Shown here: piece by piece, positions 1 to 64,000 of the stretch | How the letters are laid out: every line of letters starts with the position of its first letter | Position numbering within the stretch: the stretch's first letter is position 1 | Virus record (IMG/VR): IMGVR_UViG_3300044632_001278 | Length of the DNA: 64,000 nt | Direction: 5' to 3' (one strand) | Source of the DNA: a virus | The notes under the pieces: generated by a model | What the model was told of the DNA's origin: nothing | Database searches by the model: none | What the model saw: the letters and a program-made list of their open reading frames with translations, nothing else | Position numbers and translations under genes: made by a program

Positions 1-177
1 TGCCTGTTGTGCCTGTTGTGCCTGTTGTGCCTGTTGTGCCTGTTGTGCCTGTTGTGCCTGTTGTGCCTGTTGTGCCTGTTGTGCCTGTTGTGCCTGTTGT
101 GCCTGTTGTGCCTGTTGTGCCTGTTGTACCTGTTGTACCTGTTGTGCCTGATGTACCTGTTGTGCCTGTTGTGCCTG
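1..177. repeat. 9-bp tandem repeat (TGCCTGTTG)n, about 19 copies, coding for GTT on the minus strand
   Basis: Directly visible; the variant copies near 125-155 are synonymous or conservative (GGT, TCA) in the minus-strand frame. Confidence 0.95.
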
Positions 178-487
178 CGGTTCCGGCTACTGATTTGATT
201 TTATTTAATAAGTTTGTTAATTGTGTTGCGTACTGAATTATTTCTGGCGTAACTAAATCTTTACTAGGGCCATTTGTCAAGTCGTTAATAAGATTTTCTT
301 TGGTCGAACCAATTTCATTTGCGATATTGGTTAGTAGGGAATTTATATTTTGTTCTAATATCTGAAGATCATTAGAAGACAATTGTTTTTTACCTCCCAA
401 ACCTACAGATCCTTTTAATTTATCAAAAAAACCAGCTTCATTTAAAAATTGAGTATATAACTCTTTAGTATAATTCATATCATTCAT
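1..487 (-). CDS. Partial ORF (3' end beyond window), not in the ORF track: MNDMNYTKELYTQFLNEAGFFDKLKG... followed by a (Gly-Thr-Thr)n collagen-like repeat; probable virion/head protein
   Basis: Manual translation of the minus strand from ATG at 487, just after the stop of the 489..2228 gene, stays open to position 1. Confidence 0.85.
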   Translation of the reverse strand, partial: MNDMNYTKELYTQFLNEAGFFDKLKGSVGLGGKKQLSSNDLQILEQNINSLLTNIANEIGSTKENLINDLTNGPSKDLVTPEIIQYATQLTNLLNKIKSVAGTAGTTGTTGTSGTTGTTGTTGTTGTTGTTGTTGTTGTTGTTGTTGTTGTTGTTGTTGTTG

Positions 488-488
488 A

Positions 489-2228
489 TTATATATATAG
501 TTTTTTAATAATCGACTTGTATGCTGATTCTTGTACTGTCGGAGTAACTGATTTTCCAGCTTTTGTTGCCAACTTAGCTAAAACATCTTCATCAACTGGA
601 TTCCCCATTTGCTTAGCCATACTCATTGCAGTGTATGCAGTTTCTGCTTCGTTTGGTGTCAATTTATCAATAACACTTACGCCATTTATAGATATTGGTA
701 TATGGCCTCTTAACTCAGCAGTCAGATTGAGAGTTCGTGGTCCAACTCCTGAAAAAAACTGATTTCTATCAATTATTCCGGCATCCATAGCTTTTTTCAA
801 GATTCTATACTGATCCACACCCAGAGATTTGGTCGCCATAAATTTTTGCAAGTAAGCATCCATAGCTTTATTGTCACCTTGTAAAGCAAGTTTGCCAATT
901 TCTTTTAGAGGTTTGTCAGTATATGATTGAGTAGCAGTATCTGCTATACCTGTTGCTAATTTAGTCAATGATTCTTTAGGTATTCCGCCCGCACCATTAA
1001 TAATGTCTGCGAGGTCAGATCGGTCCTGGAACCTAATGAATGTTTTTATATCAGGATAACTCTCCGATTCTTCTTTAAAAGCTTTGTACAATTCTGGAGT
1101 GTTTTTAATAATAGTAAGTAATTTTTCATCACCACCTCGTCTAGTGGCGACCATTAATTTTGTTATATCAGCCTCAGATACTTTAATATTTCCACTGGTA
1201 ATATTTTGATCTGATATGTCAGCGCCTGGAACTCCTGTAAAATAAGACTTAGCGCCGTCAATAAATCCACCACCTTTGAAGTAGCTAAATAGTCCTTTTG
1301 TAAGTGCGCCACCAACTAAAGATAAACCTGTAACTAATAATGCATTTTTTAATGCATCTTTCCAAGATTCTTTTTTGAGATAGTGACCAACAATTGTTCT
1401 TACTAATAATCCAGTTAACACACCGATTACCAAAGATGTGCCTACAGTAGCACCTGTTAATGATATTGATAACATTTTTGTAATGTTAATTAATAGACCA
1501 ATTATGGTATTAGTCCATTTTGGATTCAACTTTGTAAAATCTTGTAATTTATTGAGCATCGATGTTCCTGAAGAATCACTTTCATATGTTATGGTGCCAT
1601 CAGCTGCTCTTTTTGCAATCTTCATACTTGGACCCAATTTGGTCATTATCATTTGCCAAGCCGATCCTTGTTTTTTAGCGTCTAAAATATCTGATTTTAA
1701 TGCAGATGACCAATTTACAAATCGATTGAGTGCATTTACCACAATTGATTGAAATAAAGTCATTGCAATCTGACCTGCTTTACCACCCAATTCTTTTGTT
1801 TTTAATGCTGCCTTTTGAATAATACTTGGTTCGGCACCAATATTTTTTGGTACAGATGTGTCTTTTAATCTTTCATCAGAATCAACGTTATCTAAGTATT
1901 GTTTATTATCTGTGTGAAATTTATTGATTAGTGATAGTATATTTTTTGAAGTATCTGCTGTTGATACTGGATCTGTGGAAGCTTCTACTAACAATGATAT
2001 ATCAGAAATTTGTTGATTGTTTTCACGTATTTCTTTTAATACTTTACGTGTACCAACACTCAATTTAAATTCTGCTAAATGTAAATTGTTAGTTTCTATG
2101 CATTCTTGAAGAATTGCTAATTCCTTCAACATTCGATTGAATGTGAATTCTAATTTTTTTAAATTGTAAATCTCTTGCTTAGATAATTTTGGATTTAACA
2201 GTTGATTTTCTTCCAATAAAGCTATCAT
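489..2228 (-). CDS. Hypothetical 579-aa protein with central hydrophobic segments; possible internal/ejection protein
   Basis: Long ORF; hydrophobic stretches (SLVIGVLTGLLVRTIVG, ALLVTGLSLVGGAL); LLE near the N-terminus; TATTTATA 5 nt upstream. Confidence 0.6.
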   Translation of the reverse strand: MIALLEENQLLNPKLSKQEIYNLKKLEFTFNRMLKELAILQECIETNNLHLAEFKLSVGTRKVLKEIRENNQQISDISLLVEASTDPVSTADTSKNILSLINKFHTDNKQYLDNVDSDERLKDTSVPKNIGAEPSIIQKAALKTKELGGKAGQIAMTLFQSIVVNALNRFVNWSSALKSDILDAKKQGSAWQMIMTKLGPSMKIAKRAADGTITYESDSSGTSMLNKLQDFTKLNPKWTNTIIGLLINITKMLSISLTGATVGTSLVIGVLTGLLVRTIVGHYLKKESWKDALKNALLVTGLSLVGGALTKGLFSYFKGGGFIDGAKSYFTGVPGADISDQNITSGNIKVSEADITKLMVATRRGGDEKLLTIIKNTPELYKAFKEESESYPDIKTFIRFQDRSDLADIINGAGGIPKESLTKLATGIADTATQSYTDKPLKEIGKLALQGDNKAMDAYLQKFMATKSLGVDQYRILKKAMDAGIIDRNQFFSGVGPRTLNLTAELRGHIPISINGVSVIDKLTPNEAETAYTAMSMAKQMGNPVDEDVLAKLATKAGKSVTPTVQESAYKSIIKKLYI

Positions 2229-2274
2229 ATTTATATAAATATGTATACGTGAATAAAAACTGATTAAAATAAAC

Positions 2275-2303
2275 TTGACGTATATGCGTTTTGTATATAT
2301 TAT
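2275..2303 (+). promoter_or_regulatory. Sigma70-type promoter TTGACG-N17-TATTAT
   Basis: Near-consensus hexamers with 17-nt spacing, in the divergent intergenic region. Confidence 0.65.
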
Positions 2304-2380
2304 TACGTTATGTTCTAAGGCTGGTAATCTTAGAATCCGTAGTTATATTACCACATTCAAATATTAAATTATAAATTAGT

Positions 2381-2572
2381 ATGACAGCGAAAAGCGACAG
2401 TTTGACAGATAATAATATTAAGTACGTAATTCTACGAGACGGTAGAAGAGTTTCCGATTTGGAATATACTTCCAAGGATGAGGCTAGAACGGAGTATGAA
2501 CATTGGTCATCAATTATTAAACGATGGCCGGATGGTTCTAAAATTGAAATTGTAGAAACGAAAGGTAAATAA
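2381..2572 (+). CDS. Small hypothetical protein (63 aa)
   Basis: ORF downstream of the promoter, coupled to the next gene by a TAATG overlap. Confidence 0.7.
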   Translation: MTAKSDSLTDNNIKYVILRDGRRVSDLEYTSKDEARTEYEHWSSIIKRWPDGSKIEIVETKGK

Positions 2573-2805
2573 TGAGTGGTACTACATTTGGGTTAAAACA
2601 AAGAATTGTAGCAGCTGGTTCTGAGAAAGAAGTGTTGGATTTGTTGCAACTTGGCAAAACTTACACAGATGCTTCTCAAGAAACAATTCGTTCTTGGAAA
2701 AACGCTTCTAACAGAAGGTTACAACAATTAAATTCAACCGTGACACAAACAGAAACGGTCGAAAACGATAGTGACAAACCTGTTAAAAAGAAGAAGAAAA
2801 AGTAA
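2572..2805 (+). CDS. Small hypothetical protein with a basic C-terminus (77 aa)
   Basis: GAAAGG upstream; followed by a terminator. Confidence 0.7.
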   Translation: MSGTTFGLKQRIVAAGSEKEVLDLLQLGKTYTDASQETIRSWKNASNRRLQQLNSTVTQTETVENDSDKPVKKKKKK

Positions 2806-2828
2806 AAGGTTAGATAAATTGGTTATGA

Positions 2829-2861
2829 AAAGACGTTACTTCGGTAACGTCTTTATTTTTT
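2829..2861 (+). terminator. Rho-independent terminator with a cUUCGg tetraloop
   Basis: AAAGACGTTAC-TTCG-GTAACGTCTTT followed by a T run. Confidence 0.9.
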
Positions 2862-2876
2862 GTTATATACTTATAT

Positions 2877-3230
2877 ATGATGACAGATAAGTACTCTTCA
2901 TTAACTTTGCCATCTGATTATGATCAGATGGAGAGTTTAATTAAATCTAATAAAATTAAATTGATGGAACAAATTGTTTCATCAATATGTTATGCGGTAG
3001 ACAATAATTTGAATGCGATAGAGGTCTTTAACTTTAAAGATTCTGATTTCATAGTAGTATTAGACCGCAATTCATTTGAAGATAATCTAAATAATATTTA
3101 CGAATATTATATTTTGTCTGAGAAATATGAACATTGTGGTCGTGTTTTAAACATTAAACAACAACTAACCAACAAAAATGAGCAAGAAAAAAGACACAAG
3201 CCCAAAGGTTCATCAAAACGAAAAAATTAG
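2877..3230 (+). CDS. Hypothetical protein (117 aa)
   Basis: ORF with TACTTATA upstream; overlaps the phoH start. Confidence 0.7.
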   Translation: MMTDKYSSLTLPSDYDQMESLIKSNKIKLMEQIVSSICYAVDNNLNAIEVFNFKDSDFIVVLDRNSFEDNLNNIYEYYILSEKYEHCGRVLNIKQQLTNKNEQEKRHKPKGSSKRKN

Positions 3231-3888
3231 AGAAACAATAAAAATTGATGACCGAACTCTTACGCCAAAACAAATTGAATTATTAAATTTACTACAAAAT
3301 AAAACAACTAAACTAGTCTTCATTTCAGGTCCAGCTGGAACTTCAAAAACATATACATCTGTATTAGCCGGTTTAAATTTGATAAACCAAAAAAGAGTAA
3401 GTGAAATCGTATATGTCAGAAGTATTGTAGAAAGTAGTGATAGTAAATTGGGATTTTTACCAGGTGAAATGGATGAAAAGATGAGTCCTTACATTCAACC
3501 ACTAATAGATAAATTAGAAGAATTATTGCCAAAACACGATATTGATAAGTTAAAAAAAGAAGAACGTATTCACGGTTTTCCAATAAATTTCTTACGTGGT
3601 TTGAGTTGGAACGCTAAATGTATTGTAGCTGATGAAGCTCAGAATATGAGTAAGAAAGAATTGACCACATTAATTACCCGTGTTGGAGAATTTAGTAAGT
3701 TGTTTATATGTGGTGATCCCGATCAAAGTGATATCAATGGTAAAAGTGGATTTGTGCCAATGATGAACATCTTTGACGATGAAGAAAGTAGAAATAACGG
3801 AATTTATGTATTTAAATTCGATGAAGATGATATTGTTAGAAGCGGTTTAGTAAAATTTATATTAAAAAAACTAAAAAATGTTGGGTGA
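3178..3888 (+). CDS. phoH: PhoH-family ATPase
   Basis: GPAGTSKT Walker A, LGFLPG, LRGLS, DEAQN and GDPDQSD motifs. Confidence 0.95.
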   Translation: MSKKKDTSPKVHQNEKIRETIKIDDRTLTPKQIELLNLLQNKTTKLVFISGPAGTSKTYTSVLAGLNLINQKRVSEIVYVRSIVESSDSKLGFLPGEMDEKMSPYIQPLIDKLEELLPKHDIDKLKKEERIHGFPINFLRGLSWNAKCIVADEAQNMSKKELTTLITRVGEFSKLFICGDPDQSDINGKSGFVPMMNIFDDEESRNNGIYVFKFDEDDIVRSGLVKFILKKLKNVG

Positions 3889-3908
3889 TTAATAATTATT
3901 AATATATT

Positions 3909-6281
3909 ATGGCGATAGTATCCAATCAAGGTAGAACTGTTCCCGAATTACCAACACTAACAGCTGGTACTATCGGTAATAATGATTATTTAATCATACA
4001 AAATGTAAGTAGCAACTCTACAAAAAAGTCTACTGTTAGTAGTTTTGTACAAAAAACAGCAAATCTTCTAACAACATTCAACAACTTGAATTTTGTAGGA
4101 CCAAATAATACATACACGGGTTCATTTAGAAGTTTTGAAGGTGACAACTATTCTGTCATAAGTCAAAAGGTACCAAATATATTTAAAAGAGCCATAGTAA
4201 GTGATTATCTTACTATCGGATACAATCCATCGGCGCCAACGTTTTTGGGAATCTATGCAAAAACAATAGATGTTAATCAATCACTTGGCGGCGGTGGCAA
4301 TATTACGTTTACTGGAAATTCTATAAATAGTCAAATAACAGTTTTAGATTACCCTAACGGTCTAACTCTTGAAAATACTCCATTTAATATAGAACAACTC
4401 ACAGCTAGTGTTGGTATAACAGGCAGTTTAAAAGGACGTTTACTAGGCAATGTAACGGTTGGTATAGGTAAAAGTTCATTTAACAATGTAGATGTAAATA
4501 ACAATTTATATGCTGTAAATGGTGAAATAGACAACGCAGCTATAAATGGCGGTTCTATTGGTGGGGTAACTATTAATAATAGTCCGATTGGAACTACTGT
4601 GCCAAATGTCATATCTGGTTCAAAGATTTATTCTGCAAATGGATTTTCAGGAGTATTTTCTGGTAGTGGTAATATCTCACTCACAGGTAGTTTAAAAGGT
4701 AAGTTAACAGGTAATGTTACTGCTACCACTGGTACAAGTGTATTTAACAATATTACTGCAGCTAGTGTATATTCAAGTGTATATATTGAGTCACCATCAT
4801 TTATAGGCACAGCTAGTTATTCTTACAATGGAAATGGAGCACTATCATCTTTATCCAGTAGTTACGCACAAACCTCAAGTATGTGTATGTCAACTACCGC
4901 AGATACCGCTTCGTATTTAGTTTGGTCAAACCTAAGAGTAAATGGTACATCTAGTTATTCTTATAATGGCAATCAAAAATATTCATCTTTTTCGAGTAGT
5001 TATGCACTTACTTCAAGTAAAGCTATAAGCAGTAGTTATTCTACAAGAACTACCAGTGCTTCATACGCATTGAGAGCTTCAACTGTACTTGGAACTGTAG
5101 ATAATGCTTTACATTCTATAACCGCTGATTCTTCAACTACGTCATTAACATCCTCTTATTTGTTAAAAGGATCTTTGAATAGTTCAAGCGCTGTACCATA
5201 TTTTGATGGCAACAGATTAACAACATCTCCTCTATTTTATAAAAATGAGTTTGGTCAAATAAATTTTTATGTATCTGCGTCTGCTAAATACGCTCAATCA
5301 AATCTTTTTGTAGTAAATAGAGGATCTGGTACATTAAGTTCAGCTGGTTTTGTATTGCAAAATAAAAACAGATCAACTGGATATCCAAATCAAGATCAGT
5401 GGTTTATACAATCCGTTTCCAGTGGCAGTTTGACATTGAGTATTACCACAGGATCATATCATCTTAAAAATAGTACCATTACATCGAGAACTTCGGATTC
5501 ATCTGGTACAATGGCCGCATTGAAACAAATACGTAATGGTTTTTATTTCTGGCCATATATTAATACGGATTCAGCTGCTAGAGATGGTTCAGTTGGTATA
5601 GGTGTAACTCCTCCAGCAGAGCCAAGTGGTTCTATAAATAAGTATCTACGTGCTAAGTTGCAAATCAGAATGTTTAGTGGTAGCAATGAAGCCGCAAACG
5701 TTGCTGGATCGGTATTAGCTGGTAAATTCGTGGGAGGTGCTCCAGTTGGAGTAGAAAACAAACAAACCGCTATATTAGTACAATATGGATCAAGTAGTTT
5801 TGCCAATACATTTTATGTATCCAGTAGCGGTGATATGCGTGCTTATGGATCTATCAGTGGTAGTAAAATGTATTCTTATGGAAATATTAAAGTTGACAAT
5901 GGTTCAATTATTTCCAAGACAGATGCGGCTATTATCACAGGATCTTTCAAGGGTAATTACCAAAAAGATTATACAACTGTAAGTGCTACTGTTGCAGCTG
6001 CAACTACCAATTTGAGTTTTGATGATTATGATATGATCTATGTAACGGCTACAGCATCTCAAACTTTTAATGTAAATCTGACTCAAAAGAAGGTGTGTTA
6101 TTTGTATTTTTATAACAATAGCGGTGGCACTTCATTTACGTGGAGCACCGGTACACCTAATTCTTTAAAGTGGCCAGGTGGTTCGGCATCAAATCCATCA
6201 AATGGGTCTAGAGACTTGTATTCAATTGTATTGATGGGCAGTGAAATTCTTATTAATCGAATAGGAGCTTCTTACTCTTAA
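3909..6281 (+). CDS. Tail fibre-like protein, Ser/Thr/Gly-rich
   Basis: N-terminal ELP...DYLII...TKKST fibre module; TASYA/SSSYA and GSLKG repeats; C-terminal LKWPGG...D fibre-tip-like domain. Confidence 0.7.
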   Translation: MAIVSNQGRTVPELPTLTAGTIGNNDYLIIQNVSSNSTKKSTVSSFVQKTANLLTTFNNLNFVGPNNTYTGSFRSFEGDNYSVISQKVPNIFKRAIVSDYLTIGYNPSAPTFLGIYAKTIDVNQSLGGGGNITFTGNSINSQITVLDYPNGLTLENTPFNIEQLTASVGITGSLKGRLLGNVTVGIGKSSFNNVDVNNNLYAVNGEIDNAAINGGSIGGVTINNSPIGTTVPNVISGSKIYSANGFSGVFSGSGNISLTGSLKGKLTGNVTATTGTSVFNNITAASVYSSVYIESPSFIGTASYSYNGNGALSSLSSSYAQTSSMCMSTTADTASYLVWSNLRVNGTSSYSYNGNQKYSSFSSSYALTSSKAISSSYSTRTTSASYALRASTVLGTVDNALHSITADSSTTSLTSSYLLKGSLNSSSAVPYFDGNRLTTSPLFYKNEFGQINFYVSASAKYAQSNLFVVNRGSGTLSSAGFVLQNKNRSTGYPNQDQWFIQSVSSGSLTLSITTGSYHLKNSTITSRTSDSSGTMAALKQIRNGFYFWPYINTDSAARDGSVGIGVTPPAEPSGSINKYLRAKLQIRMFSGSNEAANVAGSVLAGKFVGGAPVGVENKQTAILVQYGSSSFANTFYVSSSGDMRAYGSISGSKMYSYGNIKVDNGSIISKTDAAIITGSFKGNYQKDYTTVSATVAAATTNLSFDDYDMIYVTATASQTFNVNLTQKKVCYLYFYNNSGGTSFTWSTGTPNSLKWPGGSASNPSNGSRDLYSIVLMGSEILINRIGASYS

Positions 6282-6300
6282 TACTTTATATTTATAAAAT

Positions 6301-6843
6301 ATGTCAACTCCGTGTAACAGTTTAAATGTACAACTAATAAAGGTCAGCGATCTAGCAACTTATTCTAGTATCAAAGATGCAGATCAACTGATGGTTATTG
6401 AAAATACAGGTGGTTCAAAATATTCTAGAAAATCCACTTTATCTGATTTAAAAGATTATGCTAACTCAGATGGTATATCTGGATATACCACTTCTTTATT
6501 TAATACCACAACTGATAGTAATAGTATATCATATTATTCATCTGGAAATGTTCTTTCATTTTCCCACGGATTTTCTGCTGTACCTTCTTTGGTCCGAGTA
6601 GTTTTAAAATGTAATAGTAATGATGGAAGATTTGTTATTAACCAAGAAGTTGACGTAACATCTTTTTTCAATAACCAAACAAAACCAATTTGCAGTATCG
6701 TTTCGAGTTCTAGTACTGTGTTACTAATTGTCCCAACTTATACCAGCATTACTGTTTACGACTATAACAGTAGCACCAGTGTAATAAGTCAATATAATAT
6801 CGATACAACCAAATGGTATCTTAAAATTTACGCCTGGAAGTAA
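6301..6843 (+). CDS. Short fibre/adhesin protein
   Basis: N-terminus (KVSDL...YSRKSTLSDL) paralogous to the next gene; C-terminal FSHGFSAVPSLVRVVL H-type-lectin-like segment. Confidence 0.55.
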   Translation: MSTPCNSLNVQLIKVSDLATYSSIKDADQLMVIENTGGSKYSRKSTLSDLKDYANSDGISGYTTSLFNTTTDSNSISYYSSGNVLSFSHGFSAVPSLVRVVLKCNSNDGRFVINQEVDVTSFFNNQTKPICSIVSSSSTVLLIVPTYTSITVYDYNSSTSVISQYNIDTTKWYLKIYAWK

Positions 6844-6845
6844 TT

Positions 6846-8336
6846 ATGTCAACTACCTGTAATTTAATACAACAAGTAAAAGTTAGCGATCTGGTACGAT
6901 ACAGCACGTTAACGTCTAAAGATTTAATTTTAACAATTGAATCTGGTTCTTCCAACGATTTATACTCCAGAAAAAGCACATTTGGGGACGTTGTAACATT
7001 TTTATCATCTGTAACAGGATCTTATACCGGAAGTTTTTCTGGATCTGCAAAAACATTAAGTGGTACTTTTACAGGAAGTTTTACTGGTAGTTTTCAAGGT
7101 GATCACTCCGGTAGTTTTAGTGGAAACTTCAACGGTACCAATACAGGTAGTTTTACAGGCAGTTTTAACGGACTAACAACGGGAAAATCCAATACTTCAG
7201 GATCATTGAGTGGTAGTTTTTATGGTTATATATTGACTAAGAAAGCAAGTGCTAGTGGAAGTTTCAGTGGAAGTTTATATGGTTCATTGATTAGTAAAAA
7301 CTCTAAATTAACTGGTAGTTTTAGTGGTGTTTCAAGAGGACGTTTCTCAGGAAGTGTTTCTGCTAGCATCAAGGGTTACATTAGTGCATCAAATCATTAC
7401 AACGCAAATAGAAAAGTTGCATTTTATGGTACGGCTAGTTGCGCTAAAACCGCTTCTTATGCTTTGAATTCAGGAGGAAACATAACAGGCACTGGTACTG
7501 CAAATCAATTTACATACTGGACAGCAGGCACTGCTATAGGATCTACTAATTATCTGGTGAGAAATAGTAGTATTAATAATTTGGGAAGTATGGGTTCAGG
7601 TAGAGTTACTGTAAACAACCCATTACAATTTTCCGCTGTAGGTGAACATTTGATTCAAAATTCTTCATCGGGTCAATCCATATATGGTATAGGATTACAA
7701 ACCTCAAACAATTATTTAAGAACATCTGCTAATTTTGCATTTTATTATTCTGGATCTCACGTAAATACATCAGCTTTACCAGGCAAAGATGTAACTTGGC
7801 AATCAGGAAAATCTGGTTGGGGAGTTTTGGGAATCAGACAAAGATTATTAAGTGTTGGAAATATAGTGAGTTCCGACAACGTAAATGCTCAATTACATTT
7901 GCATTTAAGTGGGTCTACTGGATGGCCATCTGGATACAATCCAAATTCAAATGTATTTTTAATTACATCTGGTAGTTCACAAACCAAATTATTACGTGTT
8001 AGTGGAAGCGGACAGTTGGATGTTAGAGGTGATATAGTTGCACTTTCTACATTTGCTACATCTGATATCAGACTTAAAGATAATATTAGACCAATTGAAA
8101 ATGCACTGAAAAAAGTGGAACAAATCAATGCAATTGAATTCAATTGGAAGTCTAATGGCAAACAAGATTTCGGAGTTATTGCTCAACAAATTGAACAATT
8201 GTATCCTGACTTGGTAATGGAAAATCTTGAGGGATACAAAGTTGTAAAATATAATCCATTGATAGCACTATTATTAAAATCTATTCAAGAACTTAACAAA
8301 GAAGTTCAAGAACTAAAAAATAAGATTAAATCTTAA
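6846..8336 (+). CDS. Tail fibre with C-terminal intramolecular chaperone (peptidase S74)
   Basis: SDIRLKDNI...GVIAQQIE...YNPLIALLLKSIQEL; GSF(S/T) tetrapeptide repeats in the shaft. Confidence 0.9.
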   Translation: MSTTCNLIQQVKVSDLVRYSTLTSKDLILTIESGSSNDLYSRKSTFGDVVTFLSSVTGSYTGSFSGSAKTLSGTFTGSFTGSFQGDHSGSFSGNFNGTNTGSFTGSFNGLTTGKSNTSGSLSGSFYGYILTKKASASGSFSGSLYGSLISKNSKLTGSFSGVSRGRFSGSVSASIKGYISASNHYNANRKVAFYGTASCAKTASYALNSGGNITGTGTANQFTYWTAGTAIGSTNYLVRNSSINNLGSMGSGRVTVNNPLQFSAVGEHLIQNSSSGQSIYGIGLQTSNNYLRTSANFAFYYSGSHVNTSALPGKDVTWQSGKSGWGVLGIRQRLLSVGNIVSSDNVNAQLHLHLSGSTGWPSGYNPNSNVFLITSGSSQTKLLRVSGSGQLDVRGDIVALSTFATSDIRLKDNIRPIENALKKVEQINAIEFNWKSNGKQDFGVIAQQIEQLYPDLVMENLEGYKVVKYNPLIALLLKSIQELNKEVQELKNKIKS

Positions 8337-8350
8337 TATATATAGGATAT

Positions 8351-11233
8351 ATGCCTGTCAATATATTAAATAGATTTGGACCGATTAGTTTTAAAAGTGA
8401 AACCAACAATAGTGAAAATTTATCTATCAATAGTTTATTAAGTAACTTTTATAATCCAGGATCAAGTAATTTTTCTATATCACAGAGTTATTACCAGATG
8501 GAAAATAGAATCGGTAATTCCAATACTGATTCAAGTACGATTAATATCACAAAAGCTTTGGGAGTTGGGTTTATAAACAAAGACAATAGAAGACCAATAA
8601 AATTTAGTGAGTTTTATGGCGCATCTTATATAAGCAGTTCTTTTAAAGTAGCTGCGTCTACAGGAGTAGCAACTGTTAAAATTTATTCACCAAGCGTTAT
8701 ACAAAACAACAACTTTTTAACCAACAACATACAAGATAAAGTTTATCAATATACATTGTATTCTAAATCTGATGTTACTACTCCAATTGTTGATTCTGGA
8801 TGGAATAAAGTTTTTTCTTATGCTAAATCAGGAGATAACATCGAATTGTTTTATAATTTGGTAGATACGAAAGCTTATAAATTGGTATCAAAAGATTGTT
8901 TATCGAATGCATTTACGTCCAGTATGTTTATAGGCACTTGTGCCAGTGCCGTAACGGATAATACAACTTATACATACACAATAACCGCTGCAGATTTACC
9001 TACTGCAAGTTCACTACTGTTTCAAAAAATCAACGGTGATAAAACTGCAAATGGATATACAAACACCAAAATAACTGATTTATCAAACATATTAAATAAC
9101 TTAAATAGTTTGTTACAAAATCCCAATATAACAACATACAAATCGAGTGGACAACTTTTGCCTATTATATCTTACAGAGATAACTTAGGATACAATAGAA
9201 CTTTGACATTTGACGGATTGATTTTGCAAAAATCAAATACACCTGACGGATCACTTGGATATTTTTATACAGGTTTGGTTACAGCAACTAGTTTGGGTGG
9301 AACAAATGTTAATTATGAATATGCATTTGAAAACACATCTACATTTGGTCAAATAACACTTTATATTTTGGGTACACAAGATTCAAATGCATCCTCTTGT
9401 ACGTCTCCACCAGCAACTGTTGGAAATTTTCCAACAAATATATCATTTACAGGTCCGAGATGTGGTTATTTAGATTGTGGTGATGGTTATACTCAACCAG
9501 TATGTAATCCAACTTCTACTACTCAAATAAAACACAGTGGTAGCTTCATAATCACGAATAACAACAATGCGGAAATGTTGGCAACTATTAGTCCCACTTG
9601 GACTAATTTAGATGGAACACCATTAAATGCATTAATTAACACTGTTGATGTTAGTCCATCAGGAATGTTTTCTATTTCTGCTAATAGTACACGTAAAATT
9701 AGCATTGGTTTTGGTTTATCTAATTATCAAAACACACTTCAACCAAAAACTTTTACGGCTAAAGGTTCTGTAAATTTGACTTTACCATTAGGATATTCTC
9801 CGCAATCTCAAAATTGTGAGATTATAGCTAGTTTTGATAAAAATTCATGTAATATAAGTTTGCCTCTGAAACAAGTATGGATCACTCCAAGTTTTTGGCA
9901 AGATATGGGAGTAGATGAATTATCATGCAATTCAAATCCAAATTCCGCTCAGATTGTATCAAATCCATCTTCTACAATTCAAGTGAGACATAGTGGTAGT
10001 TTTATAATAACGAACAATTCGTCTGTTACACCAATTACAATTACGTTTGATAAAAATAATTGGAAAAATCAAAATGGTACCGTTATCGATTCTTTACTTA
10101 CTCCGGTCGAGATGAATCCTGATTCACCTATCATACTACAACCAAACGAAAGTAAAAAAATATCAGTGTCATTTGGAAAAAACAATTATAATAATCCAAG
10201 TCAACCAGTTAGTGTGTATTTAAATTGTCCATTTACCGCAACTACAGATTCAAATTATTATATAAATCCAATTTCTCAAAATACGTTTTATTTTTCATCT
10301 GATAAAAACAGTTGCGTTGTCACCACGCTAAAAACTCCAAATTGGCCACAAGATATTGGTATATCGGGTGGGGCAAATTCTATAAATTGTAATTGTGGTA
10401 CATCTACATCTCCGCAAATATGCGATCCTACACTTTTAACACAAATAAAACATACAGGAAGTTTTGTTATTCTAAATAACAACCCCGATTCAATGACAAT
10501 TACTTTGAATCAAAATTGGACCAATAACGATGGCAGCGTATTAAATTCGTTGTTATCGCCTGTTACAATTGATCCACAATCTCCCATTTCTATTGAACCA
10601 TATAAATATAAAAAAATAAGTATAGGAGTCGGGATTGCAAATTATTCAAATTCAAATCAACCAACAAGCATTGATATAAAAAATGAAGCTGTGGCCACTC
10701 TACCATCAGGATACAGCGAGACATCTAAAAATATAACAATTAGATTTTTATCCGATAAAAATAAATGTAAAAAAGAAGTTGTTACTCCAGTGATACCTCC
10801 AGTGGTTACACCTGTAACAAGTAATCTTGGGTGTATTAGTTATAATCCAAGTATGTTGGAGAGTTGGACACAGATAAAAACCAGAACAGTAGTAACAATT
10901 GCCTACAAAACAGGTACATCTGCAGATAAAACTTTTGCTAAAGCGGTTGTTAATGCTTTGCCAAATTCAGGCTGTACATTACCTTCTACTATAACTCAAG
11001 ACGGATATACTATTAATATTTCGTGGACATTAGATCCAGCCGGAGGTCAAGACTATGCGTGTACCACTGGTGCATCGGGACAATTTTCAGGTACTTATAC
11101 AGTTGTAACAACAAATTCAATATTGGGTAGTGCAAGCTTTTACATATTGTTCTTGAGAAGAAACAATAATATTGTGTCTATCGAAAACTATATTAATTTG
11201 TGTCAAACAGGTGGAGTTTCGTCTGTAGGATAA
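8351..11233 (+). CDS. Putative fibre-tip adhesin with three Cys-containing Ig-like repeats
   Basis: Follows the S74 fibre; IKFSEFYG motif near the N-terminus; three ~150-aa repeats (QIKHSGSFIITNN...KISI...DKNxC). Confidence 0.6.
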   Translation: MPVNILNRFGPISFKSETNNSENLSINSLLSNFYNPGSSNFSISQSYYQMENRIGNSNTDSSTINITKALGVGFINKDNRRPIKFSEFYGASYISSSFKVAASTGVATVKIYSPSVIQNNNFLTNNIQDKVYQYTLYSKSDVTTPIVDSGWNKVFSYAKSGDNIELFYNLVDTKAYKLVSKDCLSNAFTSSMFIGTCASAVTDNTTYTYTITAADLPTASSLLFQKINGDKTANGYTNTKITDLSNILNNLNSLLQNPNITTYKSSGQLLPIISYRDNLGYNRTLTFDGLILQKSNTPDGSLGYFYTGLVTATSLGGTNVNYEYAFENTSTFGQITLYILGTQDSNASSCTSPPATVGNFPTNISFTGPRCGYLDCGDGYTQPVCNPTSTTQIKHSGSFIITNNNNAEMLATISPTWTNLDGTPLNALINTVDVSPSGMFSISANSTRKISIGFGLSNYQNTLQPKTFTAKGSVNLTLPLGYSPQSQNCEIIASFDKNSCNISLPLKQVWITPSFWQDMGVDELSCNSNPNSAQIVSNPSSTIQVRHSGSFIITNNSSVTPITITFDKNNWKNQNGTVIDSLLTPVEMNPDSPIILQPNESKKISVSFGKNNYNNPSQPVSVYLNCPFTATTDSNYYINPISQNTFYFSSDKNSCVVTTLKTPNWPQDIGISGGANSINCNCGTSTSPQICDPTLLTQIKHTGSFVILNNNPDSMTITLNQNWTNNDGSVLNSLLSPVTIDPQSPISIEPYKYKKISIGVGIANYSNSNQPTSIDIKNEAVATLPSGYSETSKNITIRFLSDKNKCKKEVVTPVIPPVVTPVTSNLGCISYNPSMLESWTQIKTRTVVTIAYKTGTSADKTFAKAVVNALPNSGCTLPSTITQDGYTINISWTLDPAGGQDYACTTGASGQFSGTYTVVTTNSILGSASFYILFLRRNNNIVSIENYINLCQTGGVSSVG

Positions 11234-11239
11234 AAAATA

Positions 11240-11269
11240 TTGACATTTTTCAAAATTTGGTTATATATA
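11240..11269 (+). promoter_or_regulatory. Sigma70-type promoter upstream of hsp20
   Basis: TTGACA at 11240 with a TATATA-like -10 at 16-18 nt. Confidence 0.55.
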
Positions 11270-11365
11270 TTGTTGAATGACACGGATGTGTTATTCACTA
11301 TAGTGCTCGAATGAGGCTATTAGGTTAATAAGTTCGATAGAATTATTAAAAAGAAAGGTAAATAT

Positions 11366-11848
11366 ATGTCAGTAGTAAAATATAGTCCGTTTGCATTGCG
11401 ACACATTGATCGTGATGAATTTTTAACACCATTTGACCGCGTATTTGATGAAGTATTTGCGGCTCACTTCCCAGAATTAAACAAAGAATTAGGTGTTGGT
11501 TTTTTTGAAAAACAAAGTTATCCCCGCGTAGATGTTATTGATTATAATGACCGTGTGGAAATTTTAGCTGAAATTCCAGGTTTGTCTAAAGACGAAGTAT
11601 CTGTAGATGTACAAGAAAACGTACTTACTATCAGTGGTCAAAAGATCAAAAACGTGGATGATAAGGAGTCTACAGGAAAATACATTCGTAGAGAACTAAA
11701 GCACAGTAGTTTCAAACGTAGTTTTACTTTAGGAGATCAAATTGATCGAGCGAATCCCACCGCAAAGTTTGAAAATGGATTGTTAAAGGTTACATTATTA
11801 AAGGTGAAACCAACGATTCCTGTCACGAAAAAAGTAAAGATTGATTAA
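11366..11848 (+). CDS. hsp20: Small heat-shock protein (Hsp20/alpha-crystallin family)
   Basis: YPRVDV, AEIPGLSK, LTISG, FKRSFTL, AKFENGLL and C-terminal VKID. Confidence 0.95.
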   Translation: MSVVKYSPFALRHIDRDEFLTPFDRVFDEVFAAHFPELNKELGVGFFEKQSYPRVDVIDYNDRVEILAEIPGLSKDEVSVDVQENVLTISGQKIKNVDDKESTGKYIRRELKHSSFKRSFTLGDQIDRANPTAKFENGLLKVTLLKVKPTIPVTKKVKID

Positions 11849-11868
11849 TATTCAATCAAGGTTATATT

Positions 11869-11898
11869 AACCCCGTTATTAAATTAACGGGGTTTTTT
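11869..11898 (+). terminator. Rho-independent terminator
   Basis: AACCCCGTTA...TAACGGGGTT followed by a T run. Confidence 0.9.
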
Positions 11899-11918
11899 AT
11901 TTTTATATATTTATAGAT

Positions 11919-12974
11919 ATGATAAAATTTCATCATTTGGTAATGGCAACGTCACTTTTAATCGCCGGGTGTGCTGCCTATTTTAGTGTATATGGTATTG
12001 GATTGTTATTTTCAGGAGCAACTATTGCTGCAATGATTATGGCTGGTTCATTGGAACTAGGTAAACTTGTGACAACATCGTGGTTATTCAGATATTGGAA
12101 TAAAGCCAATATATTAATGAGAACCTATATGATAATTGCTGTATTTGCTTTAATGGCAATTACATCTCTAGGTGTATTTGGATTTTTAACAGCTGCGTTT
12201 CAAAAATCTTCATTGGAGACCGAGTTATCTATGAATAAGATTGTCACACTTGAGTCTCAGAAAAAAGAAGAACTTAGTAAGATGGAGTCTACTAAAAAGA
12301 CAATTGAAAAACTTTATAGTTTGAGAAGTAGTCAAGAGGTCAGATTGAACGAAGTACTTACAAATGTATTAATTGCGAGAAATCCAATACAATTACAAAA
12401 TATTCAAAATCAGATTAATGATCAGATTGGGGATTTAAACAAACAATTGGAGGGGGAAAATGAAAAGATTAAAACTTATAGTACCAAAGTAAGTTCTATA
12501 GATGATAACATTTACAAATTAAAAGTGGATAATAGTCAAAAGAAGGATATTACCACATTTAAATTTGTTGCGGATCAATTCAACACTACAATTCAAACAG
12601 TAGTTAAATGGTTCATAGTAGTGCTTATTACAGTATTTGATCCACTTGCAGTTATATTGTTATTGGCATACAATATAAGTAGCAATAAAACCTACGTAGA
12701 GGAAGACAAAAATTACGAACTATATAAGAAACAAGAAAAAAATACGGCTGACTCTAATGATAAAAACATATCCGCTACTCCATCTGTTGTTGAAAAGATA
12801 GTAGAGAAGCCAGTAGAGGTTGAAAAGATAGTGGAAAAAATTGTGGAAAAACCAGTGGAAGTGGAAAAGATAGTGGAAAAAATAATAGAGAAGCCAATAG
12901 AGGTTGAAAAGATAGTAGAGAAGGTTGTTGAACGAAAAGGCAAAACTGGTACGAGAGGTATGTTTAGTTTTTAA
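11919..12974 (+). CDS. Membrane protein: three N-terminal TM helices, coiled coil, fourth TM helix, VEKIVEKP repeats
   Basis: Hydrophobic segments, LELGKLV and VFDPLA motifs, heptad-like middle region. Confidence 0.8.
   Translation: MIKFHHLVMATSLLIAGCAAYFSVYGIGLLFSGATIAAMIMAGSLELGKLVTTSWLFRYWNKANILMRTYMIIAVFALMAITSLGVFGFLTAAFQKSSLETELSMNKIVTLESQKKEELSKMESTKKTIEKLYSLRSSQEVRLNEVLTNVLIARNPIQLQNIQNQINDQIGDLNKQLEGENEKIKTYSTKVSSIDDNIYKLKVDNSQKKDITTFKFVADQFNTTIQTVVKWFIVVLITVFDPLAVILLLAYNISSNKTYVEEDKNYELYKKQEKNTADSNDKNISATPSVVEKIVEKPVEVEKIVEKIVEKPVEVEKIVEKIIEKPIEVEKIVEKVVERKGKTGTRGMFSF
12787..12932 (+). repeat. Degenerate coding repeat of (V)EKIVEKPVEV units
   Basis: Visible in both DNA and protein. 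Confidence 0.85.
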
Positions 12975-13038
12975 CAATTACAATTAAAATAATTTTTTAT
13001 TCGTTTTGTAGATCATCCATATATATGTAGTTATAAGT

Positions 13039-13182
13039 ATGGATGAAACTGAGCTTAAAGAATTGTACAAATTGATCAAAAGATCATACGATGAATCGTG
13101 TTGGAAAACCTTAAATGACGCTTTAGATTACATATCTGAATTCGTTGAAGTAGATGATGAATCTCCTATAGACAATGATTGA
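13039..13182 (+). CDS. Small acidic protein (47 aa, MDETELKELYKLIKRSYDESCW...), not in the ORF track
   Basis: Manual translation; fills the gap and overlaps the next start (ATGATTGA). Confidence 0.65.
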   Translation: MDETELKELYKLIKRSYDESCWKTLNDALDYISEFVEVDDESPIDND

Positions 13183-13456
13183 AATTTTATTATTAATACT
13201 GTTATTGGTATCCGTATCAGCTAATGTGTTTTTATTAATCACATTAAAAAAATCATTTAATCAAATAGATATACTTGAAGACTGGATTATAAACTTTAAA
13301 AATTCTGTAGAAAGTACTTTTAATAAATTGAAAGATGTTGATAACCGTGGTATATTTGAAAAAGATGACGATGTTGGTTTTCTTTTCACGGATTTGAAAC
13401 AAATCATTGAATCTTTGAATAAAAAAGTAAAAGAAGAAGAAACCGACAACGTTTGA
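13175..13456 (+). CDS. Small protein with an N-terminal membrane anchor and coiled coil
   Basis: ILLLILLLVSVSANVFLLI; FEKDDDVG motif. Confidence 0.7.
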   Translation: MIEILLLILLLVSVSANVFLLITLKKSFNQIDILEDWIINFKNSVESTFNKLKDVDNRGIFEKDDDVGFLFTDLKQIIESLNKKVKEEETDNV

Positions 13457-13469
13457 CATTATTACTTGA

Positions 13470-14474
13470 ATGAAAAAAATAAAAAAAAGTAAAGTCATTA
13501 CCAAGAAAGTGACTAAAGTAGTAAATCCTAAAAAACGTAAAGTATCTGCTATGGTAAAAAGTGTTAATAAAAAAATAAAGAAGCCAACAAAAATAACATC
13601 TGTAAAAAAGATAGTTAAAAAACCCAAAAAGGTAAATAAATTAAAATTAGACATTACATATGAATCTAAAAATTTATCTGAGATCAATGTACCCCGCACC
13701 ATAACAAGCAAAGATGTAATAGTAATTAATGAATTGGACGCGATTAATAAAGAAGTTGAAGAACTTACAGAAGTAAGAAAAAAACGTAGAGGTCGTAATA
13801 AAAAAGAAAAAATTTACTTTTCTAAAAAAACCGAAGAAGCTATCATCGAATACAATTCCGAAACCGACAACGTAAAAAGAAATGAAATTTACGAAACTCG
13901 TATAAAATACAGCTTTGATAAATTGGTAGAAAATATTTTTAATACATTTAAATTTACTTATTTTGACAACAGTCCATTAGAGATTCAAAAAGAAACCGTA
14001 GCACACTTGGTTTCAAATATTCACAAATTTGAAGCTGGTAAAGGTAAGGCATTTAGTTATTTTAGTATTGTAGCTAAAAATTACTTGATATTCCATAACA
14101 ATAACAATTATAAAAGATTTAATCAACACGTAGATATTAGTGAAACTCCAGGTGAAGATAGTGTTTGTTTGCAAACAGAAGATGCACATCATAAGACTAT
14201 TCAGACACAAGAGTTTATGAAATTGTTAATTAACTATTGGGAAAGAAATATAACAAAAATATTCACCAAACAAAAAGATCTCAATATAGCATATGCGGTT
14301 ATAGAATTATTTAGAAACAGCGAAAGAATTGAAAATTTCAATAAAAAAACACTATATCTTTACATCAGAGAACTAAGTAATTGTAAAACACAACAAATTA
14401 CTAAAATTATCAATAAAATGAAATCATATCAAAATATAGTTATAAAAAATTACATTGATAACGGAAAAATATAA
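13470..14474 (+). CDS. Late-transcription sigma factor (T4 gp55-like) with a Lys-rich N-terminal extension
   Basis: YF...EAIIEY, KLVENI, and KFEAGKGKAFSYFSIVAKNYL resembling sigma region 2 of gp55 (F.P.K..NPFAYFT). Confidence 0.7.
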   Translation: MKKIKKSKVITKKVTKVVNPKKRKVSAMVKSVNKKIKKPTKITSVKKIVKKPKKVNKLKLDITYESKNLSEINVPRTITSKDVIVINELDAINKEVEELTEVRKKRRGRNKKEKIYFSKKTEEAIIEYNSETDNVKRNEIYETRIKYSFDKLVENIFNTFKFTYFDNSPLEIQKETVAHLVSNIHKFEAGKGKAFSYFSIVAKNYLIFHNNNNYKRFNQHVDISETPGEDSVCLQTEDAHHKTIQTQEFMKLLINYWERNITKIFTKQKDLNIAYAVIELFRNSERIENFNKKTLYLYIRELSNCKTQQITKIINKMKSYQNIVIKNYIDNGKI

Positions 14475-14486
14475 TACAAAACAAAT

Positions 14487-14511
14487 AAACCACTCAAATA
14501 GAGTGGTTTTT
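14487..14511 (+). terminator. Rho-independent terminator
   Basis: AAACCACTC-AAATA-GAGTGGTTT followed by TT. Confidence 0.8.
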
Positions 14512-14525
14512 CTATTTATAGATAT

Positions 14526-14867
14526 ATGGACTTAAATTTTGAAATTTATAAAGGAAAGAATTTTTCTGGTCTTTGTAAAGACATAGTGAAAAATTCAGAG
14601 AGCAAGAAAGATCAAATTGATATTTTAATATCTGAGTTAAGAAGTTTAATTAAAACTGTTAACGACGCTACTATCGTAGTGCCTATGATAAAAGACTATT
14701 ATGATGTAGGCGTTAAAAACGATGAACAATTGGTCAAATTAGCCGCAGTTATACAAAGATTGGTAGCAAAAGGTGAAGCTACTGGCGAAGGCAATTCAAT
14801 GGTATTAAGTGAAGACGAACGTAAACAGTTAATGGATGAAGTTATAACAATTAGTAAAGGCGAATAA
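14526..14867 (+). CDS. Hypothetical helical protein (113 aa)
   Basis: ORF with TATTTATA 5 nt upstream; first gene of the baseplate block. Confidence 0.75.
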   Translation: MDLNFEIYKGKNFSGLCKDIVKNSESKKDQIDILISELRSLIKTVNDATIVVPMIKDYYDVGVKNDEQLVKLAAVIQRLVAKGEATGEGNSMVLSEDERKQLMDEVITISKGE

Positions 14868-14868
14868 T

Positions 14869-16545
14869 ATGGTAGTTACGGATGTATCCAAATCAAATAA
14901 ATCTCCACAGTTAAACGATCAACAAATAAAAGATTTGGTTGATATTCGTTCACCTATACAACTCGCCGTTGTAGTTGATGTGATTTTCAATGAAAATCAC
15001 GTAAAATTGCAGGACGAATATAAACAAAAAATAAATCCACAAACAGTTCCTCTTAACTATAAGAATGAACCAGCCAAAGAAAACGATGTGGATTTTTCGT
15101 ACATAGGACGGGCCAAAGTAAGAATCTTATCACAAGAAAAAAAGTCATCGGTGGAAAAATTGCCTTGGGCTATACCTTTGGATCAAACTATTACGCAATA
15201 TCCATTGGTCAATGAACTTGTATTGGTTCAAAAAGTAGGCAATAACTACTATTACAGCAAACCTTTAAATAAATTCAACTTTCCAACCAATATAGATTAC
15301 ACTGTAGAAACAGTATATAGTGAAAATGGAAAGCCTGCTGTGCCTTTTTACTTTGACGGAAATAGAGCTACTTATACATCAGCTCCAATTTATTCAAAAT
15401 ACAATAACATTGGGTATGTTGGGGAATATTTCATTTCCAATCCATTTATAAGACTGATTAGAAAAAACGAAGGAGATACAGCAATAGAAAGTAGATTTGG
15501 TCAATCAATTCGTTTTAGTGCTTATGATAATAATAGACTTAATGATAAAGGATCATATCCATCCTATACATTAAACAGCAATTTATTAAAAGAATCTAGT
15601 GGTGGTGGATATGGAAATCCAAAGATTACTATTAGAAATAGACAGAGAAATATCTCTTTAGACGAACCACAACAATTACATCCCAAGTTACCACCTATTC
15701 CAAAAATAACTCCATCTGAGAAAAATTTTGGTGGACAAATAGATGAAGATATTAACAATGATGGCAGTACAATACAAATAACAAGTGGAAAAACAGAAAG
15801 CGATTGGAAAACTACAGTTTATAAAAGTATATTTGGCAAAACGTCAAACGGAGAACCAACTGAAGAACAAGTAAGATTCAATCCGAAAAATTCCACTCCA
15901 TTTGTATTACCAACTTTAAATGGCGATCAAATCGTAATAAATACCGATAGATTGGTATTGAGTAGTAGATTTGCAGAAACACTACACTTTAGTAAAAAAC
16001 GTTATGCTGTGACCACTGACAGTGAATACACAGTAGATGCTAATGATAATGTAGTTATAACTACAAATAATACCGCTTGTATAAATGCACCACAAATATT
16101 TTTGGGTCAATATGGCGAAACAAATGAACCAGTATTACTAGGTCAAACAACTGTAGATTGGATGTACGATTTGTGTAATTGGTTATTAGACCACGTACAC
16201 TGGCATCACCACGTACACCCACATCCACATACACATCCTAGATCAGGAGATGCAACGCCTGAAAATACAAAGGATGCTAATCCAGATCAAACGCAAATAC
16301 CAGTACAACAAATCAAGCTTAAACTGTTGAGAGATAATCTACACAAAACACTAAGTAGAAGAGTATTTGTTACAGGTGGCGGATATGCGCCTGGTAGTAA
16401 TGGAGTCAAACCACCTGGAAGTGGTGGTGAATGTAAAGATCCAGTAGAAATTAATACGGTTACAGGAACTGGAGTTGTGGGTGATTTCAAAGGTAGAAAT
16501 CGCCGTGAAGGTCCAGTACAAGTTGAATTTGAATTTGAGGATTAA
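14869..16545 (+). CDS. Baseplate central spike (gp5/VgrG-like)
   Basis: OB-fold-like N-terminus (GRAKVR...WAIP...YPLVNELV), EGDTAIESRFGQSIRF, beta-helix region, EPVLLG and a His-x-His apex. Confidence 0.7.
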   Translation: MVVTDVSKSNKSPQLNDQQIKDLVDIRSPIQLAVVVDVIFNENHVKLQDEYKQKINPQTVPLNYKNEPAKENDVDFSYIGRAKVRILSQEKKSSVEKLPWAIPLDQTITQYPLVNELVLVQKVGNNYYYSKPLNKFNFPTNIDYTVETVYSENGKPAVPFYFDGNRATYTSAPIYSKYNNIGYVGEYFISNPFIRLIRKNEGDTAIESRFGQSIRFSAYDNNRLNDKGSYPSYTLNSNLLKESSGGGYGNPKITIRNRQRNISLDEPQQLHPKLPPIPKITPSEKNFGGQIDEDINNDGSTIQITSGKTESDWKTTVYKSIFGKTSNGEPTEEQVRFNPKNSTPFVLPTLNGDQIVINTDRLVLSSRFAETLHFSKKRYAVTTDSEYTVDANDNVVITTNNTACINAPQIFLGQYGETNEPVLLGQTTVDWMYDLCNWLLDHVHWHHHVHPHPHTHPRSGDATPENTKDANPDQTQIPVQQIKLKLLRDNLHKTLSRRVFVTGGGYAPGSNGVKPPGSGGECKDPVEINTVTGTGVVGDFKGRNRREGPVQVEFEFED

Positions 16546-16547
16546 TT

Positions 16548-18110
16548 ATGAGTGATTATTATATATCCTATGAAGAAACTGTACCTTGGAATGGTAGCAT
16601 TTTTAATGCGAATGAATATAGAAGAGCTATAAACTCATTCTATTCAAAAGTTGATCTCGTAAAACCAAATGCAATAGTGGAAGATGGTGCGACAACCCCA
16701 AGTATTTCTGTAAAAAATTTGTCTCCAGACGCAAATTTTCCTAATGAATGGAATTTTAGTTTAAGTGGGAAATTTTCAACATCGAAACGTGATGAATTAA
16801 CCGGAAATTACTTAGCAAATGTTACTTTAAGTGGAGACGTTAAAGTTCCAAGACAAACATCTAGTGGAAAAACACTGAAATCTATTATAGCATCCGATTT
16901 TAAGACTACACGTGGTATTGGAAAGACTCCAGGTGAAGCTTTCAATAATGCTTTTAAACAACTAAGAGAATCTTTGTTACAAACTTTAGCTGATCAAGTT
17001 GGTATTTCTGGCAAGGGAATTAAAGTGGAACGACAAGATGCATTTACCGATCCAGATCCCGCTTTAGTAGGACCACCTACACAAACAATTAATGGTGTAG
17101 CAAATAAAGCTCCCGTAGTAGATAATCCAAATATAAAACTTCCTACCCAAGAAGTAAAAGGGTTAGATGCAAATGCAGCGCAACAAGCAGCTTCAAAAGC
17201 CCAAGACGTAACAAGCAATGCGACATCTCAAGTACAAAGTGCAGCTGGAGGGTTAACATCACAAGTTCAAGGTGCGGCCGGCCAGGCACAAGGTGCATTA
17301 GAAGGTGCAGCTGGTCAAGTACAGGGAGCAGCTGGTCAAGCTCAAGGTGCATTAGAAGGTGCGACTGGTCAGGCACAAGGTGTAATTGGCGGCGCTCAAG
17401 AATCTGCCGGTGGCGTACTTAGTAATTTATCATCTGGGGTTAAAGGTGCAATTGGAGGAGGTGCTTTAGGAGCCGGTATAGGTGCATTAGCAGGCGGAGG
17501 AAAAGGTGCATTGATTGGAGCTGGTGCCGGATTGGTTGCGGGTGGTATAGCTGGCAAAGTCTTTGACAAACTAAATCCTAAAGGAATAAAACCAGATGGA
17601 CTAGGCAAAGATTGGTCTCCTGATAAATATAGCCCTGAATCTATAGCTGGAAATACTAAATTTGTAAATGCTAAAACAGGCGTGGTTGAATCTACTTCTG
17701 AATTAGCTAAAGGATTAAAAGGTGGATTGTTAGGTGGTGCTCTTGGAGCCGGTGTAGGTGCATTAGCTGGTGGTGGTAAAGGTGCATTAATAGGTGGATT
17801 AAGTGGTACTGCACTTGGTGCTGGATTATCCGTTGGAGGTGTAACAGGAGGAGCTTTAGCCGGTGGTGGATTGGGAGCTGGAATAGGAGGAATAGTTGGA
17901 GGCGGAAAAGGTGCTGTAATTGGAGCAGTTTCTGGAGGAGCTGTTGGTGCAGCTGCAGCTAAATTAGCTAGTGTTCAAAAAGGAATGCCTAAGCCAAATA
18001 TACCAAAACCACCTAGTACGCCACGTATTAAAACGATTAAAATACCAAGACCATCATATCCAAAAGGCGCAACAGATTTATTAAATTTACCTAAATCTCC
18101 TCTGGGTTAA
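16548..18110 (+). CDS. Glycine-zipper repeat protein in the baseplate operon
   Basis: Repeated GGALGAGIGALAGGGKGALIG; 11-mer QGAAGQAQGAL repeats; Pro-rich C-terminus. Confidence 0.7.
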   Translation: MSDYYISYEETVPWNGSIFNANEYRRAINSFYSKVDLVKPNAIVEDGATTPSISVKNLSPDANFPNEWNFSLSGKFSTSKRDELTGNYLANVTLSGDVKVPRQTSSGKTLKSIIASDFKTTRGIGKTPGEAFNNAFKQLRESLLQTLADQVGISGKGIKVERQDAFTDPDPALVGPPTQTINGVANKAPVVDNPNIKLPTQEVKGLDANAAQQAASKAQDVTSNATSQVQSAAGGLTSQVQGAAGQAQGALEGAAGQVQGAAGQAQGALEGATGQAQGVIGGAQESAGGVLSNLSSGVKGAIGGGALGAGIGALAGGGKGALIGAGAGLVAGGIAGKVFDKLNPKGIKPDGLGKDWSPDKYSPESIAGNTKFVNAKTGVVESTSELAKGLKGGLLGGALGAGVGALAGGGKGALIGGLSGTALGAGLSVGGVTGGALAGGGLGAGIGGIVGGGKGAVIGAVSGGAVGAAAAKLASVQKGMPKPNIPKPPSTPRIKTIKIPRPSYPKGATDLLNLPKSPLG

Positions 18111-18132
18111 TAATTATATATATATAAACAAT

Positions 18133-18606
18133 ATGAAAATAGAAGTGCTTAAAGAGTTTATTAAAAAAACAGTACAACAAGAAGTTCGCAACGTATTAAA
18201 GACTGAGTTGAAAAGTCAATTATCAGAAATATTTGCGAATAATTCATCAAAGCCTCAAAAAAAGACAAAATCTGCAGATTCTGATCTAGAAGCTAAAATT
18301 TTGAATGAACTTGAATCTATGAATGAATCAGTAGCAGAAGTTGAAACTAAGCCTACGAAGAAATATGTTAAATATACAAACAATCCAATGTTGAATGACA
18401 TATTAAATCAGACTACAGGAGGAGTACCACAAGAAGGTGGTATGGTTAGTATGATGGGTGGGTATGGATCAACTTCCTCTCAAGTAATTACAGAAACAAA
18501 AGCTCCCGAGAATGCTCCTGAACCAGTTAAATCTGTATATTCAGCTATGACCAGAGATTATTCTAAGTTGATGAGTGCTATAGAGAAGAAGAAATCTAAG
18601 ATTTAA
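18133..18606 (+). CDS. Hypothetical virion-associated protein
   Basis: ORF in the structural operon; NPMLNDILNQT motif. Confidence 0.7.
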   Translation: MKIEVLKEFIKKTVQQEVRNVLKTELKSQLSEIFANNSSKPQKKTKSADSDLEAKILNELESMNESVAEVETKPTKKYVKYTNNPMLNDILNQTTGGVPQEGGMVSMMGGYGSTSSQVITETKAPENAPEPVKSVYSAMTRDYSKLMSAIEKKKSKI

Positions 18607-18608
18607 TT

Positions 18609-19010
18609 ATGTCTAAAAAAGCACTAGGACTTAAAATACCTTTCAGATTGGGTCAAAATGGTTATTTTGAAACCAATGTGGATACTATTTCCCAAGTTTC
18701 GAGTAATATAAAGAATCTTTTATTAACACGACCTGGCGAACGTAGATTTAACAATGCGTTTGGGTCTTCTTTATATAAAGTATTGTTTGAACAGAATGAA
18801 TTACAAGAAATGTTGCCTATGTTGGTAAATCTTATTCAAAATGACGTAAATAGATTTATGAATGGGGTAATAGTAGAAGATGTTAAAGTTCAATTAGTAG
18901 AAAATGATGTTGTAAATAATGATTACAATAAAATATTTATAAAAGTAGCCTTTAGTTATAAAGAACTGAAGTCTACAACCGAAGTAATTATCACAAACAA
19001 TAATATATAA
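18609..19010 (+). CDS. Baseplate wedge subunit, gp25-like
   Basis: NIKNLLLTRPGERRFNNAFGSSL motif; size fits. Confidence 0.9.
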   Translation: MSKKALGLKIPFRLGQNGYFETNVDTISQVSSNIKNLLLTRPGERRFNNAFGSSLYKVLFEQNELQEMLPMLVNLIQNDVNRFMNGVIVEDVKVQLVENDVVNNDYNKIFIKVAFSYKELKSTTEVIITNNNI

Positions 19011-20995
19011 TGCAACAACTAATTAACAAAACATTCAAAGCTAATACAAAAGACGTTTTGTATTTAAATCGTGATTTTACTTCGTTAAAGCAACAACTGA
19101 TCGATTTTACCAAACAGTATTACCCACAAAGTTACAAGGACTTCAGTGAAAGTTCGCCAGGACAAATTTTTATTGAACAAGCTAGCTTTGTTGGTGATGT
19201 ACTATCTTACTACACTGATTATCAATTCAAAGAAAGTTTTATTCAATTTGCGGGTGAACGTAAGAACATTATAAATCAAGCACAATTTTTGGGTTATAAA
19301 CCAAAAGTGTCTTCAGTATCGTCTACATACGTAGAATTATTTCAATTATTACCAGCAACTCGTACATCAGGAGTTAATGGCGAATATATACCAGACGAAA
19401 GATATTGTTTGATTTTGAAACCATATACACAACTATCCAGTGTATCTGGTGTATCATTTATCGTTGAAGAAAGTGTAGATTTTAGTCAAGACACACTATT
19501 CTCACCAAGAGAAATAAGTGTTTACAATCGTGACAATACAGGTGCTCCATTGTTTTATTTGATAAAGAAAACAGCGCAGTGTTATTCAGGCAGAATTACA
19601 TCAAAGACTTTTAGTATTGGTGACCCGCAATCTTTCTTAAAAATTAAGTTGGATGAAACAAATGTTGTCAAAATAATAAGTGTGGTTGATTCAAATGGTA
19701 TTAACTATTATGAAACCCAATACTTGGCGCAAGATACCATTCCTATTTTGGTTGATAACGTTCCGCTTAATAATCAAACACTGTCACCATATAGAAATGA
19801 AACACCTAAGATTTTAAAGTATTTAAGAACTGAACGCAGATTTATAACAACAATAGATCAAAATAACTTCACTTACATCCAATTTGGAGCAAATACAGAA
19901 AATTACGAAAATACTGTTATTATACCAAATCCAACCAATGTTGGTGTAGCTCTATCCAATTTAAAAAATCTCAATATATCTTTGGATGGAACAAACGTAT
20001 TGAAAGCAAATTCTTATGGTGTATCTCCATCAAACACAACATTAACAGTTACTTATGTTGTAGGTGGTGGTTTGGATTCAAATGTAAATTCCGACGAAAT
20101 AAATAAGATTGCTAGTACCGATTATTTAAATGATGTCACTAGTTTGACTGACAGTGAAGTTATTTTATTAAATAACATAAAAAACTCATTGAGAGTAAAT
20201 AATCCACAGTCATCTACAGGTGGTAACAATGCTGAAACAGATGAAGAAATACGTCAAAGTGCAATATTGAATTTTTCTGCTCAAAACAGAATGGTTACAT
20301 CGGAGGACATTTTACTCAGAGTGTATTCGTTGCCAACGTATTTAGGCAATATCTCTAAAGCATATGTTGAAAGCAATTCAAATAGACGCATTCAATATAA
20401 CCAACTAATTAAAGGTATAGTGAATGAAAATGGAAATGAAACATTGGATCTAAATCCACTAAATCCATTGGATAGAAGAAAGTTTTTAGAAGCAAGTAAT
20501 CCATTTACCAACAATCTTTATTTGTTGGGATATGATGTTAATAAAAATTTAACCAAACTAAATCCTGCTACATTACAGAACTTAATAAGTTATCTGAATA
20601 ATTTCAAAATATTAACAGATAAAATTAACATTATAGACGGATATATTATTAATTTGGGATTGGAGTTTAAGATTACTGTTTTCAATGGTTTCAATAAACG
20701 AGATGTTTTAAATAATTGTATTCAATCCGTTAAAAGCTTTTTGAGCATTGATAATATGAGTTTTAATCAACCAATAAATCTCAGTCAACTTAACTTTGAA
20801 ATAATGAAAAACGAAGGCGTTCAATCTGTTATTGAATTGAAGATCAAGAATTTGACAATTGATGATGGTGATTATTCTCCCGTAGCATATAATGTAAGTA
20901 TTGCTACACAAAACAATATTCTTTATCCATCAAAAGACCCATCTGTATTTGAAATAAAATATCCAGACAATGACATTAAAGGATTGGTAGTATAA
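19010..20995 (+). CDS. Baseplate wedge subunit, gp6-like
   Basis: YLNRDFTSLK, DFSESSPG, GDVLSYY, AQFLGYKP, GG...ETDEEIR and QNRMVT motifs. Confidence 0.9.
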   Translation: MQQLINKTFKANTKDVLYLNRDFTSLKQQLIDFTKQYYPQSYKDFSESSPGQIFIEQASFVGDVLSYYTDYQFKESFIQFAGERKNIINQAQFLGYKPKVSSVSSTYVELFQLLPATRTSGVNGEYIPDERYCLILKPYTQLSSVSGVSFIVEESVDFSQDTLFSPREISVYNRDNTGAPLFYLIKKTAQCYSGRITSKTFSIGDPQSFLKIKLDETNVVKIISVVDSNGINYYETQYLAQDTIPILVDNVPLNNQTLSPYRNETPKILKYLRTERRFITTIDQNNFTYIQFGANTENYENTVIIPNPTNVGVALSNLKNLNISLDGTNVLKANSYGVSPSNTTLTVTYVVGGGLDSNVNSDEINKIASTDYLNDVTSLTDSEVILLNNIKNSLRVNNPQSSTGGNNAETDEEIRQSAILNFSAQNRMVTSEDILLRVYSLPTYLGNISKAYVESNSNRRIQYNQLIKGIVNENGNETLDLNPLNPLDRRKFLEASNPFTNNLYLLGYDVNKNLTKLNPATLQNLISYLNNFKILTDKINIIDGYIINLGLEFKITVFNGFNKRDVLNNCIQSVKSFLSIDNMSFNQPINLSQLNFEIMKNEGVQSVIELKIKNLTIDDGDYSPVAYNVSIATQNNILYPSKDPSVFEIKYPDNDIKGLVV

Positions 20996-20996
20996 T

Positions 20997-22664
20997 ATGC
21001 ATATTTTTATTTATCCATCTCAAGACACTTATATTAACAATTCTGACAAATACCAAAACAAAAATTTTGGGTTGGACGAAGTGTTAGAGATATACGCCTC
21101 TAACTCAGGCAAAACAACGGTTTATACAGATCCAAATTGGCACACGCCTCCTCTTACTGCCTCTTCATATGGCAATAATGGATGGTTAGCTTATACTACA
21201 TCTTCACTATTTATCTACTCTGGTAGTAAATGGTATGCATATAGTCTTACTTCATCTGTAATACCAAATACGTCATTTATTGCTAATTTCACAGGCAGAT
21301 TATCAAATGTTACTACTGCTCCTAGAAAATCTCTTTATATTTCTGGATCAGCTATATCCGCATCTGGCAGATTTGTAGGAAGTATTACAGGATCAAACTG
21401 TGTAAGCAGATCTTTCAGTGGTAGTTTCTCCAGTTCAAGTTTTAAATCAATTATTAACACAAATACCTCAAGTGTATCTTATTATGTTGATGTGGTAAAT
21501 TTCGCTGGATATTTTAAAGGACAATATAGTGGATCTTTTACTCGTCCATCAACAGCCACATATCTTAATTATCCAGAGTTTAGTAGAACTATGATCAAGT
21601 TTGACTTAACCACATTAAGTCAATCAATTTCTAAAAATGAAATTAGTAGTTCAAAATTAAAATTTACGTTGAATTTAAAAGCCTGTGGTATGAGAAATCT
21701 ACCACTAAACTACTCCATTTATGCTTATCCTATAAGTCAGAGTTGGGAAAATGGAAATGGTAGATATGCCGATGATGGTTCTCAATTGGGAGCTACTTGG
21801 AACAATAGAGCTTACTCAGGAAGCAATTTGTGGTACGGCAGTAAAATAACAAATAGTTATCAACAAGTAAATTATTTATTAACCGCATCATATTCCAGTG
21901 CTAGTTTTCAAAATCAAGGCGGAACTTGGTATTACAAAGTACCAGCATCATATACAAACAAACCAAAGTGGATTTGTAATTCCGTGGCTTTTCCTTCGTT
22001 GGTAAATAACGGATTAATTTGCAGTCAATCATTTAGTTACGGACAACAAAGTGATATATCGATGGACATCACTACTATCGTTCGTTCTTGGTTGTGTGGG
22101 TGTGTTCCAAATAACGGACTAATGTTATTGACTTCATTTGAAATAAGTACACCTCCTCTTCAACCAACCAACGGGTTGTTACAATTTTTCAGCAAGGATA
22201 CCAATACAATTTACAGTCCATATATTGATATGGGTTGGGATGATACTGTATTTAATACAGGTAGTTTAAAACCAGTATCTTCTTCCATACAAAACTTGGT
22301 TACATTGCAACAGTTAAATAGTACATATAAAGCTGGTAGTGTTGCTAAAATATTTGTGTTCGCCAGAGATAAATATCCTCTTAAAACATTTAATAAATCA
22401 TATCAACAACCAGCTATGGTTACTCCTAAGTATCTGCCAACATCTTCATATTATATGGTTAAAGATGCTGAGTCTGAGGAAGTTTTGATTAATTTCGATA
22501 ACTATACCAAGTTAAGTTGCGATGCTACGTATGGTAATTATTTTAAATTAAATACAAATGGATTGCCTCAAGAACGATATTTAACAGTATTTATTAAGGT
22601 AGAGTACAAAGATGGGACAGTTGACATCGTTGATACCGGAAAAATATTTAAAATAACGCGTTAG
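20997..22664 (+). CDS. Virion structural protein (DNRLRE-like beta-domain plus C-terminal Ig-like domain)
   Basis: DTYI...NFGLDEVLEI, SRTMIKFDL, SWENGNG, NNGLML, FFSKDT...P; located in the baseplate block. Confidence 0.55.
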   Translation: MHIFIYPSQDTYINNSDKYQNKNFGLDEVLEIYASNSGKTTVYTDPNWHTPPLTASSYGNNGWLAYTTSSLFIYSGSKWYAYSLTSSVIPNTSFIANFTGRLSNVTTAPRKSLYISGSAISASGRFVGSITGSNCVSRSFSGSFSSSSFKSIINTNTSSVSYYVDVVNFAGYFKGQYSGSFTRPSTATYLNYPEFSRTMIKFDLTTLSQSISKNEISSSKLKFTLNLKACGMRNLPLNYSIYAYPISQSWENGNGRYADDGSQLGATWNNRAYSGSNLWYGSKITNSYQQVNYLLTASYSSASFQNQGGTWYYKVPASYTNKPKWICNSVAFPSLVNNGLICSQSFSYGQQSDISMDITTIVRSWLCGCVPNNGLMLLTSFEISTPPLQPTNGLLQFFSKDTNTIYSPYIDMGWDDTVFNTGSLKPVSSSIQNLVTLQQLNSTYKAGSVAKIFVFARDKYPLKTFNKSYQQPAMVTPKYLPTSSYYMVKDAESEEVLINFDNYTKLSCDATYGNYFKLNTNGLPQERYLTVFIKVEYKDGTVDIVDTGKIFKITR

Positions 22665-22665
22665 T

Positions 22666-23142
22666 ATGGCAAATATACCATTAGTATATAATGTATCTTT
22701 AAGTGATGTACAAACATTTAAAGACTTTGGTACTTTCCAAAACAATTTTGATGATTTTGGAAATGATCAATTGGTTTATAACATATCACAGTCGCTTGAA
22801 GGTAAATACAACTATATAAAAGTACCAATAAAAAGTTTTTTATATAATGAAAACAAAATCGTTGATACTTCACAATCGGATTTTACTGAATTACAAACAA
22901 CTGCGGTCGAAGAAAAGAGAAATTTAACAGATGTTATAACACAATATAATAACGTGCTGGTCGAGAACAGAATTTTAAATCAAACGGTAAATGAATTAGT
23001 AGAAAAATACGAAAACAATGACGATAAACAAGTTATTGCAGCTATGAAAAACCAAATTATTGGTTTACGAATCCAATTGGGACAAGGAAAAGTTGCTTCG
23101 GATTTCGATGATGATTACCCATTTTTACCATTAACTTCTTGA
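22666..23142 (+). CDS. Hypothetical coiled-coil protein
   Basis: Tightly packed ORF. Confidence 0.7.
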   Translation: MANIPLVYNVSLSDVQTFKDFGTFQNNFDDFGNDQLVYNISQSLEGKYNYIKVPIKSFLYNENKIVDTSQSDFTELQTTAVEEKRNLTDVITQYNNVLVENRILNQTVNELVEKYENNDDKQVIAAMKNQIIGLRIQLGQGKVASDFDDDYPFLPLTS

Positions 23143-23143
23143 T

Positions 23144-26100
23144 ATGCCTTACGACTATTTAACAATAAATGATAACGATTTAAATAAGGGTCTTACAAGT
23201 GCATCTTATTTTTCCACTGATTTACAGGCTTTATACGAACAACAACTAATCAGTGAGGATATATTTTACGGCGAATCCGATGATGATTTGTTTGAATTTA
23301 CACTGTATAATAATAACCAACAACTTATAAATTTCAACAGAGTAGTTCCATCTGTAACATATTCTGTATTGCAAGGTAGTTACAGAGACATTAATAACGT
23401 ATTAAGATCATATAGATTTGCAAATCCATTTACGAATGTGGTATCGTACAAAAACGATATTCTATTACATCCACAATTCGACTTAAATGCAAATGGAGTT
23501 GGTCCTGGTTTATATTATTTGTTGTATAACCCAGTTAGAAATATAGCCGGTAATCCAACAAATAGATTGGTTATAAAAGAAATATCTCCTAGTAGAACTG
23601 AGATACGTTTATCTTACGCATTTGATGTAAATAAGAATGAAACATCTAGATTAGACGCGATTAAAATTTCAACATTTGCGGATAAAAAATATTTGTTGTT
23701 GAGAATTTATCAAGACTTAACTGCAATCATTAATAATAATCCAATTGAAAAAGATTTTCTATCTAACAAAGACAAATACAACTACACAGACATCTGTTTG
23801 AAGTTGGGTCTAAAAAGTGAAGCAGAACTACAAGAGTTTGTTAATTCAACATATGTTGGATATAATAGTATTATTAAGTTGAACGGTGATACAGATTCAA
23901 CAATTTTACAAACAAACAAATTTACAGGTGTTCAAGAACAAATCAACAATTTTATTTACACTTACAACAATACAGAGTTTACAGAAGCTGAAGTATTGGA
24001 GTCATTTAGAATTATCACATTAAAGGTATCTCAAGATAGAATATTACAAAAGAGTTCTATAAATGATATTGATCTACAAAACATACTTGGTTTATTTGAA
24101 CAAACAATTTATACAGATTGGATATTGCCCAATGTAACTAAATTGTTAGAAAATTACCGAATCAAATACTACGGTCTTTATAAAAATGCTTTAAATTTTG
24201 ATAATGGCAATTTGATCAAGATTTTAACTCATACAAATTATTTAAATCCAACTGATGGTGCGGTCAATGTACAAGTAAAACTAGATGCGCCTTTACCTTT
24301 ACAATATAATGTAAAAACCACTTGTTGGATATCAAATATTTCAATTGCTCCTCTTTATTTTAAAGTTAACTTGTTTTCTTCAAAGATATCAAGAAAGGTA
24401 TTTTTAAATGACATAAACTTTGATGTACAAATATCTAAAGTCAGTCCTTCTACAGAAAAATATGATGGCAACGATTCTTTCACACTAGATAAATCCAAAA
24501 TAAGATTGAAAGAAAAGTATAATGATTTATACATCGATTATACAGATTTTAATAATTTCATCAATTATTCTTCTGCCGAACTACGCACTAAAATAGCTAA
24601 GAATAAGATTAAAGATTATAATCAACTTGACTATGTTAAAAAGTCTACGATTACATCATCTTTAAATACAAGTGGTATAATTTCTTCTTCATATGGAGAG
24701 CTAGTTAGCCAAAAAACTGCTCAACAAATTGCTTTGTTGGATACATTTGATGAATATGAGTCTTATTTGTTTTTTAACTCATCTAGTATAGATGATAAAA
24801 TTGAAGAAGCTATTGTATATGATTCAGACAACTATAATAGCTTGGTGTATCAACTTCCGGCATATGTAAAGGAAGATTCCGATTCCGCTGATTATATTAA
24901 ATTTACAGCAATGGTGGGACATTTTTTTGATAACATCTTGGTGTTTATAAAGAAGTTTCCTAAGTCATATCCAATTTCAAATAACGATTCAAATTATTAC
25001 CCAAAAAATTACATAGACGAACTACTCAATAGTTTTAGTTGGAATATTGATATTGATAAGTTTACTCAAAGTGATTTGAATCAATTATATTTTAATAATC
25101 AAGATATTGCTGGGTATAGTTCTTCTTCTTATTTTGATTATGCGAAATCTATATTAAACAGATTTGCCAATAACATTTCTTCTGTTTATAAATCCAAAGG
25201 AACTGTAAATTCATTTGAAATGATCCGAACTATGTTTGGAATTCCAGCTGGAATAATAACTACCAGAGAATATGGAAGTGCGGATGCTTTTTCAAACCGT
25301 GATAATTACTTTGTTTACGATGACATAATCTATATGACTGATTTCAAGGAAAACAATTTCTTGAATTTTGAACATACAAGCAGTGACTTTGTTTACACAA
25401 CCAGTAGTTATTATGCTTCGGGATCTAATATCAATACTTTTACTAGTAGCACTGAATATACTTCCCGATTTAATGGTATATCTACAATTGAATTTTCTTT
25501 TAGATTCAAATCTACAAACTATGACTTTGGAGATAAGATCAAATTGATGTCCAAATACAGAAATAAAAAATCTGATTGGGATTTATACATTAAAAAATCA
25601 AAGCAAGTTAATTCAGGTCAGTTGGTATTTGAAATTCACCCATACGAATTGGGAAATACAACTTCAAGTTTAACATTAAATGAGTTACCTCTATTAAACG
25701 GGGAAATTTTTACAGTGATGTTAAAGCGTGAGCCTGTGCCAGGAGATTTTGACAAATTAAATGTAAGTTCAAGCAAGATTACAAATCAAGTTACACCGTT
25801 TATTATAGAAGATGATGGTGACTTTGTAATAGAAGATGACGGAGATTTTGTAACATTAGCTTCACAGAAAACAACACTAACTTCATCATACTACGTTAAC
25901 TCGACCAAAGAATTGATTCCATATATTTATAGTTTGTCTACAAATCAATATGATGGAAGTACCAAAAACTTTTCAGCAACAAAACGTAAAGTTATAAGTC
26001 ATACTGTAAATAAAAACTTTTCTTCGGGAAGTTATTATATTGGCAATTATTCATCATCTGTATCATTTATAGGAAATCTAGATAAAATAAAAGTTTTAAG

Positions 26101-27658
26101 AGATCCACTTGATAATCAATATTTTGATGAACATTCATATAACTTGGATTCAATATCAATTCCAGATAAAGAAAATGTTTATTCCAATTTGTTTTATTTG
26201 TGGAGTTTTGATACTCCTGTGAATTTATATTCACCTAGTTCTATTAGTAAAACAGTAGATAATCAAAACATTTATTATCAAACCCAATTCAATGCATATA
26301 ATTTTGGACAAAAAGAAAAGTATTTTAGTTATCCAACTTGTTCAAATGTATTGATAGATGAATTTCCATATCAATTTGATAAGATTAACGTAAAACAAAC
26401 CGTTAATACTAACAACTTCGGCCCTAACTACAAGATTAATAGCAAGATAAATAAAATAACAGAGACCGCTTTATCTAATCTTACCCCTTATGATTATTCC
26501 ACCAGAATTCAAGATAGTTTGGGTGATGATTCAATACTCTCTGGATTTTTCATAAGTCCATATAATTATTTAAATCAAAAAATAGAGAATTTCATAGGGT
26601 TGGATGGTATAGCTGATATCATTGGTGAGCCAGAAAACTTAACTAAACAAAATTATGTTGGGTTGGACACATTACAACGTGAGTTTGGTAAAATAAATGA
26701 GAAATACATATACCCTCAAGAATTTTACAGTACGTACAAATTTTATATCGACTTTTCAATATTTGATGTCGTAAGTAAGTTAAAACCAGCAAGATCTAAT
26801 TTATTAACAGGTGTTCTATTGGAACCAAGTTTATTTGAACGTAAAAAATTTAACTACAGAGATGTAGAATTTGTAACAAACAACGAATTTGATTTATACT
26901 TTAACAATAAAGCATCATTTACATCTTCCTTGTTAAACACAAACAATACATCTAGCTTTACTATAATAACCAGTTCACGTGTTAACGATATTACCCAAGA
27001 TCAAAATACTTATAATTATTCCCGTCTTGAAATAAAAGACGTAATAGATAGTCGTGATTTTATTTACGCAAAATATGGAAAGTACGTATATGTTGATTCA
27101 AATGGATATAATGTACGTGATACAGTTAATGTAGGCAAAAAAGATTATTATCAATCTGTTAATAACACTGGATTTGTGGTAACATTTACCTCTTCGTTCA
27201 ATGAAGTTCAAGTTATTGGATCTGGGTCTGTCACGGGAAGTAAATACTTAAAAAATTACTATAAAGGCGCTGCTTTTAATAGTGGATATTCCAATAGACA
27301 CTTGAGTAAGTTCTCATTTGTCGGTAGTAGAACACAGTATCAAGCCTTGAGCGGTTCTAAAACACAACTGGTAAACGGACTAAAATTAAATAATGGCGGT
27401 AATATCACATATTATACTTATACAAAGGGTAAAAATGATAAAAATACTACCGTAGACAGAAGCGGTATTACAAACGGAAGTGAACCAGTTATAACAGTAC
27501 CTGGATTTTTAAGTTTGAATATAGAAACCAACAATGCACCTGCTTATGGTGATACAACTGGTTCTATAGGAAGTCCAGATTCATTGTTTACACAACTACC
27601 ACTAACAGCTTCTTTACAGACCAGCGCAAGTTTGGAAAGATACATAATGAATTTATAA
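23144..27658 (+). CDS. Large baseplate structural protein (1504 aa, gp7-like region)
   Basis: EISPSRTEIR; MVGHFFDNI and YKSKGTV...FGIP...REYG resemble wedge/tail protein I modules; LamG-like middle region. Confidence 0.6.
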   Translation: MPYDYLTINDNDLNKGLTSASYFSTDLQALYEQQLISEDIFYGESDDDLFEFTLYNNNQQLINFNRVVPSVTYSVLQGSYRDINNVLRSYRFANPFTNVVSYKNDILLHPQFDLNANGVGPGLYYLLYNPVRNIAGNPTNRLVIKEISPSRTEIRLSYAFDVNKNETSRLDAIKISTFADKKYLLLRIYQDLTAIINNNPIEKDFLSNKDKYNYTDICLKLGLKSEAELQEFVNSTYVGYNSIIKLNGDTDSTILQTNKFTGVQEQINNFIYTYNNTEFTEAEVLESFRIITLKVSQDRILQKSSINDIDLQNILGLFEQTIYTDWILPNVTKLLENYRIKYYGLYKNALNFDNGNLIKILTHTNYLNPTDGAVNVQVKLDAPLPLQYNVKTTCWISNISIAPLYFKVNLFSSKISRKVFLNDINFDVQISKVSPSTEKYDGNDSFTLDKSKIRLKEKYNDLYIDYTDFNNFINYSSAELRTKIAKNKIKDYNQLDYVKKSTITSSLNTSGIISSSYGELVSQKTAQQIALLDTFDEYESYLFFNSSSIDDKIEEAIVYDSDNYNSLVYQLPAYVKEDSDSADYIKFTAMVGHFFDNILVFIKKFPKSYPISNNDSNYYPKNYIDELLNSFSWNIDIDKFTQSDLNQLYFNNQDIAGYSSSSYFDYAKSILNRFANNISSVYKSKGTVNSFEMIRTMFGIPAGIITTREYGSADAFSNRDNYFVYDDIIYMTDFKENNFLNFEHTSSDFVYTTSSYYASGSNINTFTSSTEYTSRFNGISTIEFSFRFKSTNYDFGDKIKLMSKYRNKKSDWDLYIKKSKQVNSGQLVFEIHPYELGNTTSSLTLNELPLLNGEIFTVMLKREPVPGDFDKLNVSSSKITNQVTPFIIEDDGDFVIEDDGDFVTLASQKTTLTSSYYVNSTKELIPYIYSLSTNQYDGSTKNFSATKRKVISHTVNKNFSSGSYYIGNYSSSVSFIGNLDKIKVLRDPLDNQYFDEHSYNLDSISIPDKENVYSNLFYLWSFDTPVNLYSPSSISKTVDNQNIYYQTQFNAYNFGQKEKYFSYPTCSNVLIDEFPYQFDKINVKQTVNTNNFGPNYKINSKINKITETALSNLTPYDYSTRIQDSLGDDSILSGFFISPYNYLNQKIENFIGLDGIADIIGEPENLTKQNYVGLDTLQREFGKINEKYIYPQEFYSTYKFYIDFSIFDVVSKLKPARSNLLTGVLLEPSLFERKKFNYRDVEFVTNNEFDLYFNNKASFTSSLLNTNNTSSFTIITSSRVNDITQDQNTYNYSRLEIKDVIDSRDFIYAKYGKYVYVDSNGYNVRDTVNVGKKDYYQSVNNTGFVVTFTSSFNEVQVIGSGSVTGSKYLKNYYKGAAFNSGYSNRHLSKFSFVGSRTQYQALSGSKTQLVNGLKLNNGGNITYYTYTKGKNDKNTTVDRSGITNGSEPVITVPGFLSLNIETNNAPAYGDTTGSIGSPDSLFTQLPLTASLQTSASLERYIMNL

Positions 27659-27704
27659 TTCATATTTTTGAGTAAAATTTAAAACTTATCAATAATTATT
27701 ATAT

Positions 27705-28346
27705 ATGGCATATTTAAATAACAACATTCTTACAGTGAATGCTGTATTGACTAAAAAGGGAAGAGAAATACTCGCAAAAACAGGCGGTTTGAATATCACA
27801 GCCTTTGCTTTGGCGGATGATGAAATTGACTATACTCAATTCAATCCAAATCATCCACTAGGCAGTGCATATTACGACATTGCAATTCGTAACACTCCAA
27901 TTCAAGAACCTATTACTGATGAATCACAGTCAATGAAGTATAAGTTGGTAACTCTAAACGATGGTGTAACATCTGTACCTACTATTATCTTGAATATCTC
28001 AGAAATCACTGTTCCAAGAGACTATACTGGGGAAAGTTTAATTAGTCCAAGTACAAATCCAACTTATAATGTTACACTTGGATATACAGCCATTTTGGCC
28101 AATAAGAACGTTGGAACTTTGATTGTGACCGAAACAAATAGTTTAAATTCAACAAGTGCCACAATTCCTACTTTCTCAGGAGATCTAACTTCACAAACAT
28201 CACAAGTAGTTGTTGGTAATAAATTCAGATTTGTACCAAACGCTGGTTTGTCTAAACTAACAACCACTAATATTACAATTATTGGAAATGAAAGTGGCGG
28301 TAATACATCAATTACAGTGACAGTTAAAGTTCCAACAACAACATAA
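27705..28346 (+). CDS. Baseplate/fibre-attachment structural protein
   Basis: AVLTKKGREILA...ITAFALADDEIDY, typical of fibre-proximal N-terminal domains. Confidence 0.6.
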   Translation: MAYLNNNILTVNAVLTKKGREILAKTGGLNITAFALADDEIDYTQFNPNHPLGSAYYDIAIRNTPIQEPITDESQSMKYKLVTLNDGVTSVPTIILNISEITVPRDYTGESLISPSTNPTYNVTLGYTAILANKNVGTLIVTETNSLNSTSATIPTFSGDLTSQTSQVVVGNKFRFVPNAGLSKLTTTNITIIGNESGGNTSITVTVKVPTTT

Positions 28347-28348
28347 TT

Positions 28349-29467
28349 ATGATATTTAGTAAATTTAATAACGATGACATCGTAGTAGGTAGAATTAATC
28401 AAGTATCTTCTGGTTTATTCGGAACTGGTAGTTTATTTGTTAGTCAATCTACGTTTGTGACACAATCAGGTGTTACTGGTCAAGCTAATCAACTCACTGG
28501 CTCCAGTCCATACGATGTAAGAAACGGTCAGTATTATTTAGATATTTATTCTGGCGGAGACTTATACTTTGATGTTGCATATGGTGACTATGCTAATAGT
28601 GGAAGTTCTCGTTTTGACGTTACGACTTACTCAACTCCTGTATTGACCAATGAAACTAAGGTCATTTACTCTCAATACAAAAACACACTTTTACAACCAG
28701 GCGACAATTTGTTTACCTTCGCATCTGGAAGCGTCGATAAAACTGTTGAAAGCCAAGCAATTTATGTAATTAGCTATGCCGCTGATAAATTCAAGGATCA
28801 AATTGACCCAGGCCAAATACAAATTACATTTAGTGGCTCAATCGCACCTAAGAAATTTACCTTTATTGATGATTCTCAAGTAGTGAATAAACAACAGAAC
28901 TCATACAATTTGATCTCTGGATCAATTGTAAATGGTATTGCTACTCCTTATTTAAAGAATGGATCTCCAGTATATGCCGGAATAGGATTGGTTTATCCAT
29001 CAAATGGAGTTATAGTGTTTAATGCTATAAATCTAGATAAATACGTGGGTATTACCGCAGGACAACAGATTTTGAATCGCGCTAACTATTCCAATAGTGT
29101 AACTTCTACAAATCGAAGTGGATATTGGAAAGTATGGACCAGAGATTTTTATAACGCAATCAGAAGATCTAATTTAACGATGGGCGTGAGAAAGTCTGAA
29201 TTTGTGCCATCTACAAATTATTTCGTTCGTGTGAAGAACAAAGAGTTTAACTATAGTAACAATCCAACTTTTGTTTCAGATGGTAAAGATGGCTTGACTA
29301 AAGGAACTATTATCTATCAAGATTTAATTAATAATCCACGAACCTATATTACTTCAGTTGGTTTGTATAATGATAATAATGAACTGTTAGCAATTGGTAA
29401 AATTAGTCAACCAACGATGAAATCATTTGATAATGAGTTACTAATTAAGGTGAGAATAGATTTCTAA
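28349..29467 (+). CDS. Virion structural protein
   Basis: C-terminal EFNYSNNPT...YITSVGLYNDNNELLAIGKISQP domain. Confidence 0.65.
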   Translation: MIFSKFNNDDIVVGRINQVSSGLFGTGSLFVSQSTFVTQSGVTGQANQLTGSSPYDVRNGQYYLDIYSGGDLYFDVAYGDYANSGSSRFDVTTYSTPVLTNETKVIYSQYKNTLLQPGDNLFTFASGSVDKTVESQAIYVISYAADKFKDQIDPGQIQITFSGSIAPKKFTFIDDSQVVNKQQNSYNLISGSIVNGIATPYLKNGSPVYAGIGLVYPSNGVIVFNAINLDKYVGITAGQQILNRANYSNSVTSTNRSGYWKVWTRDFYNAIRRSNLTMGVRKSEFVPSTNYFVRVKNKEFNYSNNPTFVSDGKDGLTKGTIIYQDLINNPRTYITSVGLYNDNNELLAIGKISQPTMKSFDNELLIKVRIDF

Positions 29468-29503
29468 TCTATAATAGTTTGTTTTTATTCTATTTATAAT
29501 AGA

Positions 29504-30202
29504 ATGATCAAATTTTTTAAAACTCAAGACGTATTAGTTACTAGATTTACTGTTTCTAAAGAAAAGACGTTTAATAACGTTTTAAATAATCTTTTATCTG
29601 GTACAGACGACACAGATGATAGTGTATTTCCAATACAACTATCCTATTTTTCTTGTGACAATAATAAATCTGGAAGTTGTGAAGGTGTTTATTTTGATGA
29701 TATATATTTAGCGATGACTCAATTTGAAGAAGCTTCCCAGATAGATTTTTCAGTGGGTAAATATGTAAATTCCAGTTCTGTTTTCTATCCATCTTCAAAT
29801 GCTAAATGGAATCCTGTTGTCAATCCTGTAAATGTTAATGGTACGTATAAAGGTCAGGTTTATAATACCGTAGATAAGATGTATTATAACGACTATAATA
29901 ACAGTTATAATATCTTTGGATTTGATGATTACGACAATCAAAGAACTAAACTAGATTTGACAAATGATTTTTCTTTATATAAATTGTCTGTTTCTCAGAC
30001 AGGCGATGGCATAAAAAGAAATTCTGTGGTAATATACAATCAATCCGGCGATATAGTTTCAAATATAGAAGATGACGGAAATCACAACTTAATACTAGGC
30101 GGTACTTATTACATTAATAGTTATGAATTTACGACTGGGAGTAAAGATACTGTAGAAAACCGTGGTACTTATGGTTTGGGTTATTATTTATTGAATACAT
30201 AG
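29504..30202 (+). CDS. Hypothetical structural protein
   Basis: GDGIKRNSV...DDGNHNL; TATTTATA upstream. Confidence 0.6.
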   Translation: MIKFFKTQDVLVTRFTVSKEKTFNNVLNNLLSGTDDTDDSVFPIQLSYFSCDNNKSGSCEGVYFDDIYLAMTQFEEASQIDFSVGKYVNSSSVFYPSSNAKWNPVVNPVNVNGTYKGQVYNTVDKMYYNDYNNSYNIFGFDDYDNQRTKLDLTNDFSLYKLSVSQTGDGIKRNSVVIYNQSGDIVSNIEDDGNHNLILGGTYYINSYEFTTGSKDTVENRGTYGLGYYLLNT

Positions 30203-30203
30203 T

Positions 30204-32780
30204 ATGAGTTTAATTAACATATATAACGAAAGATATGGTACCTCTGTTGCTACGAATGGTAACATAATAGCAATAGGAAATCCACCAACTAAAAATTGGC
30301 AATATGCGGAAGGATTTTCTCGTAGAGGACAAATATTTTTGATTCGTAAAAATCAGTTTCAATCAAATTATGAAGTAATAAAAACTTTGTTTAATGAAAA
30401 TGAAAATTTACTAACACCATATTACACCGAACAAAGTAGCAGTACAGTTAATACAAGTTCTTTAATTGCTAATAGTGGTAGTTTGCCAAATACAGATGCA
30501 TCTTGTAGTTATTTAACAATTGAAAACTCCACAAAGTTTGTTTATCAAAGCAAATACGGCGAAGCACTTGATGTATGTGATTATTTTCTAGCAGCAAGCG
30601 ATGTTTCTTTTACACAGAGTATAGACAACAGAAACTTTTTTACTCAAAACCAAGTAAACATATACGAAATAGATCCCAACTATGTATATGAAAGTGGAAG
30701 CATCCAGTCAAAATCCACAGAATATACAAAAGAATCTACAAGTACATACGAAATAAGTTCAACGCCTATCGCTTATTTAACATCGTCAAGCAATATACAG
30801 TTTGGTAAATCAGTCAGTATATCAAATAATTATTTAGCGGTTGGTGCTCCAGGTTATAATAACGGCCGAGGATGTGTTTATGTTTTTAAGAATGTAAACA
30901 ACAGTTATAATTTGGTACAAAAACTAAGCAGCAGTGTTGTATCTGATCCATATCAATCTTCATTTGGATTTAGTGTTTGTATAGACAAATATGCTGAAGA
31001 TAAATTGGTGGTCGGATGTAATCAAGTGTCAGCTAGTAAAGTGTTTTTATTCACATCTGGATCAGGTGGATGGAGAATTTCACAAAGGTTTCAAAACATA
31101 ACAGGATCTGAATACTTAAAGTTGGAAGGATTTGAATTTGATTTATATCCTTCAGGAAGTTTATCTGCTGCACAGAAAAATAACAGATTCGGATATTCTG
31201 TATCTTTACATAAAAACGTATTAGCAATAGGATCACCAAATGATCTTTTATACTACGAATATTCAGGATCTAATGTTTTAAGACAAAGAGGTGCAACTTA
31301 TATTTACGAAAATGGTTTGTGTCCAACAGGATCAAATCAATATTTGTTTATTAAAAAGATTTATGGTGATGAAATAACCTTCAAAGATAATATGATGGGT
31401 TATTCAGTTTCTACACACAATAATAAAGTATTGATTGGATCTCCCAAACCATATTTTCCATTCAGTTCTCTTTATATATCTAGCTCAATCAAATACTATG
31501 ATAAGTTTTATGATGTAAATGATTACGGTGAATCAAGTTATTGTGGACAATGTTTGTATTATAATGTAAGTAATTCAATCGTAACTCAAATTACTACAGA
31601 TCCAATTGCTAAAAGAAAAGAGTACAATAAACCATTTAGTGCTTTTGGATACTCCGTTGCTTTATCAGATCCTAATTTAGTGGTGGGGTCTCCTATTCCA
31701 CTAAATGAAGATTTGTATTTAAGTGTTCCTTTAATAACTGAGTCTGGAAGTTATGATGATCCTAGTTATGTAAATACATCTTCATTCAGCCCAGAAAATT
31801 GCACTGAAACATCCGATGTTGTATATTTTCAAATAGAGGATACAGTATATGGAAGTGGCAGTGTCGTTACAAAAATTGCACTACAAATGGAATCTGATTC
31901 ATATTCAGACATCGTTGGTAAAGCTTATATTTATGACAGCTTAGATTTGAAAACAAATTATCCTGTAGGCAATATATTTTATAACAATAATAGTTTGGTA
32001 ATTAACAATACAGGTAGCGTTTTGAATTTGTTGACAAGAGATCCTATAGATCCAGATTATTCATCGTTGTATATGGATTATAAGACACTCATAACCACTT
32101 ACGAAAAACAATATGTGTGTACTATATTGCCAGGAGAGTTTAATATATCAACGAATCCAACTGCTACAACTTCATCGCTTATAAATTATTGTGTAATTAA
32201 TAAGAGCAATTTTAACTTTGAAAATTTGGATATAATTTTAAGATATATAAACTACAAAAATGTGTCACCAGGTTCTGAAAAATGGTATTTAAATATGATT
32301 TCAAATGACGTTGAACAAAATATTTTTGGATTTTATACATCATCATATTTAAACTATAATACCAATTTGTTAACTCCTGAATTGAAAAACATATTGGCTG
32401 AGAAAAATCTAGACGTTGATAACGATGGAAAAGTAGACATTTACGATGGTAAAATGATGTGGAAATATTTCATCAATAAGTTGAATTTCACAAACTACAA
32501 GTCTTTTTTGAATACACTAAGCAATCGTAATAATTACGACGACATTATTAGATTTTTAGATAATCAAACAGGCAAGTCAATTAAAAATTACGTAAAACAA
32601 GACTTTTTCAAGTATCAATATAGTTCTTCTATAGATCCAACTGGATCTTATTTGGCACCGTACATAACAACTGTGGGATTGTATAGTGGATGTGATTTGG
32701 TTGCGGTTGCTAAATTGGCACAACCAATTAAAAATACTGGGGAAATTCCAATAAATATTTCTGTTAAATGGGACACTTAA
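30204..32780 (+). CDS. FG-GAP-repeat beta-propeller virion protein with an EF-hand/dockerin-like loop
   Basis: Repeats FGKSVSI...LAVGAP and FGYSVSL...LAIGSP; DVDNDGKVDIYD; C-terminal YITTVGLY...VAVAKLAQP. Confidence 0.75.
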   Translation: MSLINIYNERYGTSVATNGNIIAIGNPPTKNWQYAEGFSRRGQIFLIRKNQFQSNYEVIKTLFNENENLLTPYYTEQSSSTVNTSSLIANSGSLPNTDASCSYLTIENSTKFVYQSKYGEALDVCDYFLAASDVSFTQSIDNRNFFTQNQVNIYEIDPNYVYESGSIQSKSTEYTKESTSTYEISSTPIAYLTSSSNIQFGKSVSISNNYLAVGAPGYNNGRGCVYVFKNVNNSYNLVQKLSSSVVSDPYQSSFGFSVCIDKYAEDKLVVGCNQVSASKVFLFTSGSGGWRISQRFQNITGSEYLKLEGFEFDLYPSGSLSAAQKNNRFGYSVSLHKNVLAIGSPNDLLYYEYSGSNVLRQRGATYIYENGLCPTGSNQYLFIKKIYGDEITFKDNMMGYSVSTHNNKVLIGSPKPYFPFSSLYISSSIKYYDKFYDVNDYGESSYCGQCLYYNVSNSIVTQITTDPIAKRKEYNKPFSAFGYSVALSDPNLVVGSPIPLNEDLYLSVPLITESGSYDDPSYVNTSSFSPENCTETSDVVYFQIEDTVYGSGSVVTKIALQMESDSYSDIVGKAYIYDSLDLKTNYPVGNIFYNNNSLVINNTGSVLNLLTRDPIDPDYSSLYMDYKTLITTYEKQYVCTILPGEFNISTNPTATTSSLINYCVINKSNFNFENLDIILRYINYKNVSPGSEKWYLNMISNDVEQNIFGFYTSSYLNYNTNLLTPELKNILAEKNLDVDNDGKVDIYDGKMMWKYFINKLNFTNYKSFLNTLSNRNNYDDIIRFLDNQTGKSIKNYVKQDFFKYQYSSSIDPTGSYLAPYITTVGLYSGCDLVAVAKLAQPIKNTGEIPINISVKWDT

Positions 32781-32809
32781 TTATATTTATTATAAAATAG
32801 AACAAACAT

Positions 32810-33118
32810 ATGGCAACATCACCAGACGCAAAAGTAATAGACCGTGAATCATTAAAGACAAGCTTAGAAGCTAGATTTCTAGCCAAACAAAAAGCTGGCG
32901 GTGCGTTTAATGCATATAAAGCTACAAGATTTATACCTGGAGGTACTATGTTAGATGGACTACAAGGAGAAATGGGTTATTCACAAAAATCTCGCAAATA
33001 TACAGTTAATCCAGGATTTCTTACATCAATCGACAATCAAGAAGCAAATTTTAATACAGAAGCGTTGAATTACTCCGACACTTTGCCAGGATTTAATACG
33101 AAACGATATTTTCGTTGA
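32810..33118 (+). CDS. Hypothetical protein (102 aa)
   Basis: ORF with TATTTATT upstream. Confidence 0.65.
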   Translation: MATSPDAKVIDRESLKTSLEARFLAKQKAGGAFNAYKATRFIPGGTMLDGLQGEMGYSQKSRKYTVNPGFLTSIDNQEANFNTEALNYSDTLPGFNTKRYFR

Positions 33119-33130
33119 TATGTATTTTAA

Positions 33131-33643
33131 ATGGTTATATTAGGTTTAGATTCATCCACATCAGTTACAGGTTGGGCGTTTAGTAGAGACGGAAAAGTCT
33201 TGGACGCTGGTTATATTGACACAAAAAAACTCGAAACTACTAAAGAAAAAACCTTTTTTGTTATATCAGAATTGGAAAAAAATCCTTTAATCAAAGATGT
33301 CGCTACTATTAACTTAGAAGCCGCTTTAAGCGGATTTGCGGGTGGATTTACCAGTCAACAAGTCATCATTACATTAGCCAGACATAATGCTGTCTTTGCA
33401 TATATTATTGAAGAACACTTCAAGGTCAAGGTAGAGTTATTATCAGTTAACACTATGCGCAAACAGTTGTTTGGCAAATGTAGAATTAAAGGTGTAAAAT
33501 CCAAAGATTTTGTAAAATCAGAATTAGAATCACTTTGTCCAGATGTAGTTAAGTTTGCGGTTCTTAATAAAAAAGGTAATTGGGACGAAAGAAACGGTGA
33601 TATGTACGATGGTATAGTCTGCTCATTATATAAAAAGTTGTGA
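33131..33643 (+). CDS. RuvC-like Holliday junction resolvase
   Basis: ILGLDSSTSVTGW, a central E, and C-terminal DMYDGIV (RNase H-fold acidic residues). Confidence 0.8.
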   Translation: MVILGLDSSTSVTGWAFSRDGKVLDAGYIDTKKLETTKEKTFFVISELEKNPLIKDVATINLEAALSGFAGGFTSQQVIITLARHNAVFAYIIEEHFKVKVELLSVNTMRKQLFGKCRIKGVKSKDFVKSELESLCPDVVKFAVLNKKGNWDERNGDMYDGIVCSLYKKL

Positions 33644-33656
33644 TTTCAAATTTAGG

Positions 33657-33665
33657 TGTTATACT
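33657..33665 (+). promoter_or_regulatory. Extended -10 promoter (TGTTATACT) 7 nt before the primase ATG
   Basis: TGn-TATACT; spacing implies a leaderless transcript. Confidence 0.5.
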
Positions 33666-33672
33666 AATCTAA

Positions 33673-34584
33673 ATGACTGTAGTTGACACATTATCAAGAT
33701 TATTTAAGCAAAAAATTCACATCCAAAAAGGCGGTGAAGAAATTCTTGTTTTTTGTCCCAGTTGCAGTCATCACAAACGTAAGTTAAACATCAATACAAA
33801 AACTGGATTTTACCAATGTTGGGTATGTGGGTTTAGTGGCAAAAGTTTTCATAGTCTATTAAAAAAGATAAAGGCTCCTAAAGAATATTATGACATTCTG
33901 TGTAAAGATGGACCCAAACGAACCAATGTTGTAGTAAAAGAAGAAAAAAAGATATTAAGTTTGCCTGAAGAGTTTAAACCTTTGTGTAAACCAAATAATG
34001 ATATTGAGTATAAACACGCATTGAGTTACTGTTTAAACCGTAATATATCTACTTTAGATATAGTTAGATATAACATTGGGTATTGTACCAGTGGAAATTT
34101 TATCAATAGAATCATTGTGCCGTCATATGATTGTCAAGGAAAGCTCAACTTTTACTGTGGTAGATCGTTTTACGACGGATATCTTAAATATAGATTGTGT
34201 GATGGTAGCAAAGATATTATAGGATTTGAACTATATACAGATTTTAATCAACCAGTAACTTTGGTAGAAGGTGTGTTTGATGCTATGTCTGTAAAGTATA
34301 ATGTTATTCCTTTGTTTGGCAAAACTTTATCTAAATCACTCAAACTAAAATTGGTAGAAAACAAACCACCCAGAGTAAATGTTTTGTTGGACAACGATGC
34401 ATTGGCATCAAGTTTGAAAATTTGTGAATTTTTAATTGCAAATGATATAACTACATATTTGGTAAGACTTGACGGCAAAGATCCAAATGAATTGGGTCAT
34501 AAAAAAACTTGGCAAACCATAGATAGTTGTGTTAGAATGGATGAAAGCTTGTTGTATAAGTTAAAATTAACAGTTAAATTATGA
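33673..34584 (+). CDS. DNA primase (Zn finger plus TOPRIM)
   Basis: CPSC...CWVC; RIIVP; VEGVFDA; LDND; KDPNE. Confidence 0.9.
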   Translation: MTVVDTLSRLFKQKIHIQKGGEEILVFCPSCSHHKRKLNINTKTGFYQCWVCGFSGKSFHSLLKKIKAPKEYYDILCKDGPKRTNVVVKEEKKILSLPEEFKPLCKPNNDIEYKHALSYCLNRNISTLDIVRYNIGYCTSGNFINRIIVPSYDCQGKLNFYCGRSFYDGYLKYRLCDGSKDIIGFELYTDFNQPVTLVEGVFDAMSVKYNVIPLFGKTLSKSLKLKLVENKPPRVNVLLDNDALASSLKICEFLIANDITTYLVRLDGKDPNELGHKKTWQTIDSCVRMDESLLYKLKLTVKL

Positions 34585-37500
34585 TTGTATTAAAAAATAC
34601 AGATAAAAAAATTAATTCGGTGGTGCATATTGCGGATATTCATATTCGTTTAACAAAACGTCATGACGAATATACTTTGGTTTTTGAAAAGCTTTATAAA
34701 GCCCTTGATAAAGCAAAAACACTGGATGCTATCTTGGTTATAGCCGGTGATTTGTTTCATAATAAATCCGATTTAAGTCCTGAATGTGTTAAAATTGGAA
34801 GTGATTTTCTAAAAAATTGCGCAGATAGAGTTCCTGTTATTTTAACGGCTGGCAATCACGATGCTACATTGGCTAATAAATCTAGATTAGATTGTATTAC
34901 ACCAATTGTGGATGCTTTGAATCACCCTAATCTATTTTATCTCAGAAATACAGATGTTTATAGATATGAAAATATTTTGTTTAATAACTTTAGTGTTTTT
35001 GATTGGGATGTCCCTGAAAAATACATTAAGTACGAAAATATCCCATCGAAATATCGTGATGAAACAGACCATCACATTGCTTTGTTTCACGGACCAGTAT
35101 ATAATGCTGTTACTGATGTTGGGTACACTGTTAGTAGCCGATCTGTAACCAATGAAACTTTTGATGGACATCACATTGCTATGCTTGGTGATATTCACAA
35201 ACATCAAATTCTACAAGAATATGATGACAATGAATCTTTGCCAGTTGTTGTATATGCGGGATCGATGATTCAACAAAACCACGGTGAGGAGCTTAAAGGC
35301 CACGGTTTCATTATGTGGGACTTGAAACGTAAATTATTCAAACACTACGAACTAGTAAATGAATATGGGTATTATACGGTGGAAGTTGACAAGGGTCAGT
35401 TGATTACGGATATTTCTAACATCCCAAAGAAATCCACACTACGTGTTATCTGTCGTGAGTCCATTCCTTCACAAGTAAAGGAGATTTTAAATGACATCAA
35501 AACCAAATCTACGTTAATCGAAACCACCTATGTTCGTGCCGACGATGTATCAAAAGATACAATTTTGAACTCTGGAAAAGTGTTTGATGTACATAACATT
35601 TTTGATGTTGACTACCAAAACAAATTGGTAGAAGACACATTGTTATCAAAAAATGTAGATAAGAATCTAATAGAAATGGTCAAGGATCTAAATAAGACCA
35701 TTAATAAAGAAATACCAAAAGATAAAGCTCCAAAGAATATTCGTTGGAAACCAAAGAAATTTGAATTCGACAATATGTTTAGTTATGGCGAAGGCAATAT
35801 AATAGATTTTGCTAAACTAAACGGCACTATCGGACTTTTTGCACCAAATGCTAGTGGTAAATCAAGCATTATGGATGCGCTTGCATTCTGTGTTTTTGAT
35901 AAGTTCAGTAAGGGTTACAAAGCATCACACGTGCTTAATACTCAAAAAATGAGCTTTCGTTGTAAGTTTAATTTTGAGGTAAATGGAGTTGATTATTTTA
36001 TTGAGCGTGAAGGTAAAGCAGACAAGAAAGGCAATGTCAAAGTTGAAGTCAAATTCTACAAAAAAGAAAATGACAAAGAAGTTCCATTGAACGGAGAAGC
36101 TCGTAGAAGCACAAACGATATTATTCGCGACTACGTTGGTACATATGAAGATTTTATTCTTACTGTTTTAAGTGTACAAAACAGTAAAGCTGGGTCTTTT
36201 ATTGATCTTGGACAGACTGAGAGAAAAGATTTATTGTGTCAGTTTATGGGATTGGATGTATTTGATCAATTATATACTATCGCAAATGATAAGTTTAAAG
36301 AAACAAATACTTTATTAAAGAATATAAGTAAAGATCAACTTATTCAAGAGTTGGAAACTGTATCTGGCAGTATAGACTATACTAATTCCAAGATTCAAGA
36401 GTTTAACGAAGAAGTAAAAAATCAAGAATTGTTAAAGGATTCTTATAACAATCTCTTATTAGAATTATCCAATAAAATTACTAAGACTGTAAGTTTTGAT
36501 TTTGATATTGTTAAATTGGAAAGTAACAAAATTGAACTTGAAGGTCAGATTAATGAAACCAATCTTAATATTAAACTTCAAAAAGATAAACTAATTGATG
36601 TAGAAACAAATATTACCAATCTGTCTTCATCCATATCAGACTGCGAAAATATTGATCGTGATTATGATCTTTATAAAGTTGCCAAACAAAATTTTGATAA
36701 CAAGACCAATGAATTAAATAATCTTAAGCTTGTTGTGAAAAATAAAATGGACAAATTGAAAAAGTTGGAAGATCACAAATATGATCCTAACTGTTCATAT
36801 TGCGTAAACAATGTATTCGTAAAAGATGCAATAAAAGTCAAAGCTGAATTGGAGAATGATAAAATCAAAAGCAAGGTTATTGTAGATGAGTATAATACAA
36901 TAAAGTCATCTTTGGAGAGTTATGGCGACATTGAAACAAAATTCAAACGTTGTCAAAAAGTAAATAACGATAAAGTTGCTTTTGAAAAAAGCAAGAGTGT
37001 TATTTCAAATACCATTCTTAAGTTGGAAAATGATCTTATTAAGATTCAAACCAAACTTAAGACTGTAACAGATAACATTTCAACTTTTTATACAAATAAA
37101 GATATTATTGAGAATAATAACAAGTTGATGTCTGACATCAACACTCAGAAAGATTTGATTAAATCTATCGACGTTAATATTAAATCTATTAATTCCAAGC
37201 TTTTTTCCTCATTAACTGAAAAAGGAAAGTTAGAAGTTCAGTATAAAACTGTTACTGAACAATTGCAAAAGGTAAAAGAATTAGAGTCGAGTTATGAAGC
37301 TTACAAACATTATACAAATGTAGTTAGCCGTGATGGAATTCCATATGAAATTATAACCAAGACTCTTCCTGAGATTGAAAAGGAAGTTAATAATATTCTT
37401 CAACAGTTAGTAGATTTTACAGTTACTCTTCAAACTGATGGAAAAAACATTATGACCAATATCGTTTACGAAGACAAACGTTGGCCACTTGAAATGGCAA

Positions 37501-37772
37501 GTGGAATGGAAAAATTCGTAAGTGGACTTGCTATCAGAGTTTCGTTGATTAATATTAGTAATCTACCAAGACCAAATATTATTTGTATTGATGAAGGATT
37601 TGGTTGTGCTGATAGTGATCATTTGGGTCAAATGGGAGCTTTGTTTAATTATTTGAAACATCAATTTGATTTTATCTGGGTGATCAGTCATTTGGATCAA
37701 ATGCGTGATATGGTTGATAACCAAGTGGAAATAAAAAAAGAGAATGGCTTTAGTAAGGTAGTATATATTTAA
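34581..37772 (+). CDS. Fused Mre11/SbcD nuclease and Rad50/SbcC ATPase (gp47-gp46 fusion)
   Basis: DIH, GDLFH, GNHD, GDIH phosphoesterase motifs, then APNASGKSS Walker A, CSYC hook, ASGME signature, IDEGFG Walker B and ISH, all in one ORF. Confidence 0.92.
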   Translation: MIVLKNTDKKINSVVHIADIHIRLTKRHDEYTLVFEKLYKALDKAKTLDAILVIAGDLFHNKSDLSPECVKIGSDFLKNCADRVPVILTAGNHDATLANKSRLDCITPIVDALNHPNLFYLRNTDVYRYENILFNNFSVFDWDVPEKYIKYENIPSKYRDETDHHIALFHGPVYNAVTDVGYTVSSRSVTNETFDGHHIAMLGDIHKHQILQEYDDNESLPVVVYAGSMIQQNHGEELKGHGFIMWDLKRKLFKHYELVNEYGYYTVEVDKGQLITDISNIPKKSTLRVICRESIPSQVKEILNDIKTKSTLIETTYVRADDVSKDTILNSGKVFDVHNIFDVDYQNKLVEDTLLSKNVDKNLIEMVKDLNKTINKEIPKDKAPKNIRWKPKKFEFDNMFSYGEGNIIDFAKLNGTIGLFAPNASGKSSIMDALAFCVFDKFSKGYKASHVLNTQKMSFRCKFNFEVNGVDYFIEREGKADKKGNVKVEVKFYKKENDKEVPLNGEARRSTNDIIRDYVGTYEDFILTVLSVQNSKAGSFIDLGQTERKDLLCQFMGLDVFDQLYTIANDKFKETNTLLKNISKDQLIQELETVSGSIDYTNSKIQEFNEEVKNQELLKDSYNNLLLELSNKITKTVSFDFDIVKLESNKIELEGQINETNLNIKLQKDKLIDVETNITNLSSSISDCENIDRDYDLYKVAKQNFDNKTNELNNLKLVVKNKMDKLKKLEDHKYDPNCSYCVNNVFVKDAIKVKAELENDKIKSKVIVDEYNTIKSSLESYGDIETKFKRCQKVNNDKVAFEKSKSVISNTILKLENDLIKIQTKLKTVTDNISTFYTNKDIIENNNKLMSDINTQKDLIKSIDVNIKSINSKLFSSLTEKGKLEVQYKTVTEQLQKVKELESSYEAYKHYTNVVSRDGIPYEIITKTLPEIEKEVNNILQQLVDFTVTLQTDGKNIMTNIVYEDKRWPLEMASGMEKFVSGLAIRVSLINISNLPRPNIICIDEGFGCADSDHLGQMGALFNYLKHQFDFIWVISHLDQMRDMVDNQVEIKKENGFSKVVYI

Positions 37773-37773
37773 T

Positions 37774-38733
37774 ATGCCTATTATCGACGATATCTATTTG
37801 GAAAAGTTTGGAAAATTAACAATTATTATTACGGATGAAGGTGTGTTTAAAACCATCAATGATTCATCGGTTAATTATGAGTTTATAATAACAATACGAA
37901 GTTTAGATTCCAATCTTATTTCACATATTATGTATCACCACTGTACAGTGGGGCATGATATGTGGACCTATAATTATAACATTTTTTATATAAAAGAAAT
38001 TTTAAATAAAAATCATCCTGGCATTTGCATAGAAATACACGATGTAGACAATACATTATTATTCAGTAAAAATTATCACGGTACTAAAAAATTTAGATGT
38101 TTGGATTTAAAATCTAAACAAGGTGATACAACCTATCCATCTTACCATACATTTTTCTACGATGATTATTTTACATCAAATTTTAATATCAAAGATGGAG
38201 ATGTTGTTTATGATCTGGGAGCTAATATTGGTGCGTTTTCTATTGCGTGTTCTAATTTTGATATCAAACAAATATATGCATTTGAACCACATCCAGAACT
38301 CTCACAGTATCTTAACGATAATTTGAACAGATATGGTAAAAACACAAAAGTGTTTAATAATGCGATTTCAAGTGAATTTAAAAAAGTAAGATTTGGTACC
38401 ACAGAATCTACAGTTGCTTCCAGAATTAGAAACGAAGGTGAATTTGAAGTTGATGCTATTAATTTAGAAAAGTTTGTAATAGATAATAATTTGGAATTGC
38501 CAACTTATTTAAAAATTGATATAGAAGGAGCTGAATATGAGTTTTTTGAAAATACAAGTGACAATTTCTTCAAAAATGTTAGAAGTATATTCTTTGAATT
38601 TCATTGCAATGACGGCGTAAATCTACTTAAAATAATTGATAGATTTAAGAATTTAGGATACAAGTTAAGTCACAAAGATAATGCCTTGGATCATAATCTA
38701 TCACATATGAACACCGTATACTTAAATAAGTAA
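37774..38733 (+). CDS. FkbM-family SAM-dependent methyltransferase
   Basis: VVYDLGANIGAF, AFEP, LKIDIEGAE and EFH motifs. Confidence 0.92.
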   Translation: MPIIDDIYLEKFGKLTIIITDEGVFKTINDSSVNYEFIITIRSLDSNLISHIMYHHCTVGHDMWTYNYNIFYIKEILNKNHPGICIEIHDVDNTLLFSKNYHGTKKFRCLDLKSKQGDTTYPSYHTFFYDDYFTSNFNIKDGDVVYDLGANIGAFSIACSNFDIKQIYAFEPHPELSQYLNDNLNRYGKNTKVFNNAISSEFKKVRFGTTESTVASRIRNEGEFEVDAINLEKFVIDNNLELPTYLKIDIEGAEYEFFENTSDNFFKNVRSIFFEFHCNDGVNLLKIIDRFKNLGYKLSHKDNALDHNLSHMNTVYLNK

Positions 38734-38736
38734 ATT

Positions 38737-40749
38737 ATGAAAAAAATATTGTTTATAGCTCCACATCTTTCTACTGGAGGACTACCTCAATTTTTATTGA
38801 AAAAAATACAATCGTTAATTAATGATTATGAAATATATTGTGTAGAATATGATGATATTACTGGTGGAGTTTTAGTTGTTCAAAGAAAGCAGCTTCAGAA
38901 AATTTGCGGTAAGAGGTTTTACACATTATCATCAAATAAATTTGAGTTACTAAAGTTAGTTGACAATATAAAACCTGACATTATTCATTTGGAGGAAATG
39001 CCAGAATACTTTATGGATGTTAACTTGGCTACTAAACTCTATAATAAAGACCGAGAATATCTAATTGTGGAAACTTCGCACGATAGTAGTTTTGATCCAA
39101 GAAGAAAGCGTGTTTTTCCAGATAAATTTACATTCGTAAGTAATTATCAGAAACAAAACGTCGAATCTTTAGGCATAAATACTACAGTTATTGAATATCC
39201 AATTTCTGTGAAGTGTAGAAAAGATAGATCTGAAGGATTGAAATTTTTGGGATTGGATGAAAGTAAAAAACACGTATTACACGTTGGATTGTTTACTCCT
39301 AGAAAAAACCAAAAAGAATTTATAGAATATGCTCGTGCAATGGAAAAAGAACATATTCAATTTCATTGTCTGGGTAATATGGCTGATAACTTCAAAAATT
39401 ATTGGCAACCTCTGTTGGATAATTTACCGAGTAATGTAAAAGTTTGGGGTGAACGCAAAGATGTAGAAAACTTCTACAGTTGTATGGATTTGTTTTTGTT
39501 CACTAGCAGAGGTCACGCAACTGATAAAGAGACAGCACCTATTGTAATTAAAGAGGCTATATCTTATAATATACCATCTCTATTGTACAATTTGCCTGTT
39601 TACCTTGATAGATACAAGGTATTTGAAAATATCAAGTATCTAGACGAAACCAATTTTAATCGTAATGTTAAACTCATAAAGAATCAATTGGGGATGATTT
39701 CAGATTCTGAAATAGAGATTGTTAATATAAAGAAAACTGCAAATAAAAACACGGTGGTTATCATATCAACACATCCCAATTTTAAAGCTGTAGAAGACAC
39801 AACTTTGGAATCAATTAATCAAGCTAAAAAAGCTGGTTATAAAGTGTTGTTGTCATCTCATTATCCTGCTAGTGTTGATTTGCAAAAAGCGGCTGATCAT
39901 TATGTATATGACTCAAACAATCCAATTTTAAAACATAATTTCTATAATAGATGGACATACAACACAGATAATACCAAGATCAATTTATTTTTTCCACCTT
40001 CCGATTGTGATAATTATCACGGTCTTGCTGTATTATTAAACTATTACAATGGCATATCATTGGCAAATAAAATCGGATACAAAAATGCAATTTGCTTCAA
40101 TTATGATATGGTCATTTCAGAATCAGATTTTTCAAAGTTATACGATGTAGATGAAATTCTAATTAATAAGAAAGCATTTTTCTTTTATGATAAGGCCTTA
40201 GAAGGTGACACATTCAAAACAGTATTTCACGGAATTAATACTCAATTTTTCTTGGATAATTTTGATTACTATACGCCAGAAGAATATATGGAATTTGTTA
40301 CCAAGAAAAATATATCAAATGGATTGGAACAATTCTATTATAATAAACTAATATCTAATAAGAGCGATCTTCATATAGATTATACAAACAACGAAGAATC
40401 TTATTTAAGCAATAGTAAAAATAATTTATTCTCAATGGTAGAATATCTATCGGTTCTGAGGATGAAGAATATAAATAAGTTTGGAGTATTAACATACATC
40501 AATAATAAATTAGATGGTCGTATAAATGAGATAATAATAAAAAAGAACGGAGAGGTAGTTAACAATTATTCTTACACGGTATCAGAAAAGGTTTGTTTTT
40601 ATTTAGCAAACGAGTTTGAAAACAATAATTTCTATGAAATTGAAAATAATCTATATGATCAAAATAAAATTTTATTGAGAAGTTATAAAAAGTCATTTAG
40701 AAGATTGGAAGACATAGATATTAACGGTTCTATTGATATTACACAATGA
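38737..40749 (+). CDS. GT-B (GT4-like) glycosyltransferase with an additional C-terminal domain
   Basis: PHLSTGGLPQ, VGLFTPRKNQ, DLFLFTS...ETAPIVIKEA. Confidence 0.85.
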   Translation: MKKILFIAPHLSTGGLPQFLLKKIQSLINDYEIYCVEYDDITGGVLVVQRKQLQKICGKRFYTLSSNKFELLKLVDNIKPDIIHLEEMPEYFMDVNLATKLYNKDREYLIVETSHDSSFDPRRKRVFPDKFTFVSNYQKQNVESLGINTTVIEYPISVKCRKDRSEGLKFLGLDESKKHVLHVGLFTPRKNQKEFIEYARAMEKEHIQFHCLGNMADNFKNYWQPLLDNLPSNVKVWGERKDVENFYSCMDLFLFTSRGHATDKETAPIVIKEAISYNIPSLLYNLPVYLDRYKVFENIKYLDETNFNRNVKLIKNQLGMISDSEIEIVNIKKTANKNTVVIISTHPNFKAVEDTTLESINQAKKAGYKVLLSSHYPASVDLQKAADHYVYDSNNPILKHNFYNRWTYNTDNTKINLFFPPSDCDNYHGLAVLLNYYNGISLANKIGYKNAICFNYDMVISESDFSKLYDVDEILINKKAFFFYDKALEGDTFKTVFHGINTQFFLDNFDYYTPEEYMEFVTKKNISNGLEQFYYNKLISNKSDLHIDYTNNEESYLSNSKNNLFSMVEYLSVLRMKNINKFGVLTYINNKLDGRINEIIIKKNGEVVNNYSYTVSEKVCFYLANEFENNNFYEIENNLYDQNKILLRSYKKSFRRLEDIDINGSIDITQ

Positions 40750-42890
40750 AAATTATACAAGTTAATTTAGGGTTATTGCCTATTCCGCCTAATGGATGGG
40801 GTGCAGTTGAAAAAATCATTTGGGATTATCATCAACTGTTAAACAAAAAGGGATTAGAATGTCAGATAAAGTATTTGAATGAAATTAAATATTCAGACGA
40901 TATAATCGTACATATACACGTAGCAAATCTGGCAAATGAATGTCATAAAAGAGGCATACCTTATATCTTTAGTTTACACGATCATCACGCTTATTTGTAT
41001 GGCAAAGATTCATCTGTATATAAAGAGAATTTACAAGCAATTGAAAATAGTGTAATATCCACTTGTCCTGCCAAATATTTGGTTGATTATTTCGGAAGTA
41101 AAAAATTACGTTATTTTTCCCACGCGGTAAATACCGATGTGTTTAAACATAAAAATAACAAAATTCCAGTAAATAAACTGTTGTGTGTTGCAAATAATGG
41201 TTATGCCAATAATCAATCATATGATAGAAAAGGATTCACATATGCGATTAAAGTGGCTAAAGAATTAGGATATCCAATTACTATTGCTGGACCATCTAAT
41301 AATAAAAAGTTCTTTGATATATTAGATGAAGAATTAAATCAGTATGATAAATTGACAAAAGTATTTGATTTAAATGAAGAATCGTTGATCGATTTATATA
41401 ATGACCATTCTATATTCATACACCCATCTGAATTGGAAGCAGGACATCCAAATCTAACGCTTTTAGAAGCAATGAGTTGTGGTTTACCTGTGGTAGGTAC
41501 GTTTGAGGAAAAATCATATAAAGGTATGGTTGTTGTTGAACGAAATGTAGAACAAATAAAATCCGCAATACAACAAATCACATCTGATTATAGTCGATAT
41601 CAAACCAAAGCTTTGGAGTGTGCTAAGGAAAATTCCTATTCCAACCGAGTAGACCAGTTAATCGATTTATATGATCAATATACTGAACGATTGTTTGCTA
41701 TTAAACACATCGATGTTTATGAAAATCTTAAAAAGAATGAAAAGAGTATTAAAACAAATGCGGTATTTAAATATTCATTCAATGATAATGCCAAGATTGA
41801 AGTGGATAACCCAGTAGACGTAGATCAAAGTTTCCACATAACATTCTATAATGGTGACGATAATAGTATTAAATATGAAACTGATTTAAAACATAATTGG
41901 TGGGGAAGTTGTAATTTTACATATTACATTCCCTATGAAATTCACATTAAAGATAATAAGACTAATGAATTGGTCGAAACATATAAGTTAAATTTAAAGA
42001 ATAAGAAAGTAGTAATTGAATATGAAAGTTACTCTTTAGGCGATCAATTGGCTTGGATGCCTATAATTGAACAGTTTAGAAAAAAACACGAATGTGATCT
42101 TTATGTCAAGTTACCTTTGAAAAATATTTTTGAAAACAAATACCCTTCAATTAAGTTTGTTCACAATAACAAACCTATTTCAGATGCATTTGCAACTTAT
42201 AAACTGGGATATTATGTAGACGAAAATGGATCTAACAATGATAGATGCAAAACAGATCCCAGAAAACAACCTCTACAAAAAATAGCAAGTGACTATTTAG
42301 GGTTACCATATGAACCAGAATTACCATTGCTTGACTTTGAAATCAAAGAAAGACCTCTAAAAAAGAGATACGTCACAATTGCAACACAAAGTACGTGTCA
42401 AGCCAAATATTGGAACAATAAAGGCGGATGGGAACGTGTTGTTGAATATATAAAATCAAAGGGATTTGAAGTAATATGCATAGATAAACACAAAACATTC
42501 GGAAATGGATCGGATTATATGAATAGTATGCCATCCAATGCTTTAGATTTTACAGGAGATAAACCACTGGTTGATCGTATGAATCAAATATATCACAGTG
42601 AGTTTTTTATAGGTTTACCATCAGGATTGTCTTGGTTAGCTTGGGCAGTTAAAAAACCAGTAGTATTAATTAGCGGGTTCTCATATCCATATACTGAATT
42701 TGATACTCCTTATAGAGTACAAAACCACTCGGTGTGTACAGGATGTTGGAATGATTCGCTATTTGACAAGGGAAATTGGAAGTGGTGTCCAAAATCTGAT
42801 AAGAGAGAAGAGTTTGAATGTACCAAACAAATAACTCCAAAAATGGTTATGGATACCATAGATCAACTATTAATAGAACAAAAAATTTAA
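40746..42890 (+). CDS. GT4 glycosyltransferase fused to a TibC/Aah-like autotransporter O-heptosyltransferase domain
   Basis: N-terminal PPNGWGAVE...HPSELEAG...LLEAMSCGLPV; C-terminal SLGDQLAW, QSTCQAKYWNN, FIGLPSGLSWLAW, LISGFS, VCTGCWND...WCP...FECTKQI. Confidence 0.88.
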   Translation: MKIIQVNLGLLPIPPNGWGAVEKIIWDYHQLLNKKGLECQIKYLNEIKYSDDIIVHIHVANLANECHKRGIPYIFSLHDHHAYLYGKDSSVYKENLQAIENSVISTCPAKYLVDYFGSKKLRYFSHAVNTDVFKHKNNKIPVNKLLCVANNGYANNQSYDRKGFTYAIKVAKELGYPITIAGPSNNKKFFDILDEELNQYDKLTKVFDLNEESLIDLYNDHSIFIHPSELEAGHPNLTLLEAMSCGLPVVGTFEEKSYKGMVVVERNVEQIKSAIQQITSDYSRYQTKALECAKENSYSNRVDQLIDLYDQYTERLFAIKHIDVYENLKKNEKSIKTNAVFKYSFNDNAKIEVDNPVDVDQSFHITFYNGDDNSIKYETDLKHNWWGSCNFTYYIPYEIHIKDNKTNELVETYKLNLKNKKVVIEYESYSLGDQLAWMPIIEQFRKKHECDLYVKLPLKNIFENKYPSIKFVHNNKPISDAFATYKLGYYVDENGSNNDRCKTDPRKQPLQKIASDYLGLPYEPELPLLDFEIKERPLKKRYVTIATQSTCQAKYWNNKGGWERVVEYIKSKGFEVICIDKHKTFGNGSDYMNSMPSNALDFTGDKPLVDRMNQIYHSEFFIGLPSGLSWLAWAVKKPVVLISGFSYPYTEFDTPYRVQNHSVCTGCWNDSLFDKGNWKWCPKSDKREEFECTKQITPKMVMDTIDQLLIEQKI

Positions 42891-42928
42891 AGTTATAATA
42901 AATAGTTAGTTCTTCGATTTTTCGGTTA

Positions 42929-42959
42929 TATTTATATTTTAAATATAACTTCGAAAGGA
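42929..42959 (+). promoter_or_regulatory. Putative late promoter TATTTATA and GAAAGGA ribosome-binding site for the sheath gene
   Basis: The same motif recurs upstream of many structural genes. Confidence 0.55.
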
Positions 42960-42969
42960 TATTAATATT

Positions 42970-45900
42970 ATGCCAATACAAGAAGGCGGTAGATTCGCCC
43001 CAACACAAAATATAGTAAGCCCAGGTGTATTCACACGTGAAAACGACCTCTCCGGTCTGGCTCAAGGAGTAGCAAACATTGGAGGAGCAATAGTAGCTCC
43101 ATTCGCTGATGGACCAGCGTTTTTTCCAAATACAATAACCGACGTAGCCGACTTGGAAACAAGATTTGGTGTCGCTGACGGTGTGTATTATGGACCATAC
43201 ACCGCCAAAGAATATCTACTACAACAAGGCATCGTTACCGTAGTTCGTGTAGGTGGTCTTACTGGTTACTGGCAGAAGAATCCATTGATTGTATATGCTC
43301 AACCAGGTATCTGGAACAGAAATGCTGATAAAGGTGCTATCACAACAGCTTCATTTATGTACATTGATACTACTAACTATGTATCAAACGTTAAGTATCA
43401 ACAAAGCAGTTCCGCAATCAACATTACAGGATCAGCTGAAATCAAGGGTTCAACTGGAAGTACAATAACCGGTTCAGCTACATTTTCTAGAGTAACTACA
43501 TCAGAAATTGCTTCTTTCTTAGCAAGTTTGGGTAGTTTGACAGGTGTAAATGCACTATCTGCTTCTTTGTCAACTTCATCCAGTTTGGGTAAAGTATTCA
43601 AAGTAACTTCTACTAGACACTATGAACTATTTAGTAGCTCAGTTGTAGCTAGAAACGGTAAAGTTGCAAAAGCAGGATCTTCAGTAGATCACGCTTTAGC
43701 CGCATTTGATTTTGAAAAATCACGTATAAGCGGTAGCGTTACTGTCGGTGGCGGTGGTTCAAGTAAGTACAAACTAACATTTGATAGTTCAAATAATAGT
43801 TACTTAACCGCCTCATTTACCGCACCAAATACATTTGGTTTGGTTTTTGCCAATTATGACGCAAATTCATCCTTCTCATTTGCAACTGCAAGTTTGAGTG
43901 GTGCTGGATTAAGTTCTTCGATTCAATTGGTACAACGCATTGATATCTCCAGAATGATTATTAGTGGATCATTAAACGTTAAGTTTGGATCTGCTGCAGC
44001 AACTAGTACTGTTACCGCAACAGACGTTGATGGAGTTGGATCATTGAGTGGTAGCATCTTGTATGCTGGTAAAGTAGTAGACATTGGTACAGTTTCATCA
44101 GGAATATTAGTACGTAAGTTTACAACCAGTACATTGGCAAACGGCAATGCAAAACCAGTTGGAACTTCATTCTTCTTGTTAACATCAAGTTTACAAGGTA
44201 CAAATATTGATAATGAAACCGCTGTAGCTACCGCATTCGACGAAAGTACAACAACCGTTGATCTAGTAAGTTCATCTTATTTCAATAGTACTATCGCTTA
44301 TAACCTAACCAACTTCAATGTTCAAGCAGGCACACCATTGACACTTGAAAGTGGTAGTTTCCATTCACTACGTGGTGTTGGAACTTGTGTAGCTGGTCTA
44401 CAAGTAAGAGGTGTGGTAAGTGGTTCCTTTGGTAAATATAATGGCGGATTCACAAATCAAGATAATCCAAGCGCAGATCAATGTAATCCAGTATTAACAG
44501 GTCGTCAAAAGATGATCTTGTCAGTATTGGCAAACACCCAAAATGCTTCATCACAATTCACCAGTGATTATCAAGTATTTGGTTTCAATACCTCAACATT
44601 GACTCAACTAACAAGTAGCACATTCCCATACAAGGGTGTAATTAATCCTAATGAAAATGTTTACAACTTGGCATTGAAGTATAGTTACACAAATCCAGCC
44701 GGTGGTACAAGTGCTGGTACATACGGTTACTACGACTTCAGTTTGAATGAAAACGACAATAATTACATCAAAGATGTATTTGGCGTAGACCCAACTGTTG
44801 GTAATCCTAACAAACAAATTGCTGGTCAAAAAGTTGAAGCTGCTTACAACTACGTACTATTCGAAGATAGCATCAAGAAGTTCGTAGCTGAAAAGACCAG
44901 CGCTTATGGTTGGAGACTACAAGTTGGTACAAGTAACCTATCAGGAAGTTCAATTGTTGGCGAACCTCTAAAGTTTGTTGATCAATATAGCACTGATTTG
45001 AATAACGGTGATAGTCAATTCAGTATCACCAATGCTTCTACTCCTTGGATCTACAGTCAAAAGATTGCTCCATTTAAAGGTAGCGCCGATGTAGCTGCTT
45101 TTCCAACCAAGTTCCAGTTGTTCAAGGTTCACACTTTGAGTGACGGTACATTGAGCAACACTAAGTTCAAGATTGAAATTAGTAATGTTAAGTTGGCAGG
45201 AACAGTTCCAGGTAGTGAATGGGGTAGTTTCACACTAGCAGTACGTGCTTATAGCGATACTGATAAGAAGCCAAAGTATTTGGAAATCTTCCAAAACTTG
45301 AATTTGGATCCAGAATCCGCAAATTATGTTGCTCGTAGAATTGGTAACAGATACGCATATATCACTTATGCTGGTAAGTTAATTCAATTTGGCGATTTCA
45401 ATAATTTGAGTAAGTATATCAGAATCGAAGCCAGTGACGTTTCTTACCCAGTAAGTTGCGTACCATACGGATTTGAATCATATAGTACTCCAATTGATAG
45501 TACCGCAAGCAACTATGTACCTGCTGTACAATACAGTAAAGCAAGTATCTATGGTCTCGGACCTGGTAAGTATCCATCTGGTACAGTATTCGGTAGTGTT
45601 CCAGGAACTGATACTGAAATCCAAGCACTATATCCAACATCTTCATTTGGTGTTGGTGTAGAAAATAACACTAAACAATACTTCAAGCCACTACCATATT
45701 ATGGTGCTTCAGATAGCAATGGTACAAACATTGACTTCGATCTAGAAGATAAAGTTTGGGGTACTACAAACAGTAAATTCTATGCTCAAGGTACATATGT
45801 AAGTACTGGTTCACTACTATCACCAACATTGAGTGGTAGTATCCCAAGTACATATGATGCTGTAAATGAATCTACATACGTTAAACTACGTAAGTTTATC

Positions 45901-46884
45901 GTAGGTTTCCAAGGTGGATTTGAAGGTCAATGGCCAGCAATTCCAATCAATGTAGGCAGTGACATTACCGCTGGTAATACACAAGGTCTAGATTGTACAA
46001 ATATCAATAGTCCAGGTAGTATCGCTTATAAGCAAGCAATTGCTGCAATCGGTAATCCAGATGAATTTGATATCAACTTGATCGTAACTCCAGGTATCTT
46101 CCGTGAACAACACAGTTACGTAACTGAACTAGTAATCGATATGTGCGAAACTCGTCAAGACTGTTTCTACATTATGGATAACGTAGTGTTCCCAGCAAGT
46201 AACCAAACTGTAGGATTGATTGATGCCGCAATTAACACTGTAGCTACAATTGATAGTAACTATGTAGGTACTTATTATCCTTGGGTTAAGATCCTAGATA
46301 CTAATACCAACAAGATTATTAGTGTTCCACCTTCAGTAGTGTTACCAGCAGTTTATGCTGCTAACGATAATGCTGCTGCTGAATGGTATGCTCCAGCCGG
46401 TCTAAACCGTGGTGGTATTCCAACCGCTGTACAAGTACTCGACAGAGTAACTCACAGTGAACGTGATGAACTATATGAAGGTCGTGTAAATCCAATCGCA
46501 GCATTCCCAGGCCAAGGCATTTGTGTATGGGGTCAAAAGACTCTACAAATTGCTCCAAGCGCTTTGGATCGCATCAATGTTCGCCGCTTGTTGATCAACT
46601 TGAAGAAGTTTATCGCAAGTTCAAGCAACTACTTGGTGTTTGAACAAAATGTTGCTTCTACACGTAACCGATTCTTGAGTATCGTAACACCATACTTGGA
46701 ATCAGTACAACAACGTAACGGTATCTACGCATTCCAAGTCAAGATGGATGCTGAAAACAATACTCCTGACTTGATTGATCGTAACATCCTCTACGGACAA
46801 ATCTATATCCAACCAACTAGAACCGCTGAGTTTATTATACTCGATTTTAATATACTCCCAACGGGCGCTCAATTTTCTGCCTAA
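42970..46884 (+). CDS. Contractile tail sheath protein (gp18-like), enlarged to 1304 aa
   Basis: SPGVFTRE; YYPWVK...PPS...WYAPAGLNRG...NPI...WGQKT...RINVRRL...PTRTAEFI. Confidence 0.95.
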   Translation: MPIQEGGRFAPTQNIVSPGVFTRENDLSGLAQGVANIGGAIVAPFADGPAFFPNTITDVADLETRFGVADGVYYGPYTAKEYLLQQGIVTVVRVGGLTGYWQKNPLIVYAQPGIWNRNADKGAITTASFMYIDTTNYVSNVKYQQSSSAINITGSAEIKGSTGSTITGSATFSRVTTSEIASFLASLGSLTGVNALSASLSTSSSLGKVFKVTSTRHYELFSSSVVARNGKVAKAGSSVDHALAAFDFEKSRISGSVTVGGGGSSKYKLTFDSSNNSYLTASFTAPNTFGLVFANYDANSSFSFATASLSGAGLSSSIQLVQRIDISRMIISGSLNVKFGSAAATSTVTATDVDGVGSLSGSILYAGKVVDIGTVSSGILVRKFTTSTLANGNAKPVGTSFFLLTSSLQGTNIDNETAVATAFDESTTTVDLVSSSYFNSTIAYNLTNFNVQAGTPLTLESGSFHSLRGVGTCVAGLQVRGVVSGSFGKYNGGFTNQDNPSADQCNPVLTGRQKMILSVLANTQNASSQFTSDYQVFGFNTSTLTQLTSSTFPYKGVINPNENVYNLALKYSYTNPAGGTSAGTYGYYDFSLNENDNNYIKDVFGVDPTVGNPNKQIAGQKVEAAYNYVLFEDSIKKFVAEKTSAYGWRLQVGTSNLSGSSIVGEPLKFVDQYSTDLNNGDSQFSITNASTPWIYSQKIAPFKGSADVAAFPTKFQLFKVHTLSDGTLSNTKFKIEISNVKLAGTVPGSEWGSFTLAVRAYSDTDKKPKYLEIFQNLNLDPESANYVARRIGNRYAYITYAGKLIQFGDFNNLSKYIRIEASDVSYPVSCVPYGFESYSTPIDSTASNYVPAVQYSKASIYGLGPGKYPSGTVFGSVPGTDTEIQALYPTSSFGVGVENNTKQYFKPLPYYGASDSNGTNIDFDLEDKVWGTTNSKFYAQGTYVSTGSLLSPTLSGSIPSTYDAVNESTYVKLRKFIVGFQGGFEGQWPAIPINVGSDITAGNTQGLDCTNINSPGSIAYKQAIAAIGNPDEFDINLIVTPGIFREQHSYVTELVIDMCETRQDCFYIMDNVVFPASNQTVGLIDAAINTVATIDSNYVGTYYPWVKILDTNTNKIISVPPSVVLPAVYAANDNAAAEWYAPAGLNRGGIPTAVQVLDRVTHSERDELYEGRVNPIAAFPGQGICVWGQKTLQIAPSALDRINVRRLLINLKKFIASSSNYLVFEQNVASTRNRFLSIVTPYLESVQQRNGIYAFQVKMDAENNTPDLIDRNILYGQIYIQPTRTAEFIILDFNILPTGAQFSA

Positions 46885-46908
46885 TCTAGGATAAAGAAAA
46901 TTAAACAG

Positions 46909-46938
46909 AACCCCGCTTAGAAATAAGCGGGGTTTTTT
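46909..46938 (+). terminator. Rho-independent terminator after the sheath gene
   Basis: AACCCCGCTTA-GAAA-TAAGCGGGGTT followed by a T run. Confidence 0.92.
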
Positions 46939-46961
46939 GTTTGATCTGTATATTTATATTT

Positions 46962-47252
46962 ATGATACTATTAACACGAATCGTTGAGGATTTAACTAAC
47001 CCACAAGTTAAAAACGCCGTAGATCCATCTCTTTTAAAGTTAATTGACAAGGTAATCGATGACACAAATGTTTTGGTAGTTAATAACTTAAAAATGGTAA
47101 AGGATATTTTATCAAAAGAACCAATTGATAAGGCTAGATTAGACGTTGCACTAAGCAATTATAAACGTTATTTTAATAGAGACAATGGCGGCACACCTGA
47201 AGTCATTCGTGGTATGACAATGCAAAATAAACTAGACGAGTTAGCAAAATGA
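46962..47252 (+). CDS. Small protein, putative head-packaged (probable start MILLTRIVE)
   Basis: ATG at 46962 lies 3 nt after TATTTATA; the track start at 46941 is a TTG. Confidence 0.65.
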   Translation: MILLTRIVEDLTNPQVKNAVDPSLLKLIDKVIDDTNVLVVNNLKMVKDILSKEPIDKARLDVALSNYKRYFNRDNGGTPEVIRGMTMQNKLDELAK

Positions 47253-47770
47253 TTAGTTTAACTGACATTTTAAATGAAGTTTTATCTGAGTCTGATCCAA
47301 AAGTTGGAACTGGTAAAAAGCCAAAAGGATCTGATAGACGATTATATACCGATGAAAATCCGAAGGATACGGTTAGAGTAAAATTTAAAACATCCCAAGA
47401 CATTAAAGATACACTAGCTAGTAGTGGTTTTAAATCAAAAAGTCACAAAAGACAATCTCAAATTATAAATCTTATACATCAGAGAGTTAGAGCAGCTTAT
47501 CAAAATGCTAAAGATCCAAATGTTAAAAGCAGATTGAAAAGTGCTTTAGACTATGCTATACAACGTAAAGAGGCCTCAAAAGCAAAAACAATAAAATTAA
47601 ATAAAGAAACATCCAATCCAGAATCTGGTAAATCATCTCCATATGGTTCTGGATATGGAGTGGTTGAAAATAATATAGAAGAGAAATGTTGGAAGGGATA
47701 TACGCAAAAAGGTATGAAAACATTGTTTGGTAAAAAATATCCCAACTGCGTTAAAAAAACAAACAAATAA
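47249..47770 (+). CDS. Basic protein, putative head-packaged, with a C-terminal CWKGY...PNCV module
   Basis: N-terminus MISLTDILNE; LYTDENPKDT core. Confidence 0.7.
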   Translation: MISLTDILNEVLSESDPKVGTGKKPKGSDRRLYTDENPKDTVRVKFKTSQDIKDTLASSGFKSKSHKRQSQIINLIHQRVRAAYQNAKDPNVKSRLKSALDYAIQRKEASKAKTIKLNKETSNPESGKSSPYGSGYGVVENNIEEKCWKGYTQKGMKTLFGKKYPNCVKKTNK

Positions 47771-47789
47771 TTTTATACCAATTATCAAA

Positions 47790-48563
47790 ATGATTAGTTT
47801 AAACGATTTATTATTAGAAGCCAAACTTCCTCAAAGCGAGCAAGATATGGATCTTTATGCTCGTAAATACAAGAAGACTATAGATTATTTACGTACCAAG
47901 AACAAAGTACTATTGTTAACTACCAGTAATAGATGGAGTGGTCACAAAGACGATATTGCTAAGAGTACACAATTAGCAATTAAAATGCAAGAATTATTAG
48001 GTAAAGAAAAAGTATCATTGATAGATACTACCAAATTAAATATAGTTCCGTGTGAGGGCAATGTATCGTCAAAATGGGGAAATCATTGTGGTACAAAAGA
48101 TTCATCTTTAAAAGATAAAGAAAAAAACCCAACAGGAGAACATCGTTGTTGGGCTAGTATTAATAATAAGAACGATGAATTATGGAAAGTAAGTAAAGAG
48201 CTATTTGAAAGTGATACCGTTTTATTTTTTGCTAGTGTGAGATGGGGTCAAGCCAATGGTTTTTATCAAAAATTGATCGAAAGATTGACTTGGATTGAAA
48301 ACAGACATTCTACGTTGGGAGAAAGTAATATTGTTAAAAATATTGATTCAGGATTCATTGCAACTGGACAAAATTGGAATGGCAAAGATGTTACACAAAC
48401 ACAAAAAGAAGTACTTCAGTTTTTTGGATTCAAAACACCAGACCAATTATTTTGGAATTGGCAATTTACTAATAATAGTTTAGACGAAACTAAGAGTTCT
48501 TACAAAAAAGCAATTACTGTATTTGATAAAACATTTTTAAAACCATATGATAAGACTAAATAA
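47790..48563 (+). CDS. Flavodoxin-fold flavoprotein (NADPH-dependent FMN reductase / iron-sulfur flavoprotein-like); probable start 47790
   Basis: KVLLLTTSNR...ST, LNIVPCEG, RCW...DEL, SDTVLFFASVRWG...KLIERL. Confidence 0.75.
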   Translation: MISLNDLLLEAKLPQSEQDMDLYARKYKKTIDYLRTKNKVLLLTTSNRWSGHKDDIAKSTQLAIKMQELLGKEKVSLIDTTKLNIVPCEGNVSSKWGNHCGTKDSSLKDKEKNPTGEHRCWASINNKNDELWKVSKELFESDTVLFFASVRWGQANGFYQKLIERLTWIENRHSTLGESNIVKNIDSGFIATGQNWNGKDVTQTQKEVLQFFGFKTPDQLFWNWQFTNNSLDETKSSYKKAITVFDKTFLKPYDKTK

Positions 48564-49581
48564 CATTTTAAGTGAGGTAATACAAGAAGGCGGCGCAGGT
48601 GGACATATGGCACATCCATTTGATTTTGTAAATACTGGCGCTAAATTGGTAGGTGTATTTGCGAAAGCAGTAAAGTCTCTGAAGCAAGGCGCCGGTAGTG
48701 TAAAGATTGACGGTGTTAATGCAAGTATCCGTATGATAAACAGCCAATTTGTAATGGATCGTGGATCAGCAAAACCACTTGATATTAAGGGCATGAGACC
48801 CGAAGATTTGCCAAATAGATTTGAACCAGGTCATGGATTTATTAATATTGGAACTAAAGTAATCAATATTTTCGATGAAGCGATTCCAAGTACCAAATCC
48901 GAATTAAAAAAGTTGGGCTTGTTGAACAATCCAAATATATTGTTTAATATTGAATATGTAGAAGGTACAACAAACGTAGTTGGTTATGGTGATATTGGAA
49001 ACTTTTTAGCAATTCATGGCTTAAAAGAGATCAAACCAAAGACATTTGGTAAGGATGGTAGTGTAAAATCCCGTGTTGCTGTTGAAATACCGTATGATAA
49101 AGCGGCAATGCAGTCCTACATCAATAAATTAAATAAGGTTGCAATGAAGTATGGATTCAAAGTACTAGGCAGCGTTGGTACATCATTTAAATCGGATCCA
49201 AATTTGGCCAAAGTATTGAGAGAACCAGTAACATTATATCCTACAGAAGTTGCTGAAACCAAGTCATTAAAAGACTGGTTAAAAAATGTAAAAATCGATC
49301 TTCCACTTATCACCCGTGAACAATTTATTAATGCTTCAAACAGCAAAAATATTACGCAAGATTTTGCCGGTCAAGACGTTCAAAAGATTATAAATGATAC
49401 CATTGTTTATTTAACCACTATCAAATTAGGAGATGAAGTATTAAAGAATGCTACTAGTGAGATTGGTGACTTAGATAAACATGAAGGAATCGTGGTTAGA
49501 GATCCAAATATTTATAACAATCCTTTCAAAATTACAGGAAGTTTTATTATAAAAGGTTTGGAAAGTAAGTTTAAGAAATAA
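48547..49581 (+). CDS. RNA/DNA-ligase-like nucleotidyltransferase-fold protein
   Basis: Motif I KIDG, III FNIEYV, IV HEGIVVR, V FKI, in the correct order. Confidence 0.55.
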   Translation: MIRLNNILSEVIQEGGAGGHMAHPFDFVNTGAKLVGVFAKAVKSLKQGAGSVKIDGVNASIRMINSQFVMDRGSAKPLDIKGMRPEDLPNRFEPGHGFINIGTKVINIFDEAIPSTKSELKKLGLLNNPNILFNIEYVEGTTNVVGYGDIGNFLAIHGLKEIKPKTFGKDGSVKSRVAVEIPYDKAAMQSYINKLNKVAMKYGFKVLGSVGTSFKSDPNLAKVLREPVTLYPTEVAETKSLKDWLKNVKIDLPLITREQFINASNSKNITQDFAGQDVQKIINDTIVYLTTIKLGDEVLKNATSEIGDLDKHEGIVVRDPNIYNNPFKITGSFIIKGLESKFKK

Positions 49582-49599
49582 AATAAATACATATTTGTT

Positions 49600-50247
49600 A
49601 TGAAAAGAGCATTAGGTAAAAGCAATCTTGATATTGTTAAAGATTATGTTGATGGCGTTCGTCCATTCGTCCAAGTAGGATATGATTCTAATTTGGAAAA
49701 TTCAACCCGTAAAGAAGGTGAAGAGTGGGAGGATGGTCAAGGACGTAAATGGGTTTGGAAAAATGGTAGTAAACGTAGAGTTCAAAAACGCGCTACGATT
49801 ATCAATGAACAACGTTGTAAATGTTGTAAGATGGATGTTCGTTGGGGCAATTATTTAGATGATCGTGTTTGGCCCAAAACAGGATATTGCTACGATTGTT
49901 TTATTGATTTCCAAACAAATCTTAAATTAATCGGAATGTTCGACGTATATAACGAACTTCAGGATTTAAAAAATGAACGTAGTATTTTGGAAGATTATAA
50001 GAAAAAGTTTGAAGAAAGTAAAAAGTTCTGCGAAGAAAATCAAGGAAAACCAGTTGAATTCTTAGAAGAAGATGGTTCATTTGAAAGATGGGAAGGCATT
50101 CAAGATTATAATAAAATACTAGAGGATCTAAATAAAGATTTAGAACTACTCTATAAACGTTTAGAAGAACTAAACGCTAAGATAAAAGATTACGAAGAAA
50201 AGTATGAGTCAGCCAAATCTAAGAGAAATAATAAAGCAAGAGTATAA
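49600..50247 (+). CDS. Hypothetical protein with a CxxC...CxxC Zn finger and coiled coil
   Basis: CKCC...CYDC; overlaps the terminase start. Confidence 0.7.
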   Translation: MKRALGKSNLDIVKDYVDGVRPFVQVGYDSNLENSTRKEGEEWEDGQGRKWVWKNGSKRRVQKRATIINEQRCKCCKMDVRWGNYLDDRVWPKTGYCYDCFIDFQTNLKLIGMFDVYNELQDLKNERSILEDYKKKFEESKKFCEENQGKPVEFLEEDGSFERWEGIQDYNKILEDLNKDLELLYKRLEELNAKIKDYEEKYESAKSKRNNKARV

Positions 50248-51793
50248 GAAGTGTATTGAGGATCCAATATACTTTATGAAAAAGTATGTTAAGATCCAAC
50301 ATCCTATTCGTGGTACTTGTAACTTTGAATTGTTTCCTTTTCAAGAGACAACTCTATCAGACTTCGTAGATAATAGTCTTAATATTGTATTAAAAAGTCG
50401 TCAGATGGGTATTAGTACTCTTACAGCAGCTTATAGTTTGTGGTTAATGACATTCCATAACGATAAGAATATTCTTTGTATTAGTATTACTCAAGAAACC
50501 GCAAAAGAAATCGTTACCAAAGTTAGATTTGCTAATGATAACTTGCCGTCTTGGTTAAAAGTTCCCTGTGTAGAAGACAATCGTCTTTCATTACGTCTAA
50601 AAAATGGATCGCAAATCAAAGCAGTATCATCTGCTGGTACCGCTGGTCGATCATCCGCACTATCTTTACTAATCATTGACGAAGCTGCATTTATTGACGG
50701 TATTGAAGAAATTTGGTTGTCATCACAATATACACTGTCTACTGGTGGTAGAGCTATTATATTAAGTACGCCAAATGGTGTTGGTAATTTCTTTCATAAA
50801 ACGTGGGTAGAAGCTGAAGAAGGTAAGAACAACTTTAAAACAATACGATTACCATGGCATCTACATCCAGAAAGAGATCAAGCTTGGAGAGATAAACAAA
50901 CAGAATTGTCAGGTGTAAAAGGTGCAGCGCAAGAATGTGATTGTGATTTTAGTACATCTGGTAATCAAGTTGTGAGTATTGATATTTTAGAGTTTTATAA
51001 ACAAACTTATATTAAAGATCCAATTGAAAAACGTGGTAATAATCAAGATTTTTGGATATGGGATTATCCAAATTATAGTAAAAATTACATATTAACGGCC
51101 GACTGTGCGAGAGGAGATGGAGCAGATTATAGCGCATTTCATATCTTTGACATAGAAACATTGGAACAAGTTGCGGAATATAAAGGACAATTAACTACCA
51201 AGGATTATGGAAACTTGTTGGTAAGTGTTGCAACTGAATATAATAATGCGTTATTAGTCGTGGAAAACAATAACGTGGGTTGGGCTACACTTCAACAAAT
51301 TATAGATAGAGATTATCAAAATACATTTTATAGTGCAGCTGATTTAACTGTTATAGATGTGGAAAAAACATATACTAATAAATTAAATTCGGCGGACAAA
51401 AAATTAGTGGCCGGATTTACAACCACTAGTAAAAATAGACCATTAATCATTAGTAAACTAGAAAACTTTTTTAGAGAAAAAGGTGTTATAATCAAGTCTA
51501 AAAGACTTTATGAGGAATTGAATGTGTTTATATGGAATGGAGCTAAAGCTGAGGCTATGAAGGGATATAATGATGATTTAGTTATGTCACTAGGCATTGG
51601 ATTGTGGATTCGTGAAACAGCTTTAAAACTTAGAAACGAACAAATAGCTTATAATAAAGCAATGGTTTCTAAAATATCAAAAGTAACAAGTCAAATAACT
51701 GTGCCAAAACAAGTAAGCACTGTACCTGATCATCAAAAGACGATGGAATTTACTGTAAATGACAAAAAAGAAAGTTTAACTTGGTTGTTGTAA
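50204..51793 (+). CDS. Terminase large subunit (gp17-like)
   Basis: KSRQMGIST, LLIIDEAAF, STPNG, ADCARG..DYS, VENN and DDLVM motifs. Confidence 0.97.
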   Translation: MSQPNLREIIKQEYKKCIEDPIYFMKKYVKIQHPIRGTCNFELFPFQETTLSDFVDNSLNIVLKSRQMGISTLTAAYSLWLMTFHNDKNILCISITQETAKEIVTKVRFANDNLPSWLKVPCVEDNRLSLRLKNGSQIKAVSSAGTAGRSSALSLLIIDEAAFIDGIEEIWLSSQYTLSTGGRAIILSTPNGVGNFFHKTWVEAEEGKNNFKTIRLPWHLHPERDQAWRDKQTELSGVKGAAQECDCDFSTSGNQVVSIDILEFYKQTYIKDPIEKRGNNQDFWIWDYPNYSKNYILTADCARGDGADYSAFHIFDIETLEQVAEYKGQLTTKDYGNLLVSVATEYNNALLVVENNNVGWATLQQIIDRDYQNTFYSAADLTVIDVEKTYTNKLNSADKKLVAGFTTTSKNRPLIISKLENFFREKGVIIKSKRLYEELNVFIWNGAKAEAMKGYNDDLVMSLGIGLWIRETALKLRNEQIAYNKAMVSKISKVTSQITVPKQVSTVPDHQKTMEFTVNDKKESLTWLL

Positions 51794-51814
51794 ATACTTA
51801 TATACTAGAATAAT

Positions 51815-53716
51815 ATGGCAGATAAATCTTTTCAAGAATTACGCAATCGTTCATTATTTGCACGTTTGAAACGTTTGTTTTCAAATGATGTAATTGTTCG
51901 TAATATCGGTGGTAAAAAATTAAAAGTAATTGATACTGACGAAATTCAGTATGCTACAGATCGTAATAGTTTAAGAGATCGTTTTAATAGATTACGCACC
52001 ACTTCATATAATCAATACACAAGAGATTTCAATTTATCATATCAAAGTAGTCGTGTAGAACTATTTCGTGATTATGATACAATGGATATGGATCCAATTC
52101 TAGCATCTGCATTGGATATCTATGCAGATGAATGTACAACTAGAAATGAAATGGGTGAAGTAATTCATATCAAATCATCCAACGATGAAATCAAGCAAAT
52201 TCTACACAATTTGTTTTATGACATTTTAAACATCGAATTCAATCTTTGGAGTTGGACTCGTTGTATGGTCAAATACGGAGATTTTTATCTACGTTTACAT
52301 ATTAGCCCTGAATATGGTGTTTATTTGGTAGAACCATTGAGCACTTATTATGTAACCCGTGTAGAAAACGCACATTTATCAAATAAGAATTTTGTTAAGT
52401 TCCAAGTCAACCTTCCATATGGTAATAAACTAGAAGATCTGGAAAATTATCAAATTGCACATTTTCGTTTGTTGAGTGATAGTAACTTTTTGCCATACGG
52501 AAAAAGTTCTTTAGAAGGTGCTCGTCGCGTATGGAAACAATTGAGTTTGATGGAAGACGCAATGTTAATTCATCGTATTATGCGTGCTCCTGAAAAACGT
52601 ATTTTCAAGGTTGACATCGGTAATATTCCTCCAAATGAAGTTGATAACCATATGCAACGCATTATGGATCAAATGAAAAAAGTACCATATTTGGATCAAC
52701 AAACAGGCGACTACAATTTAAGATTCAATTTGCAGAACATGGTAGAAGACTTTTTCTTGCCAGTTCGTGGTAGTGATAGTGGTACAAGTATCGAAAACTT
52801 GTCTGGTCTAGAATGGACAGGTACTGATGATATTGAATATCTGCGTAACAAAATGATGGCAGCGCTTAAGATTCCCAAAGCATTTTTAGGTTATGATGAA
52901 AGTCTAAGCGGTAAAGCTACATTGGCAGCTGAAGATATACGTTTTGCTAGAACTGTTCAACGTATTCAACGTATTATTGTAAGTGAGTTAAATAAGATTG
53001 CGGTTATTCATTTATATTCACAAGGATATAGAGATGAATCGTTGGTCGATTTTACATTGGAATTGACCAATCCATCTACTATCTTTGAAAAAGAAAAGAT
53101 CGACGTATATAAAAGCAAAGTCGAACTCTCCAAAGATATGCAAGAACAAAAAGTATTTTCTAAGAAGTGGATCTATGAAAATATTTTTGGTTTATCAGAT
53201 CAAGATATGATTGAGTTGCAAAAACAACTTATCGATGATGCTAAAGGTACATATAGATTTAAACAAATCGAAGAAGAAGGCAATGATCCAGCATTATCAT
53301 TCTTAAACAAGGACGATAAAGAAGGAGCCGGTGGATCCGGTGGTGGGCCAGGTGGTGAACCAGGCGGCGCCGAGCCAGCTGGCGGTGAGCCAGGCGGAGA
53401 ACCGCCAGGTGGAGGCGAACCAAAAGGTGGTGAAACTGGTGGGGAAAAATCAACACCCCCAAAATTAGCAGAACGTGATCAAACTGGTAGAAAAGATGCA
53501 CGTGATTATCGATTTGGCGAAGATCCATTGGGTACATTAGAAAACAATAGACGTAGTGATTTGTCTGTGACGCACAAGTATAAAAACAAGTCTCCGCTAT
53601 CACTAGAATCTATTAAAGGATTGACCGATGTACTAAAAACTTTAGACCAAGAAAAAGAAATATTACGAGAGGGAAGTAAAAAATCTTTTATGGATGAACA
53701 AAATATAAAAGAATAG
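51815..53716 (+). CDS. Portal protein (gp20-like) with a Gly/Pro/Glu-rich C-terminal extension
   Basis: ALDIYADE, KYGD, LMEDAMLIHRIMRAPEKRIFKVDIGN, EDFFLP, ALKIPK. Confidence 0.96.
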   Translation: MADKSFQELRNRSLFARLKRLFSNDVIVRNIGGKKLKVIDTDEIQYATDRNSLRDRFNRLRTTSYNQYTRDFNLSYQSSRVELFRDYDTMDMDPILASALDIYADECTTRNEMGEVIHIKSSNDEIKQILHNLFYDILNIEFNLWSWTRCMVKYGDFYLRLHISPEYGVYLVEPLSTYYVTRVENAHLSNKNFVKFQVNLPYGNKLEDLENYQIAHFRLLSDSNFLPYGKSSLEGARRVWKQLSLMEDAMLIHRIMRAPEKRIFKVDIGNIPPNEVDNHMQRIMDQMKKVPYLDQQTGDYNLRFNLQNMVEDFFLPVRGSDSGTSIENLSGLEWTGTDDIEYLRNKMMAALKIPKAFLGYDESLSGKATLAAEDIRFARTVQRIQRIIVSELNKIAVIHLYSQGYRDESLVDFTLELTNPSTIFEKEKIDVYKSKVELSKDMQEQKVFSKKWIYENIFGLSDQDMIELQKQLIDDAKGTYRFKQIEEEGNDPALSFLNKDDKEGAGGSGGGPGGEPGGAEPAGGEPGGEPPGGGEPKGGETGGEKSTPPKLAERDQTGRKDARDYRFGEDPLGTLENNRRSDLSVTHKYKNKSPLSLESIKGLTDVLKTLDQEKEILREGSKKSFMDEQNIKE

Positions 53717-53772
53717 TATAATTCCTACATATTTAACCACATTGATTATATTTATAAATAATAATAAATAAT

Positions 53773-54651
53773 ATGCACAAGAAAGCAAAACATTCGAAAT
53801 TCAAGAATGCTGGAATATTGTTTGAACTACTCACTAGACAAATAACAGCCGACATTCTAGCGGGGAGAGATGAATCATTTACCAAAAATCTGATGTTCAA
53901 GTATTTTCACGAAAGCAAAGAACTAGGAAAAGAAGTGCAACTTTACAATTTCATCCTACAACAAAAAAGCAAAGATGCTTCTTCCGCTGAACGTCTTTTG
54001 AATGTTGTTTTGCAAACACGTTCCAAACTAGATGAACGCGAATTGAACAAGCAAAAGTACAACATAATTAAAGAAATAAAAGAGAAGTATAATATAGACG
54101 AATTTTTGAAAAATAAAATTCCAAATTATAAGTTATACGCCTCTATATACAAATTATTTGAAGATCAAGATAAAAGTGAAGTCAAGTTTGATGTATCTGA
54201 ATTGTTAGAATCAAGAGAATATATTGTTGAGAGCTTAACAAAAGAAAAGAAGTCAGAACAAGAAATGATGGATGTTTATGGAAATCAAAGTGCTGAAGTT
54301 AGATTGTTGGCCTATAAATTCTTGATTGAAAACTTCAATACCAAATACAACAATCTTTTGCCAGATCAAAAGAAACTTCTAAAAGAATATATTACTAATG
54401 TTTCCAACTCCAGTAAATTTACAAAATACGTCAACGAAGAGTACAAGAGAATAAGTGGAGTATTAAAAGATCAAGTGAAGAATGTTACCTCTGAAGTGGT
54501 TAAAATTAAAATAAATGAAGTTATTAGTCAGTTTTCAACAAAATCTTGTGTTGGCGTAATTAAAGAAAATCAATTGACTTCATTGTTAAATGTATACGAA
54601 TTGATAGAAGAAATTAAAAAGATTGATGTCAAAAATGAAGCAAAATCTTAA
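53773..54651 (+). CDS. Hypothetical head-assembly-region protein
   Basis: Long helical ORF between portal and protease; TATTTATA upstream. Confidence 0.75.
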   Translation: MHKKAKHSKFKNAGILFELLTRQITADILAGRDESFTKNLMFKYFHESKELGKEVQLYNFILQQKSKDASSAERLLNVVLQTRSKLDERELNKQKYNIIKEIKEKYNIDEFLKNKIPNYKLYASIYKLFEDQDKSEVKFDVSELLESREYIVESLTKEKKSEQEMMDVYGNQSAEVRLLAYKFLIENFNTKYNNLLPDQKKLLKEYITNVSNSSKFTKYVNEEYKRISGVLKDQVKNVTSEVVKIKINEVISQFSTKSCVGVIKENQLTSLLNVYELIEEIKKIDVKNEAKS

Positions 54652-55627
54652 ACAAAAGATTAAAAAGATTTTAACCAACCTAAAGGTTAAAAATGAAGCT
54701 AGTACAACAGGTACCGCACCTGTTGCTTCTGGTCCAGTTGCTGTTGGTGGTGACGCTGCAAGAACTCCATTTGCTTTTTCCAAAAGAGGAGCAAGACCAG
54801 ATACATACACACAATTGGGATATAAATTAGCTAAGCCAATTAAAAGAAGTCCTAATTATAAGTTGGAAAATCAAATGTATAGTGAACCAGCATATAGTAC
54901 TCCTGCTCAATCAATTGAATTGGGAGATACATATACAGATAAAAATGGATTGGTTCAACATAATGATCCAAATTTAGATCCAAATTTGATTGGTTATAAA
55001 CAAGGAAGTTTACCATTTACTGAAGGTTTTAATGGTTTAAAATATGAACAAGAAGGTCAGAAAGCTTCTGTTCCACAACCGTCACCTGCTCAACCTCCAA
55101 CTCAACAACCAAAGCAAGCCGAACCTTCACCATCTGTAGATTTAAAAACATATGATGTATTGCCTGATTTTACAGCATTTGATACCAAGTTAAAAGGTTC
55201 AACCGAGGCATTAAAGAACAATCTACAAAAAACAATCCAAGACAAAATTTTAGGTAAGAAAATCGTAGTTAGAGCCAGTAAAGGATATAAACAACCTGAG
55301 ACAGATTATACTATAAATGTAACTGGTGTTGCTATTGATTATTACTACGACAGATACGTTATTATAATAATTGGTCGTGAAGAAAATAAACAAAAAGTAG
55401 CTAAATTTTTCATCAAGCCAGGATTTAAACTTAAAATTTTAGGTAATGCTGATAATTTGAAACCAAAAGATCAATATCAAGTTGCTAAATCAAAAGCATT
55501 GGTTGACCCTCAAAGTCAACAAAATGTTGTTCCACAAAACACAATAACCGCAGATAAGCAAGACGCAACTGTTGCAAATCAACCAGATCAATCAAAACAA
55601 CCAGGAACAACACAACCTAAAGCTTAA
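54635..55627 (+). CDS. Hypothetical protein with Pro/Gln-rich linkers; putative prohead core/internal protein (start uncertain, 54623-54635)
   Basis: KNE-AS site, TPFAF motif; position in the head module. Confidence 0.65.
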   Translation: MKQNLKQKIKKILTNLKVKNEASTTGTAPVASGPVAVGGDAARTPFAFSKRGARPDTYTQLGYKLAKPIKRSPNYKLENQMYSEPAYSTPAQSIELGDTYTDKNGLVQHNDPNLDPNLIGYKQGSLPFTEGFNGLKYEQEGQKASVPQPSPAQPPTQQPKQAEPSPSVDLKTYDVLPDFTAFDTKLKGSTEALKNNLQKTIQDKILGKKIVVRASKGYKQPETDYTINVTGVAIDYYYDRYVIIIIGREENKQKVAKFFIKPGFKLKILGNADNLKPKDQYQVAKSKALVDPQSQQNVVPQNTITADKQDATVANQPDQSKQPGTTQPKA

Positions 55628-55634
55628 CACATAT

Positions 55635-56237
55635 ATGAAACAAGTATTGATAGACATATTACCATTTGAATTTAAAAAGACATCTTTAAATGAATCTCTT
55701 AAAGATGGAAAACTATACGTAACCGGCGTATTACAACGTGCGGATGCAAAGAATCAAAATGGAAGAGTGTACCCAGAAGATGTACTAAAGCGTGAAGCTG
55801 AAAAGTATATGCAAAACTTCGTAAAACAACGTCGTGCTATGGGTGAGTTGGATCATCCAGAAAGCAGCGTGGTTAACTTAAAGAACGTTAGTCACAACAT
55901 TGTTGATATGGGTTGGGAAGACAAAGATTTGGTTGGAACAGTTGAAATACTGCCCACACCAAGTGGTAATATTCTTAGAGATTTATTGCAATCTGGAATT
56001 TTATTAGGTATTAGCAGCAGAGGATTAGGCAGTGTTAAAAAAGATATGAGAGAAGGTGCCGACATTGTACAAGACGATTTTGATTTGATCGCATTTGACT
56101 TTGTAAGCAATCCTAGTACACAAGGTGCCTTTATGTATCCTCAAGGCAAAATCAATGAAAGTGTAGAACAAAGAACAATTGTCAACCCATACGGTAATGT
56201 AGAAAGAATTATTCACAACATTCTATCAGAATTATAA
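55635..56237 (+). CDS. Prohead core protease (gp21-like); probable start 55635
   Basis: NQNGRVYP, GELDHP, VSH, TPSG, GISSRGLGS, FDFVSNPS. Confidence 0.95.
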   Translation: MKQVLIDILPFEFKKTSLNESLKDGKLYVTGVLQRADAKNQNGRVYPEDVLKREAEKYMQNFVKQRRAMGELDHPESSVVNLKNVSHNIVDMGWEDKDLVGTVEILPTPSGNILRDLLQSGILLGISSRGLGSVKKDMREGADIVQDDFDLIAFDFVSNPSTQGAFMYPQGKINESVEQRTIVNPYGNVERIIHNILSEL

Positions 56238-56249
56238 TATTTATAAAGT

Positions 56250-56681
56250 ATGAAATTAAAACATTTACTAGAAAATTCCACTGAAGTAGCTTATAGTCCA
56301 CTTACCAAAGAAGAAAAGTCAAAAATGGTTGGTGCTATTAGATCCTATAATGAATATCGCAAGGGATTAAAAGCCGATTGTGTATATGAAACTGCACAAA
56401 AAATTATGGAGGCTGTTAATCTAGCAGAACGCTACGCAATTAAAGAATGTGGCGACTGGATGCAAGCCAAAATGGTTGAACGTGATATGAAAGAAATCAA
56501 AAGAGACGCTGCCAAAATGTATGAAGAAGCCAACAAAATGAAAGAAATTGAAAAACAACTTGAAATGTTGTATGAACAAGTTGGTATGAGATTGGAACGT
56601 TATTTTGAAATTGCCGACCAAGTACACACTGATCCAAAACCACAAGAAGGCACTATTAACTCATCGGTATCGAATCAATAA
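56250..56681 (+). CDS. Hypothetical coiled-coil protein, putative head-associated
   Basis: MKLKHLLE N-terminus; TATTTATA 4 nt upstream. Confidence 0.7.
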   Translation: MKLKHLLENSTEVAYSPLTKEEKSKMVGAIRSYNEYRKGLKADCVYETAQKIMEAVNLAERYAIKECGDWMQAKMVERDMKEIKRDAAKMYEEANKMKEIEKQLEMLYEQVGMRLERYFEIADQVHTDPKPQEGTINSSVSNQ

Positions 56682-57114
56682 ATTCCAACATTTTATCGAA
56701 CGATTCAAAAACGTATCTTCTATTTGCTTCTATCACATAACCTTCGTCTGTTTTATAGACGAAGGTTTTTCTTTTCTCGTTGACCATATCTAAAGATGGA
56801 ACTTCTATTTCAGAAAACATTCTGTATTCATCATCTATACGAAAATTCATTTCACCCAATATATCAATTTCCGTAAAATCCCATCCGTTTGGATTATCTA
56901 TATCTTCTAACTTAAACATTTTTTCTTCTTCAAAATTATCATTGTTTATAAAGTTAATTAATTTTGGAGACTTATAATTGTTGTAGCTATTATTCATAGA
57001 ACGCACATCTGGGTTGGAATATGGAGTTTCGTCCCCAGTTCTTTTTATAAACTTATAATTGTCTTTTGTGGAATTCATATGTTTAGCTAGATTTGGATTG
57101 AAATTATAGGCCAT
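56656..57114 (-). CDS. Hypothetical protein (152 aa)
   Basis: ORF coupled to 57104..57697. Confidence 0.65.
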   Translation of the reverse strand: MAYNFNPNLAKHMNSTKDNYKFIKRTGDETPYSNPDVRSMNNSYNNYKSPKLINFINNDNFEEEKMFKLEDIDNPNGWDFTEIDILGEMNFRIDDEYRMFSEIEVPSLDMVNEKRKTFVYKTDEGYVIEANRRYVFESFDKMLEFIDSIPMS

Positions 57115-57697
57115 AAGAGTTAATTCTATCTATAAAGTCAGATAGGGTTTTTGTTTGTTCAGAATCTTTATTCTTATCCAAAGCAGTACTTAACATACTG
57201 AATATTTCTTTGTCTGGTTTATCAGGATAAGATCTTTGAATAAAACAAGCATATACAATTAAATTTTCATTTTTTTGATCTATGAGCTTTTTAAACACAT
57301 ATTTCTTGGTACTACCATTACTAAATATTTCAGTTTCTATTTTTGTATTTTCTGGTGGGTTAGGAATAAAATTTGTTTTTCCAAATCCACTAAATCCCGC
57401 TTGTTTACTTTGAAAAGTTAACATTTCTTTTTTAGTAAACGCAATACCTTCATTTTCTTTTAGCACTTGGTTAAATGATTTGCCTTTAATGATATCAAAA
57501 TCACTTAATGAATATTCTGCTTCATTAAGACTTTTCAATATTTCTTTCAATTTAACAAAGTGTTTTACACTACTTGGTTTGATGGTACGTGCCATCTTAC
57601 GAACTTGTGGTGAAACTTCTTTTGATTTGATTCCACCTTTTTGTAGTGCTCTTACCAATCTAAATAGTCTGGCTTGTTTTTCGCTTTTTGCAGGCAT
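57104..57697 (-). CDS. Hypothetical protein with an MPAKSEKQ N-terminal module and internal KLKEILKSLNE motif
   Basis: ORF; TATTTATT 5 nt upstream on the minus strand. Confidence 0.7.
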   Translation of the reverse strand: MPAKSEKQARLFRLVRALQKGGIKSKEVSPQVRKMARTIKPSSVKHFVKLKEILKSLNEAEYSLSDFDIIKGKSFNQVLKENEGIAFTKKEMLTFQSKQAGFSGFGKTNFIPNPPENTKIETEIFSNGSTKKYVFKKLIDQKNENLIVYACFIQRSYPDKPDKEIFSMLSTALDKNKDSEQTKTLSDFIDRINSYGL

Positions 57698-57852
57698 ATA
57701 TCAATAAATATAAAATATTTTCATTTGTTTCAATTTTAAATTATATTTATTATTCAAATACATCATTCTTTGATGTCACATACATTTATCTTCTTTGGAG
57801 TTCTTCAATAGCTTCACCAACAAATAACAATAAGAAAGGCAGAAATATAATT

Positions 57853-58929
57853 ATGAGCGATCTATTAAAAGAAAGCATTGCGGATGCAAAGGCTGTACGT
57901 GAAACAGCATTGGCAAATGCAAAGACCTTCCTCGAAGAAAGTTTTGCAAACAGTATGAAAGAAATGTTTGCAGATAAACTCAAGGAAGAAATGGCAGAAG
58001 AAACCGAAGCACCAGAAGGTGAAGAAGGCAAGATTGAAGAAAAACTTGCATCTTCTAACATTGGTAAGGATGACAGCAATGTTGCTACAAAACAACACCC
58101 AACCAAACCATCACCAGCTTCAAATAAAAACACAACTCCAGCAGGTAAGCAAGAATTCGACGTAAAGCTTGAAGAAGAAGCTGCCGTTGAAGAAGGTGCT
58201 GAAGTAACTAGTGAAGAACTAGACGAAATTCTAGCAGAACTAGAAGGTGAAGTAGTATCCGAAGGAGATTCCGACGATGCCGGTGAATCTGATGATTCAA
58301 TGGAAGAAGAAATTAATCTAGACGAACTTCTAGCAGAACTAGAAGGCGAAGATCCAGCAGCTGCACCAGCACCTGCTCCAGCTCCAGAAGCTCCTGTTGC
58401 TCCAGCCGCTCCAGCTGCTGAAGTACCAGCTCCAGCCCCAGCTCAAGTTCCATCTCCTTCAGAAGGTGAATACTCAGAAGAAGTATCCGCTGAAGAAATG
58501 GCAGAAGCTCTAGTAGCTATCAACGAAGAAAACGAACAACTAAAGTCTCAATTGAGCGAACACATCAAGACTGTAAAGTATTTGAAGAGTGTTCTATCTG
58601 AAACAAATCTATTGAATGCTAAGTTGCTCTACACCAACAAATTGTTCAAAGGTAAAGCTCTTACCGAAGATCAAAAGTTGAAGATCATCAACACTTTCGA
58701 CTTGACCAAGAATATTCGTGAAGTCAAGTTGGCATATACAGTTTTAGCCGAATCACTTAATTCCGGTGCATCAGTTGTCAAGAAAAAGACCAATACAACT
58801 GCTCAAACTATCACCGAAGGTTTGGCAAGCAAACCAGTATCCAGTACAAAGCCTGATTCTACCATTGTAGAACCTCAAGCTGAAGTAATGGCTTCAAGAT
58901 TCCAAAAACTCGCAGGAATCAAGAAGTAA
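57853..58929 (+). CDS. Prohead scaffold/core protein (gp22-like); probable start 57853
   Basis: Very acidic coiled coil directly upstream of the major capsid gene; GAAAGG upstream; C-terminal RFQKLAGI. Confidence 0.85.
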   Translation: MSDLLKESIADAKAVRETALANAKTFLEESFANSMKEMFADKLKEEMAEETEAPEGEEGKIEEKLASSNIGKDDSNVATKQHPTKPSPASNKNTTPAGKQEFDVKLEEEAAVEEGAEVTSEELDEILAELEGEVVSEGDSDDAGESDDSMEEEINLDELLAELEGEDPAAAPAPAPAPEAPVAPAAPAAEVPAPAPAQVPSPSEGEYSEEVSAEEMAEALVAINEENEQLKSQLSEHIKTVKYLKSVLSETNLLNAKLLYTNKLFKGKALTEDQKLKIINTFDLTKNIREVKLAYTVLAESLNSGASVVKKKTNTTAQTITEGLASKPVSSTKPDSTIVEPQAEVMASRFQKLAGIKK

Positions 58930-58981
58930 TTAGTTTGCGAGTAAAAACCTAACAGTAATTAATATAGAAAGAAACAAAAAT

Positions 58982-60808
58982 ATGAGTATGGATGTAAAAA
59001 GTCTATTGACAGGAAATATGAATCCACAAGCCAAATTGATGGCTGAAACACGTGGACTACAATCCAAGTGGGAAAAGACAGGCCTCCTAGAAGGTTGCCA
59101 AGGTGTTGAAAAAGCACATATGTCAATCCTATTGGAAAACCAAGCAAAACAATTGCTTGACGAAGCAACCACCACCGGTACCTCTACCAGTTCAGAACAA
59201 TGGGCTGGTGTAGCTCTACCATTGGTACGTCGTGTATTCGCTGAAATCGCCGCTAAGGAATTCGTCAGCGTACAACCAATGAATCTACCATCTGGTCTAA
59301 TTTTCTATCTAGACTTCAAGTATGGTACAACCGCTCCTGGTAGTGATTTGCGTAACTTGAACAACGGTAGTTCCGTAACTACCCGTGCAGGTAAGCAATT
59401 GAACGACAGTTTGTTTGGTGGTACAGGTAAGAAGTTGGGTTCAACTGATGACGCAGTACGTGGTCTATACGGTCAAGGTGCTTTTGCTTATTCAGTTCGT
59501 CCAGTAAGTAGCTCTGCTATTACCCTAGCTAAGAGTGCAACTGCAACCGCAACTGGTAACACCATCCAAACCGCTTCTTGGAACGACGTTCAATTTGCTG
59601 CTGAATTAAGCGCATCTGTCGTAGCTAAGAAGTTGTTCAAGGTTATCTTGAACCACGACGACAACACCACTGGTGTTGCTGGTCAAGGATATATGTACAA
59701 CGTTGACTTGAACGCAGTACGTTCATTCAACTTGATTTCAGGTTCAGTTGCACCAACTTCTCTAAGAAGCAATGGTTTGGTATTGAACACCTATTCAAAA
59801 GCAATTAACACTGGTAGTTTGAGCAATCCATTCTATCAATCCGTATATATCGTATCCGCTTCTAATAGCGCATTCGGTGGTGCAGCAAGCAACGTTAAGT
59901 TGATCTATAGTCTACAACCTACCGATAACCTACGTGGTGACTTCGAAGCTGGTAAGACCCCAGGTGAAGGTTCCGGTACCGCTGGTAACGTTCCTACACA
60001 AAGCATCGATACTGATATCAGTATCCCAGAAGTAAACTTGGTACTAAACAGCGAACCAATCGTTGCTAAGACCCGTAAGTTGAAAGCAGTCTGGACCCCA
60101 GAATTGGCTCAAGACTTGAACGCATATCACTCCATCGACGCAGAAGCAGAACTTACTGCTCTATTGAGTGAATATGTATCTATGGAAATCGATCTTGAAA
60201 TCCTAGACATGTTGAACGAAGCCGTTCAAGGCATAACAACCGAAGCTTGGTCCGCCCAAATCGGTGTTGAATTCAGCAAGGGATTGAATGCAACTACTGG
60301 TGAAGCAATCTTCACACGTAATGCAAACAGTTCACCAAACCGTACTGCTTACGTAAAGAGCACTTGGTTCCAAACTCTTGGAAACAAGATCCAAAAGGTA
60401 TCTAACACAATCCAAAAATTGACCCTACGTGGTGGTGCAAACTTCTTGGTCGTAAGTCCAGACGTTGCAACTATCCTAGAATCAATCCCAGGATATGTAG
60501 TAAACACTGATGGTGATCAAGCTAAGTTCGCAATGGGCGTAAGCCGCGTTGGTAGCTTTGCTTCTCGCTTCCAAGTTTACAAGAACCCATACATGACCGA
60601 TAACGTAGTATTGGTTGGTTTCCGTGGAAACAACTTCCTAGAAACCGGTGCTGTATATGCTCCATATATCCCACTAATCCAAACTCCATTGGTCTATGAT
60701 CCAGTGAACTTCACTCCACGTAGAGGCGTAATGACCCGCTACGCTAAGAAGGTAGTGCGCCCAGAGTTCTATGGAAAAGTTATTATCGGCGATCTCGATA
60801 CCGTATAA
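58982..60808 (+). CDS. Major capsid protein (gp23-like)
   Basis: LLENQ, LPLVRR, VQPMNLPSGLIFYL, AKTRKLKAVWTPELAQDLNAYH, YAPYIPL, FTPRRGVMTRYA. Confidence 0.98.
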   Translation: MSMDVKSLLTGNMNPQAKLMAETRGLQSKWEKTGLLEGCQGVEKAHMSILLENQAKQLLDEATTTGTSTSSEQWAGVALPLVRRVFAEIAAKEFVSVQPMNLPSGLIFYLDFKYGTTAPGSDLRNLNNGSSVTTRAGKQLNDSLFGGTGKKLGSTDDAVRGLYGQGAFAYSVRPVSSSAITLAKSATATATGNTIQTASWNDVQFAAELSASVVAKKLFKVILNHDDNTTGVAGQGYMYNVDLNAVRSFNLISGSVAPTSLRSNGLVLNTYSKAINTGSLSNPFYQSVYIVSASNSAFGGAASNVKLIYSLQPTDNLRGDFEAGKTPGEGSGTAGNVPTQSIDTDISIPEVNLVLNSEPIVAKTRKLKAVWTPELAQDLNAYHSIDAEAELTALLSEYVSMEIDLEILDMLNEAVQGITTEAWSAQIGVEFSKGLNATTGEAIFTRNANSSPNRTAYVKSTWFQTLGNKIQKVSNTIQKLTLRGGANFLVVSPDVATILESIPGYVVNTDGDQAKFAMGVSRVGSFASRFQVYKNPYMTDNVVLVGFRGNNFLETGAVYAPYIPLIQTPLVYDPVNFTPRRGVMTRYAKKVVRPEFYGKVIIGDLDTV

Positions 60809-60832
60809 TACTTAGTAGAAATAAAATAACTC

Positions 60833-60861
60833 AAAAACCCCAACGAAAGTTGGGGTTTTTT
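60833..60861 (+). terminator. Rho-independent terminator after the capsid gene
   Basis: AAAAACCCCAAC-GAAA-GTTGGGGTTTTT. Confidence 0.92.
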
Positions 60862-60881
60862 CTTGCACTAATAAAAAATAA

Positions 60882-60910
60882 TTGACATTACCATAGAACT
60901 TGTATATACT
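60882..60910 (+). promoter_or_regulatory. Sigma70-type promoter TTGACA-N17-TATACT
   Basis: Near-perfect consensus, ending 8 nt before the ATG. Confidence 0.8.
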
Positions 60911-60918
60911 TATATTAT

Positions 60919-61662
60919 ATGAAAAGTGGTATATACAAAATTACAAATGTTAAGAATGGCAAGTTTTATATTGGTTCTGCTAAAGATATTGATCGTCGTT
61001 GGTGGGAACATAAAAATGATTTAAAAAAGAATAAACATAAGAATCCTAAATTACAACACGCTTGGGATTTTTACGGGGAAAACAGTTTTGAATTTATTAT
61101 ATTAGAAAATGTAATAGAATGTGAATTGTTTAAACGAGAACAATTTTATTTAGATATGTTTAAACCCTATATGCGTGATATAGGTTATAATATTACCCCA
61201 ACCGCAAGTGGAGGCGATAATTTTACACATAATCCTGATAAAGAAGAAACTCGTCAGTTACTATCTGATATTAATCTAGGAGCTAAAAATCCTATGCACG
61301 GTAAAAAGCATAGTGATGAGGCTAAAGAAAGGCAACGTGATCGTGCTGTAGGACGTTATACTTTGGAGTGGTTTGTTGACAAGTATGGTATTGACAGTGG
61401 TACACTTAAGTACAAGGAGAGAAATGACAAATTGGCTAATCGTAATATTAATTACAGTTATGATAATGGATTAAAAGGCAAAAAGCGTGGTGCTATGAGT
61501 GATGAAATGAAACGTAAGATTAGTGAACAAAAGAGAAATTTTGCGCTTAGAAAGAATGAATTTGTTGATGATTTAAAGAGTGGTAGTTTTACTAACAATG
61601 CATTAAGTGAGAAGTATGGAGTATCATTAACCACGATCAAATTACATAAAAGAAAATATTAG
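60919..61662 (+). mobile_element. Free-standing GIY-YIG homing endonuclease with NUMOD3-like motifs (Seg-like)
   Basis: SGIYKITN...FYIGSA...RRW..H, REQ, GYN; NPMHGKKHSDEAK. Confidence 0.92.
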
Positions 61663-61664
61663 TT

Positions 61665-61913
61665 TTATTTTATTTCCCAAGGAAAATGTCCACTTAAAAT
61701 ACAAACAATCCAAAATTTACATCTACATATAAAACTTACAAAGTATAATCTTATAAGTCCAATTATTACTTTGATCCACATATATTCCCAATGTCTAAAT
61801 TGTTTATTTTGCGTAAATAAATTAATAATAAACAGTTTCGGGTTTGTTTTTACGAATAATAAATCTTCTTTGTATCTGGATTTTACATCCTTTAATGTAA
61901 TATAGTCTTTCAT
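61665..61913 (-). CDS. Small hypothetical protein
   Basis: ORF directly downstream of the Mom-like gene. Confidence 0.5.
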   Translation of the reverse strand: MKDYITLKDVKSRYKEDLLFVKTNPKLFIINLFTQNKQFRHWEYMWIKVIIGLIRLYFVSFICRCKFWIVCILSGHFPWEIK

Positions 61914-61917
61914 ATTT

Positions 61918-62691
61918 TTATTCGAAAAATTCGTTGGTAGATGTTACAACGATTTCTTGTACTTCTTCTTTGAACGAAGTATCTTTGGGGTAAGGTAGAA
62001 CTTTATGTTTAAGAGATTTAGTCAACTTTTTATTTTCTATTTTGTTACTGATAAACTTGATATAACGATGTTTACCACTTTCTCGTTTGCGCCAGAATGT
62101 TCTACCAATACGTTCTTTTAGTTTATCTACGCTGTGTGTTTTCCATCTTGAATATACACTTCTGCTGTGTATCCAATCATAGTTAGGAGGACCAACTAAA
62201 CTAACACTATAGTTAGGCATTATAGCGATATCTACATAGTTATCGCCTTGATATAGAAAGCCAGTTGCTTGATAGATTGTGCCTGCGTGTCCAGCTTCAC
62301 TATCCGCATAACTGAGAATACATTTGATGTGGGGATATTCAGTATTTAATAATCTAAAGCTTTCAGCTATACAATAACTTTCTATATTTTTACCATAACC
62401 ATCTGCAATCCACAGTCGTGTTAATTCTAACACATTGTTATTAGTAAGTAGTGAAGAGATACTGGTACTAGCATTTCTACCCACGGCGTTTCCATATACT
62501 AATACACCTATTAATCGTTCGTTAAAACCACCAAAGAATGTACTCTCTACATATTCTTTATAGTATACTCCATAAGCTACAGTACAAAGAGACCACTTGT
62601 GTGTATAATGATTCTTTTCAATAAGAGTTTTTGCAACATTCTTATTGATGCTTTTGATGTAAATTAATGTGGGGTCAAAATACTCCGACAT
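61918..62691 (-). CDS. Mom-like GNAT-fold DNA adenine-modification protein
   Basis: HYTH, LIGVLVYG, LELTRLW, NIES..IA, ILSYADSEAGHAGTIYQATGFLYQG, KHRY. Confidence 0.8.
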   Translation of the reverse strand: MSEYFDPTLIYIKSINKNVAKTLIEKNHYTHKWSLCTVAYGVYYKEYVESTFFGGFNERLIGVLVYGNAVGRNASTSISSLLTNNNVLELTRLWIADGYGKNIESYCIAESFRLLNTEYPHIKCILSYADSEAGHAGTIYQATGFLYQGDNYVDIAIMPNYSVSLVGPPNYDWIHSRSVYSRWKTHSVDKLKERIGRTFWRKRESGKHRYIKFISNKIENKKLTKSLKHKVLPYPKDTSFKEEVQEIVVTSTNEFFE

Positions 62692-62697
62692 TATTTC

Positions 62698-62725
62698 AGT
62701 ATAACCATATAACTCTAACTGTCAA
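62698..62725 (-). promoter_or_regulatory. Sigma70-type promoter TTGACA-N16-TATACT, ending 6 nt before the Mom-like ATG (leaderless)
   Basis: Reverse complement reads TTGACAgttagagttatatggtTATACTgaaataATG. Confidence 0.7.
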
Positions 62726-62728
62726 GAT

Positions 62729-62941
62729 TTATATTATATAAAAAAGACCTTTGGAATTATATACTACAGTTCTAATTTTGGTAGCATTAATCTTATTGAT
62801 ACCAAGTCTATCTATTACTTGAAATGGATCAGGGTGATTATTTATAGGAGCTGCCATAACTCTATCCTTTATTTTGTATACATCCAAGTCTGTATTAACA
62901 ATACTTGGATGATATTGTCTTACTAAAGGCATTGTTCTCAT
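62729..62941 (-). CDS. Small hypothetical protein (70 aa)
   Basis: ATGA overlap with the cyclase stop. Confidence 0.55.
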   Translation of the reverse strand: MRTMPLVRQYHPSIVNTDLDVYKIKDRVMAAPINNHPDPFQVIDRLGINKINATKIRTVVYNSKGLFYII

Positions 62942-64000
62942 ACTGGTTTATTTGTTGTTGGTTCTGCTTTCTTTACTCTACTAGATGGAAATGATTTGTT
63001 ACCAAAATCACTACCGTGTAAACTATACAAATGCATAACTACACCGTGTTTTACAACCACATCCCCCAAGTCATTTACTAATACATATGGTGGTCTATCA
63101 TATTTTAACATTACTGCTGAACTAACCAACAAATGATTGCTTTCACCTGCATCCATTACTCTTTGAGCATAGTTGATACCATCACCACTGATATTGAGAT
63201 TGCCATTAATATCTTCCATTGGTATTACAGGTCCACAATGTACACCCATTCTCATTTGTAAATCCGGTCTATCCTTTACTGCTTTAGCTATAGTAACTGC
63301 ACAATTCATTGCATCTTCCAAATAAGTAAAGAATCCCAATACCATACCGTCACCAGTAGGTAATATAATTAACTTTTCAAGCGCATTAGCTGTTTTGTAT
63401 TGCATTGTAGACTTAACCAATGCACCCAAATCTTTACAAGCCTTCTTTTGTTCATCTGTTGTTTTCTTACTATAAGCAACAATATCCATAAAGAATATAT
63501 AACCTTCTTGTTCTACGTCCAATTGCAATCTACCAGATTTGACTTCTACATCAACTTGTTCAACTTTCTTGACAACTTGTTTGACGGGTTTAACAACTTC
63601 TACCTTCTTTTCTTCTTTCTTTTCTACCACTGGAATATCTTTAAGTTTCAAGAAATCTTTCCAGTTAATTTTCTTAGCTGGTGCATCTTTTTTCTTTGGT
63701 TCTTTTGATGCTTGTTCTTCTTCGTGTTTCTTTATTGCAGCTTCTTCACGATTACGTTTTTCAACAAACAATGCAATTTGCTTTTTAACTTCATCTGTGA
63801 TGTATATGTTTACATCTTTTCCACCACCACCAATATCGTGTTTCTTTTTTCTTTGAGCACCTTTGGATTGCAGATATGTTTGCATTTCTACATTACCCGT
63901 CTTAAATGCCAAATCCAACGGAGCAATTTCACCTTTGAAATCTGCACCGTTAACATTCGCACCCAAATGTACCAAAAATTCCACCATATCAACATCGTTA
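62938..64000 (-). CDS. Ankyrin-repeat protein with a C-terminal class III nucleotidyl cyclase (5' end beyond window)
   Basis: Ankyrin (NDVDMVEFLVHLGANVN...PLDLAFKTGNVEM..YL...GA); cyclase FMDIVAYS, TGDG, RMGVHCGPV, GDGINYAQRV; frame open to the window edge. Confidence 0.88.
   Translation of the reverse strand, partial: NDVDMVEFLVHLGANVNGADFKGEIAPLDLAFKTGNVEMQTYLQSKGAQRKKKHDIGGGGKDVNIYITDEVKKQIALFVEKRNREEAAIKKHEEEQASKEPKKKDAPAKKINWKDFLKLKDIPVVEKKEEKKVEVVKPVKQVVKKVEQVDVEVKSGRLQLDVEQEGYIFFMDIVAYSKKTTDEQKKACKDLGALVKSTMQYKTANALEKLIILPTGDGMVLGFFTYLEDAMNCAVTIAKAVKDRPDLQMRMGVHCGPVIPMEDINGNLNISGDGINYAQRVMDAGESNHLLVSSAVMLKYDRPPYVLVNDLGDVVVKHGVVMHLYSLHGSDFGNKSFPSSRVKKAEPTTNKPV

What the first reader, a model, noticed from the sequence alone, without database searches (positions are those of the whole stretch)
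37774..42890. Candidate virion protein O-glycosylation system (FkbM + GT4 + GT4-TibC-like heptosyltransferase)
Three coupled genes directly upstream of the sheath encode a methyltransferase, two GT4 domains, a further uncharacterised domain and a TibC/Aah-type heptosyltransferase that retains the four iron-finger Cys (CTGC...WCP...FEC). Bacterial TibC/Aah transfer heptose from ADP-heptose to Ser in beta-helical autotransporters, so their substrate is protein, not DNA. This window has no autotransporter but many Ser/Thr-rich virion proteins. The inference is that the phage primes Ser with heptose, extends with GT4s and caps by methylation, giving a glycan-coated virion. It would also suggest a Gram-negative host that makes ADP-heptose.
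Basis: partly seen in the sequence, partly recalled or inferred. Interest (0 to 1): 0.8.

Follow-up and report, generated by a model that had tools for sequence, protein, structure and literature searches.

The report
Phage TibC-like fibre glycosylation cassette
An uncultured freshwater T4-like phage carries three linked genes with four sugar-transferase domains and a methyltransferase, one domain a true relative of the bacterial adhesin-glycosylating enzyme TibC, and comparison across phages and bacteria suggests it sugar-coats the phage's own half-micron, proline-free Gly-Ser/Thr-Ser collagen-like fibre, which no experiment has tested.

Summary
Three translationally coupled genes (37774-42890) encode:
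- an FkbM methyltransferase;
- a GT4 domain joined to a previously unassigned domain, which I show is a GT-A fold plus a beta-sandwich;
- a GT4 domain joined to a TibC/Aah-family domain (TIGR04414, 344 bits against a cut-off of 200; E 8.6e-76 to TibC 4RAP).

The catalytic Asp, all ADP-heptose-binding residues and the four iron-finger Cys are conserved. No autotransporter exists here or in any related phage.

The likely acceptor is outside the window. The same phage record encodes a 2002-aa tail fibre with 546 proline-free G-[S/T]-[S/N] triplets.

TibC-family genes occur in 19 of 71 viral records carrying such Ser-collagen DNA, against 1 of 78 with Gly-Pro-X collagen. In at least seven phage lineages the two genes are neighbours.

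On a tree, every phage enzyme falls in a clade separate from the AIDA-linked bacterial enzymes. Five of the seven bacterial members of that clade sit beside small (G-S/T-S)n proteins, against 0 of 46 on the AIDA side.

The acceptor is refined, and the host inference is not supported. Nothing is tested experimentally.

This scan has already reached the same reading on at least eight other phage genomes.

The parts
37774..38733 (+). ORF1, 319 aa. N-terminal ~135 aa are of unknown function. The FkbM-family SAM methyltransferase domain covers residues ~144-298 (nt ~38203-38667).
   Evidence: TIGR01444 fkbM_fam 82.8 bits (cut-off 37.7) and PF05050 E 6.8e-17. phrog_8156 methyltransferase. The gene is conserved at this position in clade-1 relatives. 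In other lineages it is fused to GT4 or to TibC-like domains.
38737..39741 (+). ORF2 N-terminal half (residues 1-335): GT4-type GT-B glycosyltransferase domain.
   Evidence: PF00534 E 5.4e-10 and PF13692 E 3.1e-10, residues 169-290. In the 64-69 kb phages and in clade 3, the orthologue of this GT4 is the domain fused directly to TibC-like (39-45% identity).
39742..40749 (+). It is a GT-A-fold nucleotide-sugar transferase-like domain (about residues 336-565) followed by a beta-sandwich (about residues 566-670).
   Evidence: No Pfam hit at E<=1. AlphaFold2 model from a 28-sequence alignment: pLDDT 94.1, pTM 0.89. VIA-align: glycogenin Z 13.8 (182 aligned, rmsd 3.6), B4GALNT1 Z 13.6, WrtF fucosyltransferase Z 13.4, PBCV-1 A64R Z 11.3. 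Foldseek agrees, and matches the C-terminal part to RhoGDI/MD-1-like sandwiches. Invariant residues: H40, D57, N60, H93, N103, D122.
40746..41753 (+). ORF3 N-terminal half (residues 1-336): second GT4-type glycosyltransferase domain.
   Evidence: PF00534 E 1.6e-12 and PF13692 E 1.1e-9, residues 160-283. A GT4 + TibC-like fusion of 671-780 aa is the conserved core in nearly all phage lineages.
41754..42890 (+). ORF3 C-terminal half (residues 337-714): TibC/Aah-family (BAHT) protein O-heptosyltransferase-like domain. Key residues are D433, T550, K554, R611, P625, W630 and Cys 664/667/681/692.
   Evidence: TIGR04414 344.4 bits (cut-off 200). 4rap TibC E 8.6e-76. Residue roles are taken from PMC4358343 and residue identities were verified. 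On the tree it falls in the phage/Ser-collagen clade, separated from the AIDA-linked clade with 100% SH-aLRT.
42970..46884 (+). Tail sheath, 1304 aa. This is the downstream neighbour and gives context only. It is not shown to be a substrate.
   Evidence: PF04984/PF17482 and phrog_23 match residues ~950-1303 only. A cassette-then-sheath order recurs with normal-size sheaths in L084, L382 (G065) and L384 (G098). A terminator-like hairpin lies at 46907-46936.
2..487 (-). Start of a protein with at least 21 Gly-Thr-Thr triplets, cut by the contig end. It is a possible second collagen-like acceptor, with weak support.
   Evidence: Translation. GTT triplets accompany GTS/GSS in the fibres next to TibC-like genes in G040, G060 and G035. 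E. coli TibC modifies Ser, not Thr.
6846..8336 (+). 496-aa tail fibre with 16.5% Ser and a C-terminal Peptidase_S74 chaperone. It is a further Ser-rich candidate acceptor inside the window, with weak support.
   Evidence: PF13884 E 1.4e-16. Tail-fibre PHROGs. Composition. Its C-terminus resembles the C-termini of the collagen-like fibres next to TibC-like genes in other phages.

Best explanation
The three genes form a cytoplasmic protein O-glycosylation cassette. Its main acceptor is the phage's own proline-free collagen-like tail or neck fibre. That fibre is 2002 aa, with 546 G-[S/T]-[S/N] triplets and a Peptidase_S74 C-terminus, and is encoded about 29 kb downstream in the same record.

Proposed mechanism:
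1. The TibC-like domain of ORF3 transfers heptose from ADP-heptose to Ser hydroxyls of the (G-S/T-S)n chains, probably before they trimerise. The donor is probably the D-glycero-D-manno form, because the TibC-type Pro is kept.
2. The fused GT4 domain, the second GT4 and the GT-A-fold domain of ORF2 add further sugars.
3. The FkbM enzyme O-methylates the glycan.
4. The result is a heavily glycosylated, mucin-like fibre up to about 470 nm long.

Status of each step:
- Shown: family membership, intact active-site and iron-finger residues, domain folds, and the statistical and phylogenetic link between this enzyme clade and (G-S/T-S)n proteins.
- Inferred: the acceptor, the donor sugar, the order of steps, the methyl acceptor and any effect on fibre stability.
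For: 1. Enzyme identity.
- TIGR04414 at 344 bits against a cut-off of 200.
- E 8.6e-76 to TibC.
- D433, T550, K554, R611, W630, P625 and the four Cys match the TibC residues shown by mutagenesis to be needed for catalysis, heptose binding, stereoselectivity and iron binding.

2. Donor.
- Clade-3 phages carry PfkB-kinase-like, CTP_transf_like (phrog 'heptose 7-phosphate kinase/heptose 1-phosphate adenyltransferase') and cupin genes right after GT4-TibC.
- A Lachnospiraceae homologue is next to HldE and an epimerase.

3. Acceptor.
- The same record holds a Collagen (702 bits) + Peptidase_S74 fibre. Its repeat core is 40% Ser, 33% Gly and 19% Thr, with 1 Pro in 1735 residues.
- Fibres of the same type lie within 0-4 genes of GT4-TibC in clades 3 and 4 and in G013, G015, G060, G040, G016 and G035.

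4. Association.
- 19 of 71 viral records with a (G-[S/T]-S)5 DNA pattern carry the family, against 1 of 78 with a (G-P-X)5 pattern (Fisher p 3e-6).
- Records of 60 kb or more: 11 of 17 against 1 of 13 (p 0.002).
- Records at least 90% complete: 4 of 5 against 1 of 12.

5. Phylogeny.
- All 27 non-redundant phage domains and 7 bacterial ones form one side of a 100% SH-aLRT split. All 23 AIDA-adjacent enzymes lie on the other side.
- 5 of those 7 bacterial genes adjoin small (G-S/T-S)n lipoprotein-like proteins, against 0 of 46 on the AIDA side.

6. TibC heptosylates Ser, not Thr. The Ser lies in small-residue contexts such as N-S-G-G, and short peptides are accepted.

7. FkbM-TibC and GT4-TibC fusions are common.
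Against: - In this phage the fibre gene is about 29 kb from the cassette, not adjacent.
- The cassette is translationally coupled to the primase and SbcCD-like genes. The only late-promoter-like AATAAATA lies after it, 67 nt before the sheath gene, so it may not be a late gene.
- No ADP-heptose pathway gene (PfkB, CTP_transf_like, SIS) was found in the 27-48% of clade-1 genomes held.
- TibC is known to recognise a beta-helix inside a dodecameric ring. Nothing shows that the family can accept a collagen-like chain.
- The association counts are not phylogenetically independent. The two DNA patterns also sample different phage types.
- One TibC-positive phage (G098) has a Gly-Pro-type collagen nearby instead.
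- No glycan has been observed on any such fibre.
Confidence: 0.6

Rival explanations
1. General virion coat. The cassette glycosylates several Ser/Thr-rich structural proteins (the sheath insertion, S74 fibres, baseplate or capsid decoration) rather than the collagen-like fibre specifically.
For: - The cassette lies directly upstream of the sheath gene in clade 1, G073, L084, G065 and G098.
- Structural ORFs in the window are Ser-rich, at 12-18%.
- Mycobacteriophage capsid and tail-tube subunits are known to be glycosylated (Freeman et al. 2023, as cited in PMC12619734).
Against: - The sheaths next to the cassette in L084, G065 and G098 are of ordinary size (569-605 aa). No shared insertion explains the linkage.
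- This position is a module boundary where accessory genes often collect.
- The cross-lineage and bacterial association is with (G-S/T-S)n tracts specifically.
Confidence: 0.15
2. DNA hypermodification. The glycosyltransferases add heptose-containing glycans to hydroxymethylated pyrimidines in phage DNA, as shown for other phage GT-B enzymes.
For: - Phage GT-B enzymes, together with a cytidylyltransferase, put mono- and di-heptose on 5hmC (bioRxiv 10.1101/2023.12.21.572611).
- The cassette is coupled to replication and recombination genes.
- Clade-2 relatives have a cytidylyltransferase-like protein next door.
Against: - No Thymidylat_synt/dCMP-hydroxymethylase family match in five clade-1 records.
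- No such match, and no Tet_JBP match, in four 98-100% complete TibC-positive phage genomes. The Tet_JBP search had no positive control.
- The enzyme keeps the TibC beta-barrel region and the iron finger, which are used for protein-substrate binding.
- The DNA reading does not predict the link to Ser-collagen genes.
Confidence: 0.05
3. Host takeover. The enzymes modify host surface proteins or glycans, for example to block superinfection, rather than virion parts.
For: - Phage glycosyltransferases that change host serotype or LPS are well known (reviewed in the papers).
- The genes sit with early or middle-type genes.
Against: - No lipid-carrier initiating transferase, flippase or polymerase was seen in the cassette or its relatives.
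- TibC-type enzymes act on proteins in the cytoplasm.
- The enzyme tracks phage fibre genes across lineages.
- A host acceptor of (G-S/T-S)n lipoprotein type is conceivable, given the bacterial pairs, but the host is unknown.
Confidence: 0.08
4. Same acceptor, different chemistry. The TibC-like domain uses a nucleotide sugar other than ADP-heptose, or the GT4 domains prime and the TibC-like domain extends.
For: - No heptose-pathway genes were found in the held parts of clade-1 genomes.
- Donor specificity has never been tested in this clade, which is deeply separated from the characterised enzymes.
Against: - All four heptose-binding residues and the stereoselectivity Pro are identical to TibC.
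- HldE-like genes accompany the enzyme in other phages and in Lachnospiraceae.
Confidence: 0.1

Closest known systems
TibC-TibA and Aah-AIDA-I of E. coli (bacterial autotransporter heptosyltransferases, BAHT; TIGR04414; PDB 4RAP/4RB4; PMC4358343)
   Same: - Homologous over TibC residues 26-386 (E 8.6e-76).
- Same catalytic Asp, heptose-binding Thr/Lys/Arg/Trp, stereoselectivity Pro and four iron-binding Cys.
- Cytoplasmic hyper-glycosylation of Ser in a long repetitive fibrous surface protein.
   Different: - No autotransporter or AIDA repeat anywhere in this phage or its relatives.
- The inferred acceptor is a Gly-X-Y collagen-like chain, not a beta-helix.
- The enzyme is fused to a GT4 domain and works with further transferases and a methyltransferase, implying an oligosaccharide rather than single heptoses.
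- It belongs to a separate clade of the family tree.
- Its oligomeric state is unknown.
Mycobacteriophage virion glycosylation (Che8, Corndog, Myrna; Freeman et al. 2023, known to me from citation in PMC12619734 and from memory; the paper itself was not held)
   Same: Phage-encoded glycosyltransferases O-glycosylate the phage's own virion proteins.
   Different: - Different enzyme families.
- The acceptors there are C-termini of capsid and tail-tube subunits, not collagen-like fibres.
- Actinobacterial hosts.
- No heptosyltransferase of the TibC type.
BclA collagen-like exosporium glycoprotein of Bacillus anthracis/cereus, and BclA1 of C. difficile (PMC8968730)
   Same: A prokaryotic Gly-X-Y protein rich in Thr that is O-glycosylated. 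The glycans are thought to aid hydration and stability.
   Different: - BclA triplets contain Pro (GPT).
- Other sugars (rhamnose-based; from memory) and unrelated transferases.
- A spore surface, not a virion.
Chlorovirus PBCV-1 A064R and mimivirus collagen glycosylation (PMC9614988, PMC5408694; PMC8968730)
   Same: - Virus-encoded, host-independent glycosylation of virion proteins by multidomain enzymes.
- A064R joins glycosyltransferase domains to a methyltransferase (from memory).
- The ORF2 GT-A domain resembles the A64R GT-A domain structurally (Z 11.3).
   Different: - Eukaryotic viruses.
- N-linked capsid glycans, or hydroxylysine-linked collagen sugars.
- No TibC-type enzyme.
Phage DNA glycan hypermodification (Pyle et al., bioRxiv 10.1101/2023.12.21.572611)
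   Same: Phage GT-B enzymes with nucleotide-sugar activating enzymes. Heptose can be the sugar.
   Different: - The acceptor there is 5hmC in DNA and needs a hydroxymethylase or TET. None was found in complete TibC-positive phages.
- Those enzymes resemble T4 beta-GT, not TibC.

Membership tests
BAHT / TIGR04414 (autotransporter strand-loop-strand O-heptosyltransferase) | Score over the curated equivalog cut-off of the family model | tested here: met
   344.4 bits against a cut-off of 200, profile positions 8-373 of 374. 346 bits in the genome search.
BAHT / TIGR04414 | Catalytic base Asp110 and heptose-binding Thr226, Lys230, Arg286, Trp305 | tested here: met
   ORF3 D433, T550, K554, R611 and W630 align to these residues. 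Asp, Lys and Trp are invariant in a 25-sequence family alignment.
BAHT / TIGR04414 | 1Fe-0S iron finger: four Cys (TibC 339, 342, 358, 370) | tested here: met
   C664, C667, C681 and C692. Iron binding itself is not testable here.
BAHT / TIGR04414 | N-terminal beta-barrel domain (TibC residues 1-97; Pfam TibC_1st) | tested here: inconclusive
   The phmmer alignment runs from TibC residue 26. PF21129 was not reported for ORF3 at E<=0.01. It is reported for some relatives.
BAHT / TIGR04414 | Partner acceptor: an adjacent AIDA-type autotransporter with beta-helical repeats | tested here: not met
   No AIDA or autotransporter Pfam hit in the large window proteins. No AIDA-like ORF in the window or in 70 phage loci by phmmer, while 33 of 80 bacterial loci have one. 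The phage enzymes are in a separate clade.
BAHT / TIGR04414 | Dodecameric ring; heptosyltransferase activity with ADP-heptose on Ser | not testable with these tools
   Needs purified protein, native mass measurement or cryo-EM, and an in vitro assay.
GT4 (Glycos_transf_1) glycosyltransferases | Match to the GT-B C-terminal domain model over threshold | tested here: met
   ORF2 39.5 bits and ORF3 47.8 bits against a cut-off of 26.4.
GT-A fold nucleotide-sugar transferases (ORF2 residues 336-565) | GT-A Rossmann-like fold; acidic metal-binding (DXD-type) motif | tested here: inconclusive
   The fold is met: Z 11-14 to many GT-A enzymes, but similar Z to nucleotidyltransferases of the same superfold. 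D57 and D122 are invariant, but a canonical DXD was not established.
FkbM methyltransferases (TIGR01444 / PF05050) | Match over the curated cut-off | tested here: met
   82.8 bits against 37.7; PF05050 62.6 bits against 22.7. The methyl acceptor is unknown.
Phage DNA sugar-hypermodification clusters | Co-occurring hydroxymethylase (ThyA-like) or C5-MT + TET/JBP dioxygenase | tested here: not met
   No PF00303 match in five clade-1 records. No PF00303 or PF12851 match in four complete TibC-positive phages. The clade-1 records are only 27-48% complete, and the PF12851 search lacked a positive control.

The most novel reading that the evidence does not exclude
Heptose-based O-glycans take the place of proline and hydroxyproline. 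Hundreds of Ser residues of a proline-free (G-S/T-S)n chain are glycosylated before trimerisation, and the sugars are required for a stable triple helix. The product would be a ~0.5 micrometre mucin-like 'glyco-collagen' whisker on the virion. The same enzyme clade would do this for small (G-S/T-S)n lipoproteins in free-living bacteria. That would define a second acceptor class for the TibC family and a new kind of structural glycoprotein.
Probability: 0.3. Interest if true: 0.85.

Novelty: new variant of a known kind. Interest (0 to 1): 0.7.

Why it matters
Protein O-heptosylation is known only for autotransporter adhesins of a few Gram-negative pathogens. Virion glycosylation in phages is documented experimentally only for mycobacteriophages.

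If this reading holds, three things follow:
- A large phage-borne clade of the TibC family, over a thousand 50%-identity clusters and mostly multidomain fusions, glycosylates collagen-like fibres in many aquatic phages and some bacteria.
- It would explain how proline-free Gly-Ser/Thr-Ser tracts hundreds of triplets long can form useful fibres.
- Glycan-coated fibres could matter for host recognition, protease resistance and particle behaviour in water.

The system is easy to test in E. coli, which makes ADP-heptose.

Tried and rejected
- The 1300-aa protein downstream of GT4-TibC in clade 2 was tested as a divergent giant sheath and rejected. BLASTP shows no similarity, and it has a cytidylyltransferase-like segment.
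- No ADP-heptose pathway genes were found in clade-1 records (PF01467 gave only a 16-bit match; PF00294 and PF13580 gave none). The extra 30 kb of the 99%-identical record G001 holds a second fibre, baseplate and RecA-like genes, but no sugar enzymes.
- T4-type late promoter search: only 6 TATAAATA in the window and none before the cassette, so expression timing stays open. The sigma-70 scan was no better than shuffles.
- The AGY-codon DNA pattern undercounts Ser-collagens. Clades 3 and 4 score zero although their fibres are adjacent, so the reverse tally of 15 of 48 is a lower bound.
- The careful tree did not finish. The quick IQ-TREE tree is used.
- The Freeman 2023 paper was not held.
- Literature searches for TibC or O-heptosyltransferase in phages found nothing relevant. 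This shows absence from the held library only.
- The second structure-prediction job was not used.


Full report
**What is there.**

The window is 64 kb of a 79-kb IMG/VR record of an uncultured T4-like phage. CheckV puts the record at 27% complete, which implies a genome near 290 kb. Genes from about 2.9 to 56.7 kb run on one strand.

The finding covers three ORFs at 37774-38733, 38737-40749 and 40746-42890. They are separated by 1 nt, 3 nt and a 4-nt overlap. They are also coupled, by a 1-nt gap, to the upstream 1063-aa SbcD/SbcC-like (gp47/46-like) gene and, through it, to a primase. An 80-nt gap separates them from a 1304-aa tail sheath. The sheath is followed by a strong terminator-like hairpin, head-cargo genes, the terminase and the portal.

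**Domains.**

- ORF1 carries an FkbM methyltransferase domain (TIGR01444, 82.8 bits).
- ORF2 has a GT4 (Glycos_transf_1) domain and a C-terminal half with no Pfam match even at E 1.
  - A 28-sequence alignment of homologues gave an AlphaFold2 model of that half with pLDDT 94.
  - Its first ~230-260 residues have a GT-A fold: glycogenin Z 13.8, B4GALNT1 13.6, WrtF 13.4, PBCV-1 A64R 11.3 (Foldseek agrees).
  - The last ~100 residues form a beta-sandwich.
- ORF3 joins a second GT4 domain to a TibC/Aah-family domain.
  - TIGR04414 scores 344 bits against a curated cut-off of 200.
  - phmmer to the solved TibC structure gives E 8.6e-76 over TibC residues 26-386.
  - Using the residue roles established for TibC (PMC4358343), ORF3 keeps all of the following:
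    - the catalytic base (D433 = Asp110);
    - the heptose-binding residues (T550, K554, R611, W630);
    - the Pro that makes TibC prefer ADP-D,D-heptose (P625 = Pro300);
    - the four iron-binding Cys (C664, C667, C681, C692).

The cassette holds four transferase-type domains and one methyltransferase.

**No autotransporter.**

The large structural proteins of the window have no AIDA, pertactin or autotransporter match. A phmmer search seeded with two AIDA-repeat proteins found next to bacterial homologues hit 33 of 80 bacterial loci. It hit nothing in the window or in about 70 phage loci.

**The family is large and mostly multidomain.**

An exhaustive HMMER search found 1438 clusters (50% identity) at E<=0.001 and 777 at E<=1e-30. 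Most of the best hits are 600-2000 aa, and some have two to four TibC-like stretches. Named metagenome homologues include many FkbM-TibC and GT4-TibC fusions. This supports the view that the methyltransferase and GT4 work on the same product as the TibC-like domain.

**Phage relatives and their contexts.**

Fifty-seven viral loci carry a relative. They fall into several groups:

- Clade 1 shares the synteny of the window.
- Clade 2 (51-54% identity) has FkbM/GT4 fusions upstream. Downstream is a 1300-aa protein with a cytidylyltransferase-like segment. It is not a sheath.
- Clade 3 has GT4-TibC followed by three genes: a cupin, a CTP_transf_like protein (phrog 'heptose 7-phosphate kinase/heptose 1-phosphate adenyltransferase') and a PfkB-kinase-like protein. 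Together these form a split HldE-like set.
- Clades 3 and 4 place the gene beside collagen-like tail fibres of 800-2644 aa.

**The acceptor lead.**

Those neighbouring fibres are made almost wholly of GSS and GTS triplets, with Ser at the Y position in about 95% of them.

The same scan of the whole record G000 showed that this phage has such a fibre too. It lies outside the window at G000:C1:1493-7501, which is about 71.7-77.7 kb in window orientation and 29 kb downstream of the cassette. Its features are:

- 2002 aa, with a Pfam Collagen score of 702 bits and a C-terminal Peptidase_S74 chaperone domain;
- 546 Gly-X-Y triplets, with X = Thr 310 / Ser 200 and Y = Ser 459 / Asn 78;
- one Pro in 1735 repeat-region residues.

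As a triple helix it would be about 470 nm long. It follows a gp15-like sheath-stabiliser gene, so it may be a neck or whisker fibre.

Inside the window, two further candidate acceptors have weak support. One is a truncated (Gly-Thr-Thr)n protein at 2-487 on the minus strand. The other is a 496-aa Ser-rich S74 fibre.

**Association tests.**

Results were as follows:

| Set of viral records | (G-[S/T]-S)5 pattern | (G-P-X)5 control | Fisher p |
|---|---|---|---|
| All records searched | 19 of 71 | 1 of 78 | 3e-6 |
| Records of 60 kb or more | 11 of 17 | 1 of 13 | 0.002 |
| Records at least 90% complete | 4 of 5 | 1 of 12 | 0.01 |

Of the 19 positives, 18 score over the curated cut-off. Most of the Ser-pattern records are fragments of 10-35% completeness.

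The positives include lineages not found in the first search:

- complete 64-69 kb phages (G013, G015, G060) with a 671-679 aa GT4-TibC lying 0-4 genes from a 1077-1425 aa GTS/GSS fibre;
- a complete 108-kb phage (G040) with two such fibres two genes away;
- G035, with a 2127-aa fibre directly adjacent.

In the reverse direction, 15 of 48 TibC-positive records hold the pattern. This is a lower bound, because the pattern requires AGY Ser codons and clades 3 and 4 use others.

These counts are not phylogenetically independent. They do span genome sizes from 64 to 476 kb and many enzyme architectures.

**Phylogeny and the bacterial side.**

Eighty species-representative genome loci were fetched.

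- Many show the classical arrangement, with an AIDA-repeat protein of 1300-2600 aa immediately downstream.
- A Lachnospiraceae locus instead has HldE and an epimerase next door.
- Two 'Flavobacteria MAG' contigs are phage fragments. They carry a Ser-type collagen, an FkbM-GT4 protein, a TibC-like gene and then a tail sheath.

A quick maximum-likelihood tree of 80 non-redundant domains has a deep split with 100% SH-aLRT. One side holds 46 bacterial rows, including all 23 AIDA-adjacent ones. The other side holds all 27 phage rows and 7 bacterial rows, none of them AIDA-adjacent.

Five of those seven bacterial genes come from Arenicellales, an unclassified gammaproteobacterium, Acidiferrobacterales and Methylobacter. 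They lie within 4 kb of small (140-290 aa) lipoprotein-like proteins with (G-S/T-S)n tracts, most with poly-Asp/Glu tails. On the AIDA side the figure is 0 of 46.

The family thus appears to have two subfamilies with two acceptor classes. The phage enzyme belongs to the collagen-tract one.

**Mechanism proposed.**

- *Shown:* the enzyme is an intact TibC-family member, and its clade tracks (G-S/T-S)n proteins.
- *Established for TibC:* it transfers heptose from ADP-heptose to Ser (not Thr), in contexts such as N-S-G-G. It works on short peptides and acts in the cytoplasm.
- *Inferred:*
  - ORF3 heptosylates Ser of the nascent fibre chains.
  - The fused GT4, the ORF2 GT4 and the GT-A domain extend the glycan.
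  - FkbM methylates it.
  - Modification precedes trimerisation, as for animal collagens (PMC8968730).
  - The glycans may stabilise or hydrate a proline-free helix, as proposed for BclA.

**Rivals.**

- *General coating of virion proteins.* This remains possible. The recurrent position just upstream of the sheath gene is unexplained. However, those sheaths share no extra domain.
- *DNA glycan hypermodification.* This is a real precedent and includes heptose on 5hmC. Four complete TibC-positive phages have no ThyA-family or TET/JBP match, and five clade-1 records have no ThyA-family match.
- *Host-surface modification.* This lacks any lipid-carrier, flippase or polymerase gene.
- *A different donor sugar.* This cannot be excluded for clade 1, where no heptose-pathway gene was found in the half-genomes held.

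**Weak points for this locus.**

- The fibre is 29 kb away.
- The cassette is coupled to replication-type genes rather than to an evident late promoter.
- TibC's known substrate recognition involves a beta-helix inside a dodecamer.

**Novelty.**

Full-text searches found no paper on TibC-type enzymes in phages or on heptosylated collagen-like proteins. This shows absence from the held library, not from the literature.

After I had reached this reading, a word search of the scan's own notes showed that at least eight follow-ups on other phage genomes reached the same conclusion. The system is therefore recurrent, and this scan has seen it before on other DNA.

Compared with those descriptions, three features mark this locus:
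- the enzyme and its presumed acceptor are separated;
- the cassette lies directly upstream of a giant sheath;
- there is an added GT-A-fold domain.

I class it as a new variant of a known kind: the BAHT family with a new acceptor class, and phage virion glycosylation by a new enzyme type.

Noticed in passing
window 2-487 (-): An ORF running off the contig end encodes a ~100-aa N-terminal domain followed by at least 21 Gly-Thr-Thr triplets. It is a second proline-free collagen-like protein.
   Followed up: partly
G000:C1:1493-7501 (-), outside the window; also L386:2013-7751 in the 99%-identical record: A 2002-aa (1912 aa in G001) collagen-like fibre with 546 G-[S/T]-[S/N] triplets and a Peptidase_S74 C-terminus. 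It is preceded by a gp15-like sheath stabiliser and followed by a second fibre (1779 aa in G001) with a short collagen tract.
   Followed up: yes
window 34581-37772 (+): A single 1063-aa ORF joins an SbcD/gp47-like phosphoesterase (residues 14-192) to an SbcC/Rad50/gp46-like ATPase. In relative L383 the two parts are separate ORFs (236 + 853 aa).
   Followed up: no
window 42970-46884 (+): The tail sheath is 1304 aa, and only residues ~950-1303 match sheath models. About 950 residues are unassigned. Relatives range from 1269 to 1349 aa.
   Followed up: no
window 30204-32780 (+): An 858-aa protein with FG-GAP repeats (PF14312, E 5e-22) lies among the structural genes.
   Followed up: no
L039:11079-12573 (+) and other clade-3 loci: Cupin (128 aa), CTP_transf_like (134 aa) and PfkB-like (243 aa) genes follow GT4-TibC directly. 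This looks like a phage-borne split HldE-like ADP-heptose module.
   Followed up: partly
L026:11135-15037 (+) and other clade-2 loci: A 1300-aa multidomain protein with a cytidylyltransferase-like segment (residues 345-545) occupies the position that the sheath gene has in the window. Its function is unknown.
   Followed up: partly
L094:6459-6890 (-), L124:10122-10583 (-), L122, L140, L103, L120: In Arenicellales, Acidiferrobacterales, an unclassified gammaproteobacterium and Methylococcaceae, TibC-like genes sit beside small lipoprotein-like proteins. These have a signal peptide with a Cys, (G-S/T-S)n tracts and, in most, poly-Asp/Glu C-terminal tails.
   Followed up: partly
G048:C1:85335-86378 (L385): The TibC-family match in this 164-kb phage record has 7 in-frame TGA codons and its ORFs are fragmented under table 11. 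This may be a TGA-recoded phage.
   Followed up: no
L084 and L086 (contigs binned in Winogradskyella and Flavobacteriales MAGs): These 'bacterial' contigs are phage fragments carrying a Ser-type collagen, FkbM-GT4, a TibC-like gene and a tail sheath. The binning gives a weak hint of Bacteroidota hosts for those relatives.
   Followed up: partly

Follow-up and report, generated by a model that had tools for sequence, protein, structure and literature searches.

The first nine or ten residues of four neighbouring proteins in an uncultured freshwater T4-like phage are likely to be a capsid-targeting propeptide of the T4 type, through which the cargo would be loaded into the head, trimmed and probably ejected. 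The DNA in the head of this phage is probably accompanied by two small basic proteins, an enzyme resembling RNA ligases and a flavodoxin-like protein; we reach this view because their N-terminal peptide closely matches the tag that T4 uses for head loading. An earlier note on the same DNA had read the peptide as a tag of this kind, and every computational check that we ran, covering the protease, the tag positions, selection, folds, turnover and site enrichment, agrees with that reading. The system extends a known T4 mechanism: the cargo is new, the kind of system is not. Below, the window is the whole 64-kb stretch of DNA analysed, and pattern counts refer to the 79-kb contig with its 66 genes.

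A cassette of four genes with a common N-terminal peptide

Four consecutive genes on the plus strand begin with the same peptide of about ten residues. The form given for it in the earlier note, M-I-x-L-x-x-[IL]-[LV]-x(0,1)-E, is borne out by the open reading frames and the sequence. The genes and the elements just ahead of them are listed here, with a slash at each predicted cleavage point.

46907..46936, plus strand: intrinsic-terminator-like hairpin, 13-pair stem with 6 GC pairs, then a T run
46951..46958, plus strand: TATTTATA element, 3 nt upstream of the start codon of tagged gene 1
46962..47252, plus strand: tagged gene 1, 96 aa, 9-residue tag MILLTRIVE/D
47249..47770, plus strand: tagged gene 2, 173 aa, tag MISLTDILNE/V, second site VLSE/S
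47790..48563, plus strand: tagged gene 3, 257 aa, tag MISLNDLLLE/A, predicted flavodoxin-like fold
48547..49581, plus strand: tagged gene 4, 344 aa, tag MIRLNNILSE/V, then second site VIQE/GG

Genes 1 and 2 overlap, as do genes 3 and 4, and the gap between genes 2 and 3 is 19 nt; the cassette therefore looks like one operon. The hairpin ends the tail sheath transcript just 5' of it. A single TATTTATA stands ahead of all four genes, as previously claimed. This octamer sits 3-5 nt upstream of the ATG in seven genes of the window, and may act as a late promoter or start signal for all four genes. Two of the genes had also been said to share their DNA start; these are genes 2 and 3, which open with the identical ATGATTAGTTTAA (13 shared bases).

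Without their first 14 residues, the four proteins gave no pairwise BLAST match below E 0.3, in keeping with the earlier view that the tagged bodies are unrelated. Searches of Pfam, PHROGs, NCBIfam and PDB sequences returned nothing usable for any of them.

Likeness to the T4 capsid-targeting sequence

The first 10 residues of T4 IPIII are sufficient, with targeting assigned to residues 4 and 7 and processing to residues 8 and 10; the gp21 protease cuts after L/I-x-E, and T4 proteins and fusions loaded through this capsid-targeting sequence (CTS) reach the infected cell (PMC9026906). The T4 genes ipII and ipIII start MKTYQEFIAE/A, and gp24 starts MAKINELLRE/S (read from NC_000866). Position by position, the cassette tag agrees with the T4 CTS and the gp24 propeptide, with the same length and the same key positions 4, 7, 8 and 10. 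The proposal that it resembles the T4 peptide of about 10 residues, ending in Glu and cut by gp21, is thus consistent with both the published rule and the T4 sequences themselves.

Orthologue N-termini (35, 17 and 18 distinct) are invariant at positions 2, 4, 7 and 8 and at the Glu, yet use 2-5 synonymous codons there; L4 is written CTA, CTG, TTA, TTG or CTT, and I7 ATT, ATA or ATC. The exceptions are one L4F in the ligase-like set and two protein 2 orthologues with Lys at position 10, while positions 7-8 stay I/L/V. Orthologues vary at positions 3, 5 and 6 and, where the tag has 10 residues, at position 9. Because the key residues are kept through synonymous codon changes, we conclude that selection acts on the tag peptide. 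AF2 models of proteins 3 and 4 place the tag beyond the folded domain, in N-terminal stretches of low pLDDT (the first ~20 and first 13 residues, respectively).

Frequency of the tag

The loosened pattern ^M[ILVK].[LIF]..[ILV][ILV].{0,1}E, which was defined after the data had been seen, matches 5 of the 66 genes against 0.014 expected from composition, and none of 287 internal Met positions. A scan of the genome and its relatives had been suggested in the earlier note, and the result lies far above chance. The fifth match, MIKLNDLIE/N (L082, 12405-13013, minus strand), did not belong to the set from which the pattern was derived. When residues 2-11 were compared all-against-all and unsupervised, the four top pairs were all tag-tag. 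An N-terminal peptide of about 10 residues with an L/I-x-E end is found in the four cassette genes, in the gene at 56250 and in two genes on L082.

A loose rule that accepts any N-terminal L/I-x-E takes in 12 of 66 N-termini against ~3 expected; this is too common, and we rejected the use of all such matches as tags. Among the further examples proposed earlier, MKLKHLLE/N at 56250 stands (relatives start MIKLKHLVE/N), whereas MIALLE/E, FLNE/A at 487 and the internal KLKEILKSLNE/A in 57104-57697 (minus strand) fit the loose rule only. The gene starting MIALLE/E is kept as a weak candidate:

489..2228, minus strand: 579 aa, weak candidate by the loose rule only, with TATTTATA 5 nt upstream on the minus strand

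Pfam and PHROGs searches gave no family for it. As a counterpoint, the L/I-x-E motif is short. Two other identities for the leaders were considered and rejected: a Sec or lipoprotein signal, for which the tag is too short and polar, and, for protein 4, a double-glycine bacteriocin-type leader, in which the hydrophobic positions would be out of register and whose GG is absent from the other three tags.

Head-assembly genes and predicted cleavage sites

The window encodes the protease that the tag would need, together with several proteins rich in its predicted sites.

53773..54651, plus strand: protein of 292 aa encoded behind the portal gene, 14 L/I-x-E sites (4.8 per 100 aa)
55635..56237, plus strand: prohead maturation protease of the T4 gp21 family, Peptidase_S77 (PF03420) 1.1e-29, phrog_207 2.8e-53
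56250..56681, plus strand: tagged 143-aa acidic protein, MKLKHLLE/N, between protease and scaffold, 5 L/I-x-E sites
57853..58929, plus strand: acidic scaffold (gp22-like), 17 L/I-x-E sites, 4.75 per 100 aa
59153..59164, plus strand: LLDE/A in the major capsid protein, residues 58-61 (BLASTP of this protein against T4 gp23)

The Peptidase_S77 match confirms the gp21 homologue reported earlier at 55635. The scaffold and the 292-aa core-like protein have about five times the contig mean of 0.99 L/I-x-E sites per 100 aa. The 292-aa protein is a candidate prohead core protein, with TATTTATA 16 nt upstream of its gene; the 143-aa protein, with the octamer 4 nt upstream, is a candidate core or internal protein. 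In the major capsid protein (MCP), which is ~49% identical to those of the closest cultured phages and 32% identical to T4 gp23 over 250 aligned residues, LLDE/A comes 6 residues ahead of the segment aligned immediately after the gp23 cleavage site FLTE/A. From this position we predict that it marks the propeptide end.

Predicted cargo

Protein 1 has a predicted mature mass of 9.8 kDa and pI of 8.2 and is without a match to any known family in Pfam, PHROGs, NCBIfam or PDB sequence searches. Protein 2, with a predicted mature pI of 10.0, carries a C-terminal CWKGY...PNCV motif that also occurs in cyanophage proteins.

For proteins 3 and 4, the modelled folds uphold the earlier labels of flavoprotein and ligase-like enzyme. 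Protein 3 (pLDDT 84.7, low over the first ~20 residues in blocks of 50, with the fold starting near residue 39) is predicted to have a flavodoxin/FMN-reductase fold of the NQO type. Its Foldseek matches in the PDB (E 3.7e-7, prob 1.00, TM ~0.5) are the FMN-bound flavodoxin-like 2oys and quinone/FMN reductases, and an invariant T-S-N-R after strand 1 resembles a phosphate loop. There was no Pfam match at E 0.01; JGI names the protein 'multimeric flavodoxin WrbA', and in its Atlas neighbour clusters 15-89% of members carry PF03358.

The model of protein 4 (pLDDT 91.6, residues 1-13 below 50) points to an RNA-ligase-type nucleotidyltransferase fold. All 50 of the 50 structure matches listed are RNA or DNA ligases, and the best PDB match is T4 Rnl1 (Z 9.5, rmsd 4.1, 186 aa aligned), with Foldseek E-values that are weak (6e-3 at best). 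K53, D55, G56, E313, G314 and K328 are invariant in 28 diverse family sequences, and we tentatively assign motif I (KxDG, with the nucleophilic lysine), IV (EG) and V (K) by reading, without an active-site superposition. No Pfam, NCBIfam, PHROG or PDB sequence match was found, so no curated ligase family model applies, and protein 4 is ligase-like by its predicted fold while standing outside any described family. It shows no similarity by BLASTP to the 907-aa 'NadR' protein of phage immuto, and a tblastn search of 50,697 cultured-phage records with proteins 3 and 4 as queries gave no match.

The predicted cleavage site can be followed through the protein 4 family. In 99 of the 103 members with upstream sequence, [LIVMF]-x-E directly precedes the Gly-rich start of the domain, and 16 members start exactly after that Glu; Cys replaces the Glu in three representatives and in L075. 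Fusion proteins without an N-terminal tag also have LLxE before GGAGGH, at their internal junctions, and the site could therefore be part of the domain or a linker, not a cleavage site.

Turnover among relatives

The slot that separates the tail sheath gene from the small-terminase-like gene differs in its tagged genes across 46 related contigs, and these include one for a J-domain protein (PF00226, 2e-9); untagged inserts in the slot look like homing endonucleases. Gene 1 is present in most, not all, of these relatives, with its N-terminal region replaced in L020 and L023, and gene 2 in only a minority; in L077 and L080 gene 2 is joined to gene 1 or to gene 3. The chimeras of L075, L077 and L080 are joined at or near the tag. 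A 284-aa ORF of L075 was rejected as further cargo: it is an HNH-like homing-endonuclease insertion that has taken over 20 codons from the 5' end of the ligase-like gene.

Tags also occur elsewhere. A strict DNA pattern for the tag has 3 matches in each of five relatives of 97-134 kb, against 0-1 for the control, and the genes marked include those for a Mom-like protein (PF25680, 1e-24), an HTH protein and a 156-aa protein. As a counterpoint, Mom-like and HTH proteins normally work inside the cell. A GP88-like tagged protein of 439 aa matched mainly mycobacteriophage genes of unknown role and was uninformative on virion location.

Proposed mechanism

We propose that the four proteins would be made late from one transcript, each starting with a short amphipathic helix, hydrophobic at positions 2, 4, 7 and 8, that may bind the scaffolding core during prohead assembly. 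The phage's serine protease of the gp21 family would cut after the Glu of the terminal [LI]-x-E, with a back-up site four residues on in two proteins (VLSE/S and VIQE/GG). The mature basic proteins (pI 8.2-10.0) would then stay in the head with the DNA and probably be ejected with it into the cell. The cargo in this phage would be a 9.8-kDa protein, an 18-kDa very basic protein, the flavodoxin-like protein and the RNA-ligase-type nucleotidyltransferase. In this account the tag is portable, which lets relatives exchange cargo genes in the sheath-terminase slot, and it likewise marks genes elsewhere in related genomes.

It is possible, and we suggest it tentatively, that the tag marks a large exchangeable kit of pre-made enzymes that this widespread group of aquatic T4-like phages injects along with the DNA: an RNA-ligase-type repair enzyme, a flavoprotein, a J-domain co-chaperone hijacking host Hsp70 and a Mom-like DNA modifier. 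The multi-domain, LLxE-linked versions in relatives would then be polyproteins cut by the head protease. One task for the ligase, for example, might be to repair tRNAs broken by host anticodon nucleases at a stage when all phage genes are still silent.

Alternative explanations

An unlikely alternative is that prohead targeting and tag cleavage occur as proposed, and that the proteins are core- or scaffold-like, DNA-condensing or in-head DNA-acting parts, later degraded, expelled or inert, rather than delivered effectors. Arguing for this, the mature proteins are basic like the DNA-bound internal proteins of T4, L/I-x-E sites abound in the tagged proteins of 143 and 202 aa, as they do in degradable core proteins, and the tagged Mom-like DNA-modifying enzyme of relatives could act on DNA in the head. 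Counter to this, a ligase-type enzyme needs ATP, a flavodoxin-like protein flavin or electron donors, and a J-domain protein host Hsp70, and a filled capsid is without these; the L/I-x-E density inside proteins 2-4 is near the contig average, and CTS-loaded proteins and fusions of T4 are delivered into the cell (PMC9026906).

We consider it quite improbable that the N-terminal helix is a non-capsid signal for co-assembly into a complex, membrane or compartment localisation, or chaperone recognition, with the Glu left uncleaved. Such a role would fit the predicted short amphipathic helix, the functional coupling suggested by co-transcription of the cassette and by fusion of homologous domains in other phages, and LLxE at the internal junctions of untagged fusions. 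It would leave unexplained the invariant Glu at a fixed distance from Met1, the agreement with T4 at positions 4, 7, 8 and 10, the enrichment of L/I-x-E in the scaffold together with its presence in the MCP propeptide, the ligase-like family members that start exactly after the Glu, and the tagged genes scattered over other genome regions; as a membrane anchor or Sec signal the tag is, besides, too short and polar. Very improbable, finally, is a DNA- or RNA-level module for efficient translation start and recombination in which the peptide itself has no function, for although the 13 identical start bases of genes 2 and 3, the chimera joints in L075, L077 and L080 and the AT-rich region would suit it, the key residues survive many synonymous codons while adjacent codons change residue, the peptide pattern and not the DNA is conserved across families, and the pattern recurs in phages with ~49% MCP identity.

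Comparison with known systems

The closest counterpart of the proposed head-loading tag is the CTS of T4 IPI, IPII and IPIII, removed by gp21 (Mullaney & Black 1996; reviewed in PMC9026906, PMC3012670). Both are 10-residue N-terminal peptides with hydrophobic residues at 4, 7 and 8, Glu at 10 and an L/I-x-E end; both genomes have an S77 protease, and in both the unrelated, mostly basic bodies share the tag only. They differ in consensus, M-I-x-L-x-x-[IL]-[LV]-x-E here and MKTYQEFIAE in T4, in phage, here a distant uncultured T4-like one from freshwater, and in predicted cargo, which here includes enzyme-like proteins of 28 and 37 kDa. The polymorphic ip loci of T-even phages (PMC3012670, PMC9026906) are likewise a hyperplastic slot in which gene content varies between close relatives under a constant tag and chimeras join at the tag, whereas the slot here lies between tail sheath and small-terminase-like genes. 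No homologue of an IPI-type restriction inhibitor was found in it.

Within T4, the gp24 propeptide MAKINELLRE/S is nearly superimposable on MISLNDLLLE/A of protein 3. The ADP-ribosyltransferase Alt is a head-packed enzyme that gp21 trims, at its C-terminus too, and that is ejected; it is thus an enzyme cargo in the head, though of a different class from the enzymes here. Phage P1 offers another case; its DarB is an enzyme. The head-packaged Dar antirestriction proteins of P1 (PMC9024508) are similar in that large enzymes are head-loaded and delivered with the DNA, but belong to an unrelated phage and follow a hierarchical loading order instead of using a short cleaved tag.

In phiKZ, 201phi2-1 and SPN3US, a diverged gp21-type protease cuts many head proteins after Glu, ejection and inner-body proteins among them, and the propeptides often carry redundant sites like those of two tags here (PMC5694885, PMC10052503, PMC7411985). 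Their propeptides differ in being long and mutually dissimilar, with no short portable tag defined, and their gene order is not T4-like. Among T4-like virions, those of several cyanomyoviruses (S-SCSM1, S-CBWM1, S-SZBM1, S-CREM2) contain enzyme-like NMNAT/cytidylyltransferase-like proteins by mass spectrometry (PMC9602691, PMC10665884). Their link to the present system is indirect: the same annotation is borne by a domain class fused to the ligase-like domain in relatives, and the Mel-JY01 fusion bears the tag. They differ in that the papers describe no tag and tblastn found no homology linking these virion proteins to those of the window, the matches being confined to the CWxGY...PNCV motif of ~40 aa and the Mel-JY01 fusion.

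If the capsid-targeting reading is correct, head loading by a T4-type tag is a widely used device rather than something confined to T-even phages, and abundant uncultured T4-like phages of freshwater and marine environments would deliver pre-made enzymes at the moment of infection. The rule M-I-x-L-x-x-[IL]-[LV]-x-E would then let virion cargo be predicted from metagenomes. Two unannotated widespread families, the RNA-ligase-type nucleotidyltransferase and the viral flavodoxin-like protein, would be nominated as first-minute takeover or counter-defence factors.

A literature search on immuto, Mel-JY01 and RM378 returned unrelated papers only. Candidate leader-bearing genes are those at 2961, 4780, 5366, 6293, 7111, 10736 and 11737 of L085 for immuto and at 11243 of L101 for Mel-JY01. 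Similar leaders are borne by two cultured phages, in both cases upstream of terL: Flavobacterium phage immuto (vB_FspM_immuto) has MKKLIRIVE/A, plus an NT5C nucleotidase with a leader of ~20 residues, and Microcystis phage Mel-JY01 has MGKLINILLSE/L on its fusion of cytidylyltransferase and ligase-like domains.

The shared N-terminal peptide

Four consecutive plus-strand genes begin with one peptide, M-I-x-L-x-x-[IL]-[LV]-x(0,1)-E (the tag), as the earlier note had proposed:

46962-47252, +, protein 1 (96 aa), MILLTRIVE
47249-47770, +, protein 2 (173 aa), MISLTDILNE
47790-48563, +, protein 3 (257 aa, flavodoxin-like), MISLNDLLLE
48547-49581, +, protein 4 (344 aa, ligase-like), MIRLNNILSE

These genes overlap or nearly abut, and a terminator hairpin and one TATTTATA precede the set, which thus apparently forms one operon. 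A loosened form of the originally proposed pattern matches 5 of the contig's 66 genes, against 0.014 expected from composition; at 287 internal Met positions it has no match. The fifth match lies on the same contig outside the window (L082:12405-13013, minus strand) and played no part in building the pattern. When all N-termini were compared unsupervised, tag-tag pairs ranked top. Together, these results indicate that the pattern is real and not due to chance. The tag-stripped proteins have no similarity among them, which bears out the claim that the tagged bodies are unrelated.

Two more tagged genes occur outside the window, just upstream of neck genes (a slash marks the predicted gp21-type cut):

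L082:10823-12142, -, 439-aa tagged protein, MKFIDLLTE/V, mycobacteriophage GP88 domain
L082:12405-13013, -, 202-aa tagged protein, MIKLNDLIE/N, many L/I-x-E sites

TATTTATA stands 3-5 nt ahead of the ATG in seven genes (6289, 11908, 14513, 29491, 46951 and 56238, plus strand; 2234, minus strand), and 16 and 33 nt upstream in two others. Its total of 19, versus 14 by chance, is near expectation; its placement is not. If it is a late promoter, transcripts would be leaderless or almost so.

Likeness to T4 capsid targeting

The window, which comes from a 79-kb virus record (GC 34%), gives that record's reverse strand. It encodes a T4-type structural module comprising portal, gp21-type protease, acidic scaffold and major capsid protein:

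Window, portal, PF07230, 8.6e-70
Window, 55635-56237, gp21-type protease (Peptidase_S77), PF03420, 1.1e-29

The protease match substantiates the claimed gp21 homologue in the same genome. The major capsid protein shares ~49% identity with those of Flavobacterium phage immuto and Microcystis phage Mel-JY01, and 32% with T4 gp23 over 250 aligned residues. Metagenomes are rich in close relatives of this phage. For records of 97-134 kb the completeness rating is only 29-48%, implying a genome well above 200 kb.

In T4, ipII and ipIII start MKTYQEFIAE, then Ala; gp24 starts MAKINELLRE, then Ser; and FLTE/A precedes gp23 (read from NC_000866). The first 10 residues of IPIII are enough for head loading; residues 4 and 7 matter most for targeting, residues 8 and 10 are needed for processing, and gp21 cuts after L/I-x-E (reviewed in PMC9026906). 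Like these capsid-targeting sequences (CTS), the tags are hydrophobic at 4, 7 and 8, with Glu at 10, or at 9 in two 9-residue versions. L/I-x-E is densest in the scaffold (17 sites) and a 292-aa protein beside the portal gene (14 sites), at ~4.8 per 100 aa versus a contig mean of 0.99; T4 core proteins are likewise dense in such sites. In the capsid protein, LLDE/A lies six residues ahead of the stretch that aligns immediately after the cleavage site of gp23.

By sequence, the cassette tags and the T4 CTS share one design, and we consider that the tag probably directs head targeting and cleavage. The kind is known from the T4 CTS, T-even ip loci and Alt. The novelty lies in its clear occurrence in a lineage that is distant, abundant and uncultured, with enzyme-like cargo; our literature search found no published description of it. 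Among cultured relatives, immuto has a gene run just upstream of terL whose products carry leaders ending [LIV]-x-E (for example MKKLIRIVE/A, and an NT5C nucleotidase with its Pfam match from residue 24). Mel-JY01 encodes, upstream of terL, MGKLINILLSE/L on a 639-aa cytidylyltransferase and ligase-like fusion.

The direct basis of the following mechanism is only sequence, fold and comparison, and we infer the remaining steps from T4. The cassette would be transcribed late, the tag helix would bind the scaffolding core, and the S77 protease would cut behind the Glu of the tag; proteins 2 and 4 would have a back-up site four residues later. The predicted mature proteins are all basic (pI 8.2-10.0); they would stay with the DNA and probably be ejected alongside it. 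We are less confident of the delivery of active enzymes than of targeting plus cleavage, and targeting to the head with no delivery is an unlikely alternative. Several cyanomyovirus virions contain NMNAT/cytidylyltransferase-like proteins by mass spectrometry (PMC9602691, PMC10665884); homology to the window proteins was sought and not demonstrable, making this support only indirect. Speculatively, the ligase-like enzyme could immediately repair RNA cut by host defence nucleases, after T4 Rnl1.

Bodies of the tagged proteins

AlphaFold models are confident for the bodies of proteins 4 (pLDDT 91.6) and 3 (84.7), with low confidence for residues 1-13 and the first 20, respectively. In these models the tag is an appendage to folded bodies. 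A short helix is predicted at residues 4-11, within the low-confidence stretch; that it serves some other interaction is distinctly unlikely, and head targeting plus cleavage remains our preferred reading.

The "flavoprotein" and "ligase-like enzyme" of the earlier note both proved apt. Protein 3 has a flavodoxin-like, FMN-reductase/quinone-reductase fold (Foldseek E 4e-7, prob 1.00) beginning near residue 39, so the tag and a helix stand ahead of the usual first strand. Its family retains similar-style leaders down to ~65% identity. Cys88, Cys100, His118 and Cys120 are invariant in an insert between strands; they may form a site for a metal or cluster that ordinary FMN reductases lack. The fold of protein 4 is that of the adenylyltransferase domain in ATP-dependent ligases: all 50 listed structural matches are RNA or DNA ligases, T4 Rnl1 being top (Z 9.5, 186 aa). 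K53-x-D55-G56, E313-G314 and K328 are invariant among 28 diverse homologues. Because none of the curated family models searched matches it, we call it ligase-like, outside described families.

For proteins 1 and 2 no known family was found. The C-terminal CWKGY...PNCV of protein 2 (47678-47770) and its YTDENP region recur in Synechococcus phage Bellamy gp123 (L083:1298-3154). This cyanophage protein of 618 aa has several domains (DUF192 + DUF6321) and no N-terminal tag; its gene occupies the same slot, immediately upstream of terL.

Selection and turnover

Distinct orthologue N-termini from IMG/VR relatives (35 for protein 4, 17 for protein 3, 18 for protein 1) conserve positions 2, 4, 7, 8 and the Glu as residues despite up to five synonymous codons, save one L4F and I/L/V exchanges at 7-8. 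Residues change at positions 3, 5 and 6, and at 9 in 10-residue tags. Conservation of key residues through synonymous codons points to selection on the peptide and speaks against a module that works at the DNA or RNA level alone. We regard a start or recombination module at the nucleic-acid level as very improbable.

Across 46 related contigs spanning the sheath gene end and the ligase-like gene, the sets of tagged genes differ. Nearly all keep the flavodoxin-like and ligase-like pair, and genes 1 and 2 are variably present. A tagged J-domain protein (PF00226, 2e-9) is additionally found in three contigs; L034 is a fourth, its variant having Lys at 10 and LLNE as next site:

L021:9313-9987 (also L038, L045, L034), tagged J-domain protein, HPD motif, 219-224 aa, between the flavodoxin-like and ligase-like genes

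Fusions in some contigs retain an internal tag copy (L080). Untagged inserts in the same slot resemble homing endonucleases, so the tag is not conferred by position alone. In relative L075 (9163-11053), a 284-aa HNH-like ORF with a weak ROS/MucR zinc-finger Pfam match opens with the ligase-like gene's first 20 codons. That gene has lost its own N-terminus to another tag-like leader, and Cys replaces the Glu preceding GGAGGH. The arrangement resembles a homing-endonuclease insertion supplying its target with a substitute 5' end.

The strict tag DNA pattern has three coding-strand matches in each of five large relatives versus 0-1 in the control. Matches outside the cassette fall on a Mom-like protein, a protein with an HTH domain and one of 156 aa ~55-60 kb away; one further match was spurious, with a stop codon inside. 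The Mom-like protein is possibly a head-loaded DNA-modifying enzyme:

L088:1501-2250 (large relative G001; also L100), Mom-like DNA modification protein, MIKLKELILE, PF25680, 1e-24, TATTTATA 4 nt upstream

The ligase-like family

Protein 4 has 692 relatives in databases, and 159 IMG/VR contig stretches encode one. Scanning 1.84 billion representative proteins in full yielded 356 clusters at 50% identity; among the 150 best, the Gly-rich domain start was recognisable in 119. In 53 of the 119, [LIVMF]-x-E stands immediately before it as the end of a short N-terminal leader; in 46, the motif is there at a junction inside a longer fusion protein. Another 16 begin exactly at the Gly-rich point, and four differ. 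The predicted cut thus coincides with a natural domain boundary, the motif abutting the point where 16 members begin; the internal junctions would also allow LLxE as a mere linker.

This large family, to which protein 4 and P0121-P0270 belong, has no Pfam model and a conserved start, GGAGGH-x-x-HP-F-D. The domain often follows HxGH cytidylyltransferase/NMNAT-like, DUF192 or GNAT domains, and fusions include proteins named SET-domain-containing in BFVD. These partnerships suggest that the fused domains may act in one pathway.
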